IMG/VR virus record: IMGVR_UViG_3300036940_000389 | Source: a virus | Length of the DNA stretch: 64,000 bases | Reading direction: 5' to 3' (one strand) | Shown: positions 1-64,000 of the stretch, in pieces | How the letters are laid out: the number at the start of each line of letters is the position of its first letter | Position numbering within the stretch: position 1 is the stretch's first letter | Position numbers and translations under genes: made by a program | Notes under the pieces: model-generated | Told to the model about the DNA's origin: nothing | The model's database searches: none | What the model saw: the letters and a program-made list of their open reading frames with translations, nothing else

Positions 1-59
1 TGTCCAAAAAGTTTCCAGCAATTTCCAACACAGTTTCCTTTTTCATGACACAATCTCCT

Positions 60-269
60 TTAGTATAAATTTTCTTCAATACCTACACGTCCATATATTG
101 GGCGGGTCCAGCCAGATTTTGACAGCCAGACAATGCCTATTCCTCTACAAATAGAACATCGAATTCCGTCCTGTGCAGTTGATCCAAAACCATCACATCT
201 AGGACAAATTTTTTGCTCTCCGAATTCCATTTTACATTTTGAGTGATTATAAATTTTCCCCTTCCTCAT
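60..269 (-). CDS. small zinc-finger protein (DnaJ-type CxxCxGxG repeats)
   Basis: CPRCDGFG and CSICRGIG motifs; SD AAAGGAGA upstream. Confidence 0.7.
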   Translation of the reverse strand: MRKGKIYNHSKCKMEFGEQKICPRCDGFGSTAQDGIRCSICRGIGIVWLSKSGWTRPIYGRVGIEENLY

Positions 270-301
270 AGAAATTCTCTCCTTTGTTTAGAATTACAAA
301 A

Positions 302-368
302 GTTTAGTTCCTTCAATTGGATCTGGAACAAAATTTTCAGAAGTTCCAGATCCTATGAAAGATTAAAC
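302..368 (-). repeat. long imperfect stem-loop after stop codon (early-operon hairpin family)
   Basis: core GGATCTGGAAC/GTTCCAGATCC (319-329/343-353), extended by CTTTCA/TGAAGG and GTTTA/TAAAC. Confidence 0.75.
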
Positions 369-851
369 TATTTCAAGATTCATGCTTTCCATGTGATCAT
401 TCATGACTTGGTGGAAATAAGTTTCATCAAGTTGTTTGAGAATGTGCCCAGCATTGAATTCTTGTCCAGCAATATTTACTGGATAGTATTCATCTAGCAT
501 TTGAATTGTTAATTCCTCCCCTAATTCTTTAGTGATTGGGATTGGTTTGTCATCGTACTCATCTACCGTATCACTGAATGCCCGAGAGATTCCTTCATCA
601 TATGCTTCCCAGGCATCATCAGAATCCTCTCTCTCATTCAAATCCTTTGCGAAGAACTCAAATGGGGAGTACGTGCGGTAATTTTCCTCAGCCTCTGTCA
701 ACTCTTCCATGAATGCTTCTTTGAATACTTCTTTGTCCGCTTCTCTCATATTATCTACAGGATCAGGAGAGTTTGCCTGTGCAATTTGCTCTCCAACACG
801 ATAGCCCTCATTCTCCAGCTCTTCTAATGTCGCCTCTTTCCAGTCAGTCAT
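363..851 (-). CDS. acidic hypothetical protein
   Basis: 162-aa ORF, GAGGAGG SD, ATGA overlap with upstream gene. Confidence 0.8.
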   Translation of the reverse strand: MTDWKEATLEELENEGYRVGEQIAQANSPDPVDNMREADKEVFKEAFMEELTEAEENYRTYSPFEFFAKDLNEREDSDDAWEAYDEGISRAFSDTVDEYDDKPIPITKELGEELTIQMLDEYYPVNIAGQEFNAGHILKQLDETYFHQVMNDHMESMNLEIV

Positions 852-1090
852 AAATCCTCCTCTATGAAAGTGATGTTCGGTTGAAAAGGTTTCATAATAT
901 CAACATATGATTTTGCATGGTGTAGAGCTTTATTTCTGTTTTCTAAACTTTCCTGAATGTTATTTCCTATGTATTTATAAGCAACAATAAAGTGATGCCC
1001 TGACCACACAGAAAACTGCCCTTCCATGTAATCGAACAGATCCTTATTTTCCTCTGTTCGATTGGGATTATTACTTTGCTTCCTTTTCAT
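848..1090 (-). CDS. hypothetical protein
   Basis: ORF-track frame; start moved to ATG 1090 (MKRKQ), which overlaps the end of the upstream gene. Confidence 0.55.
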   Translation of the reverse strand: MKRKQSNNPNRTEENKDLFDYMEGQFSVWSGHHFIVAYKYIGNNIQESLENRNKALHHAKSYVDIMKPFQPNITFIEEDL

Positions 1091-1385
1091 AATTTCCGTC
1101 CATTTTAATTGCCAAATTAAGAAAATGATTTTCCGCATCCTTTTGACAATGATATCTTACAAGGTTGTAATCAATTTCATCTTCTTCGGGACCGAGCCAT
1201 TCAGGCTCATAATCCCAATAGAAGAATTGATCCCAAAAATGTTCTCCATCGATAAATCCTTTGATATCTATGCAGTTGTGGGAATCATCTTCAAACATGG
1301 AAATTCTGTTATTCTCATCCTTTTCAAAACGAACACCATGACCACACAAATACCCATGATCTGTGGGAAATTTGATATCTGCCAT
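1071..1385 (-). CDS. hypothetical protein
   Basis: 104-aa ORF, GAGGTG SD, tight packing. Confidence 0.75.
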   Translation of the reverse strand: MADIKFPTDHGYLCGHGVRFEKDENNRISMFEDDSHNCIDIKGFIDGEHFWDQFFYWDYEPEWLGPEEDEIDYNLVRYHCQKDAENHFLNLAIKMDGNYEKEAK

Positions 1386-1386
1386 A

Positions 1387-2034
1387 TTACATCACCTCAT
1401 AATGTTTGTAAGGAAATGCTTTGAGCTTGATCTTTTCCTTAGTCTCTCCATCAGACAAGAGAAGCCTGCTATACAGCTTTGGATCAAGATTTCCCAAAGT
1501 TACAGGACGATCAGCATCAGCGGCAAGTTCCCATGCCTCATCCCGATCAATGGTCCCATACATTCCAAAATCTTGTGCTGCTACTTCATAGGATCTTTCC
1601 AGCGCATTTACAATTTCCTCTATCTCTTCTTTTGTGAATTCTGGCAGTTCCATAACATTCTCCTTATTTTGTTTATAGGAAAGAAGTTCTTCCTTTCTTT
1701 CGGTTACTCTGCCAACGACATATTCCATTGGAAGTTCTGTACTGTTTTTTGATAATATACAGGGACAAGGCAGCATAAGTAATCGTCTTGGTTTGTTCAT
1801 TCTTTTAAAGAGCCAATAGAATCTCATTTCCTGCTCAAAGAGCATTACACAATCCCAACAACACCAAATCCTGTTTAATGGTGCCCTTTTAGGTTCATCT
1901 CCAAAACAAGAATGTGTTCCAAATAAATCAAGTGCTATATGCGCTGGACAAATTTTATCGGAACACTTACCATCTAGCTCTTTCTCCAATTCACTCAAAA
2001 CCATAAAATGCATTTGTTTTCTTTTTGGAGTCAT
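1387..2034 (-). CDS. Cys-rich protein (paralogue of 3487-3930) fused in frame to a second acidic ORF
   Basis: LDGKCSD..CP..NRIWCCxDC..PCPC shared with 3487-3930; internal TAAGGAGAATGTT-ATG at 1653 in frame. Confidence 0.75.
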   Translation of the reverse strand: MTPKRKQMHFMVLSELEKELDGKCSDKICPAHIALDLFGTHSCFGDEPKRAPLNRIWCCWDCVMLFEQEMRFYWLFKRMNKPRRLLMLPCPCILSKNSTELPMEYVVGRVTERKEELLSYKQNKENVMELPEFTKEEIEEIVNALERSYEVAAQDFGMYGTIDRDEAWELAADADRPVTLGNLDPKLYSRLLLSDGETKEKIKLKAFPYKHYEVM

Positions 2035-2044
2035 GATGTTTTCC

Positions 2045-2275
2045 TTATTTTGTTTTTGTTTCTATGAACAATTCCATTTCAACTTCGCTGCTTCCCATAT
2101 CTCCATGATAGATGGAAACAAATGCCCATTCTCCGAATAAAGTCATAAATGAGGTATTGTCCATTGATGCAATCCATGTGTCTGAATTTGAATAAATATG
2201 GACAACATCAGTATCCGTGCTGTCCTGAACTGCAACCACCTTAGTTTTTCTTGGATCTGACAATGGTGTGCTCAT
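2045..2275 (-). CDS. hypothetical protein
   Basis: 76-aa ORF, AAAGGAGA SD. Confidence 0.7.
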   Translation of the reverse strand: MSTPLSDPRKTKVVAVQDSTDTDVVHIYSNSDTWIASMDNTSFMTLFGEWAFVSIYHGDMGSSEVEMELFIETKTK

Positions 2276-2313
2276 AGAAATTCTCCTTTGTTAGGAATTA
2301 CAAAAATTTCAAA

Positions 2314-2337
2314 ATCCAACATCCAACATCCAACATC
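2314..2337. repeat. 7-bp tandem repeat (ATCCAAC x3.4; GTTGGAT on minus strand)
   Basis: ATCCAAC at 2314, 2321, 2328 plus ATC. Confidence 0.9.
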
Positions 2338-2385
2338 ATTGTCAGCTCCAAAGACATAATCCTTGGAGCTGATATGAGGTTAGAT
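2328..2385 (-). repeat. 58-nt imperfect stem-loop at stop codon (hairpin family)
   Basis: core TCAGCTCCAA/TTGGAGCTGA; outer ATCTAAC/GTTGGAT. Confidence 0.75.
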
Positions 2386-2766
2386 TATGTCTAGCTGTAC
2401 AGATAGAATTTTAGCTTCCTCGCCTGAGATGTATTCTTTCTCCACCATATTTCTCAGTGTTTTTTCAACTGCCACTTTGGCAGTCATTTGTATGCATGGA
2501 CATATTATTGCGGGTCTGACTTGAACAAATCCAGAACATATGCAGCAAGGAGAGCTATTAGGTTTCCATAAATCATCAGGATCACTATTTGGATCGAAAT
2601 CTGTGGTTGCGGGACATCCTAACTCATGTAAAGGATACTCTGCTTCTATATGTCTGGAGAACATTTCCAGAAGCCTATACACATGAATTTCCTCTGTGTA
2701 TTCAAACTCACCTTCATTCTCATAATTTTCAGGAAATATTTTGGGAAGTAATGAATCAGGATGCAT
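2380..2766 (-). CDS. Cys-rich hypothetical protein (distant member of the CP..CC..CPC family)
   Basis: GCPA, PCCICS, ICPCI; start reassigned using AAGGAG SD. Confidence 0.7.
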   Translation of the reverse strand: MHPDSLLPKIFPENYENEGEFEYTEEIHVYRLLEMFSRHIEAEYPLHELGCPATTDFDPNSDPDDLWKPNSSPCCICSGFVQVRPAIICPCIQMTAKVAVEKTLRNMVEKEYISGEEAKILSVQLDII

Positions 2767-3100
2767 GATCATTCTCCTTGTCTTGAGGAATAAGAATTTT
2801 CTCAAACCACTGAGACATGAGATATGCTACTCCTTCTATTTTATGCTCATGTTTTGGTTCAAAACTTCTCATAACATATGACAAATGGGCTACTGCTTTT
2901 GTTGTATCAATTCCTTCTTTTGGAATGACTTTTGTTCCTTCAGGAAGTCCTTTAAAGAACCATCGTTCCACAATTTCTACCCATTCTGATTTGTCAGCTT
3001 TTGTCCAATCGAATTCTTCAGGAATTTGATGTCTTTTAGGCAACAGTTCAAAAAACTTCTTCCCATAATAATTGCCGCTTGATACATCCTTAGGCTTCAT
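2756..3100 (-). CDS. conserved phage hypothetical protein
   Basis: WFFKGL..PKEGID..SFEPKHEHK..VAYL.S.WF pattern resembles a recurrent phage/prophage family (from recall, not searched); AAAGGAGA SD. Confidence 0.75.
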   Translation of the reverse strand: MKPKDVSSGNYYGKKFFELLPKRHQIPEEFDWTKADKSEWVEIVERWFFKGLPEGTKVIPKEGIDTTKAVAHLSYVMRSFEPKHEHKIEGVAYLMSQWFEKILIPQDKENDHAS

Positions 3101-3524
3101 TTTCAATCTCCTTTGCTTTTATTAAACATGGTCCCCCTTTCATCAGTTCCCTAACTGTGTCTGCGGAAATTTCAAAAATCTTGCCTCCTTGCTCAGTTGA
3201 TGTTGTTGGATCTTTCAGATAGAAAAACTTCACTTCCTCATCCCGAGAATTGAGCCAGTATTCAAGAATAGAATTGCGGCGACTGCTTCTGGCATCCTGT
3301 ATGTGAATAATATGAGTTCCGCATTTTCTCACAACCCAAATGTACTCAAGGAGAAGACTTCTTTTTTCAGCATCCCTTCCAATGATGTAGGCATCCCAGA
3401 GCATGTCGGAGTCATAAAGCTCAATATGCTCACTTCCTATACGGTGCATTTCAGACAATACCGATGGCATAAATGCCTCCTTCGAATCATAGAGTTTCTG
3501 ACCAATACATTTTTGCCAATTCAC
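3090..3524 (-). CDS. hypothetical protein
   Basis: 144-aa ORF, GTG start, overlaps neighbours. Confidence 0.7.
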   Translation of the reverse strand: MNWQKCIGQKLYDSKEAFMPSVLSEMHRIGSEHIELYDSDMLWDAYIIGRDAEKRSLLLEYIWVVRKCGTHIIHIQDARSSRRNSILEYWLNSRDEEVKFFYLKDPTTSTEQGGKIFEISADTVRELMKGGPCLIKAKEIENEA

Positions 3525-3930
3525 TTATTCTTTCCAACACCCTTTCTATTACTAATGGTCCAGGAAGATCATCAGGAAATCCGCATGATAATACACATGG
3601 ACATGGATATCTTGTCGATGTGTGAAATTTCTTTCCCCATCCTCTGATTTGTGATTCTGTTTTATTGAATCTTCTTTTTGCCAGCATATGAAGATTGGCA
3701 AAAGGACTGAACAATTCAACACAGTCTACACAACACCATATTCTGTTTCTTGTTTCGTCATAAATTCCTTTTGTGTTCTTTCCTTTTGTCTCTCCTGATC
3801 CAAAAAGTCTACTTGCTATATAGCTTGGACAAGATTCAAGCTCATCTGAGCATTTTCCATCAAGAACATGTTCCAATTCACGTAGCACTTCATAGTGCCA
3901 GAAAGCTCTTTTTTTGGTAATCGTTGCCAT
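3487..3930 (-). CDS. Cys-rich protein (paralogue of the 1387-2034 N-half)
   Basis: LDGKCSD, CPS, NRIWCCVDC, YPCPCVLS; GAGGTG SD before ATG 3930. Confidence 0.8.
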   Translation of the reverse strand: MATITKKRAFWHYEVLRELEHVLDGKCSDELESCPSYIASRLFGSGETKGKNTKGIYDETRNRIWCCVDCVELFSPFANLHMLAKRRFNKTESQIRGWGKKFHTSTRYPCPCVLSCGFPDDLPGPLVIERVLERISELAKMYWSETL

Positions 3931-3934
3931 CTTC

Positions 3935-4126
3935 TCACCTCTCATATTTACGTTTGCATTCTTCCCACACATCAGGAGTCACAGGAATGTCTTTTGGATT
4001 TCTGTCATAAGTGCTTTCCTGCCAAGAAACACATCCAGTAGGAATGCCACGACCTGATTTGTTCATTCCTACTGCTCCAGGCCAAATTGACGGAACCGAT
4101 TGTGAAGGATACTTTACTTTCGCCAT
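3935..4126 (-). CDS. small hypothetical protein
   Basis: 63-aa ORF, AAAGGAGA SD. Confidence 0.65.
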   Translation of the reverse strand: MAKVKYPSQSVPSIWPGAVGMNKSGRGIPTGCVSWQESTYDRNPKDIPVTPDVWEECKRKYER

Positions 4127-4154
4127 TCACACTCTCCTTTTTTGTTTGGGTTAT

Positions 4155-4217
4155 TTCCATCATTCGGTTCTGGAAATAAGGAATCTAAAATCAAAATTTC
4201 CAGAACCTCAGATAGAA
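4155..4217 (-). repeat. long stem-loop after stop codon (hairpin family)
   Basis: TTCTATC-TGA-GGTTCTGGAAAT / ATTTCCAGAACC-GAAT-GATGGAA. Confidence 0.8.
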
Positions 4218-4224
4218 TTAAATT

Positions 4225-4533
4225 TTACACCCAACGAATAACTCGGTATTTGAGCCTTTCGTTTTTCAAGTGATCAACCAGTATGATTTTGTCACCATAG
4301 TCAAGTATGGTTTCAGAGAGATAGTGGTGGGGTCTACCTCTTGGTAGTTTCTTGTGAAACTTCTCCAAGTCAAGATTCACTGCCTCCTCTTCCTCCATGT
4401 TCAAATAATTCCAGGATTGATTGACCCGCATCATTTCAGCCACCTGGATGTAATCAGCCTCATACACTCTGAGAGTACCATTCCTGTCGATCATTCTTGG
4501 AGTTATGTGGTTCACAAATATCAACCTGTTCAT
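4225..4533 (-). CDS. hypothetical protein
   Basis: ORF-track frame; start ATG 4533 with GAGGAG SD and ATGA overlap. Confidence 0.7.
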   Translation of the reverse strand: MNRLIFVNHITPRMIDRNGTLRVYEADYIQVAEMMRVNQSWNYLNMEEEEAVNLDLEKFHKKLPRGRPHHYLSETILDYGDKIILVDHLKNERLKYRVIRWV

Positions 4534-4694
4534 ACCAAAATCTCCTCTACTGTCTGGACAATTACGTGCCAGGGAGAATTCTTCTCGACCACAGCACAAA
4601 ATTCACCAACAACAACATCCCAACAATCTGTTATCAAGGACTCCTGAATCAGAACAGGAGTCATTTCGCCTTTGATTCTGATATTGATTTTCAT
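4530..4694 (-). CDS. small hypothetical protein (54 aa, not in ORF track)
   Basis: MKINIRIKGEMTPVLIQESL...EEILV*, AAAGGAGA SD, stop overlaps the next ATG. Confidence 0.65.
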   Translation of the reverse strand: MKINIRIKGEMTPVLIQESLITDCWDVVVGEFCAVVEKNSPWHVIVQTVEEILV

Positions 4695-4812
4695 GGTAAT
4701 TCTCCTTTTGCTTTTCCTTTGCTGTTTCCTTGCACGATAGACTCTGGCACGTAGCAGACAAGCACAAGGTCTGAAACGTGCAAGGAATGATGCATTCCGC
4801 TCAAAGGAAGCA

Positions 4813-4956
4813 CTACTGAACTCTTGCTTTACGTCTCACTTTGACAGTGGGCGCAGAAGGGGCAGAAACTGCCGCTGGTGGGCACTTCGGAAGGTCGTTT
4901 CTACTTTTCTTGGAAAAATTGACAAAGGATGCTTGATGGGCAGTAATCGTGTTCAT
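4813..4956 (-). CDS. small basic peptide (47 aa, not in ORF track)
   Basis: MNTITAHQASF...VRRKARVQ*, GGAGG SD 8 nt upstream. Confidence 0.45.
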   Translation of the reverse strand: MNTITAHQASFVNFSKKSRNDLPKCPPAAVSAPSAPTVKVRRKARVQ

Positions 4957-4985
4957 GGGGAAAACCTCCATGTTAGACATTAAAA

Positions 4986-5050
4986 CAAAAATCCCCTAGC
5001 CACAGCATCCTGGGATCATAAAAATCCCAGGACACAATGGGAGAGGATCT
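4986..5050 (-). repeat. long stem-loop after stop codon (hairpin family)
   Basis: GATCCTC..CCAT..TCCTGGGAT / ATCCCAGGA..GTGG..GGGGATT. Confidence 0.75.
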
Positions 5051-5053
5051 ACA

Positions 5054-5374
5054 TTATTCTCCTTCTGGTTCTGGATTAAATTCTTCGTACCATTCATCCC
5101 AAACACGTTCCACGTGCTTGGTGAAGTATTCTCTTCCTGCCATAGCTGCCGCATAAGCCATAGAAAGCTCATGGGCAAAATTACCCTCTCCTTTTTTCTC
5201 CAGGTGATGCATTTGGTTTTGGATCAGTTCGGATTGCTCCTCAAAATAGCCATAGTTGTTGGAAATGTGATCCAACGTAACGGCCAATGCTCTTCCTACT
5301 GGCTGATGAGTATGAATCCTCTCAGCCAATGTTTCCAACATGGTTAGGTCAGTGTGGATTGTGTACGGGATCAT
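5054..5374 (-). CDS. hypothetical protein
   Basis: 106-aa ORF, AAGGAGA SD. Confidence 0.75.
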   Translation of the reverse strand: MIPYTIHTDLTMLETLAERIHTHQPVGRALAVTLDHISNNYGYFEEQSELIQNQMHHLEKKGEGNFAHELSMAYAAAMAGREYFTKHVERVWDEWYEEFNPEPEGE

Positions 5375-5376
5375 AA

Positions 5377-5664
5377 TTACTCTCCTTCGAGGTCATCAAG
5401 TTCGGGGAAGTCAAATCCCCATGTCTCTCTCAATTCCTCCCGTTCCCATCCCTGAAGATATGCTTCTACCATATTTCTATGATAGGAATCACAAATCTCC
5501 CACTTCTGAAAAAATGAATTCCACCTAATAATAGTATCAATCATTGTTTCAGGACCATCTTCAGAATCCTGGGACTCATAAACGCCCTGGGCGTAAATCA
5601 CGCCCCGGATACTCACCACTCCGGTGATTCCAATTCTTTTTGAGTCTACCATGATATAGGCCAT
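5377..5664 (-). CDS. hypothetical protein
   Basis: 95-aa ORF, GGGAGG SD. Confidence 0.75.
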   Translation of the reverse strand: MAYIMVDSKRIGITGVVSIRGVIYAQGVYESQDSEDGPETMIDTIIRWNSFFQKWEICDSYHRNMVEAYLQGWEREELRETWGFDFPELDDLEGE

Positions 5665-5693
5665 AAATCCTCCCTGATTAAAGATTGGAAAAC

Positions 5694-5754
5694 CAAATCC
5701 TCTTACCAGTCAGCTCTAGGAATCATGTTCCTAGAGCCTCAGATACTAGGATCT
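5694..5754 (-). repeat. long stem-loop at stop codon (hairpin family, close homologue of 6221-6279)
   Basis: GATCCTAGTATCTGAGGCTCTAGGAA-CATGA-TTCCTAGAGCTGACTGGTAAGAGGATTTG. Confidence 0.85.
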
Positions 5755-6088
5755 ATTCAAACTCCTCAAATTCTACGTGGCAATCAATGGCTCCGCAGCC
5801 ATTTTGCAGTCCACACGTTTTCCCACAGGCTGTGCAGCAGGATTGATATGTTTCTACATTCAACTGTCCACAGATGGGACACACCTCAAGCCCATCTCCT
5901 GCAGGACAGACAATAAAATCCTCTTGGGAAATCTCTTCAGGGAAAATCCTTATTTTCTCCCCAGGATAATAATATGAGATTTCTCCATCACTTCCGTAAA
6001 CTTCCCACCAGCCATCAGAGCACCAGTGGGAATTTTCAGGCATTTCATTCCTATAATTTCCTGCATGATCCTTCAATAACATAATCAT
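5753..6088 (-). CDS. zinc-ribbon-like hypothetical protein
   Basis: CPICG, CCTACG, CGAIDC; AAAGGAGA SD. Confidence 0.75.
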   Translation of the reverse strand: MIMLLKDHAGNYRNEMPENSHWCSDGWWEVYGSDGEISYYYPGEKIRIFPEEISQEDFIVCPAGDGLEVCPICGQLNVETYQSCCTACGKTCGLQNGCGAIDCHVEFEEFE

Positions 6089-6094
6089 TCTCCT

Positions 6095-6190
6095 TTACAG
6101 TCCAAATACAAAAAACACATATGGGAATAAGAAGAGTATTCCCATGCCAACCAAAAATTTCAAAATTTCCATCATCAATTCTTTATCCAT
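6095..6190 (-). CDS. 31-aa membrane peptide (not in ORF track)
   Basis: MDKELMMEILKFLVGMGILFLFPYVFFVFGL*, AAGGAGG SD. Confidence 0.6.
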   Translation of the reverse strand: MDKELMMEILKFLVGMGILFLFPYVFFVFGL

Positions 6191-6220
6191 TGCGTTCCTC
6201 CTTATTATGAATTCCTAGAA

Positions 6221-6279
6221 CAAATCCTTTACCATTCAGCCCTGGGAAAATAAATTCCCAGAGCCTCAGATATAGGATC
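6221..6279 (-). repeat. long stem-loop at stop codon (hairpin family)
   Basis: GATCCTATATCTGAGGCTCTGGGAA-TTTATT-TTCCCAGGGCTGAATGGTAAAGGATTTG. Confidence 0.85.
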
Positions 6280-6802
6280 ATGCCACTGCTCTGTCCTCTT
6301 CCTTGTCTAATCTTTGGGATCCCCACGTTGCTCTCATGGTATCCCAATCAACTCCTTTACCCTTCCTATGATATTTCTCTGGCTTGATATACCAAGCCAG
6401 CTTGGTTTTGGAGAAGCCGACACCGCAATCAGCTTCCTTTCCAGCTTCTTTTATTACTTCCTTCACTGGTTTTGTATCACCAGTGATCCAGAGCCAGGAG
6501 CCTATCAGCTCCAACTCAATTCCAGGAATCCTCTTGAGAGTTTCATACGCCCTCAGGAGCTTGTCTCCAAGAAGCTCATTCCCTGTTGAGGGCTTCCCAC
6601 TCATCAGGTAGTCCTTCAAATCATTCCAACGATCTGAGGCCTCCTTATACGCCTCATTCACCATCTGCATGATCTCATTTCCTCGATCTCCTACCAAGTC
6701 AGGATGATATCTCTTGGCGAGATTTCGATACTTGGTCTTGAGATCCTCAAGACTGTTCTCAGTCTCAATTCCTAAAATGTCGATTACGGTTTGTAATTTC
6801 AT
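6278..6802 (-). CDS. J-domain (DnaJ-like) protein
   Basis: LKTKYRNLAKRYHPD..MQMVNEAY J-domain with HPD; C-terminal LIGSWLWITGDTKP..K..AWY domain. Confidence 0.85.
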   Translation of the reverse strand: MKLQTVIDILGIETENSLEDLKTKYRNLAKRYHPDLVGDRGNEIMQMVNEAYKEASDRWNDLKDYLMSGKPSTGNELLGDKLLRAYETLKRIPGIELELIGSWLWITGDTKPVKEVIKEAGKEADCGVGFSKTKLAWYIKPEKYHRKGKGVDWDTMRATWGSQRLDKEEDRAVA

Positions 6803-6933
6803 TGGGGAATACCTCCTTCTAATCTCTCCTAATATCTATTTTCTCAGGCCCTATCTCAGATTTTATTTAACATGAATAGAACATAATACACCTCCTTAAT
6901 AGATATTACATAACTCCAAATATGTGATACTGC

Positions 6934-6997
6934 ACAATCAGCACCATTTGGCCCCCCATACGACCCGAGCCGTATGGGGATCCTAAGGTGGGATTGT
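6934..6997 (-). repeat. long stem-loop after stop codon (hairpin family, divergent)
   Basis: ACAATC..CACC..CCCCATACG / CGTATGGGG..GGTG..GATTGT. Confidence 0.7.
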
Positions 6998-6999
6998 AG

Positions 7000-7491
7000 T
7001 TATTCGGATTCTTCCTGTTCGTATAGTGCAACAAATAATTCTGCACTATATGCGGGATCCAATGCGCCGTGTGAATAAAGCGAACGGATTGTGGCGCGGA
7101 TAGCATTCACATAACCGTTCTGCTTGGACTCTACACCGAGCATGTCCCTTGCCTCCTCCTCACTGAGCGTGGGATCCATTACCATGAGGTCAGCCAGTTG
7201 ACTGACCATTGCCTCTGAGTCTCCAAGGAGCCAGCGCCTAGTGGCACGTGCCCTCTTGGTGTACTGAGGGCCCTTAGGAGTCCGTTTACACCCTGTCCCT
7301 GTCCCTGTGGACTGGGTGGCTGCCTCGGCCTTGGCTTTGGCGTCCTCTTGAGCCTCAACCCGTGCCTTTTCTGAGGCAATGAGCCTCACCAGTGCCTTGA
7401 GAGGCAGTCCTTCAAACTCACCGGCGTCTTCGCCTGTGATCTGAACCAATTCCTGTACTGCATCCTTCTTAGTGATTGTTGCATTTGACAT
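7000..7491 (-). CDS. first gene of the leftward (early) unit, hypothetical
   Basis: 163-aa ORF, AGGAGGTG SD, GC-richer than the rest of the window. Confidence 0.8.
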   Translation of the reverse strand: MSNATITKKDAVQELVQITGEDAGEFEGLPLKALVRLIASEKARVEAQEDAKAKAEAATQSTGTGTGCKRTPKGPQYTKRARATRRWLLGDSEAMVSQLADLMVMDPTLSEEEARDMLGVESKQNGYVNAIRATIRSLYSHGALDPAYSAELFVALYEQEESE

Positions 7492-7499
7492 GGTGCACC

Positions 7500-8270
7500 T
7501 CCTAGTGCAGTTATAAGTGGGAAACCAACTCCATTCTGCCGGGAATGGCTTGGGATCATGGTGTCTGGAGACGGCTTCCTAGCCGTAGTTCCGATTGACC
7601 ACAATCCCACTCCATCCCAGATATGGAGCGCGGTATACGCCACGGGTCCTGGCCTGCTATGTGCTTCCCTGATATTAGGATCATGGCTGCATAGCCTTTG
7701 TGGCTCGCCGTCGGGGCGTATTCTAAGGTGAGGGCAGACGGGTTTTGATATGCGGGGCTTTATTCGGTTTAGATCCTGTCCTTAGGAGCTAGTCACCAAA
7801 GATCTTACACTAGGAATCCGCTGCCCCGTATATCTCATAACTACACGGGGACCTAGTGCTTCCCACCCTTCCTGGCGTAACATACGCCTACAGGGAGTGG
7901 GAAATGGGATCATGGCTCCAAACGGGACTAGGCAGCCTCCGCAGGGACTCGCCACCAATCTGGTGTCCCCCACCTAGCATAGACTTTGTTCCCACTTTGC
8001 GTGAGCCTATCGAGGCAGTTGTCCATGACCTGCCTCCGTCCGAGATATCTTAGCTCGGAACATATCCCCCTGCTCCCCCTTTTACCCCGGGATCATTGCA
8101 TGGGTTCCCCTTTCTGGGCTGCCTCCGATCAGTGGCTCCAGACGGTGCGTGGTCTATATGCTCACCGCTGTTGCCGTGCCGTTGGCTATGTCAAAGAGCG
8201 GGTTAACTGACCCCCTATGTTAAAGTTGAGCGCCTTGCGCTGGTAGCTGGTGTCGAGACACCACTACAAT
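7500..8270. other. GC-rich, hairpin-dense non-coding region between divergent units (candidate large ncRNA, origin or genome-end element)
   Basis: stems at 7552-7608, 7677-7777, 7808-7858, 7860-7902, 7905-7994, 8012-8036, 8039-8059, 8248-8263; GGGATCATGG-like motif x4; 57-63% GC in two sampled lines. Confidence 0.6.
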
Positions 8271-8344
8271 CGAATGCTATTTTTCAAAGTAAAGAGATTA
8301 AGTAACACGTCTTCTAATACTCATATACACGTCTACACGTTCAA

Positions 8345-8381
8345 TACACACTCACTACACACTCACTACACACTCACTACA
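8345..8381. repeat. 11-bp tandem repeat TACACACTCAC x3.4
   Basis: copies at 8345, 8356, 8367 plus TACA. Confidence 0.95.
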
Positions 8382-8410
8382 TTTGAATCTCTTCTGGAAG
8401 TGTGATATTT

Positions 8411-8435
8411 ATTGTATTATATTGTATTGTATTGT
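8411..8435. repeat. 5-bp tandem repeat ATTGT x5 (one ATTAT variant)
   Basis: read directly. Confidence 0.9.
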
Positions 8436-8437
8436 TT

Positions 8438-8467
8438 GGATACATAAGGATACATAAGGATACATAA
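8438..8467. repeat. 10-bp tandem repeat GGATACATAA x3
   Basis: copies at 8438, 8448, 8458. Confidence 0.95.
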
Positions 8468-8489
8468 GACACACAAAGGAGAAAATATA

Positions 8490-9377
8490 ATGCCAAGAAC
8501 AGGTCAAGGAAATGCAATTCCTCATGGGGTACAGAATAAGCTTGGAGATGTAAGGCTAGAGAAAGGGAGATGGGGAAATGATAAAGAGAATAGCATTTAT
8601 ATACTAGCGTGGGATTTCGCTGAGGATTGCACAGGAATTAAATGCCCGCTGTATGAGAAGTGCGAGTACATGCAGATACAGAAGAGTGTTCCTTGCGAAA
8701 GGACAAGCAAGTGTGCGCTTCAGCAGAAGTACCTCAAGAGTGTAATGAAGGCTGTTGTTGAGAAGATGAAAAAGAACAAGGCTACTGAGGAGACTGTGAT
8801 AAAGTTAGGATATCATTTGATTCCTCTGTATGCTCAGTTGTTCAAGTTCAAGATGTGGGAAACGTACAATAAGGAGATTATAATTTATTCTCAGGGGAGT
8901 CCTAAAGTGCATCCTGTGTACAAGGAGATGAGAGAGATTATAAAAACGCTCACGAGTGTTTGGAAAGATATTGGAAGTGTGTTTAAGGAGAAGGCTGATC
9001 CAGGAAAAGTAGGAGATGGGGCTTTTATAGACGCTATGTACGGAGTGGTTGATGAGGAGTCAGAAGAGGATCCAAAAGGATCAGGAATTGATTTCGAGTC
9101 AGAGGATGATGAGGAAGAATCAGAAGAGGGAACAGGATTAGATGAGTTAGATCAGCCAGTGAAGAAAAAGAAAGCACGAGGAAAGCAAAAAAATTATCAT
9201 AAGAAGAAAAGGAAGCCTAGATCCAAAGCAAAAATTGATGTTCCAGGATATAATTCAAGAGCGCATAGGAATGAGGTCAGGAAAGGGGAGAAAGCAGAGC
9301 CGATAAGAGTCTCAGAGAAAGTAGCTGAGAAGAAAAGGAAGCGCAAGGAAAAGCAAAAGGAGAGCGGGGAAAACTAG
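8490..9377 (+). CDS. terminase small subunit (putative) with acidic and basic C-terminal tails
   Basis: first gene of the packaging operon; KVHPVYKEMREII resembles the P27-type TerS motif; AAAGGAGA SD. Confidence 0.6.
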   Translation: MPRTGQGNAIPHGVQNKLGDVRLEKGRWGNDKENSIYILAWDFAEDCTGIKCPLYEKCEYMQIQKSVPCERTSKCALQQKYLKSVMKAVVEKMKKNKATEETVIKLGYHLIPLYAQLFKFKMWETYNKEIIIYSQGSPKVHPVYKEMREIIKTLTSVWKDIGSVFKEKADPGKVGDGAFIDAMYGVVDEESEEDPKGSGIDFESEDDEEESEEGTGLDELDQPVKKKKARGKQKNYHKKKRKPRSKAKIDVPGYNSRAHRNEVRKGEKAEPIRVSEKVAEKKRKRKEKQKESGEN

Positions 9378-9387
9378 GAGAGTACAA

Positions 9388-9561
9388 ATGACTAGAGAAG
9401 AGAATATTGAAAGAAAGAAAAACAAAGAGCTTGGGTATTATGATAATGGTGATGAAGAGTTCCAGGTTCTGTGTTCACTTCCGACAGATAACAATAATCC
9501 AGAATACGAAGAGATGTGGGATTCTATCTGGGATTCGTTAGCTGAGATGAACGGAGGATGA
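9388..9561 (+). CDS. small acidic protein (57 aa, not in ORF track)
   Basis: MTREENIERKKNKELGYY...LAEMNGG*, AGGAGA SD. Confidence 0.6.
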   Translation: MTREENIERKKNKELGYYDNGDEEFQVLCSLPTDNNNPEYEEMWDSIWDSLAEMNGG

Positions 9562-9563
9562 CA

Positions 9564-10118
9564 ATGGACGTAGATCAATGGATAGCACAGAATACGTTTT
9601 ACTGTCCTACTCTTGTCTCCAGAATTACTACTGCTCAGTGTAAAATCAATAGAAATAACGCAAAAACAAATGGGACACATGATAAGAGTGTTCATCCCTG
9701 TGTTAAATGCGATGATAATAATCTCTATGAGAAATACCAAAAGGAAATGTTTATGAAGGATTCTGCTCCAATTGATGGATTAGAAAATTGTGATGTGTAC
9801 AATCCTCTCAAGAATAAGTGTTTTGTGAGTATTTTTATGAATCTTACAGCATGTATCTCAAGCAATCTCAAACGACAGTTTCAGGTTTCTTATAATTATG
9901 TAGTTCCTGGATATGATAAGGATAATCACACTTTGAAAATAAAATTGTTCAATGAGAAGATCCCAGGATCTCAGAAATTGTTTCATAATCGGGGCAGTTT
10001 CAATATCAGCGGAGCACTACACTATTGGGGATTAGCTGAGGAATTAAAAGGAAAGCGATTCAGAGCAGAGTATGCTGGTAATAGTGTAGTTCTAGTTCAT
10101 TTGTCGAATGAGTTGTAA
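9564..10118 (+). CDS. hypothetical protein with N-terminal Cys cluster
   Basis: FYCP..QC..HPCVKC; GGAGG SD. Confidence 0.7.
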   Translation: MDVDQWIAQNTFYCPTLVSRITTAQCKINRNNAKTNGTHDKSVHPCVKCDDNNLYEKYQKEMFMKDSAPIDGLENCDVYNPLKNKCFVSIFMNLTACISSNLKRQFQVSYNYVVPGYDKDNHTLKIKLFNEKIPGSQKLFHNRGSFNISGALHYWGLAEELKGKRFRAEYAGNSVVLVHLSNEL

Positions 10119-10137
10119 AAGAAATTGAGGAGATAGC

Positions 10138-12015
10138 ATGGCAATAGAGAGAATGGATCCTAAAAAGATTCCTGAATATCAAAATGGTGCTGAGGGATTT
10201 ATAAAATTCGTTGAAGAGAATGTGCGTTTTAGTGTTCCTCAAAAGAATTCTCCAGTTCCAAAATGGCTTTATCCAACACAATTATCAGATGTTCCAGATC
10301 CCACAACAGGAAAGTCATTCAGGGGAATGTGGGAAGAGCAGAAGAAGGTGCTGAGAGAAGCACTAGAAATGAGAAACGGACAGTTTGTTTATAGATTGAT
10401 TGCTTTTTGCTGGCCACGTGGAGAAGGAAAATCATTGATTGTGTGTCTTATTCAGATATGGAAGTTTTTTTGTTTTCCTCGTCAGCAAATTGTGTTCGGT
10501 GCTCTTTCAAAAGATCAAACACGTTTTGTGCATTATGAAATGATTCAATCAGTGATACTGAATAGCCCAAAACTCGTGAACGTCATTGGGAAAGCAAATG
10601 TGCAGAGAGCATGGACTGTTCTCAAGAATTCAAGGGGAGAAACAATATCTTCGTTTCAGCCAATATCAAGCTATTCAGGAATCGTTTCAAATATCACTGG
10701 ATATACGTTTTCTGAAATGTTTGATATGAAAGATCCTAAGTTTTTTGTGCAACTTGATGGTTCTATACGAAATATTATAAATGCTCTTGGAACAATAGAC
10801 AGCACAGTATCAACTAAGGATCATGTGCTCTATCGTTTATATAGAGGATACATAAATGGAGAAGACAGACTGACGTTTTTTCATCATAGAAGTGCTCCAA
10901 ATGCTACTCCTGATGAATACTGGCATCCTTATATGAACAAGGAGCAGTTGGATTCTTACAGAAGGAAGTTCCCTCCAGCAGATTTTGATCGATATTTTAG
11001 AAATGTTTGGGAACTTGAGAGTGGAAAACTATTCTCAGAGCCTGCTGCGAAGTCAATATTTTACTACGGATTCAAAAATAATAACGATATTACAAAAATA
11101 GATGATGGAACTGTAGTGAAAATACTAAATCAGGTGCAAGAAAATGAGATAAAAATAGAAAAAAGAGATGGGAGAAAGAACAAAAAGAAAAGAAAAAGAA
11201 TACAAAAAAATACTGTTGAGAACTTGAGAGAGCAAAATATCAAGATGAAAGAAAAGCTTATCCATATGGATAATGTTTACAAACTGCATAAAAACAACAT
11301 GCCCAGATTAGCTTCCAATAAAGACCTCAGGAAATTGACTGAATTATATGATACGAATTGGTCTGTTCATGCGGGAATAGACAGATCGGATCCTCTTGCT
11401 AAGAACCCACTTGCAAGAACAATAGTGACTATTGTAGCCAAGGGTTTGACAGGTAGTAGGAGTAAATATAAGATTAAAGAAGATGTTCCTTCTTACATTT
11501 ATATACTATTGCATTTATCTTGGATACAAGATGCAACACTTGAAGGTATAAAAAATGAACTGAGTGAGGCTGTTGTAGAATATGATGGAATAGATACTCT
11601 CTGTTCAGAGAGATGGGGAACGTGGGATTTAGCTCCATGGTGTGAAGATCACGATGTTCATTTTGAGCCTGTGTTTCCTTCTTTCGAGAAACAGAAGAAA
11701 GCCTTTTCAGAAATGTACATTGTTATTCAAGACGGAAGATTCAAATCTTCTGATATAATTATTCCGGGATCAATTTCTGAGAATATTCTTTCTGAAGAAT
11801 TGCAAATGTTCGATTACGATCCCCAAAGAAAATGGTACGGAAGTCCACAAAAGAATGATGTTGGGGGAATACAGGACGACTCGATTTTTTCACTTGGATG
11901 GTGTATCTATGGAGGAAGGGAGTTCGGAGTAGAGCAGTTCAGAGAAAGAATAGGTAACAATGATTTTGGATCATTTGTTCCCAATAAAAACAATTTTGCT
12001 AGATACGATTTATAA
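10138..12015 (+). CDS. terL: terminase large subunit
   Basis: Walker A-like WPRGEGKS, motif DPADFDRYFRNVW, nuclease acidic residues (AGIDRS, QDDSIFS), position before portal. Confidence 0.9.
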   Translation: MAIERMDPKKIPEYQNGAEGFIKFVEENVRFSVPQKNSPVPKWLYPTQLSDVPDPTTGKSFRGMWEEQKKVLREALEMRNGQFVYRLIAFCWPRGEGKSLIVCLIQIWKFFCFPRQQIVFGALSKDQTRFVHYEMIQSVILNSPKLVNVIGKANVQRAWTVLKNSRGETISSFQPISSYSGIVSNITGYTFSEMFDMKDPKFFVQLDGSIRNIINALGTIDSTVSTKDHVLYRLYRGYINGEDRLTFFHHRSAPNATPDEYWHPYMNKEQLDSYRRKFPPADFDRYFRNVWELESGKLFSEPAAKSIFYYGFKNNNDITKIDDGTVVKILNQVQENEIKIEKRDGRKNKKKRKRIQKNTVENLREQNIKMKEKLIHMDNVYKLHKNNMPRLASNKDLRKLTELYDTNWSVHAGIDRSDPLAKNPLARTIVTIVAKGLTGSRSKYKIKEDVPSYIYILLHLSWIQDATLEGIKNELSEAVVEYDGIDTLCSERWGTWDLAPWCEDHDVHFEPVFPSFEKQKKAFSEMYIVIQDGRFKSSDIIIPGSISENILSEELQMFDYDPQRKWYGSPQKNDVGGIQDDSIFSLGWCIYGGREFGVEQFRERIGNNDFGSFVPNKNNFARYDL

Positions 12016-12027
12016 GAGGAAAAGCGT

Positions 12028-13671
12028 ATGTCTGAAGAAAATTTAGAGTTCCAACCACTCGCAATTGCAAATGAAGAGGCAGCATCTTATCTGAATAGCC
12101 TGTCAGACGAAATGCTTTCCGCTTTTTCGTTTCCTCTTTTTAGTTCGAGTTCATCTATTGAGAGATCAAATGCTGCTGTTGATGCTGATGGCTTTCCAAA
12201 TGTGAATCAGAACTATTTATGGGATTTGCACAAACTGCAAGAGCAGTGTTGGAACAAAGCTGAAAGAAATCCCTGGATCAATTCCCATGTTCGAGATACC
12301 ATGGGAAGAATGGCAGGATGGGGATTTGAGTTCTATTCAAAAATTCCTGACTTGCAGAAAGCAATTGATGAGATTGTTGATGATCCCAGAAATGATATCT
12401 ATCAAAACATGCCGAAATTTTGTGCAAGAACTGAGATTGAGGGAGAACTTTTTCTCATGTTCACTTTGCATAAGAATGGTTTTGTTGAGGTAGATTTTAT
12501 GTCTCCTTCTATGATTAGAGAAGGAGGAGATGATGGTTCTGGAATTATTTTTCATCCTACCAAACAAAATTTCCCTCTATTTTACTTCGTCAATTTTCCA
12601 AAAGCACAAAATGCTAATGGTACTGAGCAGGCATTAATACCGTCTATTAATATTTGTTACTTTCCTGATTTGGAGAAAGAAGTAAAAGATCACTCCTCTT
12701 TCGATTCAAAAAAATTGAAATACGCAAAAGCACGAAAACCAAATAGTGCTCCGTATGATAAGACAAATGGTTATTTTCGTTTTATTGTGCATTGGAATAA
12801 AGGTTTTATAACGAAAAGAAACGTCAGTCATATCAAGACAACAATCGAATGGGTGAATTATTATGAGTCTTTGAAGAAGTACGAAATTGATCATAAAAAA
12901 TCCAGCGGTGCTTACTTGTGGGTCATTGAAATGGAAGACGTTAGATCCTTTCGAAGATGGCTGCAAATGAGCGAAGAGGATCGAAGACAAACGGGAATTA
13001 TGCAGCCAAAAGATCCTGGAGGCACACTTGTCCTTCCCCCAGGTATGAAACTCACTGTGCAGAATCCTAAACTTTCTTCAATATCTGATGAAGACACAGA
13101 TATTATGCAGATGGTGAGTTCTGGATTACAGAAACCACAGGATACAATGCTCGGGGACTATCGCAGTACATATGCGAGTGTGAAAACTTCACAAGGACCA
13201 CAGGGAGATAGAATCAATGATGAGCTTCATTATTTTAGACTTTTTTTGATGTACGATTTCTGGCGTCCTATTTGCTATTTGAGATCATTGGCAAGAGATG
13301 ATTTTAAATACAAGCGCAGAGTAAAAGAAACTGTTGATTTTGATGATAATAAAGAACCCATACTCGAAAATGTACAAAAACCAGTCTACAAATTGATAGA
13401 TATTTGTCTTCCAATGTCTCGTCTTGAGGACATTGAGTCTATTGCTAAGGCGCTGCTTGGTTCTAAACATGCTTCAGTTGTTGATACTCTTGGAATTCCA
13501 AGAGAGGTAGTTGCACGAAGACTTGGATTCACAAATTATGGTGCGCTTCGCAGAGCAAAAGCAACTGAGGATGAGAATTTTCCTGAAACACTCTCTGCTT
13601 TTGATCAGGAAAGTGTTCAAGAGAAAGCTGAAGGGGAGCCAAAAGGTAGCTCTAGTGACAAACAGGAGTAA
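12028..13671 (+). CDS. portal protein
   Basis: 547 aa directly after TerL and before the protease; IEGELFLMF and LVLPPG segments typical of portals. Confidence 0.8.
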   Translation: MSEENLEFQPLAIANEEAASYLNSLSDEMLSAFSFPLFSSSSSIERSNAAVDADGFPNVNQNYLWDLHKLQEQCWNKAERNPWINSHVRDTMGRMAGWGFEFYSKIPDLQKAIDEIVDDPRNDIYQNMPKFCARTEIEGELFLMFTLHKNGFVEVDFMSPSMIREGGDDGSGIIFHPTKQNFPLFYFVNFPKAQNANGTEQALIPSINICYFPDLEKEVKDHSSFDSKKLKYAKARKPNSAPYDKTNGYFRFIVHWNKGFITKRNVSHIKTTIEWVNYYESLKKYEIDHKKSSGAYLWVIEMEDVRSFRRWLQMSEEDRRQTGIMQPKDPGGTLVLPPGMKLTVQNPKLSSISDEDTDIMQMVSSGLQKPQDTMLGDYRSTYASVKTSQGPQGDRINDELHYFRLFLMYDFWRPICYLRSLARDDFKYKRRVKETVDFDDNKEPILENVQKPVYKLIDICLPMSRLEDIESIAKALLGSKHASVVDTLGIPREVVARRLGFTNYGALRRAKATEDENFPETLSAFDQESVQEKAEGEPKGSSSDKQE

Positions 13672-13733
13672 ATTTTGCATAAATTTGCAATGTTTTGTCA
13701 TTGCTGTTAAATTTAAATTTATGGAGCTTGTTT

Positions 13734-15098
13734 ATGCCATGGTCCAGCAAAGATGCACATAAGTACAAAAAGGGCTTAACTGAAAAACAAGCTAAGAAAT
13801 GGGCGGAAATTGCTAATTCAGTATATAAACAATGTCGAAAAGACAATGGCAAAGATTGTGCAGCCAAGGCTGTACGTGTCGCAAACTCTAAAGTTGGTGA
13901 AAGCAAAAATCATGGAGGTGAAAATGTGAGTACAACAACTAAAAAAATTCCAAAAAAAGGAATGTACTTCACTGAGGATGTTGATATCAAGCTCTCTGGA
14001 GGTGAAGAAGGGGAAGAACTTGCATTTTCCATGAATGCATATAGTGGCAAGATTCTCAAAGGCCATTGGCTTTGGGGTGATCTTGCTATTGATGTTCAGG
14101 GAGTGCAATTTGATAAGAAGCGCATTCCTATTTTGGAACAGCATGATCTTGACAGAAAAATAGGCGTGTCGAATTCGAAACCAAAAACCGATGACAATAC
14201 CATTTTATTTGAAAGCATTAAACTTTTGAGCAACGATACTGCACAAGAGTTTAAAAAGAATCTCGATGATGGATTTCCATATCAAGCATCAGTTGGTCTT
14301 CGCCCTCTGTTGCTTGAGGAAGTTGCTGAAGGAGAAACTGCTGAAGTAAATGGTTTGAAAATGAAGGGGCCTGGAACGATTTTCAGAAAGTCCAAATTCA
14401 AAGAAGCTTCTGTTTGTGTTTTTGGATTTGATGAAAATACTGGGGTATCTTCATTAAGTGATGCCGAAGAAGAGGTTGAGGTTGATGTTATTTTGAGTGA
14501 CGATTCAAACAATGATAATCAGGAGGTAGAGGATATGACACTTGAACAACTCAAGGAGCAGCATCCTAATCTTTATAAAGAGATTATGGATAAGTTCACT
14601 GAAAAGGACAACAAGATTACTGAGCTTTCGGGTCAGATCACGACTTTGACAAAAGAACGTGATGATCTGAAGGGTGAAACTCAGAATCTTTCCGATTCTG
14701 TGAAGCAGTATGAGGATCGTGTCAAGAATCTTGAAAAGGCAGAGTCTTTGCGTCAGGCAAAGGAACTGAAGATGCAAGCAGATCAGATTGTGAACAACAA
14801 GCTTGCTGAACACAAGATTCCTGCTCGTTTGCACGACAAAATCCGCAAGCACATTGATCATAATGAGTTCGTGGATGAAAACAGTGCATTCGATACAGAG
14901 AAGTTCACTGAGCAAGCTGAAGCTGAGATCAAAGAGTGGTCCGAGACTTTGAGTGAAGTTTCGAATAGCAATCAGACTGTTCTTGGATTCGGTGGTGGTG
15001 ATCGCAAGTCCCAGAATCAGGAACTTGATGAAGAATCCACTCGTGTCGCAAATGAACTGCTGGCGTTTGTTGGTGTGAAAGAAGGCAAAGAAGAGTAA
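13734..15098 (+). CDS. prohead protease-scaffold fusion with ChaB-like N-terminus
   Basis: N-terminal MPWSSKDAHKY..WAEIANSV; protease-like ILEQHD..IG, QASVG, EASVC; coiled-coil C-terminus. Confidence 0.8.
   Translation: MPWSSKDAHKYKKGLTEKQAKKWAEIANSVYKQCRKDNGKDCAAKAVRVANSKVGESKNHGGENVSTTTKKIPKKGMYFTEDVDIKLSGGEEGEELAFSMNAYSGKILKGHWLWGDLAIDVQGVQFDKKRIPILEQHDLDRKIGVSNSKPKTDDNTILFESIKLLSNDTAQEFKKNLDDGFPYQASVGLRPLLLEEVAEGETAEVNGLKMKGPGTIFRKSKFKEASVCVFGFDENTGVSSLSDAEEEVEVDVILSDDSNNDNQEVEDMTLEQLKEQHPNLYKEIMDKFTEKDNKITELSGQITTLTKERDDLKGETQNLSDSVKQYEDRVKNLEKAESLRQAKELKMQADQIVNNKLAEHKIPARLHDKIRKHIDHNEFVDENSAFDTEKFTEQAEAEIKEWSETLSEVSNSNQTVLGFGGGDRKSQNQELDEESTRVANELLAFVGVKEGKEE
14535..15098 (+). CDS. 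nested in-frame scaffolding protein (187 aa)
   Basis: AGGAGGTAGAGGAT-ATG in frame at the start of the coiled coil (MTLEQLKEQHPNLY). Confidence 0.6.
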   Translation: MTLEQLKEQHPNLYKEIMDKFTEKDNKITELSGQITTLTKERDDLKGETQNLSDSVKQYEDRVKNLEKAESLRQAKELKMQADQIVNNKLAEHKIPARLHDKIRKHIDHNEFVDENSAFDTEKFTEQAEAEIKEWSETLSEVSNSNQTVLGFGGGDRKSQNQELDEESTRVANELLAFVGVKEGKEE

Positions 15099-15139
15099 GT
15101 TTTATAACATGTTTTTAAATTGTTTTAGGAGGTACGAAT

Positions 15140-15880
15140 ATGGCAATTCCTGGCTATGATGTGAACAGGACTAAATATCCCGGACTCGGGCGTACAAGTG
15201 GCGGTTTGGGGGGAGCTACTCCTCAGCAGACTATCACTGGCTACACAGTTGATATACAGAAGCCATTGTACAAGAGTCCTCGTGAAGTGGCGTTGCTTTT
15301 GGACAAGACTATTCGTTCTGGATACGGAAGTCTGCCCAGAGGCACTATTTTGGCAAAGGACGAAAACACGGACAAATTAGTCCCATACGCTCCTGATACC
15401 ATTTCAACTGAAGACGTTGCTCGTGTCTTTTTGCTTGCCGATCTGAATGCGAGTGATAGTTTTGATGTTGATTTGCTGGAGTCTTACAAGGTAGCTTCCG
15501 GCGAGACCGTCATCTTCACTGATACTGATGATGCTTATGAGGAAGCTACTGTTAGTGATGTTGACCGCACTTCTTCCAATTACAAAGCTACCGTTACTCT
15601 TTCCAGTGCTGTGTCCGGTGAATTCAATACTGCCAAGGATGCAAACTGCTATCTGAAAGCTGAGGATGCTGATTCCGGAAAGCGCAGCAAGGCAAAATAC
15701 ATTCTTGATATGGATGTTGATACCGGTGCTGGTGAATACGCCAAGGGTGGTCTTGGTGCTGTGCTGCTTTCGAATGCTATTCTGTACAAGAATGCTATTC
15801 CGAACATTGACGATCAGGCAATAACTGATCTTGGCAATGTGAGTGAAGACGAAGGCGGAGCTTATTATATTGTGAAGTAA
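15140..15880 (+). CDS. head decoration protein (lambda gpD-like) with inserted beta domain
   Basis: LPRGTILAK..LVPY and ILxxDVD motifs; between protease and MCP; AGGAGG SD. Confidence 0.7.
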   Translation: MAIPGYDVNRTKYPGLGRTSGGLGGATPQQTITGYTVDIQKPLYKSPREVALLLDKTIRSGYGSLPRGTILAKDENTDKLVPYAPDTISTEDVARVFLLADLNASDSFDVDLLESYKVASGETVIFTDTDDAYEEATVSDVDRTSSNYKATVTLSSAVSGEFNTAKDANCYLKAEDADSGKRSKAKYILDMDVDTGAGEYAKGGLGAVLLSNAILYKNAIPNIDDQAITDLGNVSEDEGGAYYIVK

Positions 15881-15910
15881 CTGCGTATATATCGCTTAGG
15901 AGGTTTTGAT

Positions 15911-17143
15911 ATGAAAGGAATTCCTGCAGAATTGCAACATGAAACTCTGAAGAAAGTTTTTCAGAGGATGCCTGATCCTGATAATCTCGTTTTCACGAGT
16001 CTGTTTCCAGCAGTGAATTACGAGTCTGACAGGATTCGGTGGATATTGGAGTACGGTACTGCCGGTATGACACCGTTTGTCGCTCCTGGTGCGCCCGCAC
16101 CTGTCATGGGCGATGACGGAATGTACAACGAAGGTTCTGCCGCTGCTGCCTACTGGAAAGAGAAAGCGTTTATTGACGAGACTCGTCTTAACAATCTTCG
16201 TGAACCTCTTTCCTTGACTCAGAGGCAGACAGCACAGCGTCAGATTGCCCGCCAGCAAAGGCGACTCAAGAATCGCTGCATTCGTAGGCGTGAGTGGATG
16301 ATTGCGAAAGCTTTCTTTGATCATGAGCTTACCTATCAGCGTGAAGGTGGTACAAAGTTCACTGTTGACTATGGTGTGCCTGATCATCACAAGCAGACAC
16401 TGACCGGTGACAATGTGTGGGATGATGGTACAGGTTCTCCCGGAAGTGATGCCACACCGATCAAGGATATCTTTGAGATCAAAACAGAGTTTGTTGAAGA
16501 TGTTGGTGTAAATCCAACTGATTTCTTTATGAATTCTGAAGTTCTGAAGATGCTGCTGTTCAATAGCGATCTTCAGGATCTGCTCAAGAAGTCCAATTTT
16601 GGTGATGGCGATCTGTTCTCTCGTCCCGGTCAGGTTCTTGGTCAGTTGCTTGGACTCGGAAATCTCACTATATATGATGAGATTTTTGAAGTTGGCGCAT
16701 GGCTGACCCAGGATATCTCTTCTGGTGATACTGACATCTATCTCGATGATGTTGTCGATATGGAAGCTGGTTTTAAGGTTCGTATTTACGATCTTACCAC
16801 TCCATACACCTATGAAGAGGGCACTATTGATAGTGTCGATCAGTCGAGTGGAAAGATCACACTGTCATCCGGAACCAGTAATGGCTACAAGGTGAATCGC
16901 ACTCGTGTTGTGATGCGTAAGAAGTTCATCACTGATGACAAGATCGGAATGTTTGCTCGTCAGGTTGACGGTGAGCCAATTGCTGAGTTCATGCTTGCTC
17001 CTTTTGGCAATGATCGTCAGTTCGGCATGTATCCCGATACAAAGGAAGAATGGGATCCGGAGGGAATTTGGATGAGAGTGCAGAACAAGGGTCTGCCGGT
17101 CATTTATCATCCTGATGCTCTGTGGACTCTGACAGTGAAGTAG
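15911..17143 (+). CDS. major capsid protein (lambda gpE-like) with inserted domain
   Basis: AGMTPFVAPG, REWMIAKAF, VDYGVP, EEWDPEGIWMRVQNKGLPVIYHPDA. Confidence 0.9.
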   Translation: MKGIPAELQHETLKKVFQRMPDPDNLVFTSLFPAVNYESDRIRWILEYGTAGMTPFVAPGAPAPVMGDDGMYNEGSAAAAYWKEKAFIDETRLNNLREPLSLTQRQTAQRQIARQQRRLKNRCIRRREWMIAKAFFDHELTYQREGGTKFTVDYGVPDHHKQTLTGDNVWDDGTGSPGSDATPIKDIFEIKTEFVEDVGVNPTDFFMNSEVLKMLLFNSDLQDLLKKSNFGDGDLFSRPGQVLGQLLGLGNLTIYDEIFEVGAWLTQDISSGDTDIYLDDVVDMEAGFKVRIYDLTTPYTYEEGTIDSVDQSSGKITLSSGTSNGYKVNRTRVVMRKKFITDDKIGMFARQVDGEPIAEFMLAPFGNDRQFGMYPDTKEEWDPEGIWMRVQNKGLPVIYHPDALWTLTVK

Positions 17144-17172
17144 ATCTTGATCTTATTCAGGAGGCAATCAAT

Positions 17173-17487
17173 ATGATTATTGAATTATTAGTAAATCTTA
17201 GAATCAGCAGTGGAAATGTCGTGACTGCTGGAAGATACGACAGTTCCAAGCGTGAATTTCCTGAAGCTCTGTGGAGAGAGATCGAGATCCACAAGAAAAC
17301 GGGTAGGAGAACTCTTCGCATTCTCCAAGAGGATTCTCCTACCCGTAATCGGAAATCAGAAAATGATAATGCTGTGTCTAAAGACAGTGTGGATACAAAA
17401 GCCACGACTATTGATAGTGTAGACACATTCACGACTACAAGTGATGAGAAGCCTAAGAAAAAAATCAGACGTAGCAAATCTTCATAA
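17173..17487 (+). CDS. hypothetical virion-region protein with low-complexity C-terminus
   Basis: GGAGG SD before ATG 17173. Confidence 0.65.
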   Translation: MIIELLVNLRISSGNVVTAGRYDSSKREFPEALWREIEIHKKTGRRTLRILQEDSPTRNRKSENDNAVSKDSVDTKATTIDSVDTFTTTSDEKPKKKIRRSKSS

Positions 17488-17499
17488 TTTGGAGAAGTC

Positions 17500-17967
17500 A
17501 TGGCAATAGAGACCAGCGAACAACTTATTTCTGAAGTAAAGCTGTCGTTGGGATCCTCATCAGAGCTTATTGGGGCTGAGGGGTACGATTTTGCAGTATC
17601 CCAAGCCCTAAATGAGCTTGGATGGAGTCTTCCAGTTGACGGTAAAAAAGCATATTGGGCTGTTCAGAGAGGAAAGCGACATTGCTTAGACATTCTCAGA
17701 ACACAGTCTGCACATAAATTTAGATACAAAGATTTAAGTCTCAATCATAGATTTAATCATTACAATGCTATGATTGAGGATCTTGATAAGAAATTTGAGA
17801 AAGCACTTGATACTGATCCTGATTTACTGGACATAGCTGATATGTTCAGAGTTTTTGGGACTTATGTGGAAAATGGCTTCGTCTACGACCAGTATGGAAA
17901 TGATATTACGAAAATAATGCAAGATTTTGGTGTTGATAACGAAGGTTATAGATACAGGATTCTATAA
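17500..17967 (+). CDS. head-tail adaptor (putative)
   Basis: size and position after MCP. Confidence 0.55.
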   Translation: MAIETSEQLISEVKLSLGSSSELIGAEGYDFAVSQALNELGWSLPVDGKKAYWAVQRGKRHCLDILRTQSAHKFRYKDLSLNHRFNHYNAMIEDLDKKFEKALDTDPDLLDIADMFRVFGTYVENGFVYDQYGNDITKIMQDFGVDNEGYRYRIL

Positions 17968-18599
17968 TGAGTAGTGTTGGAACTGATATTAAAGAAGTTT
18001 TTACTGAGTTAGCTGAAGCTATCAGTATTTACGATCACGTGTCAGGAGAAATTATAGCTTCTGGCGAATATACTGATTTTGAAAGAGAATGGCTTCCAAG
18101 ATCAGCTTTTGAAAGTGAGTTTGTTATTACCAACACATTTGCTTATGACACAGTTGCTAAACCAGGCGATAGAATAGATTTTCATACAACTGATGGTCGT
18201 TATTTGATAGCTACGTTAGTTAGTAATACTTTTGAAAGAGAAGTCATTTCCAAAGATGGGATTTTATATAAGTGCAACAAACAAGCTATGGTCATGAGGA
18301 AGTCAGAGACAGAGACACGAGATACAAATTATGAACTCTCATACGATTGGGATGAAGTTTTTTCTGGTGAGTACGTTTTGTTTACAGGTAGACTTTCTGA
18401 TCAAGAAATAATCAATGATGAGAGATATTTACGAGCATATACAAGAAAAAGACTTCTGTTTGCTTCTCGTCAGTTGGACATTCAATCCAAAGATCGTCTG
18501 CATATTGATGATGAGATGTATCAAATTGAGCTTGTTGAGCAGGATCGTTTGCCAGGATTGAATATGTGTACTCTCATTGATTATCAGGGAGAGTCATAA
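17967..18599 (+). CDS. head closure/neck protein (putative)
   Basis: beta-rich; C-terminal KDRLHIDDEMYQIELV pattern; synteny. Confidence 0.5.
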   Translation: MSSVGTDIKEVFTELAEAISIYDHVSGEIIASGEYTDFEREWLPRSAFESEFVITNTFAYDTVAKPGDRIDFHTTDGRYLIATLVSNTFEREVISKDGILYKCNKQAMVMRKSETETRDTNYELSYDWDEVFSGEYVLFTGRLSDQEIINDERYLRAYTRKRLLFASRQLDIQSKDRLHIDDEMYQIELVEQDRLPGLNMCTLIDYQGES

Positions 18600-19561
18600 T
18601 GGCTAGAAAAACAACTTCAATGCTCGGATTTGGTTGGGAGGAGTTTAAGCGTGTTGATCGTGCTGCTGAGAAGTCAAAAGTTGCTTTAAAGGGATTGGAA
18701 AAGACTTTTATATATTGGATGGGAGAAGAGGAAGGGGGAGCTTTAACGAAAAGAGCAGCAAATGAACTTGCTGCCAAAATTATTGAAACTATTTTAGAAC
18801 AAAAAGATGTCATTACTGGTGTTCCTGAGTTATCTGATCAGTGGAAAATAGAGAAAGCTGATGCAGAAAGATGGGGAGGCACCCCGCTCGATCCAAGAAT
18901 TGGTATTGCTACTGGACAAATGATAAATGCAATACGTCCAATTGATCAGGGAAGAGGCACTTGGAGAGTTGGAATAAGTGGGAATGATCGAGTTAGCACT
19001 AAAATAGGAACAATAACAAAAATTGCTGATTATGCAAGAATACTTGAGCGTGGATCCTCAAGACAACTACCCAGACCAATATTTTCTGGAACTTTTAGAA
19101 GATGGGTAGAAGATCGATTTCCTCAGTTTCTCAAAGAAACTATTATAAATGATCTTCAACCACATCTTGATAAAATTGCAAGAGAAATTGCTGAAAATCG
19201 GGCTGATGCTGCTCTTTTAGAAAAGTACACAAAAAGTGGTGGAAGAGAGTATGACGATGCTGGAAGAGGAACTCCAGTTAGGGCTACAGAAGGCGGACTT
19301 GAGGAAGTTGTTCAAGCTAGAAGAGAAGGACGAGATGTAGATCTTTATGATTTTGGTCAATCTGAATATGATTTTGGAGAAGAGAGAGATCCTTTAGGAT
19401 ATGAAGAAGCTGAAAGAACTGAGCAGTACGTTTCTCAACAACATGGACAGGCAACATTGCTTGTGACAAAAGGATCAGGAGATATTTGGAATTGGATTGA
19501 TAACAAGTGGCAAGATGCTGTAACAGCACTTGAAAGACTGAGTATGTATGGAGCAATTTAA
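18599..19561 (+). CDS. neck/tail completion protein (HK97 gp10-like) with acidic C-terminal extension
   Basis: ATGQMINAI, YARILERGS..PRPIF. Confidence 0.6.
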   Translation: MARKTTSMLGFGWEEFKRVDRAAEKSKVALKGLEKTFIYWMGEEEGGALTKRAANELAAKIIETILEQKDVITGVPELSDQWKIEKADAERWGGTPLDPRIGIATGQMINAIRPIDQGRGTWRVGISGNDRVSTKIGTITKIADYARILERGSSRQLPRPIFSGTFRRWVEDRFPQFLKETIINDLQPHLDKIAREIAENRADAALLEKYTKSGGREYDDAGRGTPVRATEGGLEEVVQARREGRDVDLYDFGQSEYDFGEERDPLGYEEAERTEQYVSQQHGQATLLVTKGSGDIWNWIDNKWQDAVTALERLSMYGAI

Positions 19562-19573
19562 GGAGCAATCATA

Positions 19574-19783
19574 ATGAATGTTGTGAGAGTTGAGAGAAGA
19601 AGTACATATATCACTCTTGATTTTTCTATTGAGGAAATTCAGCATTTAAAGAGAATTTTCGATAATGCTTCAATCGTGTATAATAGTGAGAAAGATGATA
19701 AAATGCCAAAAGCTGATAAGTGGTTAAGTGAAGAATTCTATCCTGTAATTGATGAATTGGTAGATAAAATCAGAGATTCATAA
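19574..19783 (+). CDS. hypothetical protein
   Basis: 69-aa ORF, AAGGAG SD. Confidence 0.65.
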   Translation: MNVVRVERRSTYITLDFSIEEIQHLKRIFDNASIVYNSEKDDKMPKADKWLSEEFYPVIDELVDKIRDS

Positions 19784-20220
19784 TGACTTTACATCCTACA
19801 CTTTCACAAACAAATATCTGGAGATCGATAAAGAAATTCTTTTTGGACGGAATGGACTCTTCTACCAAAATTTATTTTGACAGAATATTATCTGCTCCAG
19901 AAAGTGATACTCCAGATCAATGGATTTGTGTAATGTTGCATGAAATTGATCCAAAAGTAGTCAGTGAAGCTTTCATGCCTGTGTATATGTTCAGTAGGAA
20001 TGATCCTGAAGGAGATAATTTATATTTGCTCAGAGATGATGTCATGGAAATCTTTTTTGATGGTTATATATCTCTCTATGACACAACAAAAGATCCCTGG
20101 GAAAAAGTTGGGGGCATTAAAGTAAATTTACGTCCTCAAAGTAAGATCGTATACAGTCCCGATCAAGTGAAAATGGTTTATATGCTTTCCTTATTGAAAT
20201 GGGGAGCACAATGGTCATAA
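19783..20220 (+). CDS. tail terminator (putative)
   Basis: size and position before the tail tube. Confidence 0.5.
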   Translation: MTLHPTLSQTNIWRSIKKFFLDGMDSSTKIYFDRILSAPESDTPDQWICVMLHEIDPKVVSEAFMPVYMFSRNDPEGDNLYLLRDDVMEIFFDGYISLYDTTKDPWEKVGGIKVNLRPQSKIVYSPDQVKMVYMLSLLKWGAQWS

Positions 20221-20232
20221 AGTGAGGGAACA

Positions 20233-20448
20233 ATGGAGACAGATAAGAAAGGATGGGTTCTTTGTGAAAAATGCGGAAAGAAACTTTTAAGAAGAAAGCC
20301 AAATGGTGTTTTCGTATTTAAGTTTGGGAAAAATGCTCATTATAAGAGTGTTATTCATATTGAAATGTTTGGATCGATAAAGATGACATGTTTTCGTGAT
20401 GATTGTCGTCATGTTAATGTTTTATCTTTATTTCCAACAGAAATATAA
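20233..20448 (+). CDS. Com-like zinc-ribbon protein
   Basis: LCEKCGKKLL...MTCFRDDCRHVN. Confidence 0.65.
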   Translation: METDKKGWVLCEKCGKKLLRRKPNGVFVFKFGKNAHYKSVIHIEMFGSIKMTCFRDDCRHVNVLSLFPTEI

Positions 20449-20527
20449 AATTTTCAATCCTTTTTGGAACGATAGAAATAATACTGAATTAGCAATTTCT
20501 CTAAAAAAATGAAACTGGAGGTATAAT

Positions 20528-21115
20528 ATGGCTAGAACTGGTCCTGTTACCAAAGATACTTCGACTGTTGCGCTTGGACTTGCCAAAATTTTGGTTGGTT
20601 CATCTGCTGACAACATTTCGGAAAAAGATCAAACATTGAATGAATCTGACGATTCTCTTGGAGCTTTGAATTCCACAAGCTTCTCGTCCGATGTTGAATT
20701 CTGGCGCATGAGTTCGGGCTTTCCTGCATTGGAGGACTTAGTTATTCCTTTGCGTGAGAATGCTCAGTTGGAATGTGAATTTCGTGAACTGCATCCTCGT
20801 AACCTTGCATATGCACGTGGTTTGGATGCTTCTTCTGGATATGATAATGCACATAGCGGTGAAATCAATCTTGGTGATTTGAAAGAGCCTGCATATGTGC
20901 GTATGGAAGCTATCTATACGTATCCGAATCAAACAAATCACATGTACATTATCTTTCCTCGGGCACAGGTGACGAGTTCCATGGATCTCAGCTTTGCTCA
21001 GGAAGACAACGCCAACGTGCCAATTACTATTGAGTCCAAACGTGCCGACTCTGAAGTGAGCGGTGGTGATGCTGCATGGGATAATTCGCCATTGGGGAGG
21101 ATCTACTTCGACTGA
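20528..21115 (+). CDS. major tail tube protein
   Basis: 195 aa, beta-rich, strongly expressed codon usage, followed by terminator, chaperones and TMP; no sheath gene present. Confidence 0.8.
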   Translation: MARTGPVTKDTSTVALGLAKILVGSSADNISEKDQTLNESDDSLGALNSTSFSSDVEFWRMSSGFPALEDLVIPLRENAQLECEFRELHPRNLAYARGLDASSGYDNAHSGEINLGDLKEPAYVRMEAIYTYPNQTNHMYIIFPRAQVTSSMDLSFAQEDNANVPITIESKRADSEVSGGDAAWDNSPLGRIYFD

Positions 21116-21143
21116 TAGGAATTATTCTATGTAGATGATTATG

Positions 21144-21181
21144 ACAAACCCCCTTGTTTTTATGCAGGGGGGTTTGTTTTT
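21144..21181 (+). terminator. intrinsic terminator
   Basis: ACAAACCCCC/GGGGGTTTGT stem followed by a T run. Confidence 0.8.
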
Positions 21182-21286
21182 GACATATGGATGTTTTTGT
21201 TTGTAGAATGAAATTACAATCTTCTCTTGAAGAAATCACAAACAATCCATTGGAAAAGAATCTCATTAACAAAAAGGAGAATACGT

Positions 21287-21673
21287 ATGTCTGAGAGAAC
21301 ACTGAATCCTGATATCAAAGAAATTAACATTGGTATCAAAGAAGTCCATCCGATAAAGATTTATCCCCTCTCTATTCAAGATCAATTCGATATCACGAAC
21401 AGACTCGTTGATGTTATTTCTCAGTTTGGTGATCAAACAAACTTTGAATCAAATGAGGATGCTCTGAAATTTCTGCAGGAGATTATTACAGATAATCTTA
21501 GCGTTATTCTTGAGTACGTGACAACTGAGGATGATCGTCCTACCTTTCGTGATCTAACAAACAATCAGTGCTATGAGATTGCTGAAGTCATTTTTCAAGT
21601 GAACTATGAGGCGTTTGTAAAAAACTCCCAAAACCTGATCGAAAGAGTGATGGAATTGCTTCCCAAGCAGTAG
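21287..21673 (+). CDS. tail assembly chaperone (gpG-like)
   Basis: AAAAAGGAGA SD; position between tube and TMP; A AAA AAC slippery site near the 3' end. Confidence 0.75.
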   Translation: MSERTLNPDIKEINIGIKEVHPIKIYPLSIQDQFDITNRLVDVISQFGDQTNFESNEDALKFLQEIITDNLSVILEYVTTEDDRPTFRDLTNNQCYEIAEVIFQVNYEAFVKNSQNLIERVMELLPKQ

Positions 21674-22065
21674 ATCCTTTCGGTCGGGTTGTATTAACAA
21701 TAATAAATAGTTTCACCCAGTATAGGATAAGCGATTTTTACAATAAACGCTTTTATGATGGGGGATTTCATTTATATCAAGTTCAGATGATGCTTGAATA
21801 TATTGAGGACAAAAAATACAACGAGTATAAGTTTTTTGCAGCATTGTCTGGAATTGATTTGGATAAGGAAATTGAAAAAGCCCCAGAAGATAGAAAAGCT
21901 CTTTTGGATAGACAGCAAAAGAAGCAAGACTTACCAATCTTCAGAGACCCAGAAGAATATGAAGGTCTCAGTGAAGAAGAGAGGGAGCAAAAGACAAAAG
22001 ATATGATAAAAGCACACAAGCAGTGGGTTTCTAAATCCACGAGTTCTAAGAGTGTAGGAACGTAG
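21619..22065 (+). CDS. -1 frameshift extension of the tail chaperone (gpGT-like)
   Basis: -1 frame is open without stops from 21619 to 22065 and includes track ORF 21787-22065. Confidence 0.75.
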   Translation, partial: KKLPKPDRKSDGIASQAVDPFGRVVLTIINSFTQYRISDFYNKRFYDGGFHLYQVQMMLEYIEDKKYNEYKFFAALSGIDLDKEIEKAPEDRKALLDRQQKKQDLPIFRDPEEYEGLSEEEREQKTKDMIKAHKQWVSKSTSSKSVGT

Positions 22066-22075
22066 GGAGTATAAC

Positions 22076-25000
22076 ATGGCTGATCGTGGATTATTTATAA
22101 GAATAGCTGGTGGAGTTGATCCAAACACCATCAAATCAATGAGAAACTTTGCAGTATCACTTTCAAGAATTGGTGCTGCTGCTCGTGGTTTGGGAAACGT
22201 AACTATTGGAAAAGGACTTGATTCTACTGTTGCTCAAATAAAAAGACTTGATGGCAGTATAAATAAGTCAATAGTTAGTATTATCAGCAATGTTGATAGA
22301 TATAAGCGATCAGCCCAAGAATTATCTTCTATTATCAATTCGAACACAACACGGTTTCGTGCTCTTTCAGGAGCTACGATAAAAGCTGGAAGAGCACAGC
22401 AAGGAATATCTAGTGGAGCGATAAAAGCTGATAAGGCATTAAGAGGAGCATCATTAAGTGCTAGAAAATATGCTGAGAATCTAAATAAATTAAACGCCGG
22501 TAATGTTGGATATATCAGCAGTACAGGAAGATTTGTTGCTGCCACAGATAGGATTACAGACTCAACCAAAAAAGCAAATAAACAATTAGGAGTTTTTGGA
22601 AATGCTTTTGAGCATATCAACAGAAGAGTAAAACAATTTGGTGCTTTTGTTGTTGCTGCTTCAGTAGTGCACGGTTTTACTAATGCACTTGCTGGTGGTG
22701 TTAGAGTGATGAGTCAATATGATCAAGGATTAAAAAATCTTCAAGCAATTATTGATATCACAGCTTCCCAAGCTGAGGTGCTTGGGGATAAAATTCAAGA
22801 TGTTTCTCGCCGAACAAAATTTTCCGCTACTGAAGTTGCTGAAGGTGTGCAGACATTAGGACAGGCTGGTTTGACCATGCAAGAGTCCATGTCTGCAATT
22901 ACAGGAGTTGCTAGATTAGCAACTGGTACCATGAGCAACTTTGCAACTGTTTCTGATCTTGTCACCACAACTCTGAATGCTTTTAATTTAGCAGCAACTG
23001 ATAGTGCCCGTGTTGCTGATGTCTTTGCAAATGCGATCAATAATTCAAAGCTTTCTGTTGATAAGCTAGGAACAGCATTCAACTACGTAGGAGCAGCAGG
23101 AAATCAAGCTGGACTGACTTTGAATGAAGTCAGTGGGACTCTCATGACACTTGCTGATAATGGTCTTCGTGCAAGCACAATGGGAACCGGCTTGAGAAGA
23201 ATGATGCTCAAAATGATTGATGCTAGTTCTGATCTTGCTTCTGATCTAAATACTCTTGGAAAAAATGTAGATGATATAAATCCTAAACTTGCTGGTTGGG
23301 AGAATTCTTTAGAGAATCTTGTTCCCTTGCTTTGGGATGCAAGAAGAGAAACAGTAGATATGGGAAAAGCAGTAGAGTATTTTGGAACTCGTGCTGCACA
23401 AGTTGCTGCTGTTCTTATACGCAATGCTGCTGACGGTTCCAATGCACTTTCCAAAGCGATAGGACAGACTAGAGAGTTTGGTGCTGCTGCTGACATGGCC
23501 GACACTCAGATCGAAGGATTATCGCTTTCCTTTAAGAATCTGCAAGACAGAATCAAATTGATTGCTGTTGCTCTTGGAGAAGCGGGAGTTACCAATGCAT
23601 TAAAAGCACTTGTTGATATTGCTGCCGTGCTTGCTTCTGGAATTGAAGCTCTCATAAAAAAGTTTGATGAATTTGGAAGGGCGGTTGCAATAATGGGAAC
23701 AATCAGTGCTCTGGCACTGGGAATTAATAAATTATTGATTCCTGCTCTTGGTAAGGTTGTTTCTTCTTTTGGCGGAATTGCAAGTAGTGCTGCTGCTGCA
23801 ACTACTGCATTAGGATCATTTCGTGCTGTAGTTAGTTCTTTAGTTATGAGTTTGAATGTATGGTCTATTGCCATTTCAGCATTCATATATCTTGTGTACA
23901 GATATGCCAATGCACATAACAAAGCAGCAAAAGCAGCAAGCAAACATGCTCAGGAATTGAAATCAACAGGAGAATCGGTCGAGGAATGGGGAGAATCATT
24001 AAAGGATGCGTTCGGAACTCAGGATTGGGAAAACACTGTCAAAAGATTTGAAGACATAGAAGTTGCTGGAAAAAATTTGAGTAGAATGCTTGAAGAAGAG
24101 CTTGGATATGCTCTTGAAGAGGTTCCTTATAAGGGACAGCAGGGATTTGAAGATTTAGAAAAAGCAATTAAATCTGTTTCCACTTCTCAGTTTGAAAAGC
24201 AAATGGAAGCAGCAGCAAAACAGATTGACGAAGTTATAAAGTCTGCTGGAGTAATGCAGACACTTGCTGGAACTGATATTCCTGAAAGTCTTCAAAAGTC
24301 ACAGAGAGAGGCCGGTAAATTTGGAAAAGCCATGGATTGGGTTGCGGGAGCTTTTGCTGAATTCAATAAGTATGCTCCTATGAATTATTTACAAGCAGCA
24401 TCAAAATGGACTGTTGAAGCCCTTGGTCCTGATAAGCAAGAAATGCTGGAGAATTATAAGGATGGTGTTTATAATTTAACTGATGCTCTTGATAGTTTAG
24501 CCGAAGCTAGAGACTGGAAAATTACTGATGCAGTTGAGGCTACACAAAAAGCAGTAGAAACACTTGAAGAAAAAATTGATGGAGATGCTACTCCTACAGT
24601 AAATAGATTCATTTCAGACATGTCCTCGAAATGGGGTGATCGTGCAGTTCGTGAATTTGAAAAAGTTCAAAATAGAGTAGGAAATCTTGGAAATCTGCTT
24701 AGAGATGAGCAAATTACAATTGATGAATTCATTGAGCGATATTCAGAGTTGGAAGTAGGATCTGTTATTCCGGAAGGAGAACTGAAAAATATCAAATCTG
24801 TTGATGAAGCTCTCGATTTGCTTTGGGGAACTACTCAAAAATTGAATATAAAGAAAGAGGAACTTAAAGAGCAAGTCAATTTATTATTTAAAGGAGAAAA
24901 AGAGTTAGAAGAGGTTATTAGATATGTTCGTGAGAAAATGAATCTTTCTGAAAAAATGACAATAGAATTGACTCAGGCTCTGCTCAATCTTTCAGCAGGA

Positions 25001-27019
25001 GTTGATAATACTATAAATAGTTATGATAAATTTCTTGAAAAAATCAAAAATTTGGGTCCAGAAGCGTCAAAATCTTTTAAAGAATTAACTGATGTGCAAA
25101 AAGCAGAGTTACAAGCGAATTTCGAAGAAGTAGAAAATGCTGGAAATAAGCTTAGGGAATTCTACGAGAGTATTTTTGAAATGCCCCTGGAAGAAGCCAA
25201 AAAAGAGCTTGATAAAAAGGAAATTTCAAGACTGCTTTCTGATTACGATGTTGATGTCACTTCCATAGATGAAGTATTTGATAAGATAAGAGAAGAACAA
25301 CGTAAAAAGCTTAACGAACTTTTTGAAGATTTATCGGATAAAGGAGAAGAAACAGACGTATATGAGCAGTGGGCGACTCAGATTTCAAATGCTCAGAAAA
25401 AAGCTTTACTTGAAGTCGAGAAGGGATCAAAAGAAGCACTACGTATTCGAAAAGAGTATGCTGAAAGAGAATTGCAAGTTGCTCAAAAAAGATTTGATGA
25501 AGATCCGTCTTCAGAAAGTCAAGCAAAGCTCTTGGATGCAAAAAAAGAATATGCTGATGCTGTTCTTGCTGTTGAAGAAAAGCTTACTGAAGATATTTTG
25601 GATGAGGTTGATAAAAGAATTGAATCAATAGAGAGAAAGCAGGAAAAAGCAGAAGTTGAAATTGAAAGTAAGGTGATTAGTGGTGACCTGACTGAGGCAG
25701 AAGCTGAAGTGCAGATAGCGAAAAATAATCTTGAGACACAAAAGGAGATAATAGAAGAAAGAAAAAGAGCAATTAGTCTTTTGAGAGAGGAAAAAGCTGA
25801 TGAAGAGAAAATAAACAAAGCTATAAATGAGAAAAAAGAAGTCGAGCTTGAAGCAAAAGAAGCTTCTAATGAATATAAAGAAGCAAAGCTTGATCAAATT
25901 AAAGCAGTAGCAGAAAGAGAAGAATCGCTTGCTGAACTTAGGCGTGAAACAGCACTTGCTGGAATTGAGGAAGAGAACGAAAGATTTAAAATTGTTGAAA
26001 GCAATCGTGTTGGTGTTGAATCATATCTTGAGAAAGAAAAGAAACTTGTTTACGAAGTCACAAAAGCAAAATTAGATGCTGAGAAAACGTATAGAAATCA
26101 AAGATTGCAAAGTCTTCAGAATCAACTAAAAGCACTTGAGAATTTTTATGGTGAGGAAACAGCAAAAGGACTGCTTGCGTATAAAGAATTAGAACAGGAA
26201 AAGATTCAGCTTGCAAGACAGTCTGCAACTAAGATTATGAGTCTTGAAAGGGAGTTGAATGAAGCAAGAATCCGTTCTCAGGGATCTACTTGGGATCAAA
26301 TGAAATTGGGAATTGATAAATTCTATACGGATTATCAATCCCAAGCAAAGGACATTGCTGATAATACACAAGATTTAGCAAAAACAATAAGTCAGGCTGG
26401 TGAAGAGGCATTTGCTTCTTGGATAATGGGCTCTGAAAACGCAAAAGAAGCATTCAAAGGTTTTGGAAGAGCAGTCCTTCAAGAAATGGCGAATATGCTT
26501 GCAAGCAGTGTTGTTAAGCAATTTATGGGTATGTTTGCTTCTTTGCTTGGTGGATCTGGTCCACAGATGGGAACCAGTACATCAGCTTTCGATATGTCTG
26601 GATTGATAAAGAGCTTTCATACTGGCGGAGTTGTTGGAATAGATGGTGAGAGAAAGAAATTGAGACTTGTTAATTCTTCCTTATTTGATGGAGCAAAGAA
26701 ATTGCATGATGGTCTCTCAAGTCTTTCGAGTGATGAATACCCAGCCATATTGCAGAAAGGAGAAGTTGTTTTTACACAAGGACAACTTGCTGCTTTGGGA
26801 GAAGTTTTTAAGAGCGCAACTGAAAATGAATCAAGAAAAGATTCTGCTCCAAATATAGAGATAAAGATTGAGAATAAATCCGGAGAGAATGTTGCTGCCA
26901 AACAGGGTGATTCTAAATTTGATGGTGATAAATGGGTTTTGAATGTTGTGCTTGATGCAGCAAACAGAAATAAAAACAATTTTGGAAAGAATCTCAAAGG
27001 ATCTCTTTCAAAAGCATAA
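22076..27019 (+). CDS. tape measure protein
   Basis: 1647 aa; TP901-type TKFSATEVAEG..LGQAG; coiled coils; C-terminal FHTGGVVG..EYPAILQKGEVV. Confidence 0.92.
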   Translation: MADRGLFIRIAGGVDPNTIKSMRNFAVSLSRIGAAARGLGNVTIGKGLDSTVAQIKRLDGSINKSIVSIISNVDRYKRSAQELSSIINSNTTRFRALSGATIKAGRAQQGISSGAIKADKALRGASLSARKYAENLNKLNAGNVGYISSTGRFVAATDRITDSTKKANKQLGVFGNAFEHINRRVKQFGAFVVAASVVHGFTNALAGGVRVMSQYDQGLKNLQAIIDITASQAEVLGDKIQDVSRRTKFSATEVAEGVQTLGQAGLTMQESMSAITGVARLATGTMSNFATVSDLVTTTLNAFNLAATDSARVADVFANAINNSKLSVDKLGTAFNYVGAAGNQAGLTLNEVSGTLMTLADNGLRASTMGTGLRRMMLKMIDASSDLASDLNTLGKNVDDINPKLAGWENSLENLVPLLWDARRETVDMGKAVEYFGTRAAQVAAVLIRNAADGSNALSKAIGQTREFGAAADMADTQIEGLSLSFKNLQDRIKLIAVALGEAGVTNALKALVDIAAVLASGIEALIKKFDEFGRAVAIMGTISALALGINKLLIPALGKVVSSFGGIASSAAAATTALGSFRAVVSSLVMSLNVWSIAISAFIYLVYRYANAHNKAAKAASKHAQELKSTGESVEEWGESLKDAFGTQDWENTVKRFEDIEVAGKNLSRMLEEELGYALEEVPYKGQQGFEDLEKAIKSVSTSQFEKQMEAAAKQIDEVIKSAGVMQTLAGTDIPESLQKSQREAGKFGKAMDWVAGAFAEFNKYAPMNYLQAASKWTVEALGPDKQEMLENYKDGVYNLTDALDSLAEARDWKITDAVEATQKAVETLEEKIDGDATPTVNRFISDMSSKWGDRAVREFEKVQNRVGNLGNLLRDEQITIDEFIERYSELEVGSVIPEGELKNIKSVDEALDLLWGTTQKLNIKKEELKEQVNLLFKGEKELEEVIRYVREKMNLSEKMTIELTQALLNLSAGVDNTINSYDKFLEKIKNLGPEASKSFKELTDVQKAELQANFEEVENAGNKLREFYESIFEMPLEEAKKELDKKEISRLLSDYDVDVTSIDEVFDKIREEQRKKLNELFEDLSDKGEETDVYEQWATQISNAQKKALLEVEKGSKEALRIRKEYAERELQVAQKRFDEDPSSESQAKLLDAKKEYADAVLAVEEKLTEDILDEVDKRIESIERKQEKAEVEIESKVISGDLTEAEAEVQIAKNNLETQKEIIEERKRAISLLREEKADEEKINKAINEKKEVELEAKEASNEYKEAKLDQIKAVAEREESLAELRRETALAGIEEENERFKIVESNRVGVESYLEKEKKLVYEVTKAKLDAEKTYRNQRLQSLQNQLKALENFYGEETAKGLLAYKELEQEKIQLARQSATKIMSLERELNEARIRSQGSTWDQMKLGIDKFYTDYQSQAKDIADNTQDLAKTISQAGEEAFASWIMGSENAKEAFKGFGRAVLQEMANMLASSVVKQFMGMFASLLGGSGPQMGTSTSAFDMSGLIKSFHTGGVVGIDGERKKLRLVNSSLFDGAKKLHDGLSSLSSDEYPAILQKGEVVFTQGQLAALGEVFKSATENESRKDSAPNIEIKIENKSGENVAAKQGDSKFDGDKWVLNVVLDAANRNKNNFGKNLKGSLSKA

Positions 27020-27033
27020 AATAGGAGAAGATT

Positions 27034-27399
27034 ATGGCTACAGTAGATTGGCCAAGTAATCTCAAAGAACCGTCATCTATAAATAGAAATATCACTAGCT
27101 TTAGATATAAGTCTGACTTCGAGCATGGATATGTTCAAGTAAGGAAAAAATTCACAAAAGCTAAAAGACGATGGAAACTTGCTTGGGGTGATAATGATGA
27201 GCACCATGTTCTTGATTCTGATGACGCTTTGTTACTAGAAGAGTTCTTTGAGGATCATTCTGGAGATTATGTGCTTTGGACAAATCCAAGAGATAATACA
27301 GAGTACACAGTTGTTTTTTCTGATGATGAGCTAGATATTGAGGAGATAAGACCCGGTTCTAATTATTATAGATGCTCGTTGACTTTAGAGGAGGTATAA
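27034..27399 (+). CDS. distal tail protein (lambda gpM-like)
   Basis: VDWP, FEHGYVQVRKK..RRWKLAW, follows TMP. Confidence 0.7.
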   Translation: MATVDWPSNLKEPSSINRNITSFRYKSDFEHGYVQVRKKFTKAKRRWKLAWGDNDEHHVLDSDDALLLEEFFEDHSGDYVLWTNPRDNTEYTVVFSDDELDIEEIRPGSNYYRCSLTLEEV

Positions 27400-27403
27400 A
27401 AAT

Positions 27404-28021
27404 ATGCCTTTAAGTATTAGTACGCAAGCCATACAAGAAAAAAACAAATTGGTTTCTAATCATGTATGGCTGCTTTTGTTAGAGATAATTTATACCGGTG
27501 AGACTCCCATAAGAGTTTGTTACAATACTGAAAATATCACTTGGGATGGAGAAACTTGGTATGCTTATCCATTTGAATTAGGAGATTTGTCTGAATCAAA
27601 AGAAGGCGAAATTCCAACTGTTTCTCTTGGTGTTTGGGATATTGATCGAAAAATAACGCCGATCATTGATCAGTATGATGGTGGCATAGGAGCTGAAGCT
27701 AATATTTACATTGTTCATTCTGATCATTTGGATTTGTCTGATCCTGAATTACATGAGCCATTTGAGATTATTGATGTGTCAATTGATCACATGAATAAAA
27801 TAAATTTCAATTTAGGAGCAGAAAATTTAACAAATTATCGTTCCCCACCTGATATATTTTTAAAAGGACATTGCAGATACAAAGAATTCAAAGGCCCATA
27901 TTGTAAATATTCTGGTTCTGAAGAAACATGTGATCGAACATTTATTCAGTGTAGAGAATACGGAAATCAAACTAATTTTGGTGGATTTCCTGGATTAGGC
28001 CAGATGGGGTTGATTGTATGA
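27404..28021 (+). CDS. tail tip protein (lambda gpL-like) with Cys cluster
   Basis: HCRY..GPYCKYSG..CDRTFIQC..NFGGFPG. Confidence 0.8.
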   Translation: MPLSISTQAIQEKNKLVSNHVWLLLLEIIYTGETPIRVCYNTENITWDGETWYAYPFELGDLSESKEGEIPTVSLGVWDIDRKITPIIDQYDGGIGAEANIYIVHSDHLDLSDPELHEPFEIIDVSIDHMNKINFNLGAENLTNYRSPPDIFLKGHCRYKEFKGPYCKYSGSEETCDRTFIQCREYGNQTNFGGFPGLGQMGLIV

Positions 28022-28416
28022 TAGATGTAAATGATCTGATAGGAAAACCATTCAGTGATGGTGGCAGGGGTCCTGACTCTTATGATTGCTTTGGATTAGT
28101 GAGAGAAGTCTACAGACGTTATGGAATTGAATTGGAAGACTATTCAATCAGTGCTTATGCTTGTGAGCAAATATCTAATGAAGTTGAAAAAGCAAAGCAA
28201 GATCCAAGATGGATAAAATTGGATACTCCAAAAATTCCTTGTGTAGTTCTTCTCAGAGGAGATACTTATTTTACACAGCACATAGGAATTTATATTGGAA
28301 ATGGCAAATTCCTTCATATTCGTAATTTTGGAGTATGCATTGAAAAATTATCTTCTCCTTTGTGGAGTGGAAGGGCTAATAGATTAAAGGGTTTTTATGA
28401 CTACATCGAACAATAA
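28018..28416 (+). CDS. NlpC/P60 tail tip protein (lambda gpK-like)
   Basis: GKPF..GRGPDSYDCFGLV; HIGIYIGNGKFLH. Confidence 0.85.
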   Translation: MIDVNDLIGKPFSDGGRGPDSYDCFGLVREVYRRYGIELEDYSISAYACEQISNEVEKAKQDPRWIKLDTPKIPCVVLLRGDTYFTQHIGIYIGNGKFLHIRNFGVCIEKLSSPLWSGRANRLKGFYDYIEQ

Positions 28417-31400
28417 AATAAAATTTCATTTCATACGAAATCCCCTGCAATCTGATATTAGAGAAACGTGGGAAGTTGATTACGTTGAAGGAAAGTCATT
28501 ATCTGAATACGTAGGCAATTTGATTGTTCTGCGGGGTACAAAACTTGTTGCTGCTATTGATGGTATTGTAATCGAAGGATTATGGGATGATGTATATCCT
28601 AAAGCAGGATCAATAGTAGCTATATCTGCTGAAGTGGAGTGGGGAATTGCAGGCGCTGTTGCTGCATGGGCTGCTTCTTTGACTACCACTGCTACTGTTA
28701 CAGGTTTCACTTCTGCTTTAGCAGCCGGTGCTTTAACTGCTGCTGTTTATGGGGCTACATATATAGTAACCTCCCTTGTTATTGGCATGGGCATGAATAT
28801 GCTTGCTAATGCTTTAGGAGGGCAAGATGCTCCTTCTGGAATTGATGGTGGAGAAGACTCTCCTACATATAGTTGGGGAATGCTTCAACCAAGTGAAAAT
28901 GAAGGAAGTCCCATACCGATAATTTTTGGTACTCATAAAATTGCTGGACATATAATTAATAAATTTACAACTACTAATGATAATAAGGAATATTTGAATG
29001 TTCTCTTAGCTGTAGCAGATCATGAGGTTGAAGGAATTTCAGATATTCGTATAAATGATCAACCATTCAATAATTTTAAGAAGGTTTCCGCTTATACAAG
29101 AATGGGAACAACAACTGATGAGCCTATTGATGAATTCAGTGAAGTTGTTTTACAAAGGGCTCCAGGAATTCTTTTATCTAATGGTGAGGCTGCGGTTTTA
29201 GAAACTGAAGGAAATACTGTTGATAAACTTGTTGTTGTATTAAAAGCCCCATACGGAATGTATGAACTTACTGATAGTGGTGACAAGATATCAGTGTCAG
29301 CCTCCTTTGAGATTTCTTATAGAGTGAATGGAGAATCATCCTGGACTATTTTTACTGAGAAGACTCTTGAGAGCGATCAGACTACAGCAATAATGGAAAG
29401 TGTTACCATTGATGGTTTGTCTCCAGAAAAATATGATGTTCGTGTCATGCGTACATCGGAAGATCATACTGATGATTATAAAAAAGAATCAAGAGTTCAT
29501 TGGGAAGGATTTAAAGAAATAGTTGATGAAAAATTGTCTTATCCTGGAGTAGCTAAATATGCAATAAAAGCACTGGCTACTGATCAATTATCTGGTGGAA
29601 TGCCCTCACTAACATGTGTTGTTCAAAGAAACAATGTGACAGTAGAAGATAAAAATGGAAATGGAATTTTAGTAGATACAAGAAATCCTGCTTGGGCTGC
29701 ATATGCCCTTTTAAATGTACACCATAAAATAAATTATTCTAGGTTATTGTATGATGAATTTGTTGAATGGGCTACTCATTGTGAATCTTTAGAACCTGAA
29801 GGTGAGCAATCAAAATTCAGTATTGTTTTAGATAAGCAATCAACTGTTTGGGAAAGTGTACAGAGAATAGCATCTTTTGGAAGAGGTGTTATTGTTAGAA
29901 GAGGATCAAAGTACGGTGTATTTATTGATAAGCCAGAAGATAATGTTTCTCATGTTTTCACTATGGGGAATATTGTCAGAGATACTTTCCAATTACAGTA
30001 CCTTCCTAAGAAAGACAGAGCAAATGCTGTAGAGGTCACATATTTAGATCCTGATAAAGATTACACGAATCAGATAGCTTTTGTGTATTCTGAAGAATAT
30101 CAAAGATCAGAAGAAATTCCAAAAAAGACAAATATCAAATTCAATGCATGTATTAGCTATGACAGAGCTGTGAGAGAAGCAATTTATTTATTGAATTCCA
30201 ATAAATATCTGATCAGAACAATTGAATTTGAGGCTGCTGTTGATTCTTTTGCTTGTGTTGTTGGTGATTTGATTTATTTTCAACATGAAGTTCCAAATTA
30301 TCAAGATTCTATAAGTGGTAGGATTTTAGAAGCAACCAGCAATAGTGTGAAAATCGATCATCCTTTTGATTTTAAATTTGGGGTTACTTACAATCTTCTC
30401 CTTAGATTGTCTGATGACACAATTGTTGAAAAAACAGTGTCTTCCGATACACAAGGAAACACTGATGAAGTTCAGTTGACTTCAAGTTTTAGCGAAATTC
30501 CTGAACCATATGATGTTTTTATAATAGGAGAAACAGGAACAGTTAAAAAACCCTATAGAATCACGAATATTACAAGATCACAAGATCAAACAAGACGTAT
30601 TACATGTATAGAATATAATGAGAATATTTATGATACTGAAGGTGGTCCAGGCTATTGGGAACCAGAATTACCAGGTGAGCAAGAGGCTACGGGCGTAACG
30701 GTGAGTGAATTTTTAACGTATGCGAAATCAGGAGATTATCAAAGTAAGCTTTCTGTGTCTTGGTATCCTATGAATGATAATTTAGGATCACAATGGGATA
30801 TTTGGATTGAGGATATTACGACAGAAGAGGATTTGGAAGATACTGGATTTTCAAGTTCAGGTGAAACGGGTAGTGGTTCTATTCAAAAATGTGGAACAAC
30901 CACTCAATTATCTTTTATCATAGGATCAGATTATCTTGATTTATATCATGTTTATCGGATTTATGTGTCTCCTTATGATAAAGGCGCAATTGATACAGGC
31001 AGCAATACAGACACAATACAAGTCCTTGGAAAATTAGCTCCTCCAAATGATGTTTCTGTTTTTCAAGCTACATATAATGAAGAATATCGCACAATTTCAT
31101 TTGCCTGGTCTCAAGTATCAAATTTAGATTTGAGTCATTATGAAATAAGAACTGGTGCTGATTGGGAATCTGGAGTTGTAGTAATAGAAAACGCTACTGG
31201 TAGTGGAGATAGTATAGATGTATCAGATGAAATGGAAGGTGAATATACATATTGGATAAAAGCTGTAAATACTTCAGGAATAAAATCTGAAAATGCAATC
31301 AGTTCTTCAGTAATTGTTGAGCCATCTTCTGAAACAGATTTACCAGTTCCTACTGGATTATCACTTGAAACATGGACCGAAGTTGTTGATGGAGATGTCG

Positions 31401-33343
31401 TTTGTATAATTAAAGCAGTATGGGATTCAAATGCTGAAAGTCATCCCAATTTCCAACAATATGAAATTTATCTTGAAAAAGGAGCAAATGGTCCTTTTTC
31501 TCAAAGATCAAATTATTTTACAGATGAAAGTAATTATCAATGGAATGGTGTTGAAGTAGGAACTGAGTACGGTGTGACTGTCAGAGCAATAGATATAAAT
31601 AATATCCCTACTAATTTTAGTGAATATGTGACTATTGTTGGTGCTGAGAATTCTGAACCTCCTCCAGCTCCTAGTTGGGATGCACTCGCTTTAGTTCCTG
31701 GCTTTAAGGTCATGGGAATTAAGTGGGAAAAATCTGAAATGAGTGATGTTGATCGCTATGAATTACAAAGATCAGGTACAGGAGATTTTTCAGGAGAAGA
31801 AACTACTGTAGGAACTTTTTATGCCCATCATACTGTTGATACTGATTTAGAAGCAGATAAAGAATATTTTTATAGAATACGAGCAATAAATACAAGCGGG
31901 TTAAAATCAGATTGGTCAAGTATTGAGAGTGCTACAACTTTAGCTGTAGGAACTGAGGATATAGCTTATAATGCTGTAAGAGCAAAACATATAGATGTTG
32001 ATTATTTATCAGCTATAAATAGTGAAATGGGAGTTATTACTGCTGGTTATATTTTATCTCAGAATTTTGCAGAACAAGATGGAGTAGAAATAGATGGTAA
32101 TAATGTTGATTTATCTGGAATAGGAGATTTAGAACTAGCTGATATTGAAGGTGTTTATTTTGATTTAAATAACGGAATATTTTTTATAGGAAATAATTCT
32201 CCCCAAAGCAGCAATTATTTTTATTATGATGGTTTAGAATTACATGTAAATGGCATTATCAACTCCTGGAATGGTGGTGATGGCACTTTAATAGATGGTG
32301 GTGCTATTTATCCTGGAAGTCATATACAGATTGGAAATGAAGACGGTCAATCAGATTATTGTATTATGGACAGTGGTAATTTGGAATTTTATCGTTATTT
32401 TCCAGATGGGCAGCATAGAAGAGTGCGTTGTGTACGAAGAATTGAATTTGGAACAGGTGAGCATAAAGAAAATGTACGTATTCCTGGATACTGGGCTGTT
32501 AAACCGATTATTCAAGTATGGCCGAAGAGAGTTCCTTTATTTGCTGCGAGTTTTCAAAATAATTCTCAAGAATTAATTTGTGAAGTTAAAGATATTGATT
32601 ATGATCCTAATACAGGCATATGTCATTTTACTCCTTATGTGTATGCTACTGTTGATGAAAGTGCGCTTGATGATGAGGGAGAAGAAATTTCTCCAGGTAA
32701 AATATATGTGAATAAGGATTTTTATCATTTAGAAGAAGAAGATGAGGATATTGGATGGATTGACAGTTCAAGACATAAACGAGAAACTTGGATAACAGAT
32801 TCTGTATCAATTACAAAAGGATATGAAAAAATAAAAATATATGGTGGTGTGATGTGTACTTGGACAGAGGAAGAGATATGGGGGGAGGGTAATGTAAAAG
32901 AAGTTACAAAATCGGTAGAAGCTACAATATCTGCTGTCATTGATGATGAAACAGAAGTTACACTTCTTATTACTTCTGATAATGAGGATTTTGAGGGAGA
33001 AGTTTCTTTAGAAGCTGATGAAGGTCACGTTGTTTATTTAAAAGCAATAATGGATTTATTTATTCATTCGTATTATAATGAGTTTTCTGGAGAGTTTAAT
33101 GCTTACGAATTATCGCTAGGTGATGTTCAGCCTGGAGAAGAAGGTGAAGATGGTTTAATCGAAATTGCATCTGGTGTTGTCACCTACATGGCTATGGAAA
33201 TTGAAGGTGAAGCAGTTGGAGAAGGAGATATTGTTTGTCAGGAATACACTCCACCTACATATTTGGAATTTAATTTTACTGATTCTACGTATTCAACTCC
33301 TTCAAATGGTGCAAATATTGAGATGTGTATTGATTATAAGTAG
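28397..33343 (+). CDS. tail tip/central fibre protein (lambda gpI+gpJ-like) with FN3 repeats
   Basis: GSPIPIIFG, LSYPGVA, RNPAWAAY, RANAVEVTYLDP, KLAPPNDV, several FN3-like units. Confidence 0.88.
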   Translation: MTTSNNKIKFHFIRNPLQSDIRETWEVDYVEGKSLSEYVGNLIVLRGTKLVAAIDGIVIEGLWDDVYPKAGSIVAISAEVEWGIAGAVAAWAASLTTTATVTGFTSALAAGALTAAVYGATYIVTSLVIGMGMNMLANALGGQDAPSGIDGGEDSPTYSWGMLQPSENEGSPIPIIFGTHKIAGHIINKFTTTNDNKEYLNVLLAVADHEVEGISDIRINDQPFNNFKKVSAYTRMGTTTDEPIDEFSEVVLQRAPGILLSNGEAAVLETEGNTVDKLVVVLKAPYGMYELTDSGDKISVSASFEISYRVNGESSWTIFTEKTLESDQTTAIMESVTIDGLSPEKYDVRVMRTSEDHTDDYKKESRVHWEGFKEIVDEKLSYPGVAKYAIKALATDQLSGGMPSLTCVVQRNNVTVEDKNGNGILVDTRNPAWAAYALLNVHHKINYSRLLYDEFVEWATHCESLEPEGEQSKFSIVLDKQSTVWESVQRIASFGRGVIVRRGSKYGVFIDKPEDNVSHVFTMGNIVRDTFQLQYLPKKDRANAVEVTYLDPDKDYTNQIAFVYSEEYQRSEEIPKKTNIKFNACISYDRAVREAIYLLNSNKYLIRTIEFEAAVDSFACVVGDLIYFQHEVPNYQDSISGRILEATSNSVKIDHPFDFKFGVTYNLLLRLSDDTIVEKTVSSDTQGNTDEVQLTSSFSEIPEPYDVFIIGETGTVKKPYRITNITRSQDQTRRITCIEYNENIYDTEGGPGYWEPELPGEQEATGVTVSEFLTYAKSGDYQSKLSVSWYPMNDNLGSQWDIWIEDITTEEDLEDTGFSSSGETGSGSIQKCGTTTQLSFIIGSDYLDLYHVYRIYVSPYDKGAIDTGSNTDTIQVLGKLAPPNDVSVFQATYNEEYRTISFAWSQVSNLDLSHYEIRTGADWESGVVVIENATGSGDSIDVSDEMEGEYTYWIKAVNTSGIKSENAISSSVIVEPSSETDLPVPTGLSLETWTEVVDGDVVCIIKAVWDSNAESHPNFQQYEIYLEKGANGPFSQRSNYFTDESNYQWNGVEVGTEYGVTVRAIDINNIPTNFSEYVTIVGAENSEPPPAPSWDALALVPGFKVMGIKWEKSEMSDVDRYELQRSGTGDFSGEETTVGTFYAHHTVDTDLEADKEYFYRIRAINTSGLKSDWSSIESATTLAVGTEDIAYNAVRAKHIDVDYLSAINSEMGVITAGYILSQNFAEQDGVEIDGNNVDLSGIGDLELADIEGVYFDLNNGIFFIGNNSPQSSNYFYYDGLELHVNGIINSWNGGDGTLIDGGAIYPGSHIQIGNEDGQSDYCIMDSGNLEFYRYFPDGQHRRVRCVRRIEFGTGEHKENVRIPGYWAVKPIIQVWPKRVPLFAASFQNNSQELICEVKDIDYDPNTGICHFTPYVYATVDESALDDEGEEISPGKIYVNKDFYHLEEEDEDIGWIDSSRHKRETWITDSVSITKGYEKIKIYGGVMCTWTEEEIWGEGNVKEVTKSVEATISAVIDDETEVTLLITSDNEDFEGEVSLEADEGHVVYLKAIMDLFIHSYYNEFSGEFNAYELSLGDVQPGEEGEDGLIEIASGVVTYMAMEIEGEAVGEGDIVCQEYTPPTYLEFNFTDSTYSTPSNGANIEMCIDYK

Positions 33344-33351
33344 GAGAAATT

Positions 33352-33555
33352 ATGAATTTCACTGTGAATGAACTTTTACAAAGATTGGGATATAGAGATT
33401 TAGAAGTGCAATCTTTGCGTATATCCTTATCTGAAAAAGATAAAGAAATTGAAAATTTGAAAAATACAATAAGTCTTTTACAGTCAAAAGTTGATGAAAA
33501 AATAAAGAATGATTTAGGAATTGATCATAATGTGAAGGAAGCTAAAAATGAGTAA
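33352..33555 (+). CDS. small coiled-coil protein
   Basis: 67 aa, AGGAGA SD. Confidence 0.65.
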   Translation: MNFTVNELLQRLGYRDLEVQSLRISLSEKDKEIENLKNTISLLQSKVDEKIKNDLGIDHNVKEAKNE

Positions 33556-33874
33556 TTTCTATTATAAAAGAAAAATATTAGGATCAAGTGGTTCGTTAGT
33601 GTCTATAAAAGGATACTATCTTAATGAGGATGATTATGCTATGATCATCACAGATGATGGGGTGTATTTTTATAGATTAGTTGACTATACAGGGAGATTC
33701 ATTCCAGATGATTCTTATCCTGATAGAGTCTCTCCTATCAGTTCAGCACAAGGAAAAAAGTGGGAGAGAATTTCTTCTGAACCACAAATATTAGGTGGCA
33801 AAGGACTCAGAGAAGATCCACCAAATACTCCAAATGATTCTTTTTCTATATGGCTAACAAATAATATAAGCTAG
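33548..33874 (+). CDS. tail-region protein (paralogue of 33885-34304)
   Basis: G..L..DD.A+++TDDGVYFYRL..P..+SP..KKW. Confidence 0.7.
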   Translation: MSNFYYKRKILGSSGSLVSIKGYYLNEDDYAMIITDDGVYFYRLVDYTGRFIPDDSYPDRVSPISSAQGKKWERISSEPQILGGKGLREDPPNTPNDSFSIWLTNNIS

Positions 33875-33884
33875 GGAGAAGCAT

Positions 33885-34304
33885 ATGCTTTATGTTAAAG
33901 GTGCTGTGACTGAGGGATCAGATGCATTAGATAAAGTCGATGGAGGGTCACTTACAAGCAAAGATAGAGCTATTGTAATGACTCCAGACAAAGTATATTT
34001 CTATAGATTAGACGTTGATAATAATCAAGAAGAAGATTCACCAAATGTGATAAAACCTGATACAGGTGGAACTGGTAAAAGATGGTTACTTGTCAGTGAC
34101 ATGTCACAAAAAATATATGACAATGTGCTTGTCGGAAACGCATTATCTTATGATCCTCCTGATCCGCCTCCTGGGGGTGGTGGGTATGTGATTTGGCAAA
34201 GTGATGGGACAGAATCAGGAGATGATGGTGATATAATGATAAAAATAACGAATACAGATGGCGTGACCAAAATGTACACTTTAGTCGATTTTTCAGAAAT
34301 ATAG
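33885..34304 (+). CDS. tail-region protein (paralogue of 33548-33874)
   Basis: GGSLTSKDRAIVMTPDKVYFYRL..DSPNVIKP..GKRW. Confidence 0.75.
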   Translation: MLYVKGAVTEGSDALDKVDGGSLTSKDRAIVMTPDKVYFYRLDVDNNQEEDSPNVIKPDTGGTGKRWLLVSDMSQKIYDNVLVGNALSYDPPDPPPGGGGYVIWQSDGTESGDDGDIMIKITNTDGVTKMYTLVDFSEI

Positions 34305-34318
34305 TTGGGGGGGAATTT

Positions 34319-34549
34319 ATGGACACCACAATTACTGCTACAATTAGAAAAGGCGGAGAAGAGGTTTCTCGAACAGTGAATTTTCATAAAAGAAGTACAG
34401 GAGAGCTTATAGCTACTGCTGAAAGTGACGGTGACGGATATTTGAGTTGTGAGATTCCTGAAGATGATGAGTATTATGTAGTGATTTTGGATGATTTAGA
34501 AGCTCAACCTTTTGTGAATGCAACTGCTCTTGATCACGTAAGCACGTAA
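34319..34549 (+). CDS. small beta-sandwich tail-region protein (paralogue of the 34562 N-terminus)
   Basis: HKRSTGELIATAESDGDG..YYVV. Confidence 0.65.
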   Translation: MDTTITATIRKGGEEVSRTVNFHKRSTGELIATAESDGDGYLSCEIPEDDEYYVVILDDLEAQPFVNATALDHVST

Positions 34550-34561
34550 AGGATTTTTATT

Positions 34562-35314
34562 ATGGATGGTATAGTCAAATTAAATGGTGAGCCTGTTGAA
34601 GGAGTTATCATTAGATCACATAAAAGAAGTGATGGCTCATTAATACAAGAAACCACTTCAGGTTCTGATGGAACTTTTTCTATTCAATTATCGACTACTG
34701 ATTATTGTTATGTTGTAGCAGAGCATCCGCAAGAAGGTGGGAATTGTTTGATATATGATAAAGTACAAGATTCAAAACTGGTGTTTAATTATATTTTTAT
34801 TGATGAGGCGCATGGAGAATACACTACAAGCAATGATGCCGACCCAGGTTCTGCTACTGATACTTATTATAATGATTTAGAAAAGGTTCGTAATTTAATG
34901 GATGATGTTACTTCTTTTGAAGTGACTAATTTAGTTTTGAAATTACCTTGTGAAGAGTGGGATAGTAGTGACGGTATTATTGTTCCTGAAGAAGAAAGTT
35001 TTCCAGGTGATGTTGCGAAAAAAGAAGAAGTTGAACGAGATGTTCCCTTGCAAAAAATGAAAGACGAATTCTTAGGAATTTATAATTCTGATTTAAACAA
35101 AGATAATACGATAATTTATATGAAGTTGTGGGTTGATGATAGTGGATCAATGACCGTTGATGATATAAATCCTGAGTATTCTGATTTTATAGATTGGATA
35201 CAGACTGAGTATCCTGATGTTAATTTGAGCACTGAAGAAAGTCCCAGTGATGTTGCAGGATTGGAGAGATGGTTAAATTGGATTGCTCACTTTATAGAAG
35301 AGAATATGGAGTAG
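34562..35314 (+). CDS. tail-region protein with N-terminal prealbumin/carboxypeptidase-regulatory-like domain
   Basis: GIVKLNGEPVEGVIIRSHKRSDGSLIQETTSGSDGTFSI. Confidence 0.7.
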   Translation: MDGIVKLNGEPVEGVIIRSHKRSDGSLIQETTSGSDGTFSIQLSTTDYCYVVAEHPQEGGNCLIYDKVQDSKLVFNYIFIDEAHGEYTTSNDADPGSATDTYYNDLEKVRNLMDDVTSFEVTNLVLKLPCEEWDSSDGIIVPEEESFPGDVAKKEEVERDVPLQKMKDEFLGIYNSDLNKDNTIIYMKLWVDDSGSMTVDDINPEYSDFIDWIQTEYPDVNLSTEESPSDVAGLERWLNWIAHFIEENME

Positions 35315-35324
35315 GAGTTCTATT

Positions 35325-35709
35325 ATGACATTGCATAGACTCAGAGCACGACTTGTGTTTCCAGCAAGTTCTGGAATGGCACAGTGGGCTAAGGATCAGC
35401 TACAAGTGCGTCATGATCAAGCTACGCATATTAATGAGGGTGCAAAAAAACGAAGAGCAAAAATATAATATTCTCAATGATTATGAGGATGATAAGCAGG
35501 AGATCAAATGTGATCTACCATTGCTTGATGAAGCTCATGCTCAAGATGCTTACGCCATCCTGACGGATGCTTCTGTATGGACGCACTTAGCTGAGGGTGT
35601 TGGAGTTAATTGGGTCGAGCACCATACTTGCGACCATGATGAGGAAGTGCGGACGGGATGCAAGACTGTATCTCGAAAAGAACATGGCGAACCATTGGAT
35701 GATTTATAA
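35325..35709 (+). pseudogene. gene split by one extra A in an A7 run (35444-35450)
   Basis: AGGAG SD and ATG 35325 frame stops after 47 aa; removing one A joins it to the track ORF ending 35709 (385 nt = 128 codons + 1). Confidence 0.65.
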
Positions 35710-38700
35710 TGCCTATTTCTGATTTTCTCCGTAAAAAAGCACTTGATGTAGCAGGCGTAACAGATCAGCCCACTATTTCCAGGACTATGTGCCTGAAAAT
35801 CACGTCTGGTAATGATTCTACAACAGGTACAGGTGAGATCGTTCTGGACTGGAGTAGTATATCTTCCAAGGCTGATATTGCTGTTTATGATCAGAATAAC
35901 AATTTACTAGATTACTACTTTGAGTCATTTAACAGTACAGACGAAAAAGCAGTTATCTGGGTTTATCGTGAGTGGGTGCAGGATGGCAGCACACAGTTGA
36001 AGGTGGCTTATGGTAATGGGCCGAGTGATCAGAGCGTTTCTGCCAGTACGGTATTTGATAAGGAAAGCAATCTATCCGCTGGGTATCTATACAACGAGGA
36101 AAGTGGGGATGCCCTTGATATCACCAGTAACAATAATGATGCTACTGTAAGTGGGGTCACGCAGGGTGAGGATGGGATTGTAGACGGTGCTTACAGTTTC
36201 GATGGTAGTGATGATTATATAGATTATGGGGACAAAGCGGAATTTCAATTTTCGTCTGGGCAGGCGTTTGCTTTTGAAATTTGGGTTAAACATATATCCG
36301 GGTCATCTAATGGCAGTATCATAACAAAGGGTTATGGGGATCCCGCTTCTTCTGGTTCTGATAATACCCCATGGTATCTAATGCGTGCAGCGGACGGTGA
36401 ACTTAATGGCAAGGCCGAGTTCTTCCTCCGTTCCGGTTCTAGTGATTTCGATGCGATCGGCTCTACAGATGTTTTAGATGATTTCCATCACATTGTCGCT
36501 GTGTACGATCCCAGTGAGGCCGAATTGCGGCTTTATGTCGATGCCGCCCTTGAGGATACGGTCACTGGAGTAGATCAGGATGCCTATGGCGACAACGGCA
36601 ATGCAATGATATCTGGACCCCATAATGATGACTTTGCTGAGTTTTTATTAGGCCTACTAAAAATTTATAAGGATGGCTATCCTTCTGAGGACGATATTAC
36701 TGCCCTCTACAATGCAACCAAATCCTCCCCCGACTTTTTCAGCCAGCAGGCGGGGGTAGTAACAGTTGTTAGCACGGACGAAACAACAAACGTAACCAGC
36801 ACCTCAGCCACACTTAATGGTACTCTTTACAGTCTTGAAGGCGAGCCCAGTCTGGATGTTTGGTTCGACTATTCAACTGACGATACATTTTCAACCTACA
36901 ACTCCACCTCAACGCAGACCTTATCTTCAACAGGTAGCTTTTCAGATGATGTTTCCGACTTGACTGCATTTGAAACATACTATGTCCGAGCCGCTGCTAC
37001 TGATGGTGTTGACACCTGGTACGGCGGAACAAAGAGTTTTTTCACTACTGATTTTTCTTATGTAGAAGATGAAGGAAGTGATTTTGAGACAGGGACGCTG
37101 ACGGATGTTGAGGTTGTTGATGATAAGTTACAATTACCAATGGATCAAATTAAATTTGATTTTGAAGATGAATTATCAGGATGGACCTCTGATAAGATGA
37201 ATCTTGAACGAAGTTCAGATCAATCCGTATCTGGATCATATTCAATGTTTGTTGAAATGACAGGGGAACATTGTAGTTTTGAAAAAGAAATAGATTCTAT
37301 ATCTATAAATAATGGGAAAAGCGAAGCTAATTATTGGTTTCGTATAAAAAGTGAAGATTGCGATGATCATCAAGTTGGTTTTTATGGTAATGATGGTAAA
37401 TCAATAACATTAGATTTTGAAAGAGAGCTTCGAAGCACTGCTTATTATTTTGGTCCTTTTGGAAATAAAGACAGTGGGGTGGCATTATCTCTTGATACTT
37501 GGTATAAATTTGAAGTTTATTTTAATGGTTCTGATTCTGTTGTTAAAATACTTGATTCCTCAGAAACAGAATTAGATAGTACGACTGTTGATTTATCAGA
37601 TATAACTTATATAGATAAGTTTAAAGGAGAAGGAACTGCTGATGGTGGTTGGAGTTATTACATAGATGATGTATTTATTTTTGGTAGTAATACATCATCA
37701 TCTGGAACACGCACCACAGATCCTATTGATCTCTCATCCTTAGAATCAGCAGAAGATTCAATTGTTCAATGGGATTCAGATGAGCCAACAGATACAAACA
37801 TAAAAGTTGAATCTTCACTTTCTACAGATGGTGGAGATACTTGGAACAGTTGGGTAGAACACAGTAATGGATCAGCAGTTTCTTCTATTGAAGGAACAAA
37901 TTTAGCTAGTGGATTAATAAAATTCAGACAAACATTAGAAACAAATGATGATGCTAAAACTCCCACACTATCAAAATTTGAATTTTTTGTAGCAGAGGGA
38001 GAAATTTCTGAAGAAACACATACAATTATCAAAGAACAATCAGAATCTGAGGATTCTGTACACGTAATACACGCTATTGTTACTGATTCAGGAGAAGGAA
38101 CTGATTCAGTTTATAAAGAGTACGTAAGTTTCACTTTACAAGAATCATCTACTGGAAATGATTACATAGTCATAAATGATATATTAGTAGTTGAAGTTTA
38201 TGATAGCAGCAATGATGCTGTGGATGCTGTTACAGAAATTGAGAGTGTTTTTAATTTAGAAGATGATTCTGCAGGAAGCGATGATATTGATTCTCGTTTT
38301 GGAGTTTTTGATTCTTCCTCTTCTTCAGAAGATATTACTGGTGTGACTGTTTATTCTCCTGTAGATGATACAGGAACAGTGGATGAGCAATTAGGAATTG
38401 AGGTTTATTTTTCAATTCAATTAGAGCATGAAATTGGTGATTGGGTTGGATATAGGGTCCAGCTTATTGATTGGATGAATAATACTGAAAAAATTGGAGT
38501 CGAGACATCTCTTATTACTTTCACAGAGAGTTTGACTGGAGATGATTCAAATATAAGCATATCTTATTTGATCCAACTGTCTGATGAAGCTCTGTCAGAA
38601 GAAATTCTTTCGTTTTTGAAGCTCACAACAATATTAGAAAGTGGATTATCACAAGATGATATTGTTTTAAACATTTTTCAAAATGTGCAGGATTCTATAC

Positions 38701-39308
38701 AAAGTGCTATAGAAAGTATTTCTGGAACTTTTTTTGCTAAAGTACGTCAATATGCAGTTGGAGATGATTCTGAATTTCCTAGCAATTTTTCAAATTTTGT
38801 TGATAATGTTACTGGATCTGACAATGTATCAATAAGTCAGTCTTTAACAGTACAGGATGAAGGATTAGGAACAGAAAATGATCCAAAAGGATGTGGTACT
38901 CTTTATGAAGATGTTGCTGTAGCTGAAACAATCAATATTGCATCCCATATACAAGTGTCTGATGAAGTGATCAGTTCCGATGATGAGGATATCAAGAAGC
39001 TTTTTACAGTAAATGATGATGGTGCAGGAAATGATGAAATTGATAGTGCTTTTTGCATACAAGATGCTTGTACTGTTGAAGAATCTCCTACAATTTCAAG
39101 TTCCATGCTATTAACTGAAAATGCTGATGCTAGTGATGATGCTACTCAAGTGTATTCTGGATTGGAGGGTGATGTTTTGGTAAAAGCAATAAATTCTGAA
39201 GGAAAACTTAGAATCGCACATATTGTCAAATTTTTTAGGAGTTCTCTGTATACATTCAAAATAAAAGAAACCGCTAAAGGAGAAGATAATGTAAGAAAAC
39301 GAATCTAA
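35709..39308 (+). CDS. large receptor-binding/tail fibre protein: DUF2341-like, LamG/ConA-like, FN3-like, acidic repeats
   Basis: ADIAVYD..LLDYYFE..AVIWV (DUF2341-like); AYSFDG..FEIWVK..FHHIVAVY..LYVD (LamG); D/S-rich repeats. Confidence 0.8.
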   Translation: MPISDFLRKKALDVAGVTDQPTISRTMCLKITSGNDSTTGTGEIVLDWSSISSKADIAVYDQNNNLLDYYFESFNSTDEKAVIWVYREWVQDGSTQLKVAYGNGPSDQSVSASTVFDKESNLSAGYLYNEESGDALDITSNNNDATVSGVTQGEDGIVDGAYSFDGSDDYIDYGDKAEFQFSSGQAFAFEIWVKHISGSSNGSIITKGYGDPASSGSDNTPWYLMRAADGELNGKAEFFLRSGSSDFDAIGSTDVLDDFHHIVAVYDPSEAELRLYVDAALEDTVTGVDQDAYGDNGNAMISGPHNDDFAEFLLGLLKIYKDGYPSEDDITALYNATKSSPDFFSQQAGVVTVVSTDETTNVTSTSATLNGTLYSLEGEPSLDVWFDYSTDDTFSTYNSTSTQTLSSTGSFSDDVSDLTAFETYYVRAAATDGVDTWYGGTKSFFTTDFSYVEDEGSDFETGTLTDVEVVDDKLQLPMDQIKFDFEDELSGWTSDKMNLERSSDQSVSGSYSMFVEMTGEHCSFEKEIDSISINNGKSEANYWFRIKSEDCDDHQVGFYGNDGKSITLDFERELRSTAYYFGPFGNKDSGVALSLDTWYKFEVYFNGSDSVVKILDSSETELDSTTVDLSDITYIDKFKGEGTADGGWSYYIDDVFIFGSNTSSSGTRTTDPIDLSSLESAEDSIVQWDSDEPTDTNIKVESSLSTDGGDTWNSWVEHSNGSAVSSIEGTNLASGLIKFRQTLETNDDAKTPTLSKFEFFVAEGEISEETHTIIKEQSESEDSVHVIHAIVTDSGEGTDSVYKEYVSFTLQESSTGNDYIVINDILVVEVYDSSNDAVDAVTEIESVFNLEDDSAGSDDIDSRFGVFDSSSSSEDITGVTVYSPVDDTGTVDEQLGIEVYFSIQLEHEIGDWVGYRVQLIDWMNNTEKIGVETSLITFTESLTGDDSNISISYLIQLSDEALSEEILSFLKLTTILESGLSQDDIVLNIFQNVQDSIQSAIESISGTFFAKVRQYAVGDDSEFPSNFSNFVDNVTGSDNVSISQSLTVQDEGLGTENDPKGCGTLYEDVAVAETINIASHIQVSDEVISSDDEDIKKLFTVNDDGAGNDEIDSAFCIQDACTVEESPTISSSMLLTENADASDDATQVYSGLEGDVLVKAINSEGKLRIAHIVKFFRSSLYTFKIKETAKGEDNVRKRI

Positions 39309-39326
39309 TGATAAATTGACGATAAA

Positions 39327-39355
39327 TTGACAGTGAAGGATTATTTTATTATTAT
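39327..39355 (+). promoter_or_regulatory. sigma70-like promoter
   Basis: TTGACA-17 nt-TATTAT; preceded by the direct repeat GATAAATTGAC x2 (39310-39331). Confidence 0.55.
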
Positions 39356-39379
39356 AAGTTTACGAAATAAGGGGGTTAT

Positions 39380-39529
39380 ATGAGCAAAGATTACTCTTTC
39401 ACAAAGACATCTGGAACTGTCAAGCGTTTCAAATCAGATAAGGATTACAAAGAAAACAATCCTTATAGTGAAACAAAAATAGAAAACAATAAAAAAGGAG
39501 TCCCAAATGCAAGAAGTAGGAACGATTAA
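39380..39529 (+). CDS. 49-aa ORF resembling the N-terminus of the next gene
   Basis: SFTKTSGTVKRFKSDKDYKENNPYSE vs TIKKTWTIRKYASDQDYLEGKEPFE; AAGGGGG SD. Confidence 0.5.
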   Translation: MSKDYSFTKTSGTVKRFKSDKDYKENNPYSETKIENNKKGVPNARSRND

Positions 39530-40001
39530 AAAAACGTGGACTATTAGGAAATATGCCTCTGATCAAGATTACTTGGAAGGCAAAGAACCTTTTGAAGTAT
39601 CTTCTTTCGAGGGAAATGTTCTTTTAAACGAAGGAATCAACAATGTCCTTTTAGCTTTGCTGTGCGGTACTGATTCTCCAAATCCATATAGCAACACATA
39701 TGCTTATATCGGTGTTGGAGATAATGATGGTGATGTTGCTGCGGATGCTGATCAAACAGGATTGCAGGGATCAAACACATCTTATGCTTCAATGGAATCA
39801 GGATATCCTTCAGTATCATCTCAGAAAGCTACATGGAGAGCAGTGTTTGATGGATCAACTGGAAATCATGCTTGGCAAGAGTTCACTGTAGTTAATGCTT
39901 CTGATGATACAGGTGATAATTTGAATCGAAAGGTGAGTGATCAGGGCACAAAAGCTTCTGGACAAACCTGGACATTAGACATTGAAATTGTCTTTTCATA
40001 G
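39507..40001 (+). CDS. tail-associated structural protein (putative)
   Basis: GNVLLNEG, YIGVGD, WQEF, GTKASGQTWTL..FS pattern seen in phage tail regions; AAAGGAG SD. Confidence 0.65.
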   Translation: MQEVGTIKKTWTIRKYASDQDYLEGKEPFEVSSFEGNVLLNEGINNVLLALLCGTDSPNPYSNTYAYIGVGDNDGDVAADADQTGLQGSNTSYASMESGYPSVSSQKATWRAVFDGSTGNHAWQEFTVVNASDDTGDNLNRKVSDQGTKASGQTWTLDIEIVFS

Positions 40002-40005
40002 TGAG

Positions 40006-40027
40006 TAAGGGGGCTTTTGCCCCCTTA
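40006..40027 (+). terminator. hairpin/terminator
   Basis: TAAGGGGGC-TTTT-GCCCCCTTA directly after the stop. Confidence 0.65.
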
Positions 40028-40063
40028 TTCATATAAAATGTTGATTTGAGCTAAAGGGGCATT

Positions 40064-40831
40064 ATGGATTTAGGATTTTTCATCTCAATATTGAGTTTAC
40101 TAAAAGATCACGTAGCGGACTCGTTGTTAATAATTTGTGTTTTGTTTGTTATTATTTATCAGATAAAAGAAACAAAGATACTAAAAAATTTCTTATTAAA
40201 AAGCACACAAACTGAGGAAAATCATAAAAAATATCTGAATAAACATATCTTAAAAATGGTTCGTGATTCTTCTTGTATAAATGCTCAATTAACAAGATTG
40301 TTGTATGATTTACGTGCAGATAGAGCTTGGGTTTTTGTTTTTCATAATTCGGGTTCTGATCTTTTTGGACAACCCTTTGCTAAAATAACAAATACAAATG
40401 AAGTGACAGCAATCGGATACAAATCTTTGATGGCAGAAAGAAAAGATGTGCCCGTAGGATTGATGGCAGGGTATATAGAATGTCTTTTGGACAATAAAGA
40501 AATTCATTGTGAGGATGTTGATAATATTTCTTTAGATCAAGTAAAAGAATATAGTGTGAAAAGCACTTTAAAATCTCTTGGTATAAAATCTTCATATTCT
40601 GTTGCTCTTTTTTTCAATAAGGAAGATTTTGTTGCAGATGGAGTTAAAGGTAAAAGTTCAATGGGAGAAGTTCCATTAGGATTTGTAGGAATTGATTACA
40701 TTAGAGAAAAAAGAACTTTAACAGACAAAGAACGGCAACGAATACATGATGATGCTATGATTATAAAAGGATTCATGTTGTCTACAGGATATTATGAAGA
40801 TGGTGAATTTTGTAAGATAAAAGGGAAATAG
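40064..40831 (+). CDS. putative holin with N-terminal TM and GAF-like domain (T4 T-like architecture)
   Basis: hydrophobic LLIICVLFVIIY; LRADRAWVFVFHN..GFVGIDY GAF-like pattern; first gene of lysis cluster. Confidence 0.5.
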   Translation: MDLGFFISILSLLKDHVADSLLIICVLFVIIYQIKETKILKNFLLKSTQTEENHKKYLNKHILKMVRDSSCINAQLTRLLYDLRADRAWVFVFHNSGSDLFGQPFAKITNTNEVTAIGYKSLMAERKDVPVGLMAGYIECLLDNKEIHCEDVDNISLDQVKEYSVKSTLKSLGIKSSYSVALFFNKEDFVADGVKGKSSMGEVPLGFVGIDYIREKRTLTDKERQRIHDDAMIIKGFMLSTGYYEDGEFCKIKGK

Positions 40832-40835
40832 CTAT

Positions 40836-41393
40836 ATGGAAAAAAGTTTAAAAAACGGCGATGTCGTTTATCGACTAAAACACAATAGTTTTTTCTCTAA
40901 GGCAGTTGCTTGGTTTACAAGAAGCAAAAATGAAAGACCAACAAGAGCAGTACATGTAGCTATGATTATTTTCTATGCTGGAGAATTCTATGTGATTGAA
41001 GCTGTATCCAGAGTAAAAATAACACCTTTTAAAGAATGGGCAAAAGACAAAGAATTTTCTGTTTGGAGAAAGAAAGATCTCACTGTATCTGAAAGAATTG
41101 ATTTGCGAGATGAGGCTTTAAAATACAAAGGTTGTTTTTATGGTTTTTGGAAATTGTTTTTACATGCTTTTGATGCATTTATTAGCAAGATTTGGTACAA
41201 AGAAGTTTTCTTATTAAGAAGATTGCAATTTATAGATAGATACCCAATTTGTAGTTGGTTAGTAGCATACACGTATTATAATGCTTTGAAGTATTCGTTT
41301 GGGACAATACCTAAGTTGACTGATCCTGATTCAATGAATGATTATACACGTAAAAGTGAGGATTTTCATCTTGTATTGATTAAGAGAGGCTAA
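40836..41393 (+). CDS. permuted papain-like amidase (YiiX/YaeF, C92 family)
   Basis: LKNGDVV, HVAM, VIEA, KY.G..YG, PICSWLVA (His before Cys). Confidence 0.8.
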   Translation: MEKSLKNGDVVYRLKHNSFFSKAVAWFTRSKNERPTRAVHVAMIIFYAGEFYVIEAVSRVKITPFKEWAKDKEFSVWRKKDLTVSERIDLRDEALKYKGCFYGFWKLFLHAFDAFISKIWYKEVFLLRRLQFIDRYPICSWLVAYTYYNALKYSFGTIPKLTDPDSMNDYTRKSEDFHLVLIKRG

Positions 41394-41395
41394 AT

Positions 41396-41527
41396 ATGAA
41401 AAAGAAATGGTACAAAAGAAAAGATTTTTGGGCTTCTGTTGGTGCTGCTCTTGTAGCAGCGGGAGTTATTACTTCAACTCATTTGGAAAAAGCTGGTAAA
41501 ATTTGGGAAACTTTGTTTGGTGGATAA
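41396..41527 (+). CDS. 43-aa membrane peptide, holin/antiholin candidate (not in ORF track)
   Basis: MKKKWYKRKDFWASVGAALVAAGVI...; AAGAGAGG SD. Confidence 0.55.
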   Translation: MKKKWYKRKDFWASVGAALVAAGVITSTHLEKAGKIWETLFGG

Positions 41528-41545
41528 CAAAAAAGGAGTTATAAA

Positions 41546-41974
41546 ATGAATATTTTTGCATTTCGATGGTTTGTGCTTTTTATAGCTTTGTCTTTGTTTG
41601 GTTGTGCAACTGCATGGAAAGTGGCTGAGAATCCTGCATTTCAAACCACTGTTCAGTATGCAATGATCAAGTGGTTGTCCGATGATGAGGATAAACAATC
41701 GCAAGCTCAAGTAATTGTTCAAAAGCTCCAAAAGTATGCTGACCAATCTGCACAGGTTACGGTTGATGACGTGGAACAGCAGGTAATGGATCAGGTTCCC
41801 TGGGAGCGGTTGGATACTGCTGACCAATATTTGTTGCGGGAGATGATCAAAGATATTGCAGAGTACGCCCGTGAGCAAGTCGGGGAAGGTGTTTTGGACG
41901 GTGACGACAAAGTGAAGCTGCAAGAATTTTTAAGCTGGATAGAGAACGCTATCCATTTCGCAGAAAAGAGGTAG
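41546..41974 (+). CDS. lipoprotein (spanin-like or other envelope function)
   Basis: signal peptide with lipobox LSLFG-C. Confidence 0.7.
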   Translation: MNIFAFRWFVLFIALSLFGCATAWKVAENPAFQTTVQYAMIKWLSDDEDKQSQAQVIVQKLQKYADQSAQVTVDDVEQQVMDQVPWERLDTADQYLLREMIKDIAEYAREQVGEGVLDGDDKVKLQEFLSWIENAIHFAEKR

Positions 41975-42023
41975 TAATGCCTACATATCGAAATGATGAT
42001 AACGTAACATATAGGATAAAAAC

Positions 42024-42515
42024 ATGAATCCAAATCAATTAAAAGAATATATTGATAGGGTGTTGTCCAACGAAATTTCTAAGTATCATAGCCGTGAAGC
42101 TGTATATCAAATATTGTTCACTGCTGCTGCTGAGTCAGATTGTGGTAAATATATTCGTCAAGTGAAGGGACCTGCTATGGGGATTTTTCAAATTGAACCT
42201 AATTCAGAAAAGCTTGTTTGGAAATGGGCAATCAAAGAAAGTGAAGATTTTTTTGAAGCTCTTGTAAATAGTTCTACAGGAAGCATTTTTAGTGAGGATG
42301 ATTTGGTAGGAAATATCAAATATCAAATTATTCTTGCTAGAGCTTATTATTATTCTTGGCCTAATGCTCTTCCAATCATATCAGATCCAATAGATAAAGA
42401 GAGCATCAAAAGAATGGCTGAATACTGGAAAAAATATTGGAACACTGAAGAAGGAAAAGGTACTGTAAAAGGAGCGATAAAGAAGTACAAAAAATTTGTT
42501 GGTAAAAAAGTATGA
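42024..42515 (+). CDS. endolysin, lysozyme/transglycosylase-like
   Basis: TAAAES..YIRQVKGPAMGIFQIEP; AEYWKKYWNT..GKG. Confidence 0.7.
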   Translation: MNPNQLKEYIDRVLSNEISKYHSREAVYQILFTAAAESDCGKYIRQVKGPAMGIFQIEPNSEKLVWKWAIKESEDFFEALVNSSTGSIFSEDDLVGNIKYQIILARAYYYSWPNALPIISDPIDKESIKRMAEYWKKYWNTEEGKGTVKGAIKKYKKFVGKKV

Positions 42516-42528
42516 TTGGAGAATTACT

Positions 42529-42753
42529 ATGTCGGAAGATAATTTTCAACTGACCCTTGAAAATCAATTAGATATTGAGTCTGCGTTAATAATGATGGAA
42601 ATTGTTGTCAATAACAGATTATTGACTATTCCGAATATTGAACTTTTAATGATTGCCAAAAACAGATTAGAGAAACAGATAGAGAACATAAAACTTCGTG
42701 GAGCTATTTGCGATCATGAAGATATAAGAGAATTTTGTGAAGGGAGCAGATAG
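42529..42753 (+). CDS. hypothetical protein
   Basis: GGAGA SD before ATG 42529. Confidence 0.55.
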   Translation: MSEDNFQLTLENQLDIESALIMMEIVVNNRLLTIPNIELLMIAKNRLEKQIENIKLRGAICDHEDIREFCEGSR

Positions 42754-42776
42754 AAATTTTTGCTCCCTTCATTTTT
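42739..42776. terminator. likely bidirectional terminator at the convergence of late and early blocks
   Basis: GAAGGGAGCA/TGCTCCCTTC stem followed by ATTTTT, between convergent genes. Confidence 0.7.
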
Positions 42777-42792
42777 ATGTGATTTGTGTGAT

Positions 42793-43314
42793 TTACGCAA
42801 TTCCTGTGTGTCCAAATCCACCTTCTCCACGACTTGATTCAGGAAGCTCTTTGCATTCTTCAAAGATAGCTTGTGGTGATAATTCCAAAGAAGCTTGTAC
42901 TATTCTTTCTCCCGCAGATATATATACATCGTGTTCATTTATATTTTTGATAAGAGCACAAACTTCTCCTCTGTATCCCTGATCGATAATTCCTGTTCCA
43001 TTAGCAAGCATAATCTCATTGTTTTTTGCTTGTCCAGAACGTATGTACAATTTCATAACAAAAGGGGGAGGAACTGCTACTTTTATTCCTAAAGGAATTT
43101 GCACTATTCTGTCTTTGGAAATCAATCCGCTGATACAAGATCTCAGATCAAAACAAGCATCTCCTTCTTTTGCATATTCAACTGGTCCCCATTTTTTGTA
43201 ATCATAATTTCCAAGATACATTACTTGCAATACAGGCCTTAATAATGATTCATGCATATTGAAAATTATCGGATGACAATGTTGATGTCTTGCTACATAA
43301 TCTTTTGTGCTCAT
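42793..43314 (-). CDS. dut: trimeric dUTPase
   Basis: ACFDL, IRSG, GIIDQGYRGE, GERIVQ, RGEGGFGHTG. Confidence 0.95.
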   Translation of the reverse strand: MSTKDYVARHQHCHPIIFNMHESLLRPVLQVMYLGNYDYKKWGPVEYAKEGDACFDLRSCISGLISKDRIVQIPLGIKVAVPPPFVMKLYIRSGQAKNNEIMLANGTGIIDQGYRGEVCALIKNINEHDVYISAGERIVQASLELSPQAIFEECKELPESSRGEGGFGHTGIA

Positions 43315-43484
43315 ATATTGTCCTCATCTATTTTTATTTTTAATTGATAATAATCGTTTGAGTCTCCAATATCGTTCACTTTATTTTTCCAACAAGAATC
43401 ACATCTCCTCCAATATCCTTTTTTAAGCACTGCGCCGCAATCGACACAGTGCTTTTTTGTTTTTTTTCTTTTTCTGAAAGTCAT
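43311..43484 (-). CDS. small zinc-binding protein
   Basis: CVDCG..RRCDSC; start uncertain. Confidence 0.55.
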   Translation of the reverse strand: MTFRKRKKTKKHCVDCGAVLKKGYWRRCDSCWKNKVNDIGDSNDYYQLKIKIDEDNI

Positions 43485-43489
43485 TATTT

Positions 43490-43636
43490 TTATAAAACGC
43501 AAATCATAGCAATGAATGCGTTGCTGTGATCACGTCTGAAAAGTTGCAAAGCTTCATCCAAGCATCCAGCAACAATATTGACAGAATAAGGAATATCACT
43601 TTCATTGAAGTATACAAAATGATATTTGCGTCCCAT
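43490..43636 (-). CDS. small protein (paralogue of 46059-46211)
   Basis: AAGGAGA SD before ATG 43636. Confidence 0.55.
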   Translation of the reverse strand: MGRKYHFVYFNESDIPYSVNIVAGCLDEALQLFRRDHSNAFIAMICVL

Positions 43637-43647
43637 GCTATTTCTCC

Positions 43648-46056
43648 TTATTGACAGTTTGAATATCCACAGATAGCACAAATTCCACCCCGGCAGCCTG
43701 CATCTCTTCTCAAAGCAGGCTGTCCACATTCAGGACAAACTTCCAAACCGCATTCCCATTCATTAGAATTATATGGTTTTGTGTCCCATTTATTTGATAA
43801 TTCATGTACTTCTTGTACTTCATCTACTTGATTTCTGATTTCTCTCAGAACTGAGGCAATTGCATCTGGTATAGATTTGATTAATCCTCCATTCTGAAAT
43901 ATTGGATAATCTCCCCCTATCCCTTCTAATTGTTTGATGATGTGATCTATGTGTACTCCGCAACGCAGGGCTAAAGATACAAGTCGTCCTATAGCTTCTG
44001 CTTTTGCAGCCATTGATCTTCCGCCTTTTCCAATCGTAGCAAATACTTCAAATGGTCTTCCATTGTGCCAATTAACAGTAAGATACAATTCACCACTTCC
44101 TGTTAATATTTTCTTTGTAGTTCCTGACAGATTATCCGGTCTGTCTAAAGGCTGAGTATATTCAAAAGATTCAAGAGTCAAGGAAAGCGGTTCCTCTTTG
44201 ATTTGAGTCTCGTCTGAACTCAGTGTCACGCTACTCTCTTTCGTTGAAGGATCATGCTGTTCTGCTTCAGTGTGAGCTTGTTGTGATTCTGTTTCAGTAC
44301 CGAAATCAATGGGCTGATCATCAAGGCTTCCATCACGATAAACAGTAATGCCTTTAAGATCCTTTTCCCAAGCCATCAAGTATATTTTGGCTACATCTTC
44401 CGTAGAAGCAGATTTTGGTAAATTGACAGTTGAAGAAACAGCCATTGTGATATTTTTCTGCGCTGCTGCTTGTACTTCAATTCTTTGTTCGTTTGGAATG
44501 TCATGTGCTGTAATGAATACATCTCTTATCCACTGGTATTCTTCTGGAAAATATGTATTTTTTAAAGTTCCTTTATTACGTTTAATTTCTCGAATCACTT
44601 CATCTTTGTCCCTAGCATATTTACCGCAACGAAGAACACTATTTAATGCTTTTTCAAATTCTGGATTTAAGAATTCCATTGTTTCGCCATTATCAAGAAT
44701 CTTTGTCCATATCAATCCAAATTGAGGTTCTGTTGAATAGCTACAGTCAGCAGATAGTGCGGTGCTCCCTGTTGGAGCAATTGTTGTGACTGTAATATTT
44801 CCAGGAAGTTCTTTTCCAGCAGGAATGTCAGCAAACCTATTTACGAGTTCATTGAATCGTGTCTTTTCCCATGTATTTAGTTTAGAAGTCATGTCAGGAA
44901 TTAAAGCATTACTAACTAATAATGAACTGGATTTAAAAGCATATTTAGTAAGTGCTTTGGTGAAATTATGCAGCACATCACAACTTTTTTGTGATCCGTA
45001 CTGTATTTTTTCTTTGTAAAGATAATCAGCAAATCCCATTAGTCCTAACCCAATGGGACGATATTTTTTCATGTTTTCTTCAAACTTTTTGTTTGGATAG
45101 GATGATTTGTCGATAATTCTATTTAAGAAAAGTGTGCTCCAATAAATATCATTTTCAAATGCAGAATCATCAGGTCCATCATATTTTATGACATTAAGAT
45201 GTCCTAAATTGCAACACGAATTTGGCCATAAACTGGCCTCTCCACACGGATTTGTAGACTCTATTAATATATCAAGAGGATTATCTCTATTCACTCTATC
45301 AATAAATAGAAGGCCAGGATCACCTGTTTCCCATGCTGCTTGGCAAATATGTTTCCATAAATCCATTACTGATATTGTTTTTCCTGTTGGTCCCTCATTT
45401 GGATCAATCAATTCAATTTCTTCATGAGTATTTCTTGTTTTTGTCACTATCTTTGCGAGTTCCATGAATTTATCATCAACTACAATTGACAAGTTCATGG
45501 ATTTATAACTTTTTTTATCCCTTTTGCAGTTGATAATATTCATTATATCAGGATGATTGTATTTTGCAGCAATAAGATTTGCTGCTCTCCTCTGCTTCCC
45601 ACCACTTTTGATTTCTTCACTGATTACTTCTATTACATTTAGATATGATAAAGGCCCACTTGCATAGCCGCCCTTGGATAGCCCTGCCCCTTTTTTTCTG
45701 AGATTTGTGATGGGAATTCCAGCTCCGCCACCACCTTCATAAATTTTTGCACAAGTTCCCCACATGTTAATAATGCTGTCCATAGTATCCTGGAGATCAA
45801 GGACGAAACACGCAAGCATCATTGGATCTTTTTTTATGCCAGCATTTGCCATGCAGGGTGTATTTGGACGAAATTTTTGTTCATCAAGAAGTCTTCTAAA
45901 ATTGTTATATTCATCACCATTTTCAGCTAAAAAGTTAGCCACTCTATCATGACATTCATCTATGGTTTCTATCACCTCATTGTTGTTGTTTCTTGCAAGA
46001 TACAGTTTTTTGTAGATATTTACCGCATTTTCTGAATATATTTCTTCTAAACTCAT
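43648..46056 (-). CDS. nrdJ: class II (B12-dependent) ribonucleotide reductase with TSCPD and Zn-ribbon C-terminus
   Basis: NTPCMANAG, ACFV, TNPCGE, IGLGLMG, TIAPTGS, YRDGS, SIPDA, CPECG..C..CGYS. Confidence 0.92.
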   Translation of the reverse strand: MSLEEIYSENAVNIYKKLYLARNNNNEVIETIDECHDRVANFLAENGDEYNNFRRLLDEQKFRPNTPCMANAGIKKDPMMLACFVLDLQDTMDSIINMWGTCAKIYEGGGGAGIPITNLRKKGAGLSKGGYASGPLSYLNVIEVISEEIKSGGKQRRAANLIAAKYNHPDIMNIINCKRDKKSYKSMNLSIVVDDKFMELAKIVTKTRNTHEEIELIDPNEGPTGKTISVMDLWKHICQAAWETGDPGLLFIDRVNRDNPLDILIESTNPCGEASLWPNSCCNLGHLNVIKYDGPDDSAFENDIYWSTLFLNRIIDKSSYPNKKFEENMKKYRPIGLGLMGFADYLYKEKIQYGSQKSCDVLHNFTKALTKYAFKSSSLLVSNALIPDMTSKLNTWEKTRFNELVNRFADIPAGKELPGNITVTTIAPTGSTALSADCSYSTEPQFGLIWTKILDNGETMEFLNPEFEKALNSVLRCGKYARDKDEVIREIKRNKGTLKNTYFPEEYQWIRDVFITAHDIPNEQRIEVQAAAQKNITMAVSSTVNLPKSASTEDVAKIYLMAWEKDLKGITVYRDGSLDDQPIDFGTETESQQAHTEAEQHDPSTKESSVTLSSDETQIKEEPLSLTLESFEYTQPLDRPDNLSGTTKKILTGSGELYLTVNWHNGRPFEVFATIGKGGRSMAAKAEAIGRLVSLALRCGVHIDHIIKQLEGIGGDYPIFQNGGLIKSIPDAIASVLREIRNQVDEVQEVHELSNKWDTKPYNSNEWECGLEVCPECGQPALRRDAGCRGGICAICGYSNCQ

Positions 46057-46058
46057 TA

Positions 46059-46211
46059 TTACTCCTTTATCATTTCAACTTTCGTTACGAGTGCATTTGG
46101 ATTTTGTTGTTCAAACTTCCAAATCGCTTTATAAATATCACCAGCAGCTATAATTTGAGTTATTACATCATCTCCATTGACATACGCAGTGATTGCAAAT
46201 TTGAATCCCAT
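46059..46211 (-). CDS. 50-aa protein (not in ORF track; paralogue of 43490-43636)
   Basis: MGFKFAITAYVNG..IIAAGDIYKAIWKFEQQNPNALV*, AAGGAG SD. Confidence 0.6.
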   Translation of the reverse strand: MGFKFAITAYVNGDDVITQIIAAGDIYKAIWKFEQQNPNALVTKVEMIKE

Positions 46212-46221
46212 AATTTACTCC

Positions 46222-46437
46222 TTATTCATTCTCAAACTCACCAACGTATTCTAATGTTTTTACCTCAATATCAGAATCAAATTCGTTTCTGAAGTTATAG
46301 TGATGTTTTATTTCTTTTTTACGCAGACATGCCTCAACACATGTTTTCATCCATCCTTGTAAAAATTTCACCCAATTGTCGTCTTTAATATCAATTCCGT
46401 GTATTTGTACTTCAAAGGATATGTACTTTACTCCCAT
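46222..46437 (-). CDS. hypothetical protein
   Basis: 71 aa, AAGGAG SD. Confidence 0.65.
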   Translation of the reverse strand: MGVKYISFEVQIHGIDIKDDNWVKFLQGWMKTCVEACLRKKEIKHHYNFRNEFDSDIEVKTLEYVGEFENE

Positions 46438-46452
46438 TTTGTAGCTCCTTAT

Positions 46453-46662
46453 TTATTTCTTTTCTTTGATTTCCGATGCAGCTTCCAATTTTTTTATGGC
46501 CTGCTTGATACTTCCTAAGGATCTTGTACTGTTTATTTGTATTCTCACATGTTGCAATTCATGATTATTCAAACCAGAAGATATATCGTTGGTAAAAATT
46601 CTTCCATCAGCAGCAATCTCAGCCACAACTCCAGCACTTTTCAATTCGATAAAAATACTCAT
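46453..46662 (-). CDS. hypothetical protein
   Basis: 69 aa, AGAGGG SD. Confidence 0.6.
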   Translation of the reverse strand: MSIFIELKSAGVVAEIAADGRIFTNDISSGLNNHELQHVRIQINSTRSLGSIKQAIKKLEAASEIKEKK

Positions 46663-46663
46663 A

Positions 46664-47410
46664 TCATCCCTCTTTTGTATAAAACATGTTATTCTTTCTC
46701 ACATATTCATCGTCTGGATCATCTGCTATGATGGTTGTTTCGTACACTTTGTTTGCTTTGTCATGAGCTTCTATAAGCTCTTTGCACTTGGGACACTCAT
46801 CACACGAATAATATGTTCCCTGTTTATAAATAGGAGAACCACAGGACCAAACATTTGATAATAAATGATCAGGAAGTAATTGTATAATTTCGTGTTTATA
46901 CAATTGATTGCTTGGATTGAACTTTTCTATTTTTTTCTGTCCTATTGTGTTTATGTAGTCAGTTATTGCTTTTGATGAATTGAAAGATTCTTCATCTTCA
47001 TTAGCTTTTTTTGCTTCTTCAAAGTTTTGGCCAGATAGAACCCATGCTTTTTCATATTTTATAGCTATATTTTCTCCATCAAGAAATGCAAAAGTGCCTT
47101 TTATGCTGTTGATTGCAAATTGCGCTGTTATATACATTTGCAGATGAGTAAACCGCATTATAAATGGAGTATCAAGATAAACAGTTCTCAGATTCATTTG
47201 AGGAAAGTAATTCAGAACATTTTTGAGAGACAAATATTCTGGAACAGCGCAATTTTTCCTGTCTTTTTGCTCATGAAACACATATACACAGTGCGTGTCA
47301 GTTTTTTCAGATTTTCCTTTTGTATGCCAATAGTGCAGATTATATAAACTCTCTACACCACTTGTACAAGCAATGAAACAACCCTCTTTTTTATGACGTT
47401 GTTTTGGCAT
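46664..47410 (-). CDS. divergent QueC-like PP-loop ATP pyrophosphatase
   Basis: IACTSGVES (cf. SGGxDS); C-terminal WSC-x12-CDECPKC Zn site. Confidence 0.65.
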   Translation of the reverse strand: MPKQRHKKEGCFIACTSGVESLYNLHYWHTKGKSEKTDTHCVYVFHEQKDRKNCAVPEYLSLKNVLNYFPQMNLRTVYLDTPFIMRFTHLQMYITAQFAINSIKGTFAFLDGENIAIKYEKAWVLSGQNFEEAKKANEDEESFNSSKAITDYINTIGQKKIEKFNPSNQLYKHEIIQLLPDHLLSNVWSCGSPIYKQGTYYSCDECPKCKELIEAHDKANKVYETTIIADDPDDEYVRKNNMFYTKEG

Positions 47411-47425
47411 TATTCTTCTCCTTAT

Positions 47426-47629
47426 TTACATCGTTTCTCGTATAAACTCAGTTCCATGTTCATCTTTGATTTGTTTTTTCAATTTACGATTTTCTTCAAC
47501 CAATTCAGTGTTTCTTTTTTGCAGAACTATATTCTGCATTTTTGTTTCCTTCATGTCATTGAGCACTTTGCTTAAAGCATATTGCAGTGCTTCGATTGTT
47601 GCTTTATCATCAATGTTTATACTCGGCAT
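47426..47629 (-). CDS. small coiled-coil protein
   Basis: 67 aa, AGGAG SD. Confidence 0.6.
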   Translation of the reverse strand: MPSINIDDKATIEALQYALSKVLNDMKETKMQNIVLQKRNTELVEENRKLKKQIKDEHGTEFIRETM

Positions 47630-47647
47630 AATTTACTCCTGTAGTTT

Positions 47648-47839
47648 TTATTTGTGAGATATGAACCACGAAGCAAGTCCTATGAGTGCAATAAATATTG
47701 GTGGCAGCCATAAAGGGGCTAGAATAAATACCCAAGGAATTGGTTCTGGTAAAAATCTACCTAATGCCAGAATGCCACACCAGAATAACAGAAAAACAAA
47801 CAAGAAACCTATTCCTGGAAACACTGATCTGTTTTTCAT
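47648..47839 (-). CDS. two-TM membrane protein
   Basis: FLFVFLLFWCGILA and WVFILAPLWLPPIFIALIG. Confidence 0.7.
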   Translation of the reverse strand: MKNRSVFPGIGFLFVFLLFWCGILALGRFLPEPIPWVFILAPLWLPPIFIALIGLASWFISHK

Positions 47840-48639
47840 TTTCCTATCCTTTCAGTTAAATATTTGTAAGAAAAACCGTAAGCATGAAGATCCTTACAAG
47901 AAAATGTCAGTGGTCCTGGATCGACCCCGATAACATCAGCAACATATTCGTTTAGAAGAGTGAAGCCTCCCATATTTGTAGGGAATCCCCCTACCAAATC
48001 CCACGATCTATATATAACATGAGTAGTGAGACAATTATCAATAACCCTAAAATCAAGACCTCTGAGACAGGGCGAGGTTCTCCTTTCCATCTCATTCTCA
48101 TATGGTATATCGTAAGCAAAGTTAGACTCAGGATAACCAACGCTAAGATAACAATGAGCATTTCCTTTTCCCTTTTTTAGAAAATGTTGAATAATCCATT
48201 CAAGTTGGTTTGGAACATTGATCCAAAGAGTATCTCCATCAACTATATAATCGACTTCTATACTGTTTCCATCAGAACAAAGATATTCCCATCCATTAAT
48301 TGCAGGAAGTTTATACCAGCCTCCAACAATCCAAGTAGCATAACGATAATCTTCATTTGGAGCTAAATTTGAGTCCATAAGATAGTTTGCAAAATATTGT
48401 TCAATTTCGTGATCAGTTGTTGGAGGAGGAAGTGTGCTCGATTCTGGCATTCGTGGAGCTAATGGTCTTTTGTGCGGATGCTGTACAAAACCAGATACAA
48501 AATCAAATGAATATCTGTACTGACCTTCATATGATCCTTTACTTATGTAGTATTTTCTTCCGTGTTCAAAAAGATTCCACAACAAACGAAACCAAGCATC
48601 ATCAAGATCAGTAGCTTCAATAAAAATCGGTTTAAACAT
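47836..48639 (-). CDS. thyA: thymidylate synthase family protein (dUMP-type)
   Basis: SPCL catalytic Cys, YRSWDL, GFPTN (Asn specificity residue), LHAY. Confidence 0.8.
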   Translation of the reverse strand: MFKPIFIEATDLDDAWFRLLWNLFEHGRKYYISKGSYEGQYRYSFDFVSGFVQHPHKRPLAPRMPESSTLPPPTTDHEIEQYFANYLMDSNLAPNEDYRYATWIVGGWYKLPAINGWEYLCSDGNSIEVDYIVDGDTLWINVPNQLEWIIQHFLKKGKGNAHCYLSVGYPESNFAYDIPYENEMERRTSPCLRGLDFRVIDNCLTTHVIYRSWDLVGGFPTNMGGFTLLNEYVADVIGVDPGPLTFSCKDLHAYGFSYKYLTERIGK

Positions 48640-48647
48640 GCATTCTC

Positions 48648-48857
48648 CTATTTAGTTATTATGTCCTTAAAACATTTTAATGTTGCTTTTGAAGAATCAT
48701 TTGAAGGAAAGAATTCTTTAGGGAATTCATAAGAAGGAAAACTTTTTTTATTTTTTATACAATCAATGAGAGTATTTTTATCTTGTATAATATTGTTCAT
48801 TTTTAATTCGATTTGTTCAGAAATACCTTTTTCAAAATATACTTTTGGAAGATTCAC
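48648..48857 (-). CDS. hypothetical protein
   Basis: 69-aa ORF packed in operon. Confidence 0.5.
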   Translation of the reverse strand: MNLPKVYFEKGISEQIELKMNNIIQDKNTLIDCIKNKKSFPSYEFPKEFFPSNDSSKATLKCFKDIITK

Positions 48858-48872
48858 ATTAAGTGAGCACGT

Positions 48873-49073
48873 TCATTCTTCTGTCTCTTTGTTTTTGGAT
48901 ATCTCTGCAAGCAGTTTCATTCCTTCTTTGACTTTTTCTTTCATAGAAGGATGACAAACAAGCTTATTTTCATGTATTTCTACTTCTTGTTTTGGGTTGC
49001 CCTGCTCGTCAAGCATATCTTCTTTTGTATGAATTTCAAGATGTGTGAGAAAATCAAGATTCATATTCATCAC
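48873..49073 (-). CDS. hypothetical protein
   Basis: 66-aa ORF overlapping the GT stop. Confidence 0.55.
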   Translation of the reverse strand: MMNMNLDFLTHLEIHTKEDMLDEQGNPKQEVEIHENKLVCHPSMKEKVKEGMKLLAEISKNKETEE

Positions 49074-50230
49074 GAATACTTCCTTATTATGTCGTGAAAC
49101 ATGTTGGCAATGACATCAGGACTTAGGACTCTTTGAATAAACTCTCTTCCCATCGTTTTTCTATTTTCTAAAGAGTTTTCATCTAATGCATCACACACAT
49201 GCTTCATGAGAAATCCAGTATCTTTTATGTCTGGCTCAGCCCAGCTTTGACTCCCATCATAATTTGGAATCCAGTTCATATGAGCTACAGGAGTCATTTG
49301 ATAGTTTGTCAAAAATGCTGATTTTCCGTCTAATGGTTTTAAGAAATCAACATGTCCACTATAATTTGGAGCAATGCATATGCATCTTCCTGCACAAGCT
49401 TCGGCAAAAGGAATACCAAATCCTTCTGCTCTTGGAATCATTACGAAACAATCACTTTGATTATATATTGAAATCAAATCTTTTTTGCTCATGATATCTC
49501 CAATTAGATATATCGGTGGATATGATTTTAATTTCATATCACTTTTTAATTGTTCTATTTCATTTTTTATGACTTGGAGTTCTCTTTTTGATGTGTTTGA
49601 TCTATACGTTTTCAGTATCAATACCACATCTTCTCTATCATAAAATTCACTGAAATACGCCTTTAATAATCCTATAGGATTTTTTCTTTCTGTCCATTGA
49701 AATACAGATAAAAATTTAAATCTTTTATTTTCACATGGTCCCAAGTCATATCTGCTCTCGCTTTTCTCTTCATTTATAAATTCATTCACGTCTACACAAT
49801 GAGGCAGAACTTCTATTGGAATTTTGATTCCATTTTGAATGTACAATTCTTTGTTGAATTCTGAAGGAACAAGCTGTAAATCAAAATATCTGTTAATTGT
49901 CCGTATCCATTTTTTAGGAAGCTTATCAGTTTCCCATGTGTTATACGCAATATTGATTTTGCCATGCTCAATCTTTATTTGTGCTTCGACAGGAACTTGA
50001 TGATGAACAACGAAATCATAAGAAATATCTCTTTTCTTTAAATCCATTACAAGTTTGCCCTGATCTCCGAAATATGATGCTGGTTGTGGATCTACTTGCT
50101 TTGGTTCTGTTGTGATTTCGAATCCAGCATTGTGTAAAGCAGATACATAATCTCTATTTGCTTGTCCATATCCACTATGACTCAATAACGGACCTTTCCA
50201 TTTTATTCCTATACTTGATTTATTTGTCAT
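49070..50230 (-). CDS. GT-B (GT4-like) glycosyltransferase
   Basis: SGYGQANR, YNTWET, FLSVFQWTERKN, AEGFGIPFAEA. Confidence 0.85.
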   Translation of the reverse strand: MTNKSSIGIKWKGPLLSHSGYGQANRDYVSALHNAGFEITTEPKQVDPQPASYFGDQGKLVMDLKKRDISYDFVVHHQVPVEAQIKIEHGKINIAYNTWETDKLPKKWIRTINRYFDLQLVPSEFNKELYIQNGIKIPIEVLPHCVDVNEFINEEKSESRYDLGPCENKRFKFLSVFQWTERKNPIGLLKAYFSEFYDREDVVLILKTYRSNTSKRELQVIKNEIEQLKSDMKLKSYPPIYLIGDIMSKKDLISIYNQSDCFVMIPRAEGFGIPFAEACAGRCICIAPNYSGHVDFLKPLDGKSAFLTNYQMTPVAHMNWIPNYDGSQSWAEPDIKDTGFLMKHVCDALDENSLENRKTMGREFIQRVLSPDVIANMFHDIIRKYS

Positions 50231-50279
50231 ATCATTTCTCCTGACTTGATTTATTTGTCATATCATTTCTCCTGACTTG
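50213..50279. repeat. perfect 31-bp tandem duplication at the GT-GT junction
   Basis: ACTTGATTTATTTGTCATATCATTTCTCCTG at 50213 and 50244 plus ACTTG. Confidence 0.95.
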
Positions 50280-51532
50280 TTTTTCCCTTCGTCAGGATAA
50301 AACTCGTCTTCGAGAATATCTTTTTGAAAATTACCACACCCATTTATCCAAGCATTTCCAAGTAGTATGGATTCATCACGCACTTTTTCATTATTCATCA
50401 TATTTCTTTCGAAGAATTCTAAGAATCCTCTAGCAATTACACCAGAAGAACAAGCTTTACTCAGTAAATATCCTGGACCATATGATGTGATGAGAGGAAT
50501 TTGATGTTCGTGATCAGGTTTTAATTGAATCAATACATTGTCTGGATTTATTTCTGGATTTCTTCTTGCCATATCAACAAAATCAATGTGTGCTGTATTA
50601 TAGCTAATAATACTAGGCACTCCTAAGAGTTTTGTTTCAACAACTGTCCAAGATAATCCTTCTTGAAATGAAGGGAGTACATGACAATCAAAAACACTAT
50701 AAAGAACAGAAATTTCTATAGGGGATAGTTTTCTACTGTTCATATTATGTGATAAGTTCTCTGCTGGTATGTTGAATTCTTCAGCAATTCTTTGAATACT
50801 GTACACATGATCAATATTATCAAGATGCAAATAAAGAAGCATGTCTTTTCTGAATTCTAGTGCTTCAGAGAATCCCTTAATTGTATTGTATATATTTTTT
50901 CGTATTTGATTGTTTGTAACAAATCCGAAAACAGGACAATTATCACTAATATTTGGAAATAATTGTTTTCTGACATCCATTTTCTCTTCATGTAACAATG
51001 GATTGTACAAATCCAAATATCTGAGTTTAGGTCTATAGTATTTTGCAGAGAGCACTTCATTTTTTATGAGATTGTATCCAAACTCTGAATACACATATAC
51101 CTGATCTGGATATTTGAGCCAGAGTATCCAATCATTTCTAATTTTATCAATATCGTAAGGAACAATTGCTTTCCAAATAAATCCACATCTTTTTTGTGCT
51201 TTTTTAATATTGTCAAATATTTCTACATATCTCCAAATATCAATTCCTATAAAAACAACAATATCAATCTCAACATCGTATAATATATTCAAAAGTTTGT
51301 TTTTGCCCCAAGGATCACTTCCTTCTTGTGCAAGAATTGTTTTGCAATTAATGCTTGATGAATATTCAAATGGATCACCCATTGAAGTTACTGATGGTAC
51401 ATCTTTTAAAAAAGCACACACATCATACTTTTCAGGATCAATATCTTCTAAGCAAGCACCAAGCATATTTCCATTTCCTGAAAAACAATCAGGATTTTGT
51501 CCAACAAGCAATACTCTTTTTTTCTGTGTCAT
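50258..51532 (-). CDS. GT-B (GT4-like) glycosyltransferase
   Basis: SGNGNM, FGFVTNNQIRKN, DCHVLPSFQEGLSWTVVETKLLGVP. Confidence 0.85.
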   Translation of the reverse strand: MTQKKRVLLVGQNPDCFSGNGNMLGACLEDIDPEKYDVCAFLKDVPSVTSMGDPFEYSSSINCKTILAQEGSDPWGKNKLLNILYDVEIDIVVFIGIDIWRYVEIFDNIKKAQKRCGFIWKAIVPYDIDKIRNDWILWLKYPDQVYVYSEFGYNLIKNEVLSAKYYRPKLRYLDLYNPLLHEEKMDVRKQLFPNISDNCPVFGFVTNNQIRKNIYNTIKGFSEALEFRKDMLLYLHLDNIDHVYSIQRIAEEFNIPAENLSHNMNSRKLSPIEISVLYSVFDCHVLPSFQEGLSWTVVETKLLGVPSIISYNTAHIDFVDMARRNPEINPDNVLIQLKPDHEHQIPLITSYGPGYLLSKACSSGVIARGFLEFFERNMMNNEKVRDESILLGNAWINGCGNFQKDILEDEFYPDEGKNKSGEMI

Positions 51533-51548
51533 TTTTTATCTCCCTTTT

Positions 51549-51755
51549 TTATGCACAATCTGAGCAAATATTTGTTTCCAAAAGATCAATTTCTTCATCC
51601 ATTAAATGAGGGAAGAATTCCATTGTAGATCTTGCTTGCCTTTGATTGACTATTTGATCCAGATATTCCTCATAATCTTCTTCATTCACAAAAAATGAAT
51701 ACTCCCTTTTGCAAACACTACATTGAACAGTAATCTTGCAATCTCTCAGCTTCAT
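51549..51755 (-). CDS. small zinc-binding phage protein
   Basis: CSVC..FFPHLMDEEIDLLETNICSDC. Confidence 0.65.
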   Translation of the reverse strand: MKLRDCKITVQCSVCKREYSFFVNEEDYEEYLDQIVNQRQARSTMEFFPHLMDEEIDLLETNICSDCA

Positions 51756-52336
51756 TACATTCTCCTTACATTTCCTTGTTTGACATCAAATACGGCATCT
51801 GCTTGATCTACTATATCATTCTCATGTGATGATATGATCATTTGCAATCCTAATTCATCTGCTAGATATCTGAGTGTGTTTGCTGCTTTGGGCATAAGAT
51901 TTGCTGATAAATTGCGAAACGGCTCATCCAGCACTATTACAGGAGAAGATTTTTCCAATTTCCAATCAGCAAGACGAAGTGCAAAAGCAATAGTATCCAT
52001 TACTCCACCACCAACAGCAAATTTGGGCTTTATTTTCTCTTCATCTTTTAGCAACCAAAAGTCACACTCAGTCTTATTTCTTCTTTCTATGAATTCAGGA
52101 TGAAATACGTATGGATGATCGAAAATAATTTGCAGTGCTTTTGTGACTAGAGATGAAAAATGGTGCTCAATATTTTTTTGAGTTTCCTTTGCTGCAAGCT
52201 GTAATATTATTTTTGCTTCTTGAATTGCTTCTTTTTCATATTCATGCTGCTGGATTTTATTTTTATCTTTTTCAATCGACTGCTCAAGCACCTTCTTTTG
52301 TGCTCTGCAATCATTTATTCTTTGCTCAAGGGACAT
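51755..52336 (-). CDS. sbcC: Rad50/SbcC-like ATPase, C-terminal half
   Basis: coiled coil; signature-like VGGG; Walker B VIVLDEPF; H-loop IISSH. Confidence 0.8.
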   Translation of the reverse strand: MSLEQRINDCRAQKKVLEQSIEKDKNKIQQHEYEKEAIQEAKIILQLAAKETQKNIEHHFSSLVTKALQIIFDHPYVFHPEFIERRNKTECDFWLLKDEEKIKPKFAVGGGVMDTIAFALRLADWKLEKSSPVIVLDEPFRNLSANLMPKAANTLRYLADELGLQMIISSHENDIVDQADAVFDVKQGNVRRM

Positions 52337-52584
52337 TATTCCTCCTCTATTTCTGATAAAAGATCATTTATCTCATTTTCCAGTTCATCTCTTTGTTCTT
52401 CCAGCTCTTTTTTTCTTTTTTTGAGTTCCTTTTCTTTTTCAATAAGCTCATTTAAATCATCAGTTCCGAATTCATTTTTTGCAGATTCTAGCATAGCACT
52501 GAGTTTTCCTTTTGCCTCAGCTAATTCACTGTTCTTTTCCTCAAGTATCTTTTTTAAATTATTGAAGTTTTTGATATCACTCAT
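52336..52584 (-). CDS. acidic coiled-coil protein
   Basis: 82 aa with heptad pattern. Confidence 0.7.
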   Translation of the reverse strand: MSDIKNFNNLKKILEEKNSELAEAKGKLSAMLESAKNEFGTDDLNELIEKEKELKKRKKELEEQRDELENEINDLLSEIEEE

Positions 52585-53531
52585 AAATTAATATCCTCGC
52601 TTAACGATTCCTCAATTATATTTGCAACCCTGTCATCGAATGATGTTTTCTTTTTTCTGATTCTTTTTTTCATTACTTTATTGATATTTGTTCTGTAATC
52701 AAGTTCTCCATCATCGAGATCATTTTTAAGACTCTCAGCAAATATTTCCCTTTTTAATTCTTCTTCATCCTTTTCTGTTTTTTTTGTATTTTTCTTAGCT
52801 ACTTGTGAAAAATCATCTATTTTATATTTGTGTACAGACAATTCCCTAGTTTTTGTATCATAAATAGCGTATTGCGGTTGATGATTTTCCTGATCCTCAC
52901 GCATTCTCATCAAGCTTCCGCAATTGATTACTTTGTTATTCAAAGAGAATGCTTGGTGATTGTCACCACACACGAATAAATCAAAATTTGTATTATGCTT
53001 TAAAGAACGTCCTTCAGTATATTCTTTCTGCCCATGCCACAGTCTTTTATTCTTTATGATCATTTCATGTGTGACAAGTATTTTTGTACAAAAACCACGT
53101 GCTCTCGCTGTTTCTTTTGGATGATCTTCTTTCCAACTTGATCCATACAAATAAACAGATTCATCAAGATATGTGACTTTTGTTGCTTTGTCTTTTTCTA
53201 TTTTGTGAATGAGATCAGTTTTATTCAATATTTGGATTGGAATGTCGGTGAGGCATGTGTTGTGGAATTTTACATCGTGTTGTCCGAATACCAAGTAAAT
53301 CGGAAGCCTATAAATCATTAAAAATGCTATTGTGTCATACACAACATCATATGGATCTTTTCCGTAATTATGAAAAAAATCCCCTGGCTGCAATACAATT
53401 TTGCAGTTTTCATCTTTGAAATGATCAAATGCTTGCGCTAGTTTATTGAATTGATTTTCGTAATAGTCATCTATCCTACATACTGGTCTTGAGGATCTTA
53501 TATGAAGATCGCCTAAAAGTCCTATCTTCAC
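52581..53531 (-). CDS. sbcD: Mre11/SbcD-like nuclease
   Basis: GDLH, PGDFFH, GQHD, VTHE, GDNH metallophosphoesterase motifs. Confidence 0.85.
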   Translation of the reverse strand: MKIGLLGDLHIRSSRPVCRIDDYYENQFNKLAQAFDHFKDENCKIVLQPGDFFHNYGKDPYDVVYDTIAFLMIYRLPIYLVFGQHDVKFHNTCLTDIPIQILNKTDLIHKIEKDKATKVTYLDESVYLYGSSWKEDHPKETARARGFCTKILVTHEMIIKNKRLWHGQKEYTEGRSLKHNTNFDLFVCGDNHQAFSLNNKVINCGSLMRMREDQENHQPQYAIYDTKTRELSVHKYKIDDFSQVAKKNTKKTEKDEEELKREIFAESLKNDLDDGELDYRTNINKVMKKRIRKKKTSFDDRVANIIEESLSEDINL

Positions 53532-53542
53532 TTCGGGTCTCC

Positions 53543-54598
53543 TTAGGATAGAGTTTGTTCACAAAGCGGGCAAATTTTTATTTTCTCTTTAAATTGTTCA
53601 AGATCATGTGCAGCTTTTCCTTGCTCATTTGCAAGCGTTTCCACAAGCTTTTTTTGTTTTCTTAGGTCAGAGTTCAGCTTCGTGATTTGATCAAAATCCA
53701 AAGCGTCCTCTTCTTTGATATGAAGCTCGATTTGATTGATTAGTGACTTGAGCTTTTTGCTGTGAGGATTGATTTTATTTATGAGTTTTTGAGTTTTGTG
53801 TATGTTGGAAACAGTATTTTTGATTCTCGTGATTTTTTCTTGCTCACTGTGCAGATCATTTATCGTGTTTCCTAGTTCATTAACACGTTTTTCCAGCTTT
53901 CTTATAGTCTTTTCTTTGGAAATTGTGTTTCTGAGATCCTCAGTTTTCTCAACTATATTGTTGATTTTTTTGATTTGTATTCTGGATTGATCTGCTTTTT
54001 TTGATACACCTTGATATTTGGAAAAGATTTTTTCAATATAAGAGAAGTTTTTGTACTTGGCCAATCTTTCTTCATTTTCTTTTATTTGCTCATTGAGATG
54101 CTTTATAGCTGAGTTCTGTCTGGAGTATAAAAGATTGACGTATGATAGACTTCTATCAATTTGATCAATGCCAACTACTTGATTCAGTTTTTTTGCAATA
54201 TCTCCTGGCTGATCAGAGAGTAAAAAATAGGGATCATCTTGAAGCTGAATATTGACTGGTAATATTTTTATTATCTCGTCTATTTCTTTAGGAACAGATG
54301 TTCTCACAGCATCAAAAGTTTGATTATTTATTTTGTAGCTATTTGTGTTTTTGCTACGGATTCTTTTGATTGAGTTTTTGTTTGAGGTTATTTCTATACT
54401 GCAACTGGATTTTCCCCATGTTATAAAAGCATTCCCACTTGGCTTATTGAAAAACAACCAATACAATGCTCTTATTATTGAGGACTTCCCTTGATCTGAT
54501 TCTCCAGTAATTACGTTGATTCCCCTTGATAATTCAAGGTACGATCTTCTATGTGATTGAAAGTTTTTTAAATGCAGAGAATCGATAAATTCATGCAT
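53543..54598 (-). CDS. sbcC: Rad50/SbcC-like ATPase, N-terminal half ending at the zinc hook
   Basis: LKNFQSH, Walker A GESDQGKSS, Q-loop IQLQ, coiled coil, terminal CPLC. Confidence 0.85.
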   Translation of the reverse strand: MHEFIDSLHLKNFQSHRRSYLELSRGINVITGESDQGKSSIIRALYWLFFNKPSGNAFITWGKSSCSIEITSNKNSIKRIRSKNTNSYKINNQTFDAVRTSVPKEIDEIIKILPVNIQLQDDPYFLLSDQPGDIAKKLNQVVGIDQIDRSLSYVNLLYSRQNSAIKHLNEQIKENEERLAKYKNFSYIEKIFSKYQGVSKKADQSRIQIKKINNIVEKTEDLRNTISKEKTIRKLEKRVNELGNTINDLHSEQEKITRIKNTVSNIHKTQKLINKINPHSKKLKSLINQIELHIKEEDALDFDQITKLNSDLRKQKKLVETLANEQGKAAHDLEQFKEKIKICPLCEQTLS

Positions 54599-54614
54599 AG
54601 TAGTTCCTAAATGA

Positions 54615-55100
54615 TTATCTCTTATAAAACTCAGGTATTATTTTGTATTTATCGAACAAAATTTTTAGTTGCTTTGTGAGTCTTTTTGATTTTGGATACT
54701 CAGGAATTTTTTGTGCTCCGTTCACAGCTTTTTTGAGCTTATTGTAACTGGATTTTTTGAGCTTTGGAGTCTTTTTTGATTCAGATGGATGTATGTAGGG
54801 ATAATGTTTTCTTTGTAAATACTCAGACATATTTATAAGCACAAAAGGAAGTTTTTTTTGCTCTATGCCGTATCGAGTGCAGTTGTTTTCCATCTTTCCC
54901 AAAAGCACGTTGCAATTTCTGCACAAGACTCCCCTTATTTGTCCAGTACCATGTATTTTTTTCTTGTGATGATGATCTAGCGCAGGAGATGTGATATATT
55001 CGCCACAAATAGGACAAATATAGTTTTGTTCTTGTAGTATTTTTTCTCTGAGTTTTGGAATATCTTTATATTTGAGTTTTGTGATTCTTTTTCTCTGCAC
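54615..55100 (-). CDS. recombination endonuclease VII-like
   Basis: CPIC..LDHHH..IRGVLCRNCNVLLGK. Confidence 0.85.
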   Translation of the reverse strand: MQRKRITKLKYKDIPKLREKILQEQNYICPICGEYITSPALDHHHKKKIHGTGQIRGVLCRNCNVLLGKMENNCTRYGIEQKKLPFVLINMSEYLQRKHYPYIHPSESKKTPKLKKSSYNKLKKAVNGAQKIPEYPKSKRLTKQLKILFDKYKIIPEFYKR

Positions 55101-55118
55101 AATGCTATCCTTTAAGAA

Positions 55119-55192
55119 TGGAGCGGAAACCAGGACTCGAACCTGGATCTACAGTCGGGAAGACTGGGCTCTACCAATTGAGCTATTTCCGC
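55119..55192 (-). tRNA. tRNA-Gly body with shortened anticodon arm (74 nt, CCA encoded)
   Basis: GCGGAAA/TTTCCGC acceptor, U73-CCA, GCTC/GAGC D stem, TTCGAGT T loop; CAGTC-TTCCC-GACTG gives a 5-nt loop. Confidence 0.85.
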
Positions 55193-55199
55193 TTAGTGT

Positions 55200-55324
55200 G
55201 TGGGGAGGCAGGATTTGAACCTGCATGATCGGATTGTGCGACCTTGCGTTGACTTATCCCTATATAAGTTCGCACCGATCTCTGGAAGTCTTGCCATAGC
55301 GTCTACCAATTCCGCCACTCCCCA
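55200..55324 (-). ncRNA. tRNA-like RNA (class II D arm) with degenerate anticodon arm and ~58-nt branched variable arm
   Basis: TGGGGAG/CTCCCCA acceptor, TGGCGGAATTGGTAGACGC D arm, GCAGG-TTCAAAT-CCTGC T arm; GATCGG/CCGATC, GTGCGA/TCGCAC and ACTTAT/ATAAGT stems. Confidence 0.75.
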
Positions 55325-55338
55325 CAATTTTTTGATAT

Positions 55339-55608
55339 CTACTTCCAATGATTCACTGAGGCTTTCCGGAATTGCTTGAACTTCTTTTCAAGCTCAGAAG
55401 TCATTTTTCGACAACGCTTGGAAGCAGCAGCAAAGCGCATAGCCTTATCAAGTTCAGCATGAAGTGCAGTGATATTTTCTTGAAGATCAGCAACCATTTC
55501 TTCACTGAGATCGAGTTCTTCAGTAGGCTTTGCTGGCTTTTCTGCTGCCTTTTTCTTTGTTGGCTTTTCTACCGGCTTTTCTGTTGCTTTCCGTGTTTTC
55601 TTTGCCAT
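55339..55608 (-). CDS. histone H1-like protein (Hc1 family) with K/P/A-rich N-terminus
   Basis: AAASKRCRKMTSELEKKFKQFRKASV matches the Hc1 AA.R.RK.S.ELEK..K.FRK.S pattern. Confidence 0.7.
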   Translation of the reverse strand: MAKKTRKATEKPVEKPTKKKAAEKPAKPTEELDLSEEMVADLQENITALHAELDKAMRFAAASKRCRKMTSELEKKFKQFRKASVNHWK

Positions 55609-55637
55609 AAATCGTTCTCCTGGTTTTGTTTGATTGT

Positions 55638-56489
55638 TTACGAAAAGAGACTTTTGATTTCGCTTCTTTTTTCAGATTTTCGAAACGAATTGAATCCGTA
55701 GTCTCTACACACATGCAAAAAATTCTTGATTGAGAATTCGTTCTCTTTTAAATCGTTGTGAAAATCGTGCGTTCCTTTGAAAGGAAGCATCACCAACTGC
55801 TCATTGAACTTGATCAAATCTTTTCTGCTTTCTATTTCTTGATATGCTTTGTGTGTTTGTTTTAATTCTCCTTTTAGATATTTGATTGCTGTTTTTTCTT
55901 TGACACCTGGAACACCTGGAACATTGTCAGTAGAGCATCCAGCTATGCATTTCACAATTCCCCATTCGTTTGGACGAACTCTCCATGCATCAATCACTGC
56001 CTGCTCGTCATAGTATTTGTTTTTGTTCAAATTGTAAATAGTGCAATTTTGATTGATTATTTGCAGCATGTCATCATCTGAGGTAGCTATAATAATGTTT
56101 TCATCACCACCAGCACAATACACATATTGTGCAATTGTGTCATCTGATTCATATCCAATTTGAAGAAAGTTATTGTAAAATCCTATCTTTGGGAGCACAT
56201 TCATTCTGATTTTTTTGAATTGTTTGAAAGCAGTATTCCAAAGTTTTTTCTCTTCTTCGGTTTTATTGTCGTTTCTTTCTTTGTAGCTGGGAAGGATTTC
56301 TTTGCGTTTATTTTTGCGACTGTCCCAAAAGAATACTATTTGATCTGGTGAGACTTCTTTCACAATGTTAAAGAATTGATTCAAAAAACCATATGTTATT
56401 CCAGTAGGAATTCCATTGTATGAAAGATTTCCTACTGAATAGAAGGCTCTGTAGCACAAATAGTTTGAATCAATGAGTAGAGTTTTCAT
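55638..56489 (-). CDS. 5'-3' exonuclease/flap endonuclease (Pol I N-terminal-like)
   Basis: LLIDSN..YRAFY, YESDDTIA, TSDDDMLQ, DNVPGVPGVKEKTA. Confidence 0.9.
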   Translation of the reverse strand: MKTLLIDSNYLCYRAFYSVGNLSYNGIPTGITYGFLNQFFNIVKEVSPDQIVFFWDSRKNKRKEILPSYKERNDNKTEEEKKLWNTAFKQFKKIRMNVLPKIGFYNNFLQIGYESDDTIAQYVYCAGGDENIIIATSDDDMLQIINQNCTIYNLNKNKYYDEQAVIDAWRVRPNEWGIVKCIAGCSTDNVPGVPGVKEKTAIKYLKGELKQTHKAYQEIESRKDLIKFNEQLVMLPFKGTHDFHNDLKENEFSIKNFLHVCRDYGFNSFRKSEKRSEIKSLFS

Positions 56490-56752
56490 GATATGTGTTC
56501 GATGGCTTTGTTGAGTTTTGACTTCGTTATAATTCCTTGTTCAAACATTATATACAATGCTCTATGTCTGCCGTGTTTATTTGCCCAGAATTCAACTTTT
56601 TCTTTTATAGCATTATACTTGTTTTTTTCTGCGTATTTTTTTGTAAACTTACCTGATTTTTTCGAAACAGGAGCAGACATTTTGAGATTTTGCAGCATTT
56701 CAAACGGATTTTTTTGAGTAGATGCACTTTCTGTATTTGTTTGTGAATCCAT
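56486..56752 (-). CDS. hypothetical protein
   Basis: 88 aa, AGGAGA SD. Confidence 0.65.
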   Translation of the reverse strand: MDSQTNTESASTQKNPFEMLQNLKMSAPVSKKSGKFTKKYAEKNKYNAIKEKVEFWANKHGRHRALYIMFEQGIITKSKLNKAIEHIS

Positions 56753-56763
56753 TTTGTTCTCTC

Positions 56764-57210
56764 CTATGCATTGTCATGTAAAATTTCCATTTGATTTCCT
56801 AAGCGAATTGCCCATTCAGGATCATCTTTGTTGTACTCAATTTCTGAATAGAATCCCTCAAAGTCATGGGGTATTATTTTGTACTTGTCGTTGTCGTCTT
56901 TAAATCCATGATTGAGTTCATGAAAAATTATTCGTTTTTTGTCAGAGTTCTCAATTTCACCAAGCAATGCTTTGTCAAAAATCATAACGTAATCATAGGG
57001 GGAATCTTCTAAAATGCCTGAAAAGAATTTAATGAATTCATCTGATAGTCTCAGCTCCGCAAGTCTGTATTTTCCTTTTGTCTTTTTTGGTTTTGAATCA
57101 AGCAGTGCTTTTATTTTCGCACCTTTAATTGATGGGAATTTTTTGTTCTTCATAAAATTGATCATTTTCTGCAAACTATCAGGAGCTTCTTCATACCTAG
57201 AGTAATTCAT
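56764..57210 (-). CDS. putative phage metallopeptidase
   Basis: IIFHELNH (HExxH), IIPHDFEGF. Confidence 0.75.
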   Translation of the reverse strand: MNYSRYEEAPDSLQKMINFMKNKKFPSIKGAKIKALLDSKPKKTKGKYRLAELRLSDEFIKFFSGILEDSPYDYVMIFDKALLGEIENSDKKRIIFHELNHGFKDDNDKYKIIPHDFEGFYSEIEYNKDDPEWAIRLGNQMEILHDNA

Positions 57211-58274
57211 TATTCAAATCTCCTTTTTCTGTTGAGTTTTAATGATTCCTCTATATCAGACCAACATTTTTGCACACATTTTTGAAGTTCTATTTCAAGA
57301 TTGTTTTTCTCAATATGATCAATGATCTTCGCTTTTGTTCCTTCAATTCCTAATTCCTCAGCAATAATTGTTTGTTTTTTCTTTTCCCAATGTTTTTCTT
57401 CAAGCAAAAAATCTATATTAGCCCCAATATCATCAATTCCCAAATCATAATAGATTGGAAATTTCCCATCACGATATTTTCCTGTCTGTCTATTTTTTCC
57501 GAGTCTGGGCAAAGATTCTACACCAATCACTTTTTCCTTTGATTTTAATTTTTGTCCCAAATACAACCAAATTTCATGCCATGAATAATGCTTGAGAGCT
57601 TTTCCACCGCTTCTTGTTTTCTTTGATCCAAATGTTCCTGCATTAAGATTATCTCTTACTTGAGAAACGATTATGAGCAATGAATTTGTTTTTTTGATTT
57701 CTAATCTTATGTTTCTAAGAAGATCGCTTGCTTTACGCGCTTTTGCAGTTCCGTAACTTCCAGAAGAATCTTTTCCTTGCTCTCTTTTCTTCATTGCATC
57801 TTTTATCTTTTCTCTATCAGCATCAGCATCAACAGAATCGAATGAGTCTAGCACGTATATAAATGGTTTTTCTTTTCTAAGATGCTGCTTTACATGCATG
57901 TGAAAATCTTCAATAGTGTCTGAATGTATTGGAGTACCTTCTGAATCATATGCTGGAGCTTTTATTCGTTTTGCTGTTGACTTTCCAAATAAATATTCCA
58001 TATCGAATGATGATCCAGCCTCAGCATCATCATGTATGAGTTCATAATCATCAAATTGCGAATTGGAATTGACTGCTGCGAATGTTGTGTCAGCTAGTAT
58101 TGATTTTCCAGCAGAACTGTCACCAATGAGATTTACTATTGATCCTTTTCTGTATCCACCAAATGCATTGTCAGAGAGAATGCAATTCAAAATTGTGCAT
58201 CCAGTTGGAATGAGTTCATCTGGAATTAGAGATTTAGTGGATTCGATAGACTTTTCTTTGCGTCTTTTTTTCAT
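57210..58274 (-). CDS. recA: RecA/UvsX-like recombinase
   Basis: Walker A GDSSAGKS, VLDSFDSV, IIVSQVRD, SGGKALKHY, YDLGIDD. Confidence 0.9.
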   Translation of the reverse strand: MKKRRKEKSIESTKSLIPDELIPTGCTILNCILSDNAFGGYRKGSIVNLIGDSSAGKSILADTTFAAVNSNSQFDDYELIHDDAEAGSSFDMEYLFGKSTAKRIKAPAYDSEGTPIHSDTIEDFHMHVKQHLRKEKPFIYVLDSFDSVDADADREKIKDAMKKREQGKDSSGSYGTAKARKASDLLRNIRLEIKKTNSLLIIVSQVRDNLNAGTFGSKKTRSGGKALKHYSWHEIWLYLGQKLKSKEKVIGVESLPRLGKNRQTGKYRDGKFPIYYDLGIDDIGANIDFLLEEKHWEKKKQTIIAEELGIEGTKAKIIDHIEKNNLEIELQKCVQKCWSDIEESLKLNRKRRFE

Positions 58275-58293
58275 GAAATCACTCCAATTGCAT

Positions 58294-58329
58294 AATAGAG
58301 GGAAGAATTAACTTCCCCCTATTTTTTAT
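58294..58329. terminator. hairpin between SSB and RecA genes
   Basis: AATAGAGGGAAG/CTTCCCCCTATT stem; the T run is on the plus-strand side. Confidence 0.5.
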
Positions 58330-58341
58330 TAACGATAAATA

Positions 58342-59433
58342 CTACTCTTCTTCGTGAAGCTCTTCATATTTTTCCTGGCATTCAGTCCACATATCGCAGT
58401 CCTCACACTCATCTAATTCATCTGTGTCTTCTCCAAAAGTACCCCCATGAGGACATTCATTTTCAGACTTCTTCTTCGAGGACTTCTTGCTGGATTTCTT
58501 CTCAGACTTTTTCTCAGGTTTCTTTTTTGAGGACTTCTTGCTTGATTTGTCGTCATTGTCATCATTGTCTTTGCCATCGTCATCGTCATCATCGTCTTTG
58601 GATTTCTTGGGCTTCTTTGCAGTCTTTTTGTCTGCTTTCTTATCAGACTTCTTTTTTGATGGCTTTTTGGGCTCATCACCATCGTCATCATCTTCTTTGT
58701 CGTCCTCTTTATCTTCTTCCTCTTCAAGGGGAGCATCAAATAATGCTTTTTGCAGAAAATCGTAACCCTGAACCTTTAATAGGGAATCAAGATCATAAGC
58801 ATCTTCCAAGATGTCTTTCTCATATTCCTCCCTATCCTCAAAATCGATTTTGCGAACTTCGTAGAATTCATTTTTTCCTAATTTTTTCTTTCTGAAATGT
58901 ACTTCAAGTGTTTTGCCTCCTTCAAGTTCAGCAAATCCAGCAAGATCATCATCACCTTCGTTGACCTCTTCATCAAGTGCTTTTCCAAATAGATGATAGC
59001 TGTATTCGAAAAGCTGTACTCCCTTTTCCTGATCATCAAGATCAATAATGTTATACAACTCACGTTCTTTTGCTTTGATTTGTTTTGCCAACTCAATGTT
59101 TTCTTCTTCATCAGAATTAAACAGTTCCTTCACATACTCACATATAGGGCAGGGCTTTCCTATTGTTTTTGGGCAGATGAATGCTTTATTATCTGAACCA
59201 ATATTGTAATGCACAAAAATAGTGCGTTGATACCATTCCTCTCCCTTGCCAACTTCTGGATGATTGCTCACATTTACCTTGTAAGGAATGATATCCCAAT
59301 TATAAGGCCCCTTTCCTTTGACTTTAATGAATTCAGCTCCTTCTGGAGTGTTTAGATAACCACCCCCTGTGCGATTCATGTTTTTCTCAGCCTTTTTCTT
59401 TGCTTTGTCTCTCATTGAGCTTTTCTTTGCCAT
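58342..59433 (-). CDS. single-stranded DNA-binding protein (T4 gp32-like) with charged linker and C-terminal Cys motif
   Basis: FVHYNIG..ICPKTIGKPCPICE; YNIIDLD; D/E/K-rich tail; start at ATG 59433 (AAGGAG SD). Confidence 0.75.
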   Translation of the reverse strand: MAKKSSMRDKAKKKAEKNMNRTGGGYLNTPEGAEFIKVKGKGPYNWDIIPYKVNVSNHPEVGKGEEWYQRTIFVHYNIGSDNKAFICPKTIGKPCPICEYVKELFNSDEEENIELAKQIKAKERELYNIIDLDDQEKGVQLFEYSYHLFGKALDEEVNEGDDDLAGFAELEGGKTLEVHFRKKKLGKNEFYEVRKIDFEDREEYEKDILEDAYDLDSLLKVQGYDFLQKALFDAPLEEEEDKEDDKEDDDDGDEPKKPSKKKSDKKADKKTAKKPKKSKDDDDDDDGKDNDDNDDKSSKKSSKKKPEKKSEKKSSKKSSKKKSENECPHGGTFGEDTDELDECEDCDMWTECQEKYEELHEEE

Positions 59434-59587
59434 TAGTGGTCTCCTTGCAGTTTTTTGTGTTGTCGTGTATTGATTTGAACTTTGCATCATATATTGATTT
59501 TGTGATCATGTAAAACATAGCGGGCAGTATTACAAATAAAATCATAAAAATCAATAATACTAGCCCAAACAACTGAAATGTGCTCAT
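59387..59587 (-). CDS. membrane-anchored small protein
   Basis: N-terminal LFGLVLLIFMILFVILPAMFYMI; GGAGG SD. Confidence 0.6.
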   Translation of the reverse strand: MSTFQLFGLVLLIFMILFVILPAMFYMITKSIYDAKFKSIHDNTKNCKETTNGKEKLNERQSKEKG

Positions 59588-60144
59588 TACTTTTTATTCC
59601 TCCTTTTTACTTTCTCCTTTGCTCCTTTTCTATTTTCACTGATTTTATCTTTGTATTCTTTGGACAAATCTCGTGGTTCACTTGGAGTTGAAAAGTATTG
59701 TTGATTCAACAAACGAACAAGTTGCTCCAGTGCTGTTTTGCGTTGTTCCATGGTCATTGTGCATGAGTACAATTTGTTCACAAAATCTTGTGCCTCATTT
59801 AATTCTTCTTTTGCTTCATAAAGCTCATTCAATGCATTCTCATGATCTTTTTCAAGGATAATAGCAGAATTTACAACCTGCTCTGTGACTTTTGGAAGAT
59901 CATAGCTGTCAGGATTTTTTCTGATATCAATATCAAGAGAAGCTTTTACATCCTCTAAATGATCTTTTGCTTGTTCAACTTTTAATTTACAATCGTTTTT
60001 CCATTGTAATGCCTCATTCAAAGCATCACTATATTTGTAGTATAAATCTGATTGTTCAATCCAAGCCACGTCAAGAGCATCAGGATCAATTTGTTTGTCC
60101 TCATGAATTTCTTGTGTCAGTTCTTTTACTTTTTCAGGTAGCAT
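59587..60144 (-). CDS. UvsY-like recombination mediator (putative)
   Basis: IDPDALD.AWIEQ..LYYKY, all-helical, adjacent to SSB and RecA. Confidence 0.55.
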   Translation of the reverse strand: MLPEKVKELTQEIHEDKQIDPDALDVAWIEQSDLYYKYSDALNEALQWKNDCKLKVEQAKDHLEDVKASLDIDIRKNPDSYDLPKVTEQVVNSAIILEKDHENALNELYEAKEELNEAQDFVNKLYSCTMTMEQRKTALEQLVRLLNQQYFSTPSEPRDLSKEYKDKISENRKGAKEKVKRRNKK

Positions 60145-60154
60145 ATTTTGTTCC

Positions 60155-60424
60155 TTATTTGTGTTGGTTTTTTATTTTTTCATACATATGTGCTGGTATA
60201 CTTATTTCATATGTGATCATTGCAGGATATTCTTGTCTTTTATTAAAATTTATTCCTTTTACTTCTTCATCACTTTCAGCTTTGATCAGAATTTTTCCAA
60301 TTTCAAAAAGTTCTTTTGCAACAACACGCATGTATTGCTTTTGTTCATAAATTCTTTTTTTCTTCGACAATTCATCAAGCTTTTTTTGATCTTCCTCTGT
60401 CCAATCAGCATTTTTCTTTTTCAT
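60155..60424 (-). CDS. hypothetical protein
   Basis: 89 aa, AGGAGA SD. Confidence 0.65.
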   Translation of the reverse strand: MKKKNADWTEEDQKKLDELSKKKRIYEQKQYMRVVAKELFEIGKILIKAESDEEVKGINFNKRQEYPAMITYEISIPAHMYEKIKNQHK

Positions 60425-60432
60425 AAATTCTC

Positions 60433-60786
60433 CTATATTTTTACAGTTTCAATTTTTCTCGCATAATGCTCTGGATAAGTGCTTTTGTATTTTTTGTTTA
60501 TTTCATGCAATCTTTCTCCAGCCAGTATTGCAGAGTTGATAATGTAATTGAAATCATCTTCAGTAATCAATTCTCCTTTTCTGAATTTATGCTCTAAATT
60601 ACCTTCAGAATCATATATTACTTTAAAATATTTTTGACCTAAATAATCATAATATGCATATATACAGGGTCCTTCATCTTTGTATTCCTTGGGAAGTTCT
60701 CCTGATGTAAGCATGTTGAAATCTAAAATTTGTCTGCAAGGCTCTCCATCCACAAGTTTCATCATGGTCTTGATTTTGATAGACAT
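60433..60786 (-). CDS. hypothetical protein
   Basis: 117 aa, AAGGAGA SD. Confidence 0.7.
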   Translation of the reverse strand: MSIKIKTMMKLVDGEPCRQILDFNMLTSGELPKEYKDEGPCIYAYYDYLGQKYFKVIYDSEGNLEHKFRKGELITEDDFNYIINSAILAGERLHEINKKYKSTYPEHYARKIETVKI

Positions 60787-60867
60787 ACTGTTCTCCTTGA
60801 GATGAGATTGTTTGTAGCTTCACTATATAACATAGTCAGTACATCAAAAAAAATAACAAAAAAACTT

Positions 60868-61854
60868 TTATTCATTTAATTCTGAATGGATTTCATAAAG
60901 ACAACGAACAAGTTCATTTTTTCCATCAATATTGTAAAATGGTTGTTTGAGACAATCTAACACAATAAAAGCTTCTGAATTACCATTTAATAGCACTGAC
61001 GAAAAATAGCTTCTTATTGTTCTTCGCACTGTTTCTGGTTCTTCATCTATGCTTTTGATCAGAGAAGCGATTTCCTTCCAGTTCCTTTTGCTCATAATAG
61101 CTCGGCAGAGAGTTATCGACTGTTCTCTGCGCTCTGCTTCTTGCTTTGCGGATTCAAGCATTTCCTCTTCATCCAAGTGAATGATCTTTCCCAGTATTTT
61201 GAGAGCTTCACGAGGACGACCAAGAGAATCCCTTGCTATTTGCAATCCTACTTTTTTTGGAAGTTCTACTTCTTCCTTTTCTGCAATCTCAGTCACTAAG
61301 TTGAATAATTGTTTTTCAGATAGAGCTTGTACTTTGTACTGTGTGCATCTGCTTTTGATGGGATTGATTAGATTTTGCGGATCAGTAGTGCAGAGAAAGA
61401 AATAGCAGTGAGCAGGGGGTTCTTCGAGTGCTTTTAGCAATGCATTCTGGGCTTCATTTTTAGAGCTATCGCCACCACGTCCTAGCATGTGTACTTCGTC
61501 CATAATGAAGACACGCACTGGACCTTTCATGGGTTTCTTTCCCATGATTCTGCGAATTTCACGAACAGTATCTATTCCACGAAAATCTCCAGTATCGATT
61601 TCCTTCAAGTCAAAATCAGAGCATTTGAGTTGTTTTGCAAATATTCTTGCTAGTGTTGTTTTTCCGCACCCAGCATCACCATAAAATAGAACCTGACTTG
61701 GAATTGTGGAATTATTCAATACTTTTTTGAGTTGTGCATTCCCATGAAACTCATCAATACTTTTTGGTCTATATTTTCTGGCAAGATCAAATGTTTCTGG
61801 TTTTTCAATTTCTTTGGTAGCTTTGTCTGCTTTGTCATTTCTTTTTCTTGCCAT
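60868..61854 (-). CDS. dnaX: clamp loader AAA+ subunit (DnaX/RFC-like)
   Basis: RKYRP, GDAGCGKTT, IMDEVHML, NALLKALEEPP, IKSRC. Confidence 0.9.
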   Translation of the reverse strand: MARKRNDKADKATKEIEKPETFDLARKYRPKSIDEFHGNAQLKKVLNNSTIPSQVLFYGDAGCGKTTLARIFAKQLKCSDFDLKEIDTGDFRGIDTVREIRRIMGKKPMKGPVRVFIMDEVHMLGRGGDSSKNEAQNALLKALEEPPAHCYFFLCTTDPQNLINPIKSRCTQYKVQALSEKQLFNLVTEIAEKEEVELPKKVGLQIARDSLGRPREALKILGKIIHLDEEEMLESAKQEAERREQSITLCRAIMSKRNWKEIASLIKSIDEEPETVRRTIRSYFSSVLLNGNSEAFIVLDCLKQPFYNIDGKNELVRCLYEIHSELNE

Positions 61855-61864
61855 TATTTACTCC

Positions 61865-64000
61865 TTATTGAATGTAATGCAGAACTTTTTCCATCTCGAA
61901 CCAATTGCCCTCTAATGCAGACGCCTCAACTTCAATTTCCATAGGAACATTTATAAAAGTAAAATGCTCTTTTAAATCATGTACCATCGTTTCTTTGAGC
62001 AGTGATAAATAATCATCATATTCATCTTTTTTCACATCAGCAATTATTTCATCATGAACCTGAAAAATCAATTTTGAACGCATTTTTTCTTTTTTCATTT
62101 TCTTGTTCAATTCAATACAACTCCATAATAAGCAATGAAAGCAAGTGTTTTTATGCACAACACCATCAGCAACAAATTGGTGTAAAGAATTTTCAACAGA
62201 CATTGTGTATGTTGTTTCTTGATGATCCAAAATATCAATAGATATTATCTTGTCATATCTATATATTTCTGATTTTGGATTATATTTATCAATTAATCTT
62301 TCTCCTACATACTGTGAAATATCTTTGTTTGATTTTATCAGTCTTTTTTCTGTAATTGAGTCATTATCTCCTTGTTTTGTTTTTACATCATTTATGTTGA
62401 TAAGATTATGAATTGTTTGTGATGGTATTTTTCTTACTGGTTTTTTATTTTTATCTCTAAATGAAAAGGAAAGTTTCCATCCAGTTTTTGTAGACTTTAA
62501 AGCTGAGTCAAATCCTAAAGGACTTGCTAAAATTTGTATTTCTTGCAGCAAATTTTTGTTGCACATGTGAAGATTATTTTCTTGCCACTTTCCTGTGCTC
62601 CCATCACTTTTCCAAATTCCTTCTAAAAAATCTCTTTGGTTTTGAAAAGATTTTGTCCATATTGATTCTGGTATATTTTTTGTATGTGCTGTGCAGCCAA
62701 AAACCATTCCCTCATTTTTTAATGCGTATACAAAATTTTTATCTTCAATTCTTAAAGTATATTTTTGATCTTTTGTACTTCTTACTTTAAGCTTCTTATA
62801 TCCACCAAATCCTAAATGCGAGAGAAATCTTTGAATATTTTTTAGTATTCTTTTCTTTTTCTCACCAACAGTAATTGATACAAATTCAGCATAAGAATTT
62901 CCAGAACTTCTGAGATTTTTACATAAAGCTCCATCACCAATAATAAAACCAAGAATAAAATCCCAAGTCATTTTGTTAGAGGGAAGTATTACATCTGGTG
63001 TTCTAGGAAGAGCTATATAATCACCAATAGACAAATTCTTAAAATCAATCCATTGATGGTTCTCATTTTTTAGTTTGTGTCTAGTATCACATTTAATTAC
63101 TAATCCACTTTCCAAAGTTATATTTGCTCTTTGGCATTTGCCCCTATTTACTCCTGTTGCAAATGCCCAATTAAAGCCAGTCCATACTTTTACCTTTTTA
63201 TTCACTAATTTTTTTATTGGAATATGTCCTTTATCAGTTAATACTTTGGAATTTCCTTCTAAGCAGCCCTGAATGGGATAATTTATAGTTGCGTTTCTAT
63301 CTATCATTCCAGAACAAACGAATCCGCTTAAAATAGTCACATATCCATTTTTTAGATATGATTTGTATTGATTATTACGCCACTTCTTATAAACTGGAAA
63401 TCGATTTTCCCACATGTCCTTTTCAATATTTTGAACATGCTTTTCAAACTGTCTGTAATTTTTGATTCCATTTTTTATGAGATGCTTTCCAACTGTTTCT
63501 CCTGTTTTTAATATTTGTCCATGTTTTGGATTGATCTTATTCCCTTTCAATCCCATCCAATCCCATAGAGAAATAGCATTATTTCCATAATAGTCTCCAT
63601 AGAATTGGGGGAACGTGAATCCGTTCTTTGTTCCTTTGCGTAGTGTTTTTTCTCCGGGATAGCTCTCGTCAAGAGAATCAAGAATAAAGAGAAGACAGGC
63701 AAAATCTGAATGCATATCAGAAGATTCTGGATTTCTCATATATTCAAGCATTGTTGGATCTTCATGATAAAAACATGATCCCTTGACTTCGATTCCTCCA
63801 TAGTCCGCAGCAACAAGATAGCTATCTTTTCTAGGAATGAAGGCTTTTCTAATTATTTTTCCTATTTCAGGATCTCTTGTGGGCTGATTTTGTATGTTGG
63901 GATTCGAGGAACTTGAACGGAATGTACGTGCAGTATGCAGCATCATGTTTGGATGCAAATATCCATACTGTGTTTCTTTGAGAAGATTTTTTATGTATGT
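61865..64000 (-). CDS. polA: family A DNA polymerase, C-terminal part (5' truncated by window end), intein-containing
   Basis: HPN..RSSSSNPNIQN, motif A DYGGIEVK, motif B RKGTK..FYG, motif C QVHDEII; frame open to 64000. Confidence 0.92.
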   Translation of the reverse strand, partial: TYIKNLLKETQYGYLHPNMMLHTARTFRSSSSNPNIQNQPTRDPEIGKIIRKAFIPRKDSYLVAADYGGIEVKGSCFYHEDPTMLEYMRNPESSDMHSDFACLLFILDSLDESYPGEKTLRKGTKNGFTFPQFYGDYYGNNAISLWDWMGLKGNKINPKHGQILKTGETVGKHLIKNGIKNYRQFEKHVQNIEKDMWENRFPVYKKWRNNQYKSYLKNGYVTILSGFVCSGMIDRNATINYPIQGCLEGNSKVLTDKGHIPIKKLVNKKVKVWTGFNWAFATGVNRGKCQRANITLESGLVIKCDTRHKLKNENHQWIDFKNLSIGDYIALPRTPDVILPSNKMTWDFILGFIIGDGALCKNLRSSGNSYAEFVSITVGEKKKRILKNIQRFLSHLGFGGYKKLKVRSTKDQKYTLRIEDKNFVYALKNEGMVFGCTAHTKNIPESIWTKSFQNQRDFLEGIWKSDGSTGKWQENNLHMCNKNLLQEIQILASPLGFDSALKSTKTGWKLSFSFRDKNKKPVRKIPSQTIHNLININDVKTKQGDNDSITEKRLIKSNKDISQYVGERLIDKYNPKSEIYRYDKIISIDILDHQETTYTMSVENSLHQFVADGVVHKNTCFHCLLWSCIELNKKMKKEKMRSKLIFQVHDEIIADVKKDEYDDYLSLLKETMVHDLKEHFTFINVPMEIEVEASALEGNWFEMEKVLHYIQ
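62147..63265 (-). mobile_element. 373-aa intein with LAGLIDADG homing endonuclease
   Basis: YPIQG|CLEGNSKV...FVADGVVHKN|TCFH; ILGFIIGDG and FLEGIWKSDG motifs. Confidence 0.9.

Follow-up and report, generated by a model that had tools for sequence, protein, structure and literature searches.

Long intercistronic hairpins punctuate the early small-gene operon of a lambda-like phage

The window, the whole 64,000-nt stretch of viral DNA analysed here (IMG/VR record IMGVR_UViG_3300036940_000389), is part of the 89-kb genome (L010) of an uncultivated, lambda-like, long-tailed phage that has no RNA polymerase of its own. A leftward operon of small early genes, ~10 kb long, is opened by a 770-nt GC-rich structured leader at 7500-8270 and reaches, beyond the window, genome position 8990. 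Its proteins are mostly without a known family. The genes are packed into blocks of one to five, overlapping or at most 23 nt apart, and the gaps between blocks hold hairpins, one in every intercistronic gap of 87-239 nt (87-203 nt inside the window). The gene packing and the absence of promoter-like sites suggest that the operon is made as a single transcript. The features are listed here in the order of transcription, with scores from a covariance model (CM R1) described below.

269..7491, minus strand: in-window part of the leftward small-gene operon, from gene maps and gap folds
6930..7000, minus strand: H7, three-tier hairpin 1 nt past the stop of a 163-aa gene; training member; -35.1 kcal/mol, z -3.6; CM R1 55.5 bits
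6218..6282, minus strand: H6, overlapping the UGA stop of a DnaJ-domain gene; CM 70.6 bits
5692..5755, minus strand: H5, overlapping the UAG stop of a 109/111-aa gene; CM 60.5 bits
4986..5053, minus strand: H4, 26-bp hairpin past a 106-aa gene; CM 57.3 bits
4704..4812, minus strand: Hx, 109-nt, 36-bp nested hairpin beginning where a 47-aa ORF stops; -37.9 kcal/mol
4153..4224, minus strand: H3, past a 102-aa gene; upper stem 12 bp, apical region 18 nt; CM 49.2 bits
2322..2384, minus strand: H2, overlapping the UAA stop of a 128-aa gene; outside the training set; -34.9 kcal/mol, z -7.4; CM 26 bits, E 9e-5
303..370, minus strand: H1, at the stop of a 162-aa gene; outside the training set; -28.7 kcal/mol, z -6.7; CM 24.4 bits, E 2.7e-4
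L010 10982-11051 and L010 8990-9063: two hairpins beyond the window

A sequence-only reading of this DNA had described seven related minus-strand stem-loops, H1 to H7, each beginning at a stop codon. Folding bears this out: the minimum free energies (MFE) lie between -26.9 and -37.6 kcal/mol, z-scores computed from dinucleotide shuffles run from -3.6 to -7.4, and the first paired base falls -3 to +7 nt from the stops at 363, 2380, 4225, 5054, 5753, 6278 and 7000. The same stops appear in the gene calls that JGI made independently on identical contigs. But are the hairpins related to one another? The covariance model that the same reading had proposed was built from five of the seven copies (H3-H7), holding out H1 and H2; it recovers both at E ~1e-4, together with an eighth copy beyond the window, at genome 8990-9063, which obeys the stop-codon placement only when a 22-codon mini-ORF is counted. 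All eight copies found at E<1e-3 are intergenic, on the minus strand and between genome positions 8990 and 18752, and the 89-kb genome holds no ninth, the next best match having E=0.2. Two further long hairpins of like build, Hx and the one at genome 10982-11051, occupy the remaining gaps and bring the total to ten, all of them beginning within the same -3 to +7 nt of a stop. Hx, which was absent from the earlier list, resembles the family in position and build, yet the model does not match it. Sequence motifs run through part of the set. GG(C/T/A)TCT(G/A)G(G/A)A, said to be shared by most upper stems, is indeed enriched, occurring eight times in the window against 1.3 expected, with six of these occurrences inside hairpin arms, and is found in four of the seven upper stems; the outer arms GATCCT/RGGATT, attributed to several copies, are found in three (H4, H5 and H6).

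The ten hairpins follow a common plan, in which a lower stem, a 4-bp middle stem and an internal loop are crowned by an upper stem of about one turn. In H6, for example, the lower stem is GAUCCU/AGGAUU, the middle stem UAUC/GGUA, the internal loop 3x4 and the upper stem 11 bp; H5 is its near twin, with an upper stem that differs by compensatory changes from G-C to A-U. The MFE helices comprise 18-27 pairs in nine hairpins and 36 in Hx. The apical loops, 3 to 18 nt long, have unrelated sequences while the upper stems keep to 11-14 bp, as would be expected if the helix, and not the loop, is what is recognised. A leader with the Shine-Dalgarno site follows each hairpin, and in six of the ten cases it spans 28-39 nt up to the start codon of the next gene.

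The fold is selected, and it is selected on the transcribed strand, that of the mRNA. In the alignment of the family copies pairing holds in 95% of cells, and both sides have changed in 13 of 18 pairs, although much of this covariation is seen among paralogs of a single genome, and their alignment leans partly on the palindromes themselves. None of 500 shuffles matched the observed pairing and covariation, and slid controls pair at 32-54%. Strain orthologs of three hairpins offer a second view: among 16 substitutions, four make two compensatory pairs, four keep a pair through G-U or A-U, seven fall at unpaired sites and one breaks a pair. The H7 ortholog in a sister strain (L001) shows two double compensatory pairs and one change from A-U to G-U. 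The remark that several G-U pairs work only on the transcribed strand also proved correct, as there are 33 G-U pairs and all ten hairpins are more stable on that strand (summed stability -304 versus -227 kcal/mol for the other strand). The G-U pairs and this 10/10 asymmetry indicate that selection acts on RNA and not on duplex DNA. Covariation, strand asymmetry and the structure-keeping changes between strains together support the proposal of a punctuation code at the RNA level. Among the relatives searched, the family is absent beyond close strains, so its evolutionary depth is small.

Could the hairpins nevertheless be a selfish palindromic repeat, MITE- or REP-like, with no function for the phage? 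An imperfect palindrome, 55-75 nt long and with inverted arms at its ends, repeated in non-coding gaps only, is what such an element would look like. Against this, every copy has the same orientation and a fixed position relative to a stop codon, no two strains were seen to differ by the presence or absence of a hairpin alone (the hairpins move with genes), and the compensatory changes show that the fold is maintained. The motif is also missing from the 185,579 prokaryote genomes and the other viral contigs scanned, and so was not borrowed from a host. We consider a selfish origin very improbable.

A stable hairpin right behind a stop codon is also what a terminator looks like. The hairpins might be leaky, U-poor terminators, attenuators or pause sites that step down expression along the operon, possibly until an antitermination factor or the structured leader at 7500-8270 later overrides them; the 770 nt of that leader stand at the operon start as this explanation would have it. 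The sequence-only reading had found no U tract in any of its seven copies, and this is nearly right: the 10-nt tails hold one to five U, but H4 (4986-5053) has seven of ten, the sole U-rich tail in the window. The copy at genome 8990-9063 carries UUUUU and is followed by a promoter-like TTGACA-N17-TAGTAA, and either of these two hairpins could terminate. Stem-loops of T4-like phages do so in reporter assays (PMC2839356). Taken as a set, the hairpins are not canonical Rho-independent terminators: a U tract is missing in eight of ten (tail mean 3.7 U in 10) and a consensus scan labels none of them. The clear terminators of this genome, at the ends of late units, are of another class: their GC-rich stems are short and perfect and are followed by a run of U. 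Nor does termination call for a helix as long as 18-36 pairs, a conserved internal loop or an upper stem of one turn. Promoters matter here as well. No sigma-70-like promoter was found in any in-window hairpin gap, with the caveat that the consensus may not be that of the host, and the total count of promoter-like sites on the minus strand lies below shuffle expectation. Without promoters in the gaps, efficient termination at ten sites in series would silence or starve the distal genes. Termination or attenuation as the main role thus appears unlikely, though it is the least unlikely of the alternatives discussed here.

Our preferred explanation, held with about even confidence, is that the hairpins are cis-acting mRNA elements which split one long early transcript into blocks, by cleavage or by protection of ends. 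The single early transcript would be synthesised by the host RNA polymerase. A host endonuclease of the RNase III type, specific for double strands, would then cut in or near the internal loop; alternatively, the helix would halt 3' exonucleases. By either route the upstream block would end up capped by a protective 3' hairpin and the downstream block would gain a 5' end of its own, so that the blocks could differ in stability and translation rate, as in the early region of phage T7. Cleavage or end-protection itself, and the enzyme named, are suggested by the folds and by analogy; the phage has no RNase III gene, and the presence of RNase III in the host is an assumption of the model. RNase III substrates need about two helical turns, and internal loops limit the enzyme to a single cut that leaves a protective 3' hairpin (PMC1540722). 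All ten MFE folds contain such a two-turn, quasi-continuous helix with an internal loop.

How far does the parallel with T7 go? For comparison the early processing signals R0.3, R0.5, R1, R1.1 and R1.3 were taken, and the T7 analogy drawn by the sequence-only reading holds when the T7 early gaps are folded: they too form a family of paralogous two-tier hairpins, each containing an internal loop, adjoining or overlapping the stop codon upstream of it and having a short Shine-Dalgarno leader behind it. Common to the T7 sites and the present family are paralogous hairpins of 45-70 nt, an internal loop, a position in early-operon gaps and the lack of a U tract; the T7 early operon is transcribed by host RNA polymerase, as the present one would be. 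The present helices are longer and stabler, three-tiered, at -25 to -38 kcal/mol versus -21 to -26 kcal/mol in T7, and they are putative processing sites in a lambda-like phage that lacks its own RNA polymerase, whereas the T7 sites are processed by RNase III. No homology to the T7 site family (AAGGUC...GUGGCCUUUAUGAU) was found: a CM R1 search of the T7 early region gave no match (best E 0.95), and the T7 sites and the present hairpins do not co-align in a joint MAFFT alignment. The parallel is therefore one of design only. A local core of T7 R1, 5' UAUCU-N-A facing 3' CUGAAU(A)GGUA, has a counterpart in H6, which contains UAUCUGA and CUGAAUGGUA, a resemblance noticed post hoc. Related early-mRNA processing sites occur in the Bacillus phages SP82 and SPO1. 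The hairpins are a further example of an already known kind of signal, carried by an unrelated sequence family, and their value lies in being a well-documented example and not a new principle. If they are processing or stabilising signals, the T7 solution, a long host-made early transcript cut into hairpin-capped pieces, has been reused by an unrelated sequence family in a lambda-like phage of a deep-subsurface oil field. They would also supply about ten natural candidate substrates, with graded stems and loops, for studying the site choice of RNase III-type enzymes in non-model hosts.

Other known elements were compared. REP/BIME-type intercistronic palindromes stabilise upstream mRNA segments. 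Like these and like Rho-independent terminators, the present hairpins are stable, lie just 3' of coding regions and are able to block 3' exonucleases; they differ in being single-copy, in one orientation, at each block boundary of one operon. The hairpins match no Rfam family: a permissive cmscan of window positions 1-9000, which covered the hammerhead and twister ribozymes that other phages carry at comparable junctions, gave one sub-threshold chance match on the wrong strand. Identity with integron attC sites is rejected, as the RYYYAAC ... GTTRRRY core pair occurs in one hairpin of ten (H2), and the 89-kb record contains no tyrosine recombinase.

Another alternative makes the hairpins operators, bound by a protein encoded by either the phage or its host, for instance a translational repressor, chaperone or antiterminator. 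Such an RNA-binding protein would recognise the middle stem and the internal loop (5' UGA facing 3' GAAU, possibly with tandem G.A pairs), and the best-conserved unpaired parts are in fact this loop and a 3' motif, (A)AUG(G/A)U. In its strict UGA/GAAU form, however, the loop occurs only in a close subfamily (H3, H5, H6 and an extra hairpin of strain L001), and may therefore reflect just recent ancestry. Read from sequence, the loop also misfits a canonical kink-turn, whose 3-nt bulge is confined to a single strand, and no RNA-binding or RNase domain was found in ~30 early proteins. An operator role strikes us as quite improbable.

The closest likeness outside T7 is to the PeSLs, the promoter-early stem-loops of T4-type phages (Arbiol et al. 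2010, PMC2839356; Comeau et al. 2014, PMC4122927). In both cases an intergenic motif is repeated, extends from an upstream stop codon to a downstream Shine-Dalgarno sequence, has G-U/G-T pairs in its stem-loop and clusters among small ORFan early genes; the present motif, like the PeSLs, may also be tied to gene gain, loss and replacement between close relatives. What defines a PeSL, however, is a strong sigma-70-like promoter attached to its stem-loop (PMC2839356), and the present hairpins have much longer stems with internal loops and leaders of ~30 nt, too short for a promoter. Since their gaps lack a sigma-70-like promoter, as judged with a consensus that may not be the host's, they are not PeSLs; the sole arrangement of hairpin plus promoter lies at genome 8941-9063.

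Does the resemblance extend to recombination? Sister strain L001, 95-99% identical in neighbouring genes, has an extra unit consisting of a 110-aa gene, a 64-aa gene and a hairpin 90% identical to H6, inserted precisely where a hairpin-type joint meets the DnaJ leader. In the same strain the first unit, a homologue of the 163-aa gene (37% aa identity) with its hairpin, lies on the opposite side of a 680-nt GC-rich element. The inserted and the relocated unit are bounded by hairpins and suggest that these may also mark mosaic joints, which gives some support to the earlier suggestion that they are recombination points for swapping gene cassettes. But four further strain breakpoints, at genome 9676, 12616, 16032 and 17123, fall at plain gene junctions or within genes and not at hairpins, and the strains compared are few. 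Recombination consequently seems to follow from the conserved islands as a by-product and not to be the selected function.

One could still propose that selection keeps the hairpin-plus-leader units chiefly for their role as recombination joints, a promoter-less analogue of the PeSLs, at which homologous exchange between copies swaps, gains and loses ORFan blocks. Beyond the two units of L001, this draws on leaders that are 89% identical between H1 and H2, on the match between the H4 leader and the one after the extra L001 hairpin, and on the similar behaviour of PeSLs (PMC2839356, PMC4122927). Yet it leaves the G-U pairs and the strand asymmetry unaccounted for, the patches common to copies measure merely ~12-50 nt, the phage has no site-specific recombinase, and the other breakpoints lie elsewhere; we find this proposal improbable. 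We are equally doubtful of its bolder form, a promoter-less gene-cassette system in which ORFan blocks with their own 3' hairpin are moved by hairpin-hairpin recombination, following a PeSL-like or attC-like logic without promoter or integrase and possibly helped by the RecA-like and SbcCD-like proteins of the phage. If true, the same RNA fold would make each arriving block an independent hairpin-capped mRNA. On the processing and capping model, exchange would be a side effect: the hairpins and leaders would offer patches of homology for trading blocks between strains, because they are conserved islands among fast-diverging ORFan genes. The strain comparison is also a small natural experiment on conserved RNA elements guiding mosaic exchange among fast-evolving ORFan genes.

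The seven stem-loops of the early region (H1-H7; window 303-370, 2322-2384, 4153-4224, 4986-5053, 5692-5755, 6218-6282 and 6930-7000) exist: as minus-strand RNA their folding energies run from -26.9 to -37.6 kcal/mol (z-scores -3.6 to -7.4), and when the entire genome is folded in sliding 70-nt segments they stand out, as do other hairpins of the arm they occupy. The sequence-only reading had placed each one at a stop codon, and our own gene map agrees on those stops with the gene calls that JGI made independently for identical contigs. Pairing begins -3 to +7 nt from the stop codon in the minimum-energy folds, and in several copies the lower stem includes that codon. What kind of genome carries them? 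The virus record is a single contig of 89,286 bp, the window being genome 11753-75752, and identical or near-identical DNA is present in oil-field, subsurface and groundwater metagenomes. The plus strand encodes terminase, portal, protease, major head protein, tape-measure protein and a lambda-J-like tip protein, and the minus strand carries the genes for replication and nucleotide metabolism. The hairpins sit in a leftward arm of small genes, most without a known family (a search with a 109-aa early protein returned only itself), which begins behind a GC-rich non-coding stretch at ~7500-8270 and passes window position 1 into the remaining genome. The 89-kb genome lacks genes for an RNA polymerase, an integrase and RNase III. 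It does encode an SNF2 helicase with an intein and a small protein that is sigma-like:

Genome 3805-6726, minus strand: SNF2-family helicase, 973 aa, interrupted by an intein (Hint and LAGLIDADG domains).
Genome 6723-7199, minus strand: protein of 158 aa that weakly matches sigma-70 region 2, preceding the SNF2 gene.

By that match, the 158-aa protein is a candidate phage sigma factor. A terminase scan of prokaryote genomes found no prophage and therefore gave no clue to the host.

How regular is the punctuation? Every gap of 87-239 nt from genome 18752 to 8890 has a hairpin, because two further long ones (Hx, window 4704-4812, and a tenth at genome 10982-11051) occupy the remaining gaps. Between these gaps the genes, in blocks of one to five, overlap or are separated by no more than 23 nt. 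An eighth family copy (genome 8990-9063) is an apparent exception, starting 66 nt past the stop of a 177-aa gene; it lies directly behind the stop of a hydrophobic mini-ORF:

Genome 9064-9132, minus strand: hydrophobic mini-ORF of 22 codons, MFIEILALAIILWALWYWLFED, ending exactly at the eighth hairpin.

The JGI gene calls lack this mini-ORF, which overlaps the 177-aa gene's stop. H7 is followed by a strong Shine-Dalgarno site (AAGGAGG) and a 5-codon mini-ORF (MFYSC; window 6867-6884, minus strand), a possible leader peptide; the sister strain (L001) has a 7-codon counterpart in the same place, at ~5598-5621, which runs into the start of a GC-rich element. Behind H2 stand three tandem copies of GAUGUUG/GUUGGAU (window 2299-2330, minus strand). 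Are the blocks tandem duplicates? This was rejected, because an all-against-all BLASTP of 30 early proteins gave a single paralogous pair (41% identity), whose members belong to two different hairpin-bounded blocks:

Window 1387-2034, minus strand: Cys-rich early protein, 215 aa.
Window 3487-3945, minus strand: Cys-rich early protein, 152 aa, its paralogue.

The hairpin fold is under selection, and on the mRNA strand. An alignment of H3-H7 with three strain variants gave an RNAalifold consensus of 18 pairs, with changes on both sides in 13; the covariation is mostly among paralogous copies of one genome, the orthologs being shallow. Paired cells make up 95%, against 77% in shuffles (none of 500 reaches the observed value) and 32-54% in controls with slid partners. 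The transcribed strand is the more stable in all ten hairpins, summing to -304 vs -227 kcal/mol, with 33 G-U pairs. Three hairpins show 16 inter-strain substitutions: four make two compensatory pairs, another four retain a pair by A-U/G-U or C-G/U-G changes valid on the transcribed strand only, seven fall at unpaired positions, and one disrupts a weak pair, in whose place new pairs form. In a close strain (L015, 98.2% identical), ~700 nt of hairpins hold four differences where ~8 are expected, which is not significant. The shared upper-stem decamer that had been noticed also stands, with eight occurrences in the window against 1.3 expected, six of them inside hairpin arms; GATC, at seven sites in hairpins against ~4 expected, is not significantly enriched and is over-represented genome-wide. 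That the hairpins serve chiefly as an operator bound by a protein has a slim chance of being right.

A covariance model built from this alignment was run over the whole genome with filters off. It recovers the five training copies and, from outside the training set, H2 (26 bits), H1 (24.4 bits) and genome 8990-9063 (24.5 bits). All eight matches are on the minus strand and intergenic, and the next best has E=0.2; Hx and genome 10982-11051 are long hairpins of like position and build with a different sequence. In related phages, where a search with such a model had been proposed, it found no copy in 13 loci of more distant relatives, nor in four whole related viral records, most of them fragments possibly without the early region. 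Among viral contigs, pattern scans picked up the sister strain (L001/L005) alone, and a scan of metagenome contigs gave four chance matches, all in unrelated coding DNA. Exact-protein look-ups returned only identical or near-identical strains, usable for ortholog changes, if shallow; relatives by the DnaJ gene (L002-L004, 30-34% identity) are too distant. In a permissive scan of window 1-9000 the hairpins match no Rfam family, ribozymes included, and they are not a host repeat, because 185,579 prokaryote genomes hold no match. On these searches the sequence family is new, absent from Rfam, other viral contigs and the genomes searched. A selfish repeat, kept for its own spread, is highly improbable as the explanation.

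The kind of element is already known from phage T7. The intercistronic gaps of the T7 early region, retrieved and folded for comparison, form a family of paralogous hairpins, 45-55 nt long, in which an internal loop separates the lower stem from a 9-13-bp upper stem. These hairpins overlap the upstream stop codon or directly adjoin it (R0.5 contains the stop of gene 0.4), and the next start follows after ~20 nt. The likeness to T7 suggested by the sequence-only reading thus holds as one of design; the helices here exceed those of T7 in length and stability, and the two sets are unrelated in sequence. The core of the middle stem and internal loop of H6 (window 6224-6276; UAUCU-G-A and CUGAAU-GGUA) is nearly identical to that of T7 R1 (L043 2702-2750; UAUCU-U-A on the 5' side and CUGAAU-A-GGUA on the 3' side of the loop), a likeness noticed post hoc that may be convergence or chance. 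E. coli RNase III requires about two helical turns, and internal loops limit it to a cut in one strand, after which the remaining 3' hairpin shields the upstream RNA (PMC1540722). In the hairpins here the apical loop varies freely (3-18 nt), and the one-turn upper stem and internal loop are conserved, which fits the way RNase III recognises its substrates. The likeliest reading, at about even odds, is that the hairpins are signals for mRNA processing and/or 3'-end protection, which would split the early transcript into hairpin-capped blocks; RNase III-type cleavage is the leading candidate for the specific mechanism.

Could they instead be terminators? They are not canonical ones, and a consensus scan calls none of them. 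The late units of this genome end in ordinary terminators, which are short and perfect GC-rich stems with a U run. The claim that no hairpin has a U tract is true of most, with one to five U in the 10-nt tails, but fails for H4, which has seven. The main rival to processing, leaky termination or attenuation, is unlikely for the family as a whole and probably holds at least for H4 and the last copy. Only that copy is followed by a promoter-like site (TTGACA-N17-TAGTAA; genome 8941-9063 together), and it may close the operon:

Genome 8941-8969, minus strand: promoter-like TTGACA-N17/18-TAGTAA(AGAA), the sole well-conserved motif of its kind.

The motif occurs once in the genome, between the last hairpin and the HTH, sigma-like and SNF2 genes, and once in L001 (4989-5018), ahead of the gene-146 unit. 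PeSLs are defined by a sigma-70-like promoter (PMC2839356); the hairpins are not PeSLs, because such a site was found in none of the hairpin gaps inside the window (the consensus may not be the host's) and leaders of ~30 nt are too short for one. As attC sites they were rejected, core sites occurring in one of ten copies and no integrase being present; H2, the only one whose base fits the integron consensus (RYYYAAC...GTTRRRY), probably does so by chance. Readthrough, SECIS and frameshift-stimulator roles were rejected from the reading frames, which end in all three kinds of stop codon and would be extended by just a few codons.

The sister strain (L001, L027-L034) has structural genes 99% identical and a DnaJ-domain gene 95% identical. 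Just upstream of the DnaJ leader it carries an inserted unit of two extra genes (110 and 64 aa) and an additional family hairpin, 90% identical to H6. Its homologue of the first gene (gene 163) has 37% amino-acid identity, with a hairpin 84% identical that shows compensatory changes; the hairpins are conserved islands amid diverging genes. The leaders of H1 and H2 are 89% identical, and that of H4 matches the leader behind the extra L001 hairpin. From these patterns, therefore, the moving unit is genes, 3' hairpin and leader. Near gene 163 lies a further element:

Window 7529-8202, minus strand, and L001 5613-6296: GC-rich, heavily structured non-coding element of ~680 nt.

It opens with CTCTTTGACATAGCC in both strains. 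Here it is upstream of the gene-163 unit, in L001 downstream of that unit's homologue; one of the two, the element or the unit of gene and hairpin, has moved. Are the hairpins, then, recombination points? The link is real but not exclusive, since other strain differences start at plain gene junctions, such as genome 9676, where four other genes replace the 177-aa gene. Logan contigs from four DNA runs break at hairpins (8978, 9021, 12051, 15927, 18001 and 18707) and elsewhere at plain gene junctions or within genes, giving no clean statistic, with short-sided joints unreliable. Selection mainly for recombination has a small chance of being the explanation. The divergent region that separates the early arm from the structural genes has short repeats:

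Window 8333-8376 and 8440-8470: short tandem repeats, an 11-nt CTACACACTCA unit in three to four copies and a 10-nt unit in three.

The differences between L015 and this genome fall mainly in this repeat region (72 of 196).

What the first reader, a model, noticed from the sequence alone, without database searches (positions are those of the whole stretch)
5694..6279. Two near-identical hairpins with a compensatory change and a conserved tandem G.A internal loop
Seen: 6221-6279 and 5694-5754 align almost base for base. TGGGAA/TTCCCA in one is TAGGAA/TTCCTA in the other (compensatory), while the loops are unrelated (TTTATT vs CATGA). Together with 4155-4217, all three show TATC-T-GA-G on the 5' arm facing GA-N-T(bulge)-G(G/A)T(A/G) on the 3' arm. 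In 4155-4217 the arms even read CUGA and AUGAUGG, resembling box D and box C. Inference: structure is under selection and defines a recognition motif (tandem sheared GA, k-turn-like) for a host or phage protein.
Basis: partly seen in the sequence, partly recalled or inferred. Interest (0 to 1): 0.7.

Follow-up and report, generated by a model that had tools for sequence, protein, structure and literature searches.

The report
Repeated hairpins between phage early genes
Three copies of one ~60-base RNA hairpin sit directly after stop codons in the early operon of an uncultivated oil-field phage; they most likely act as cutting and stabilising signals for the long early transcript, as in phage T7, and are not a k-turn.

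Summary
Read on the minus (sense) strand, 4221-4151, 5754-5695 and 6279-6222 are three copies of one long imperfect hairpin. It has a lower stem, a 4-bp middle stem, an internal loop UGA/GAMU, an 11-12 bp upper stem and an unrelated apical loop.

- **Position.** Each copy starts at or 3 nt after a stop codon and ends 24-31 nt before the next start codon.
- **Fourth copy.** A close relative's contig carries another copy whose middle stem is CACC/GGUG instead of UAUC/GGUA.
- **Evidence for a selected RNA fold.** Pairing is 95% overall and 100% in the upper stem, four pairs change on both sides, G.U pairs lie on the sense strand only, and a 98%-identical strain shows no change in six hairpins.

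The three copies are a subfamily of at least seven stop-abutting hairpins in this operon. The other members, and hairpins in more distant relatives, keep the architecture but not the GA/GA loop.

There is no 3-nt bulge, and the box-C-like string is in one copy only and out of register, so the k-turn reading fails.

The best reading (about 0.45, inferred) is intercistronic processing signals for a double-strand-specific RNase such as RNase III. These would leave protective 3' hairpins, as at the T7 early sites. Cleavage is untested, the host is unknown and no RNA data exist.

The parts
6222..6279 (-). Copy 3 of the GA-loop hairpin: GAUCCU.A.UAUC.UGA.GGCUCUGGGAA-UUUAUU-UUCCCAGGGCU.GAAU.GGUA.A.AGGAUU. 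Its first two bases are the last two of the TGA stop (6280-6278) of the J-domain gene.
   Evidence: -31.6 kcal/mol, z -4.99; 74.3 bits
5695..5754 (-). Copy 2: AGAUCCU.AG.UAUC.UGA.GGCUCUAGGAA-CAUGA-UUCCUAGAGCU.GACU.GGUA.AG.AGGAUUU. It overlaps the TAG stop (5755-5753) of the 111-aa zinc-ribbon ORF.
   Evidence: -29.7 kcal/mol, z -4.74; 72.9 bits
4151..4221 (-). Copy 1, the more diverged copy: UUAAUUC.UAUC.UGA.GGUUCUGGAAAU-20 nt loop-AUUUCCAGAACC.GAAU.GAUG.GAAAUAA. It starts 3 nt after the TAA stop (4227-4225).
   Evidence: -30.6 kcal/mol, z -4.99; 65.8 bits
6934..6997 (-). H7, a related hairpin after the stop of the 163-aa ORF. It has the same outer and middle stems as the relative's extra copy (CACC/GGUG), but the internal loop is UUA/AAAU and the upper stem is different.
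   Evidence: Its homologue in the relative (L005 1982-1919, loop UCA/GAAU) scores 23.6 bits with model R1.
4986..5050 (-). H4, a hairpin after the stop at 5054. It has a 13-bp upper stem, a 1x1 U/U loop, six G.U pairs, and is followed by UUUUUGUUUU. It is the only member that looks like an intrinsic terminator.
   Evidence: (-37.6 kcal/mol, z -7.2)
2330..2383 (-). H2, a hairpin overlapping the stop at 2380. It has a 14-bp upper stem and an A/CA loop.
   Evidence: z -7.7; 17.3 bits
304..366 (-). H1, a hairpin overlapping the stop at 363. It has an 11-bp upper stem (GGAUCUGGAAC) and a UA/AAU loop.
   Evidence: z -5.5; 23.5 bits, E 0.0014
6278..6802 (-). J-domain (DnaJ-like, HPD motif) early gene whose stop abuts copy 3.
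   Evidence: PF00226, E 2e-9
6095..6190 (-). 31-aa hydrophobic ORF downstream of copy 3. Its RBS AAGGAGG is at 6203-6197 and its ATG lies 31 nt after the hairpin.
   Evidence: called as a gene in strain contigs
5753..6088 (-). 111-aa Cys-rich (zinc-ribbon) ORF whose stop abuts copy 2.
5377..5664 (-). 95-aa ORF downstream of copy 2. Its RBS GGGAGG is at 5674-5669 and its ATG lies 30 nt after the hairpin.
4225..4536 (-). About 103-aa ORF whose stop precedes copy 1.
3935..4126 (-). 63-aa ORF downstream of copy 1. Its RBS AAGGAGAG is at 4139-4132 and its ATG lies 24 nt after the hairpin.

Best explanation
The three elements are paralogous copies of an intercistronic RNA hairpin on the long early transcript of a siphovirus. 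They belong to a set of at least seven long imperfect hairpins that each begin at a stop codon.

Proposed mechanism (inferred): about 22-26 bp of interrupted double helix is recognised by a double-strand-specific endoribonuclease, most likely host RNase III. The internal loop lies one helical turn (11-12 bp) below the apical loop and limits cutting to the 3' arm, at or near GAMU. The upstream cistron then keeps the hairpin as a 3' cap against exonucleases. The downstream cistron starts with a leader of about 45 nt that carries its Shine-Dalgarno site.

Shown here: position, strand, fold, compensatory changes and architecture. Inferred: transcription as one unit, cleavage, and the enzyme.
For: 1. 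Position. All copies start 0-3 nt from a stop and end 24-31 nt before the next ATG, leaving the RBS free.
2. RNA on the sense strand. G.U pairs occur on that strand only, and the sense folds are stronger.
3. Pairing kept through changes. 95% of cells are paired and 4 pairs in the upper and middle stems change on both sides. 0 of 500 shuffles reach the observed pairing, and slid controls give 29-59%.
4. Same architecture, different sequence. This holds in the other hairpins of the operon and in relatives with 61% and 48% identical J-domain proteins (L057, L060). That fits a structure-reading enzyme better than a sequence-reading protein.
5. T7 comparison. The T7 early RNase III sites, folded with the same tool, are likewise intercistronic paralogous hairpins. 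They have a conserved core, a variable apical loop, a 9-13 bp upper stem, a purine-rich 3' internal loop and a lower stem.
6. Literature. PMC1540722 states that RNase III substrates typically span two helical turns. It also states that internal loops restrict cleavage to one strand, giving 3' hairpins that protect against 3'-5' exonucleases.
7. Terminators look different. The late operons end in short GC-rich stems followed by U runs.
Against: No RNA data exist: no RNA run holds the sequence, so neither the transcript nor any cleavage is shown.

The host is unknown. One relative's contig is binned in a Methanosarcinales MAG.

The strict conservation of UGA/GAMU in four copies is more than a purely structure-reading enzyme needs, although the T7 sites also keep their loop sequences.

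Model R1 finds no homology to the T7 sites, so the resemblance is architectural only.
Confidence: 0.45

Rival explanations
1. The conserved UGA/GAMU internal loop (tandem G.A next to a G-C or G.U pair, plus U.U or a bulge) is a docking site for a specific phage or host protein. That protein would regulate the neighbouring cistrons through translation, stability or antitermination.
For: Of the seven loop bases, only one varies among the four copies, while 12 of 30 stem columns and every apical-loop base vary. A more distant relative has a hairpin with a GA/GAA loop next to a 13-bp upper stem (L060 1045-1140).
Against: With four sequences the contrast between loop and stems is not statistically significant. 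Two of the copies are 83% identical, so shared descent explains much of it. H7, H7R, H1, H2 and H4 lack the GA pairs. No RNA-binding protein was recognised in the record. In copy 2 the A-to-C change allows a G-C pair instead of the sheared pairs.
Confidence: 0.15
2. The hairpins are mainly boundary repeats at which gene cassettes are exchanged by homologous recombination, as with PeSL elements of T4-type phages, or they are small selfish REP- or MITE-like repeats. Any RNA function would be secondary.
For: The flanking genes of the copies are unrelated. The close relative L005 carries an extra copy at the edge of a segment that differs from the window, about 18 nt from the point where homology resumes. 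Its modules also lie in another order. The hairpins cluster in the first 8 kb of small ORFs, where GC content is atypical.
Against: Compensatory changes and sense-only G.U pairs are not needed for a recombination substrate. Breakpoints lie 18-60 nt from the hairpins, not inside them. No promoter is attached, unlike in PeSLs. There are no target-site duplications and no copies outside this phage lineage.
Confidence: 0.15
3. They are transcription pause, attenuation or termination hairpins, read through by the boxA-type antitermination signal at the head of the operon.
For: A boxA-like GCTCTTTGACA lies at 8199-8189 (minus strand), upstream of the operon. H4 is followed by UUUUUGUUUU. Copies 2 and 3 are followed by moderately U-rich tails.
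Against: Copy 1, the relative's extra copy, H7, H1 and H2 have no U run. The stems are long, imperfect and AU-rich at the base, unlike the phage's own late terminators. The terminator scan did not flag them.
Confidence: 0.08
4. They act on DNA, as palindromic operators or as single-strand DNA hairpins for a transposase or nuclease.
For: Inverted repeats exist on both strands by definition.
Against: There are 25 G.U pairs on the sense folds against 3 on the antisense folds of the nine hairpins other than H4b. The antisense folds are 3-14 kcal/mol weaker. The elements sit after stop codons, not at promoters. No HUH or Y1 enzyme was noticed among the proteins scanned.
Confidence: 0.03

Closest known systems
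RNase III processing sites of the phage T7 early region (between genes 0.3 and 1.3)
   Same: Both are intercistronic on a long early transcript. Both are a paralogous family with a conserved core, variable apical loops and compensating stem changes. Both have an upper stem of about one helical turn, a purine-rich 3' internal loop and a lower stem. The role of the loop in one-strand cutting, and the protective 3' hairpin it leaves, are described in PMC1540722.
   Different: There is no sequence homology. Here the stop codon is part of the stem base, the helix is longer (three segments), and the loop can form tandem G.A. Cleavage is unproven and the host is unknown.
Bs-RNase III sites in Bacillus phage SP82 early mRNA (Panganiban and Whiteley 1983, cited in PMC4838370)
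   Same: Both are repeated, sequence-related hairpins in early phage mRNA. The SP82 sites are known substrates of B. subtilis RNase III.
Kink-turn, box C/D motif (L7Ae family binding site)
   Same: Two GA dinucleotides face each other next to a regular helix. Copy 1 contains the strings CUGA and AUGAUGG.
   Different: There is no 3-nt bulge. Instead there is 1 nt on one side and 2 nt on the other, and the 2-nt side is the strand that carries no bulge in a k-turn. Position 2b would be G in copies 2 and 3 and in the relative's extra copy. No L7Ae gene is in the record.
PeSL (promoter-early stem-loop) cassettes of T4-type phages (PMC2839356, PMC4122927)
   Same: Both are repeated stem-loops in a plastic region of small early genes, close to points where close relatives differ in gene content.
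   Different: PeSLs combine a terminator with an early promoter. No promoter is attached here, and the junctions are near the hairpins, not in them.

Membership tests
Bacterial RNase III processing signal (T7 type) | About two helical turns (20 bp or more) of possibly interrupted double-stranded RNA | tested here: met
   20-22 pairs in three coaxial segments in each copy.
Bacterial RNase III processing signal (T7 type) | Internal loop or bulge about one helical turn below the apical loop | tested here: met
   The UGA/GAMU loop lies under an 11-12 bp upper stem. The T7 sites folded the same way have 9-13 bp upper stems.
Bacterial RNase III processing signal (T7 type) | Lies on the sense strand between cistrons of a polycistronic RNA | tested here: inconclusive
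   Position and strand fit. The transcript itself is not shown, because no RNA run exists.
Bacterial RNase III processing signal (T7 type) | Cut by RNase III at a defined bond | not testable with these tools
   This needs an enzyme assay or end mapping.
Bacterial RNase III processing signal (T7 type) | RNase III present in the infected cell | tested here: inconclusive
   The phage record has none and the host is unknown. The boxA-like signal, Shine-Dalgarno sites, RecA, Pol A and a weak beta-clamp hit favour a bacterium. One relative's contig is binned in an archaeal MAG.
Kink-turn, box C/D | 3-nt bulge followed on its 3' side by tandem sheared G.A and A.G pairs | tested here: not met
   In the 5' arm 1 nt lies between the middle stem and GA. 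In the 3' arm GA follows the upper stem directly, with 2 nt before the middle stem.
Kink-turn, box C/D | Box C (RUGAUGA) and box D (CUGA) conserved and in register | tested here: not met
   AUGAUGG occurs only in copy 1, where its GA lies in the 4-bp stem. The other copies read AUGGUA, CUGGUA or AUGGUG.
Intrinsic terminator | GC-rich stem followed at once by a run of U | tested here: not met
   The scan does not flag the three copies. Their tails are UUGGUUUUCC, UUGUUCUAGG and CCCAAACAAA.
PeSL cassette | Stem-loop joined to an early promoter | tested here: not met
   No sigma-70-like site lies at or beside the hairpins. Promoters of an unknown host could be missed.
Any Rfam family | Match to a curated covariance model | tested here: not met
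   The E-value scan of 1-9000 gave only a sub-threshold hit on the opposite strand of H4.

The most novel reading that the evidence does not exclude
The invariant UGA/GAMU loop is a tandem-GA protein-docking motif that is not a k-turn. An unknown early phage protein or host factor would read it to mark cistron boundaries on an antiterminated transcript about 20 kb long. This would be a sequence-specific punctuation system rather than plain RNase III substrates.
Probability: 0.12. Interest if true: 0.6.

Novelty: new member of a known kind. Interest (0 to 1): 0.3.

Why it matters
It adds an uncultivated subsurface siphovirus to the few phages (T7 and SP82 types) whose early operon is punctuated by a family of related hairpins. 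The four copies differ naturally in their stems, and H7, H7R and H1 differ naturally in the loop. That gives a ready-made set of variants for asking what a double-strand RNase reads in such signals. The practical value is modest: better operon and cistron-boundary annotation in this phage group, and portable insulator or stabiliser hairpins if cleavage is confirmed.

Tried and rejected
- **K-turn, box C/D.** Rejected on topology and register.
- **Hammerhead or other ribozyme, and every Rfam family.** No match. The core reads CUGAGG, not CUGANGA.
- **CRISPR-repeat mimic.** The stem is too long. Collection scans found no arrays or other copies. In viral contigs only the close relative L005 is real; the other nine matches lack a hairpin. 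In metagenome contigs there were 26 matches, none with a hairpin, about the number I estimate chance alone would give.
- **Readthrough or frameshift stimulator.** Continued reading meets a stop after 3-9 codons (by inspection of the sequences).
- **Promoter in or beside the hairpin.** None found.
- **RNA evidence.** No RNA holder is listed. Four DNA runs laid as contigs gave no joints or ends of use, and most differences were not listed.
- **Relatives through flanking proteins.**
  - The 111-aa ORF has none in viral contigs.
  - Distant J-domain phages (30-34% identity) have no such hairpin.
  - The terminase has no relative in genome contigs.
  - Terminase relatives in viral contigs have little or no early region.
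- **Strain contigs.** Five of six are identical to the window, so they add nothing.
- **Homology to T7 sites with model R1.** None.

Full report
**Setting.** The window is part of an 89,286-bp IMG/VR virus record found in oil-field, subsurface and groundwater metagenomes.
- It is a siphovirus. It has a tape measure protein, a gpJ-like tip protein, an E-type capsid protein and a portal.
- It carries its own replication genes: Pol A with an intein, a clamp loader, RecA and a ribonucleotide reductase.
- Bases 1 to about 8300 of the window carry small genes on the minus strand. The late genes run on the plus strand from 8490.
- The finding lies among these early genes and has to be read on the minus strand.

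**The observation.** On the minus strand the three elements read as follows.

| Copy | Coordinates | Sequence |
|---|---|---|
| 1 | 4221-4151 | UUAAUUC.UAUC.UGA.GGUUCUGGAAAU-(20 nt)-AUUUCCAGAACC.GAAU.GAUG.GAAAUAA |
| 2 | 5754-5695 | AGAUCCU.AG.UAUC.UGA.GGCUCUAGGAA-CAUGA-UUCCUAGAGCU.GACU.GGUA.AG.AGGAUUU |
| 3 | 6279-6222 | GAUCCU.A.UAUC.UGA.GGCUCUGGGAA-UUUAUU-UUCCCAGGGCU.GAAU.GGUA.A.AGGAUU |

- Copies 2 and 3 are 83% identical. Copy 1 is about 60% identical to either.
- The 9-mer CCTCAGATA occurs three times in 64 kb, only at these sites.
- A 15-mer pattern with up to two mismatches finds three minus-strand sites in the whole record and none in the reversed control. A looser structural scan also finds only these three.
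- Each copy folds at -30 to -32 kcal/mol with z about -5, and 0 of 200 shuffles fold as well. The plus-strand folds are 8-14 kcal/mol weaker.

**Position.**
- Copy 3 overlaps the TGA stop of the J-domain gene.
- Copy 2 overlaps the TAG stop of a 111-aa zinc-ribbon ORF.
- Copy 1 starts 3 nt after a TAA stop.
- The next ATG follows 31, 30 and 24 nt after the hairpin, with a free AAGGAGG, GGGAGG or AAGGAGAG in between.

**A fourth copy and covariation.** A 7.5-kb contig of a close relative (L005, also fetched reversed as L024; J-domain protein 98% identical) has copy 3 with one change, at the unpaired base 6273. It also has an extra copy in front of the J-domain gene: AAUCC.C.CACC.UGA.GGUUCUGGGAA-UUAUG-UUCCCAGGACU.GAAU.GGUG.A.AGGAUU.

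I aligned the four sequences as A2 and counted the pairs.
- 95% of cells are paired, and the upper stem is 100% paired.
- Pairs 19-56 (C-G to U-A), 23-52 and 25-50 (G-C to A-U), and 10-66 (U-A to C-G), change on both sides.
- No shuffle of 500 reaches the observed pairing or covariation score. Sliding the 3' partner gives 29-59% pairing.
- Covariation counted in the lower stem is partly an alignment artefact, because the register differs between copies.

Two further points support a selected RNA fold.
- Nine of the ten hairpins examined (all but H4b, a further hairpin at 4787-4726) carry 25 G.U pairs on the sense fold against 3 on the antisense fold. The functional form is therefore a minus-strand single strand, that is, the mRNA.
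- A strain 97.9% identical (L065) has 66 differences between 3400 and 7500 and none in six hairpins totalling 383 nt, where about 6 would be expected. The differences are clustered, so this is only supporting evidence.

**The wider family.** I checked them.
- Hairpins with z from -4.1 to -7.7 begin 0-7 nt from the stops at 7000, 6278, 5753, 5054, 4225, 2380 and 363. Such hairpins are rare further down the operon.
- All have a lower stem, often a 4-bp middle stem, a small internal loop and an 11-14 bp upper stem.
- The model R1, built from the four GA-loop copies, detects H1 (23.5 bits), the relative's H7 (H7R, 23.6 bits) and, weakly, H2.
- Their internal loops differ: UA/AAU in H1, A/CA in H2, U/U in H4, UUA/AAAU in H7 and UCA/GAAU in H7R.
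- H7 and H7R share the CACC/GGUG middle stem and the AAUCCC base with the relative's extra copy. They are therefore kin that lost one or both G residues of the proposed G.A pairs.
- Phages whose J-domain protein is 61% and 48% identical (L057, L060) also fill every long intergenic gap with a long hairpin just after a stop. These hairpins have unrelated sequence. One has a GA/GAA loop under a 13-bp stem.
- So the hairpin architecture is conserved across the group, while the GA loop is conserved only within the subfamily.

**What it is not.**
- K-turn. A k-turn needs a 3-nt bulge followed by G.A and A.G pairs. Here the 5' arm has one base between the middle stem and GA. The 3' arm has GA directly after the upper stem and two bases before the middle stem. 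The alternative register that uses AUGAUGG exists only in copy 1; the other copies have GG at that place.
- Phage-encoded binding proteins. The record encodes no L7Ae, RNase III or dsRBD protein.
- Rfam. Nothing matches.
- Terminators. The three copies lack U runs and differ from the phage's own late terminators. Only H4 has a U run.
- Promoter. No sigma-70-like promoter is attached.
- Spread. No other copies exist in IMG/VR or in the JGI metagenome contigs. All other pattern matches lack a hairpin, and their number is about what I estimate chance alone would give.

**Most likely mechanism.** The elements resemble the RNase III sites of the T7 early region.
- Folded with the same tool, the T7 intergenic sites are paralogous hairpins with a conserved core (ACUCAAGGU...GGCCUUUAUGAUU) and variable apical loops. 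They have a 9-13 bp upper stem, a purine-rich 3' internal loop and a lower stem. T7 R1 even reads UAUCU.UA.[9 bp].AAU.AGGUA.
- PMC1540722 states that E. coli RNase III substrates typically span two helical turns. It adds that internal loops limit cleavage to one phosphodiester, leaving 3' hairpins that protect against 3'-5' exonucleases.
- Similar sequence-related sites are known in Bacillus phage SP82 (cited in PMC4838370).
- Each hairpin here offers 20-22 pairs, with the loop one helical turn below the apical loop.
- I therefore infer cutting in the 3' arm at or near GAMU. This would give a 3'-capped upstream mRNA and a downstream mRNA with a leader of about 45 nt.
- A boxA-like GCTCTTTGACA at 8199-8189 (lead from note e1-5356000) suggests an antiterminated long early transcript that would need such processing.
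- None of this is shown. There are no RNA data, and R1 finds no homology in T7.

**Host.** The host is unknown.
- Features that favour a bacterium: the boxA-like signal, Shine-Dalgarno sites, RecA, Pol A, a weak beta-clamp hit and hairpin-plus-U terminators.
- One relative's contig (capsid protein 73% identical) is binned in a Methanosarcinales MAG. I treat this as a lead only, since binning of viral contigs is unreliable.

**Rivals.**
- A specific protein-docking role of the GA loop stays open. Only one of seven loop bases varies, against 12 of 30 stem columns. That contrast is not significant with four partly redundant sequences.
- A role as recombination boundaries is suggested by the relative. 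Its extra copy sits about 18 nt from the point where homology to the window resumes. The structured non-coding RNA and two genes lie in a different order there. The junctions are near the hairpins, not in them.
- These roles could coexist with processing.

**Verdict.**
- Selection on an RNA fold is supported.
- The k-turn and box C/D reading is not supported.
- The elements are best filed as a new sequence family of a known kind of element, with moderate-to-low interest.

Noticed in passing
L005 1-2530 versus window 6234-8210: The close relative has the early modules in another order. In L005 the order is a 165-aa gene, H7R, GC-rich non-coding RNA (about 80% identical patches), a 110-aa gene, a 64-aa gene, the extra hairpin, then the J-domain gene. 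In the window the non-coding RNA comes first and the two small genes are absent.
   Followed up: partly
window 6867-6884 (-): A five-codon micro-ORF (MFYSC, stop) with a strong RBS (AAGGAGG) lies between H7 and the J-domain gene. It is followed at about 6817-6862 by AAUCUGAGAUAGGGCCUGAGAAAAUAGAUAUUAGGAGAGAUU, which contains the AUCUGAG string and may be a decayed hairpin copy.
   Followed up: no
L005 966-1021 (-): A sequence like the upper stem (GCUCUGGGAA-GAGAAA-UUCCCAGGAAUGAUUGG) lies inside the 110-aa ORF of the relative (R1 14.4 bits, E 0.8). It may be a hairpin remnant absorbed into coding sequence.
   Followed up: no
L005 about 578-598 (-) and about 1170-1192 (-): The leader GA(G)GAAUCUUAUAAAUGGAGGU occurs twice, once in front of the J-domain gene and once in front of the 110-aa gene. 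It is a second repeated boundary sequence, at the 5' side of cassettes.
   Followed up: no
L056 (contig CAZOXV010000007.1): A capsid protein 73% identical lies on a 17-kb contig of a MAG labelled uncultured Methanosarcinales archaeon. This is either a binning artefact or a host hint that would change which RNases are relevant.
   Followed up: partly
window 4986-5050 (-): H4 is the only hairpin of the set followed by a real U run (UUUUUGUUUU). It may be an internal terminator or attenuator of the early operon. Its plus strand gave a sub-threshold Rfam hit to the PutA thermometer (29.7 bits, threshold 51).
   Followed up: partly
window 61865-63958 (-); L054 3805-6726 (-): Inteins with LAGLIDADG homing endonuclease domains interrupt both the family A DNA polymerase and an SNF2-type helicase.
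   Followed up: no
L055 3189-4424 (-), L055 4426-5358 (-); window 47836-50230 (-): A TET-associated glycosyltransferase, an NAD-dependent sugar epimerase/dehydratase, a thymidylate-synthase-like protein and a GT4 glycosyltransferase point to sugar-modified DNA bases.
   Followed up: no

Follow-up and report, generated by a model that had tools for sequence, protein, structure and literature searches.

A probable new large structured RNA headed by a boxA-like signal in a phage early operon

The locus between the early and late units

The window, i.e., the whole stretch of 64,000 nucleotides analyzed here, is a part of an 89-kb IMG/VR record of the provirus class with an overall GC content of about 35%. 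A sequencing-run look-up listed DNA nearly identical to the window in about 20 DNA sequencing runs, mostly oil-field metagenomes, and there were no RNA sequencing runs among the listed runs holding window DNA. The early genes run leftward on one side of a GC-rich stretch and the late genes rightward on the other, the gap between these two divergent units being about 1 kb long and containing no credible gene. The main features of the locus are as follows.

6278-6802, leftward early unit: gene of a DnaJ-domain protein
7000-7491, minus strand: ORF163 (P0001), 163 aa, start at 7491
7529-8213, minus-strand sense: the element proper, about 685 nt
8214-8290: control region beside the element, outside the RNA body; it has two small hairpins, one of them at 8248-8263
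8303-8467: micro-tandem repeat arrays upstream of the first late gene
from 8490, rightward: first late gene, encoding a 295-aa protein with no assigned function
10138-12015, plus strand: large terminase, with weak PHROG matches
12028-13671, rightward late unit: portal

Comparison of the DNA of the region with GenBank phages gave no match, and the large terminase protein (10138-12015) had no tblastn match in 50,697 GenBank phage records. The phage lineage itself is poorly sampled, as judged from the terminase search.

Homologous elements and their placement

A search of IMG/VR with the two flanking proteins revealed L002 as the sole relative, and three scans of the same database with conserved blocks or signatures returned either L002 or chance matches only. 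A 19-mer taken from the most conserved block gave only seven chance matches to metagenome contigs, and a 20-mer gave a single chance match to genome contigs, in a high-GC MAG. Since ORF163 stays beside the element, it was used as a handle for further variants, and the contigs of the relatives found by a profile search were fetched. The homologues thus collected are five further variants (L002, L013/L014, L015, L024 and L025) and one related leader, L023, all of them on metagenomic contigs. None of the five further variants is both complete and independent: in L013/L014 the element is chimeric, its 5' half resembling that of L002 and its 3' half that of the window; L015 is a partial copy, truncated as L024 probably is too; and L025 is a short form of about 470 nt, which lacks several hairpins and was recognized only by nhmmer (E = 2e-6) and by the conserved motifs. 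The element of L024 is about 75-80% identical to that of the window. In L002, the flanking genes are 95-98% identical to those of the window, whereas the element is only about 77-85% identical, its blocks being split by hairpin-sized indels. As divergence is far greater in the elements than in the phage genes on their flanks, the elements appear to be exchanged as modules.

The element is co-oriented with the ORF163 gene and the early operon in every variant, while its place changes. It lies upstream of the ORF163 homologue in the window, L013 and L024, and downstream of it in L002, L015 and L025; in the latter three it is found between two genes of the early operon and not at the divergent junction. 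What follows the element is accordingly the ORF163 gene in three cases (window, L013 and L024), whereas L002 has an unrelated ORF of 110 aa there and L025 an ORF of 130 aa; in every variant, only a few bases separate the 3' end of the element from the next ribosome-binding site. In L002 the order is a promoter-like TTGACA-N18-TAGTAA (recognized by eye), a ribosome-binding site, the ORF163 homologue and then the element; in L013 the element comes directly after a similar promoter, also recognized by eye, and a purine-rich ribosome-binding site, and beyond the element there are a second ribosome-binding site and the ORF163 gene. Because the gene order around the ribosome-binding sites differs in this way between L002 and L013, the orphan Shine-Dalgarno-like run in the 5' hairpin of the element is probably a scar of module exchange at conserved ribosome-binding sites.

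A long hairpin was observed between the preceding stop codon and the mid-operon elements (L002:1905-1990, minus strand; L015:776-850; L025:1108-1160); it could be a candidate processing site freeing the RNA.

The control region at 8214-8290 is 97% identical to L002:2527-2607, and the element of L002 is situated about 650 nt further along the operon. The micro-tandem repeat arrays at 8303-8467 are about 97% conserved at L002:2620-2790, and their conservation in L002 is independent of the position of the RNA element.

Extent, composition and coding capacity of the element

The preliminary description of this DNA had delimited a structured non-coding stretch at 7500-8270. The stretch is real, but the element proper, as delimited by comparison with the homologues, is narrower and occupies positions 7529-8213. 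The stretch is also the GC maximum of the contig, although the measured GC content, 0.50-0.58 in 200-nt windows across 7400-8300 versus about 0.35 for the 89-kb record, is below the 57-63% originally noted. Among the stems drawn earlier, those at 7552-7608, 7808-7858 and 7860-7902 and the nested helices of 7905-7994 are present, whereas the stem at 8248-8263 belongs to the neighboring control region.

The non-coding nature of the stretch holds as well. No conserved ORF is present between 7491 and 8490, several stops being found in all six frames of most variants. Two long open antisense frames (186 codons in L024 and 106 codons in L025) are broken in other variants and are due to chance. The indels by which the variants of the element differ have lengths that are not multiples of three. 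A mini-ORF after the orphan Shine-Dalgarno sequence was considered and dropped, being not conserved.

Folding of the region was beyond that of dinucleotide shuffles on both strands (z = -3.0 for the plus strand and -3.3 for the minus strand), a check that the preliminary description had proposed. The recurrent motif RGGATCATKG was indeed found in four copies (at 7552, 7677, 7906 and 8089), all on the plus strand and nowhere else in the 64 kb, with about 0.97 copies expected per 64 kb. In the RNA it reads CMAUGAUCCY; the copies span 7552-8098, occur in differing structural contexts and are partly kept in other variants. Another short sequence, C(A/T)GCCTCCG, is present three times on the plus strand (7940-7948, 8030-8038 and 8120-8128) and reads CGGAGGC(A/U)G in the RNA; GGAGG-like runs are frequent in L024 too and are maybe a by-product of G-rich helices.

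Architecture of the RNA and covariation of its helices

A de novo alignment with the homologous regions, proposed in the preliminary description as a check, was made, and it revealed compensatory changes in the helices of the element. In the order of the minus-strand sense, the element consists of the following parts.

8200-8213, minus strand: small 5' hairpin, boxB-like, its 5' arm being the orphan Shine-Dalgarno-like purine run
8184-8199, minus strand: boxA-like motif GCUCUUUGACAUAGCC, core at 8189-8199
7975-8183, minus strand: 5' domain, the least well resolved domain
7727-7974, minus strand: central domain, closed by a 17-bp long-range helix
7967-7974 with 7727-7734, minus strand: helix C1
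7954-7962 with 7735-7743, minus strand: helix C2
7939-7943 with 7751-7755, minus strand: inner helix C3
7925-7932 with 7775-7781, minus strand: inner helix C4
7862-7901 and 7808-7858, minus strand: variable branch hairpins of the central domain
7636-7721, minus strand: D2, a long irregular hairpin closed by AUACGCC/GGCGUAU
7529-7628, minus strand: D3', a long irregular hairpin forming the 3' domain, followed by the ribosome-binding site and start of ORF163
7531-7548, minus strand: local 3'-end hairpin of the RNA that resembles a terminator and has a U-rich tail

The helices were evaluated by counting paired cells in the alignment of the variants, of which about five are independent, all from related phages of similar habitats; the covariation counts are consequently small, and the relatedness of the variants can inflate the shuffle controls. 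In D3', with five variants aligned, 98.3% of the cells were paired and 12 of the 36 pairs were changed on both sides; none of 500 shuffles scored as high, and sliding the partners by 1-3 columns lowered pairing to 34-49%. In the central domain together with D2 (four variants, 53 pairs in nine helices), 97.2% of the cells were paired, with changes on both sides in 14 of the 53 pairs; again, none of 500 shuffles reached this level, and slid partners were about 40% paired. Within this set, helices 1-4 of the central domain were 96-100% paired (7 of 29 pairs changed on both sides), and among the helices of D2 (5-9) the closing one had four of its seven pairs changed on both sides. A covariance model of D3' (R1) scored 78-125 bits in the sense orientation versus 21-32 bits in antisense at all five loci, and gave no additional copies, whether in the window or at any of the loci.

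The sequences behind these counts differ profoundly. For the closing helix of D2, the window has AUACGCC/GGCGUAU, L024 has GCGUGCU/AGCACGU and L025 has GAUGAUC/GAUUAUC, around invariant internal loops (a CCG bulge, and CGA facing CAGGA). In D3', the main helix changes from GGGAUUGUGGU/ACCAUGAUCCC (window) to CUCCGAACACU/AGUGUUCGGAG (L025); besides this helix the domain has a GGA/UCC helix, a tip that varies and an internal loop, CAAUC opposite AGAC, that is invariant. That this loop forms a k-turn was considered and dropped, as there is no GA on both strands. In the 5' domain, the hairpin at 8139-8170 presents a conserved 15-nt loop with two compensatory pairs around the conserved AUAU(A/U)GACCA, the stem being CGGUG/CACCG in the window and GGGAG/CUCCC in L025; at 8108-8118, a CCC-AGAAA-GGG hairpin is replaced by a longer one in L002, L013 and L024. 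Of the branch hairpins of the central domain, L015 and L024 have covarying versions, while other hairpins take their place in L002 and L013. Thus the short form, L025, keeps its helices with entirely different sequences, and variable hairpins are swapped or resized between the variants around a conserved core, which is the usual pattern of functional RNAs.

The terminator-like hairpin at 7531-7548 was flagged in the window and in L013 (L013:733-750) and is not conserved in L025. Since it cannot form together with the outer helices of D3', which covary, it may be a candidate attenuator or a marker of the RNA 3' end.

Strand of the active molecule

The preliminary description had held that the G-U pairs leave the strand unresolved. 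Comparison of the homologues, on the contrary, favors the minus strand, with about 40 G.U cells against about 3 A.C cells, although the helices were defined while reading the minus strand, which introduces some bias in this wobble count. In D3' there were 14 G.U cells versus at most one A.C cell, and in the central domain with D2 26 versus 2; a hand-made helix list overlapping the latter test gave 29 versus 2. When the plus strand was read instead, pairing dropped to about 91% in D3' and about 86% in the central domain with D2. Several single changes convert G-C into G.U or G.U into A-U, which is sensible only on the minus strand. The pairs common to the minimum-free-energy folds of both strands were neutral in this respect (6 versus 7), and this count is superseded by the tests on covarying helices. 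As far as an alignment can tell, the wobble pairs settle the molecule as a minus-strand transcript in the sense of the early operon.

The hairpin and boxA-like motif at the 5' edge

At the 5' edge, five leaders carry GYUCUUUG(A/U)CA, with the consensus GYUCUUUGACA. The edge reads GCUCUUUGACAUAGCC in the window and L002, where the core is GCUCUUUGACA; the corresponding sequence is GUUCUUUGACA in L013 and L023, GCUCUUUGUCA in L025 and, more weakly matching, GUCUUUCACA in L015. Directly before the motif, five variants have a small hairpin, the arms of which covary: it is kept with differing sequences as GGGU/ACCC in the window, GGA/UCC in L002, AGGA/UCCU in L013, AGGAG/CUCCU in L025 and a 10-bp hairpin in L015.

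The consensus of boxA is GYTCTTTAANA in gamma-proteobacteria (PMC5725501), and it was given in a 2026 study as UGCUCUUUAACA for E. coli and AUGAUCUUUGAAA for B. subtilis, where boxA is found immediately downstream of a small hairpin and binds NusB (PMC13753749). The core GCUCUUUGACA agrees with the gamma-proteobacterial GYUCUUUAANA at 10 of 11 positions (G for A at position 8), and the B. subtilis consensus, too, has a G there; boxA has a length of only 11-12 nt. The window motif at 8189-8199 is an exact match to the loose pattern GYTCTTTRAMA; exact matches to this pattern number two in the 64 kb, and a single 11-mer is not significant. The weight of the boxA case comes from the motif being kept at the same edge of otherwise diverged leaders, and not from the single 11-mer. 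The second loose match, GCTCTTTAAAA at 1803-1813 on the minus strand, lies inside an early ORF and is probably due to chance.

No promoter was recognized ahead of the element in the window itself. Promoter-like sites were seen in L023 and, by eye, in L013, and the hairpin-boxA signal is located mid-operon in L002, L015 and L025. In L023, the promoter-like TTGACA-17-TAGAGT, with an extended -10, stands about 75 nt upstream of the boxA-like motif on the same strand.

The related leader L023 deserves a separate description. At L023:1-460, about 300 nt of GC-rich leader (50%) stand before the ORF163 homologue (P0007), and the boxA-like GUUCUUUGACAUA is at position 119. The body of this leader was not detected by nhmmer as similar to the element, and it may represent a second, smaller RNA family in the same slot.

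Comparison with known RNA families and antitermination systems

The Rfam search proposed as a check in the preliminary description was negative: the whole window at the gathering threshold gave only tRNA-Gly, and searches at E <= 10 (positions 7000-8700) and at E <= 5 (six homologous loci) returned chance matches only. The covariance models of GOLLD, ROOL, OLE, HEARO and other catalogued large RNAs matched neither the window nor the variants. Accordingly, an RNase P-like or tmRNA-like RNA was dropped for want of an Rfam match. Group I and group II introns were rejected, their models giving no match even at E <= 10 and the element being intergenic in every variant. A riboswitch or gene-specific leader, which would be recognizable by a constant downstream gene, is less likely, three unrelated genes being found after the element. 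The element is, as judged by these model searches, a new RNA family.

GOLLD (RF01998) and ROOL (RF03087) are presented in a published account (PMC12286853) as large ornate RNAs often carried by phages or prophages. The element resembles them in being a phage-encoded multi-domain RNA of several hundred nucleotides with strongly conserved blocks between variable hairpins. GOLLD and ROOL are usually stand-alone genes near tRNAs, whereas the element is embedded in an operon, led by a boxA-like motif and paired with a protein gene.

The leaders of rrn operons, whose antitermination signal works with a complex of NusB-S10, NusA, NusG and SuhB, are similar in that a small hairpin and then, immediately, a boxA-like sequence head a long untranslated structured RNA. 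The UCUUUGA core of the phage motif is common to the B. subtilis consensus, and its GCUCUUU-ACA frame to that of E. coli. Unlike the rrn signals, that of the phage is found in an early operon before an RNA unrelated to rRNA, no boxC was seen, and in some variants the signal is mid-operon; a role of Nus factors is suggested here by similarity.

The nutL/N system of lambda and the put sites of HK022 offer a further parallel, since they too are located at or near the start of an early operon, with a gene of a small basic protein beside them and a boxA. The nut and put sites are promoter-proximal RNA elements of 40-70 nt which make early transcription termination-resistant, whereas the phage element is about 685 nt long and possesses long-range helices; moreover, in nut boxA comes first and the boxB hairpin, to which the arginine-rich N protein binds, comes after it, whereas in the phage element the hairpin precedes boxA.

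The neighboring protein ORF163

A profile search with ORF163 found 11 relatives at E <= 0.001 among 1.84 billion representative proteins. The family (relatives P0004-P0015) has a conserved basic stretch, TKRAKA..RR.L, and the AlphaFold2 model built with 13 sequences is all-helical (pLDDT 76). ORF163 fell within no Pfam or PHROG family, and a fold search against PDB and BFVD gave nothing significant, the best hit being an HeH/LEM-like viral protein (E = 0.15). No relation to lambda N was detectable in the Pfam and fold searches. The adjacency of ORF163 and the RNA may be mere synteny among related phages.

Interpretation of the element

Taken as a whole, these observations make it probable, in our opinion, that the element is a new large structured phage RNA, that it is a part of the early operon's transcript and that an rrn-type Nus/boxA antitermination signal protects its transcription. 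The large structured phage RNA or leader proposed in the preliminary description is supported by the compensatory changes, the strand-specific excess of G.U pairs and the constant co-orientation with the early operon. We suppose that from 8213 to 7529 on the minus strand a structured untranslated RNA would be transcribed within the leftward early operon. Its nascent hairpin and boxA-like motif would recruit host NusB-S10 and other Nus factors, as we infer from the likeness to boxA, and the resulting elongation complex would resist Rho and hairpin terminators, so that RNA polymerase would be carried through the long untranslated RNA and on into the early genes. The antitermination complex might also help the RNA to fold. 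Our best guess for the body is a stable RNA, perhaps bound by the ORF163-family protein, which would act early in host takeover, presumably in trans and not on one particular downstream gene.

It could be argued that the element is only a cis-acting leader or attenuator, by which a signal or a protein would be sensed and the next gene regulated at the level of transcriptional read-through or translation, with no role for a free RNA. The location of its 3' end a few bases before the next ribosome-binding site in every variant is consistent with such a function, as are the ORF163 homologue following it in the window, L013 and L024 and the mutual exclusion of the 3' terminator-like hairpin and the outer D3' helices, which is reminiscent of an expression platform. 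A gene-specific leader is nevertheless less likely because three different genes follow the element (ORF163, the 110-aa ORF of L002 and the 130-aa ORF of L025); besides, the long-range pairing covaries but L025 has not kept the alternative hairpin, and 685 nt with a multi-domain fold is larger than known leaders. We thus consider a purely cis-acting function rather unlikely. A signal acting as DNA, single-stranded or cruciform, such as an origin, a priming or packaging site or an injection stop near the terminase, is another possibility; the preliminary description had raised it for single-stranded DNA, as an origin, an injection stop or a genome end. Such a signal would be well placed where the early and late units diverge, with the packaging genes about 0.3-1 kb away; both strands fold better than shuffles, and G.T pairs form in single-stranded DNA as well and are tolerated by DNA hairpins. 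This explanation is disfavored and in our estimation most unlikely, because the wobble pairs are strongly one-sided, the orientation to transcription is fixed while the place changes, and the element of L002, L015 and L025 is found within the early operon; furthermore, ribosome-binding sites flank it at both ends and a hairpin-boxA transcription signal stands at its start. For a DNA-level site (packaging or regulatory), the independently conserved micro-repeat arrays at 8303-8467 are a more plausible choice than the RNA element.

A selfish or mobile RNA element, e.g., a degenerate ORF-less intron that has hopped between intergenic sites, would account for the differing positions relative to ORF163, for the GC-rich island in an AT-rich genome, for the chimera of two element types in L013 and for the orphan Shine-Dalgarno at the 5' edge, which, on comparison of L013 with L002, gives the impression of an insertion that separated a ribosome-binding site from its start codon. 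We find this highly unlikely, however, considering that the intron models of groups I and II had no match even at E <= 10, that no gene is interrupted and that no endonuclease, reverse transcriptase or transposase is encoded nearby. Splicing is not needed either, because the element has its own functional-looking ribosome-binding site downstream, and the module exchange at conserved ribosome-binding sites is ordinary phage mosaicism and not evidence of a mobile intron.

Returning to the large antitermination-shielded RNA, a bolder extension, which we offer as improbable, is that the RNA and the ORF163-family protein form a new phage ribonucleoprotein directed at the host transcription machinery, e.g., a boxA-bearing decoy or scaffold capturing Nus factors or RNA polymerase soon after infection begins. 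If this were true, host rRNA synthesis would be shut down and early transcription of the phage would be termination-proof.

Large, elaborately folded RNAs of bacteria and phages are rare and mostly without a known function. The element described here provides three handles, namely the 5' hairpin with the boxA signal, a candidate protein partner and natural variants including a minimal form of 470 nt, and because of them both its structure and its function are testable. If the boxA reading is true, phages outside the lambdoid and T7 groups would also borrow host rRNA antitermination for long untranslated RNAs.
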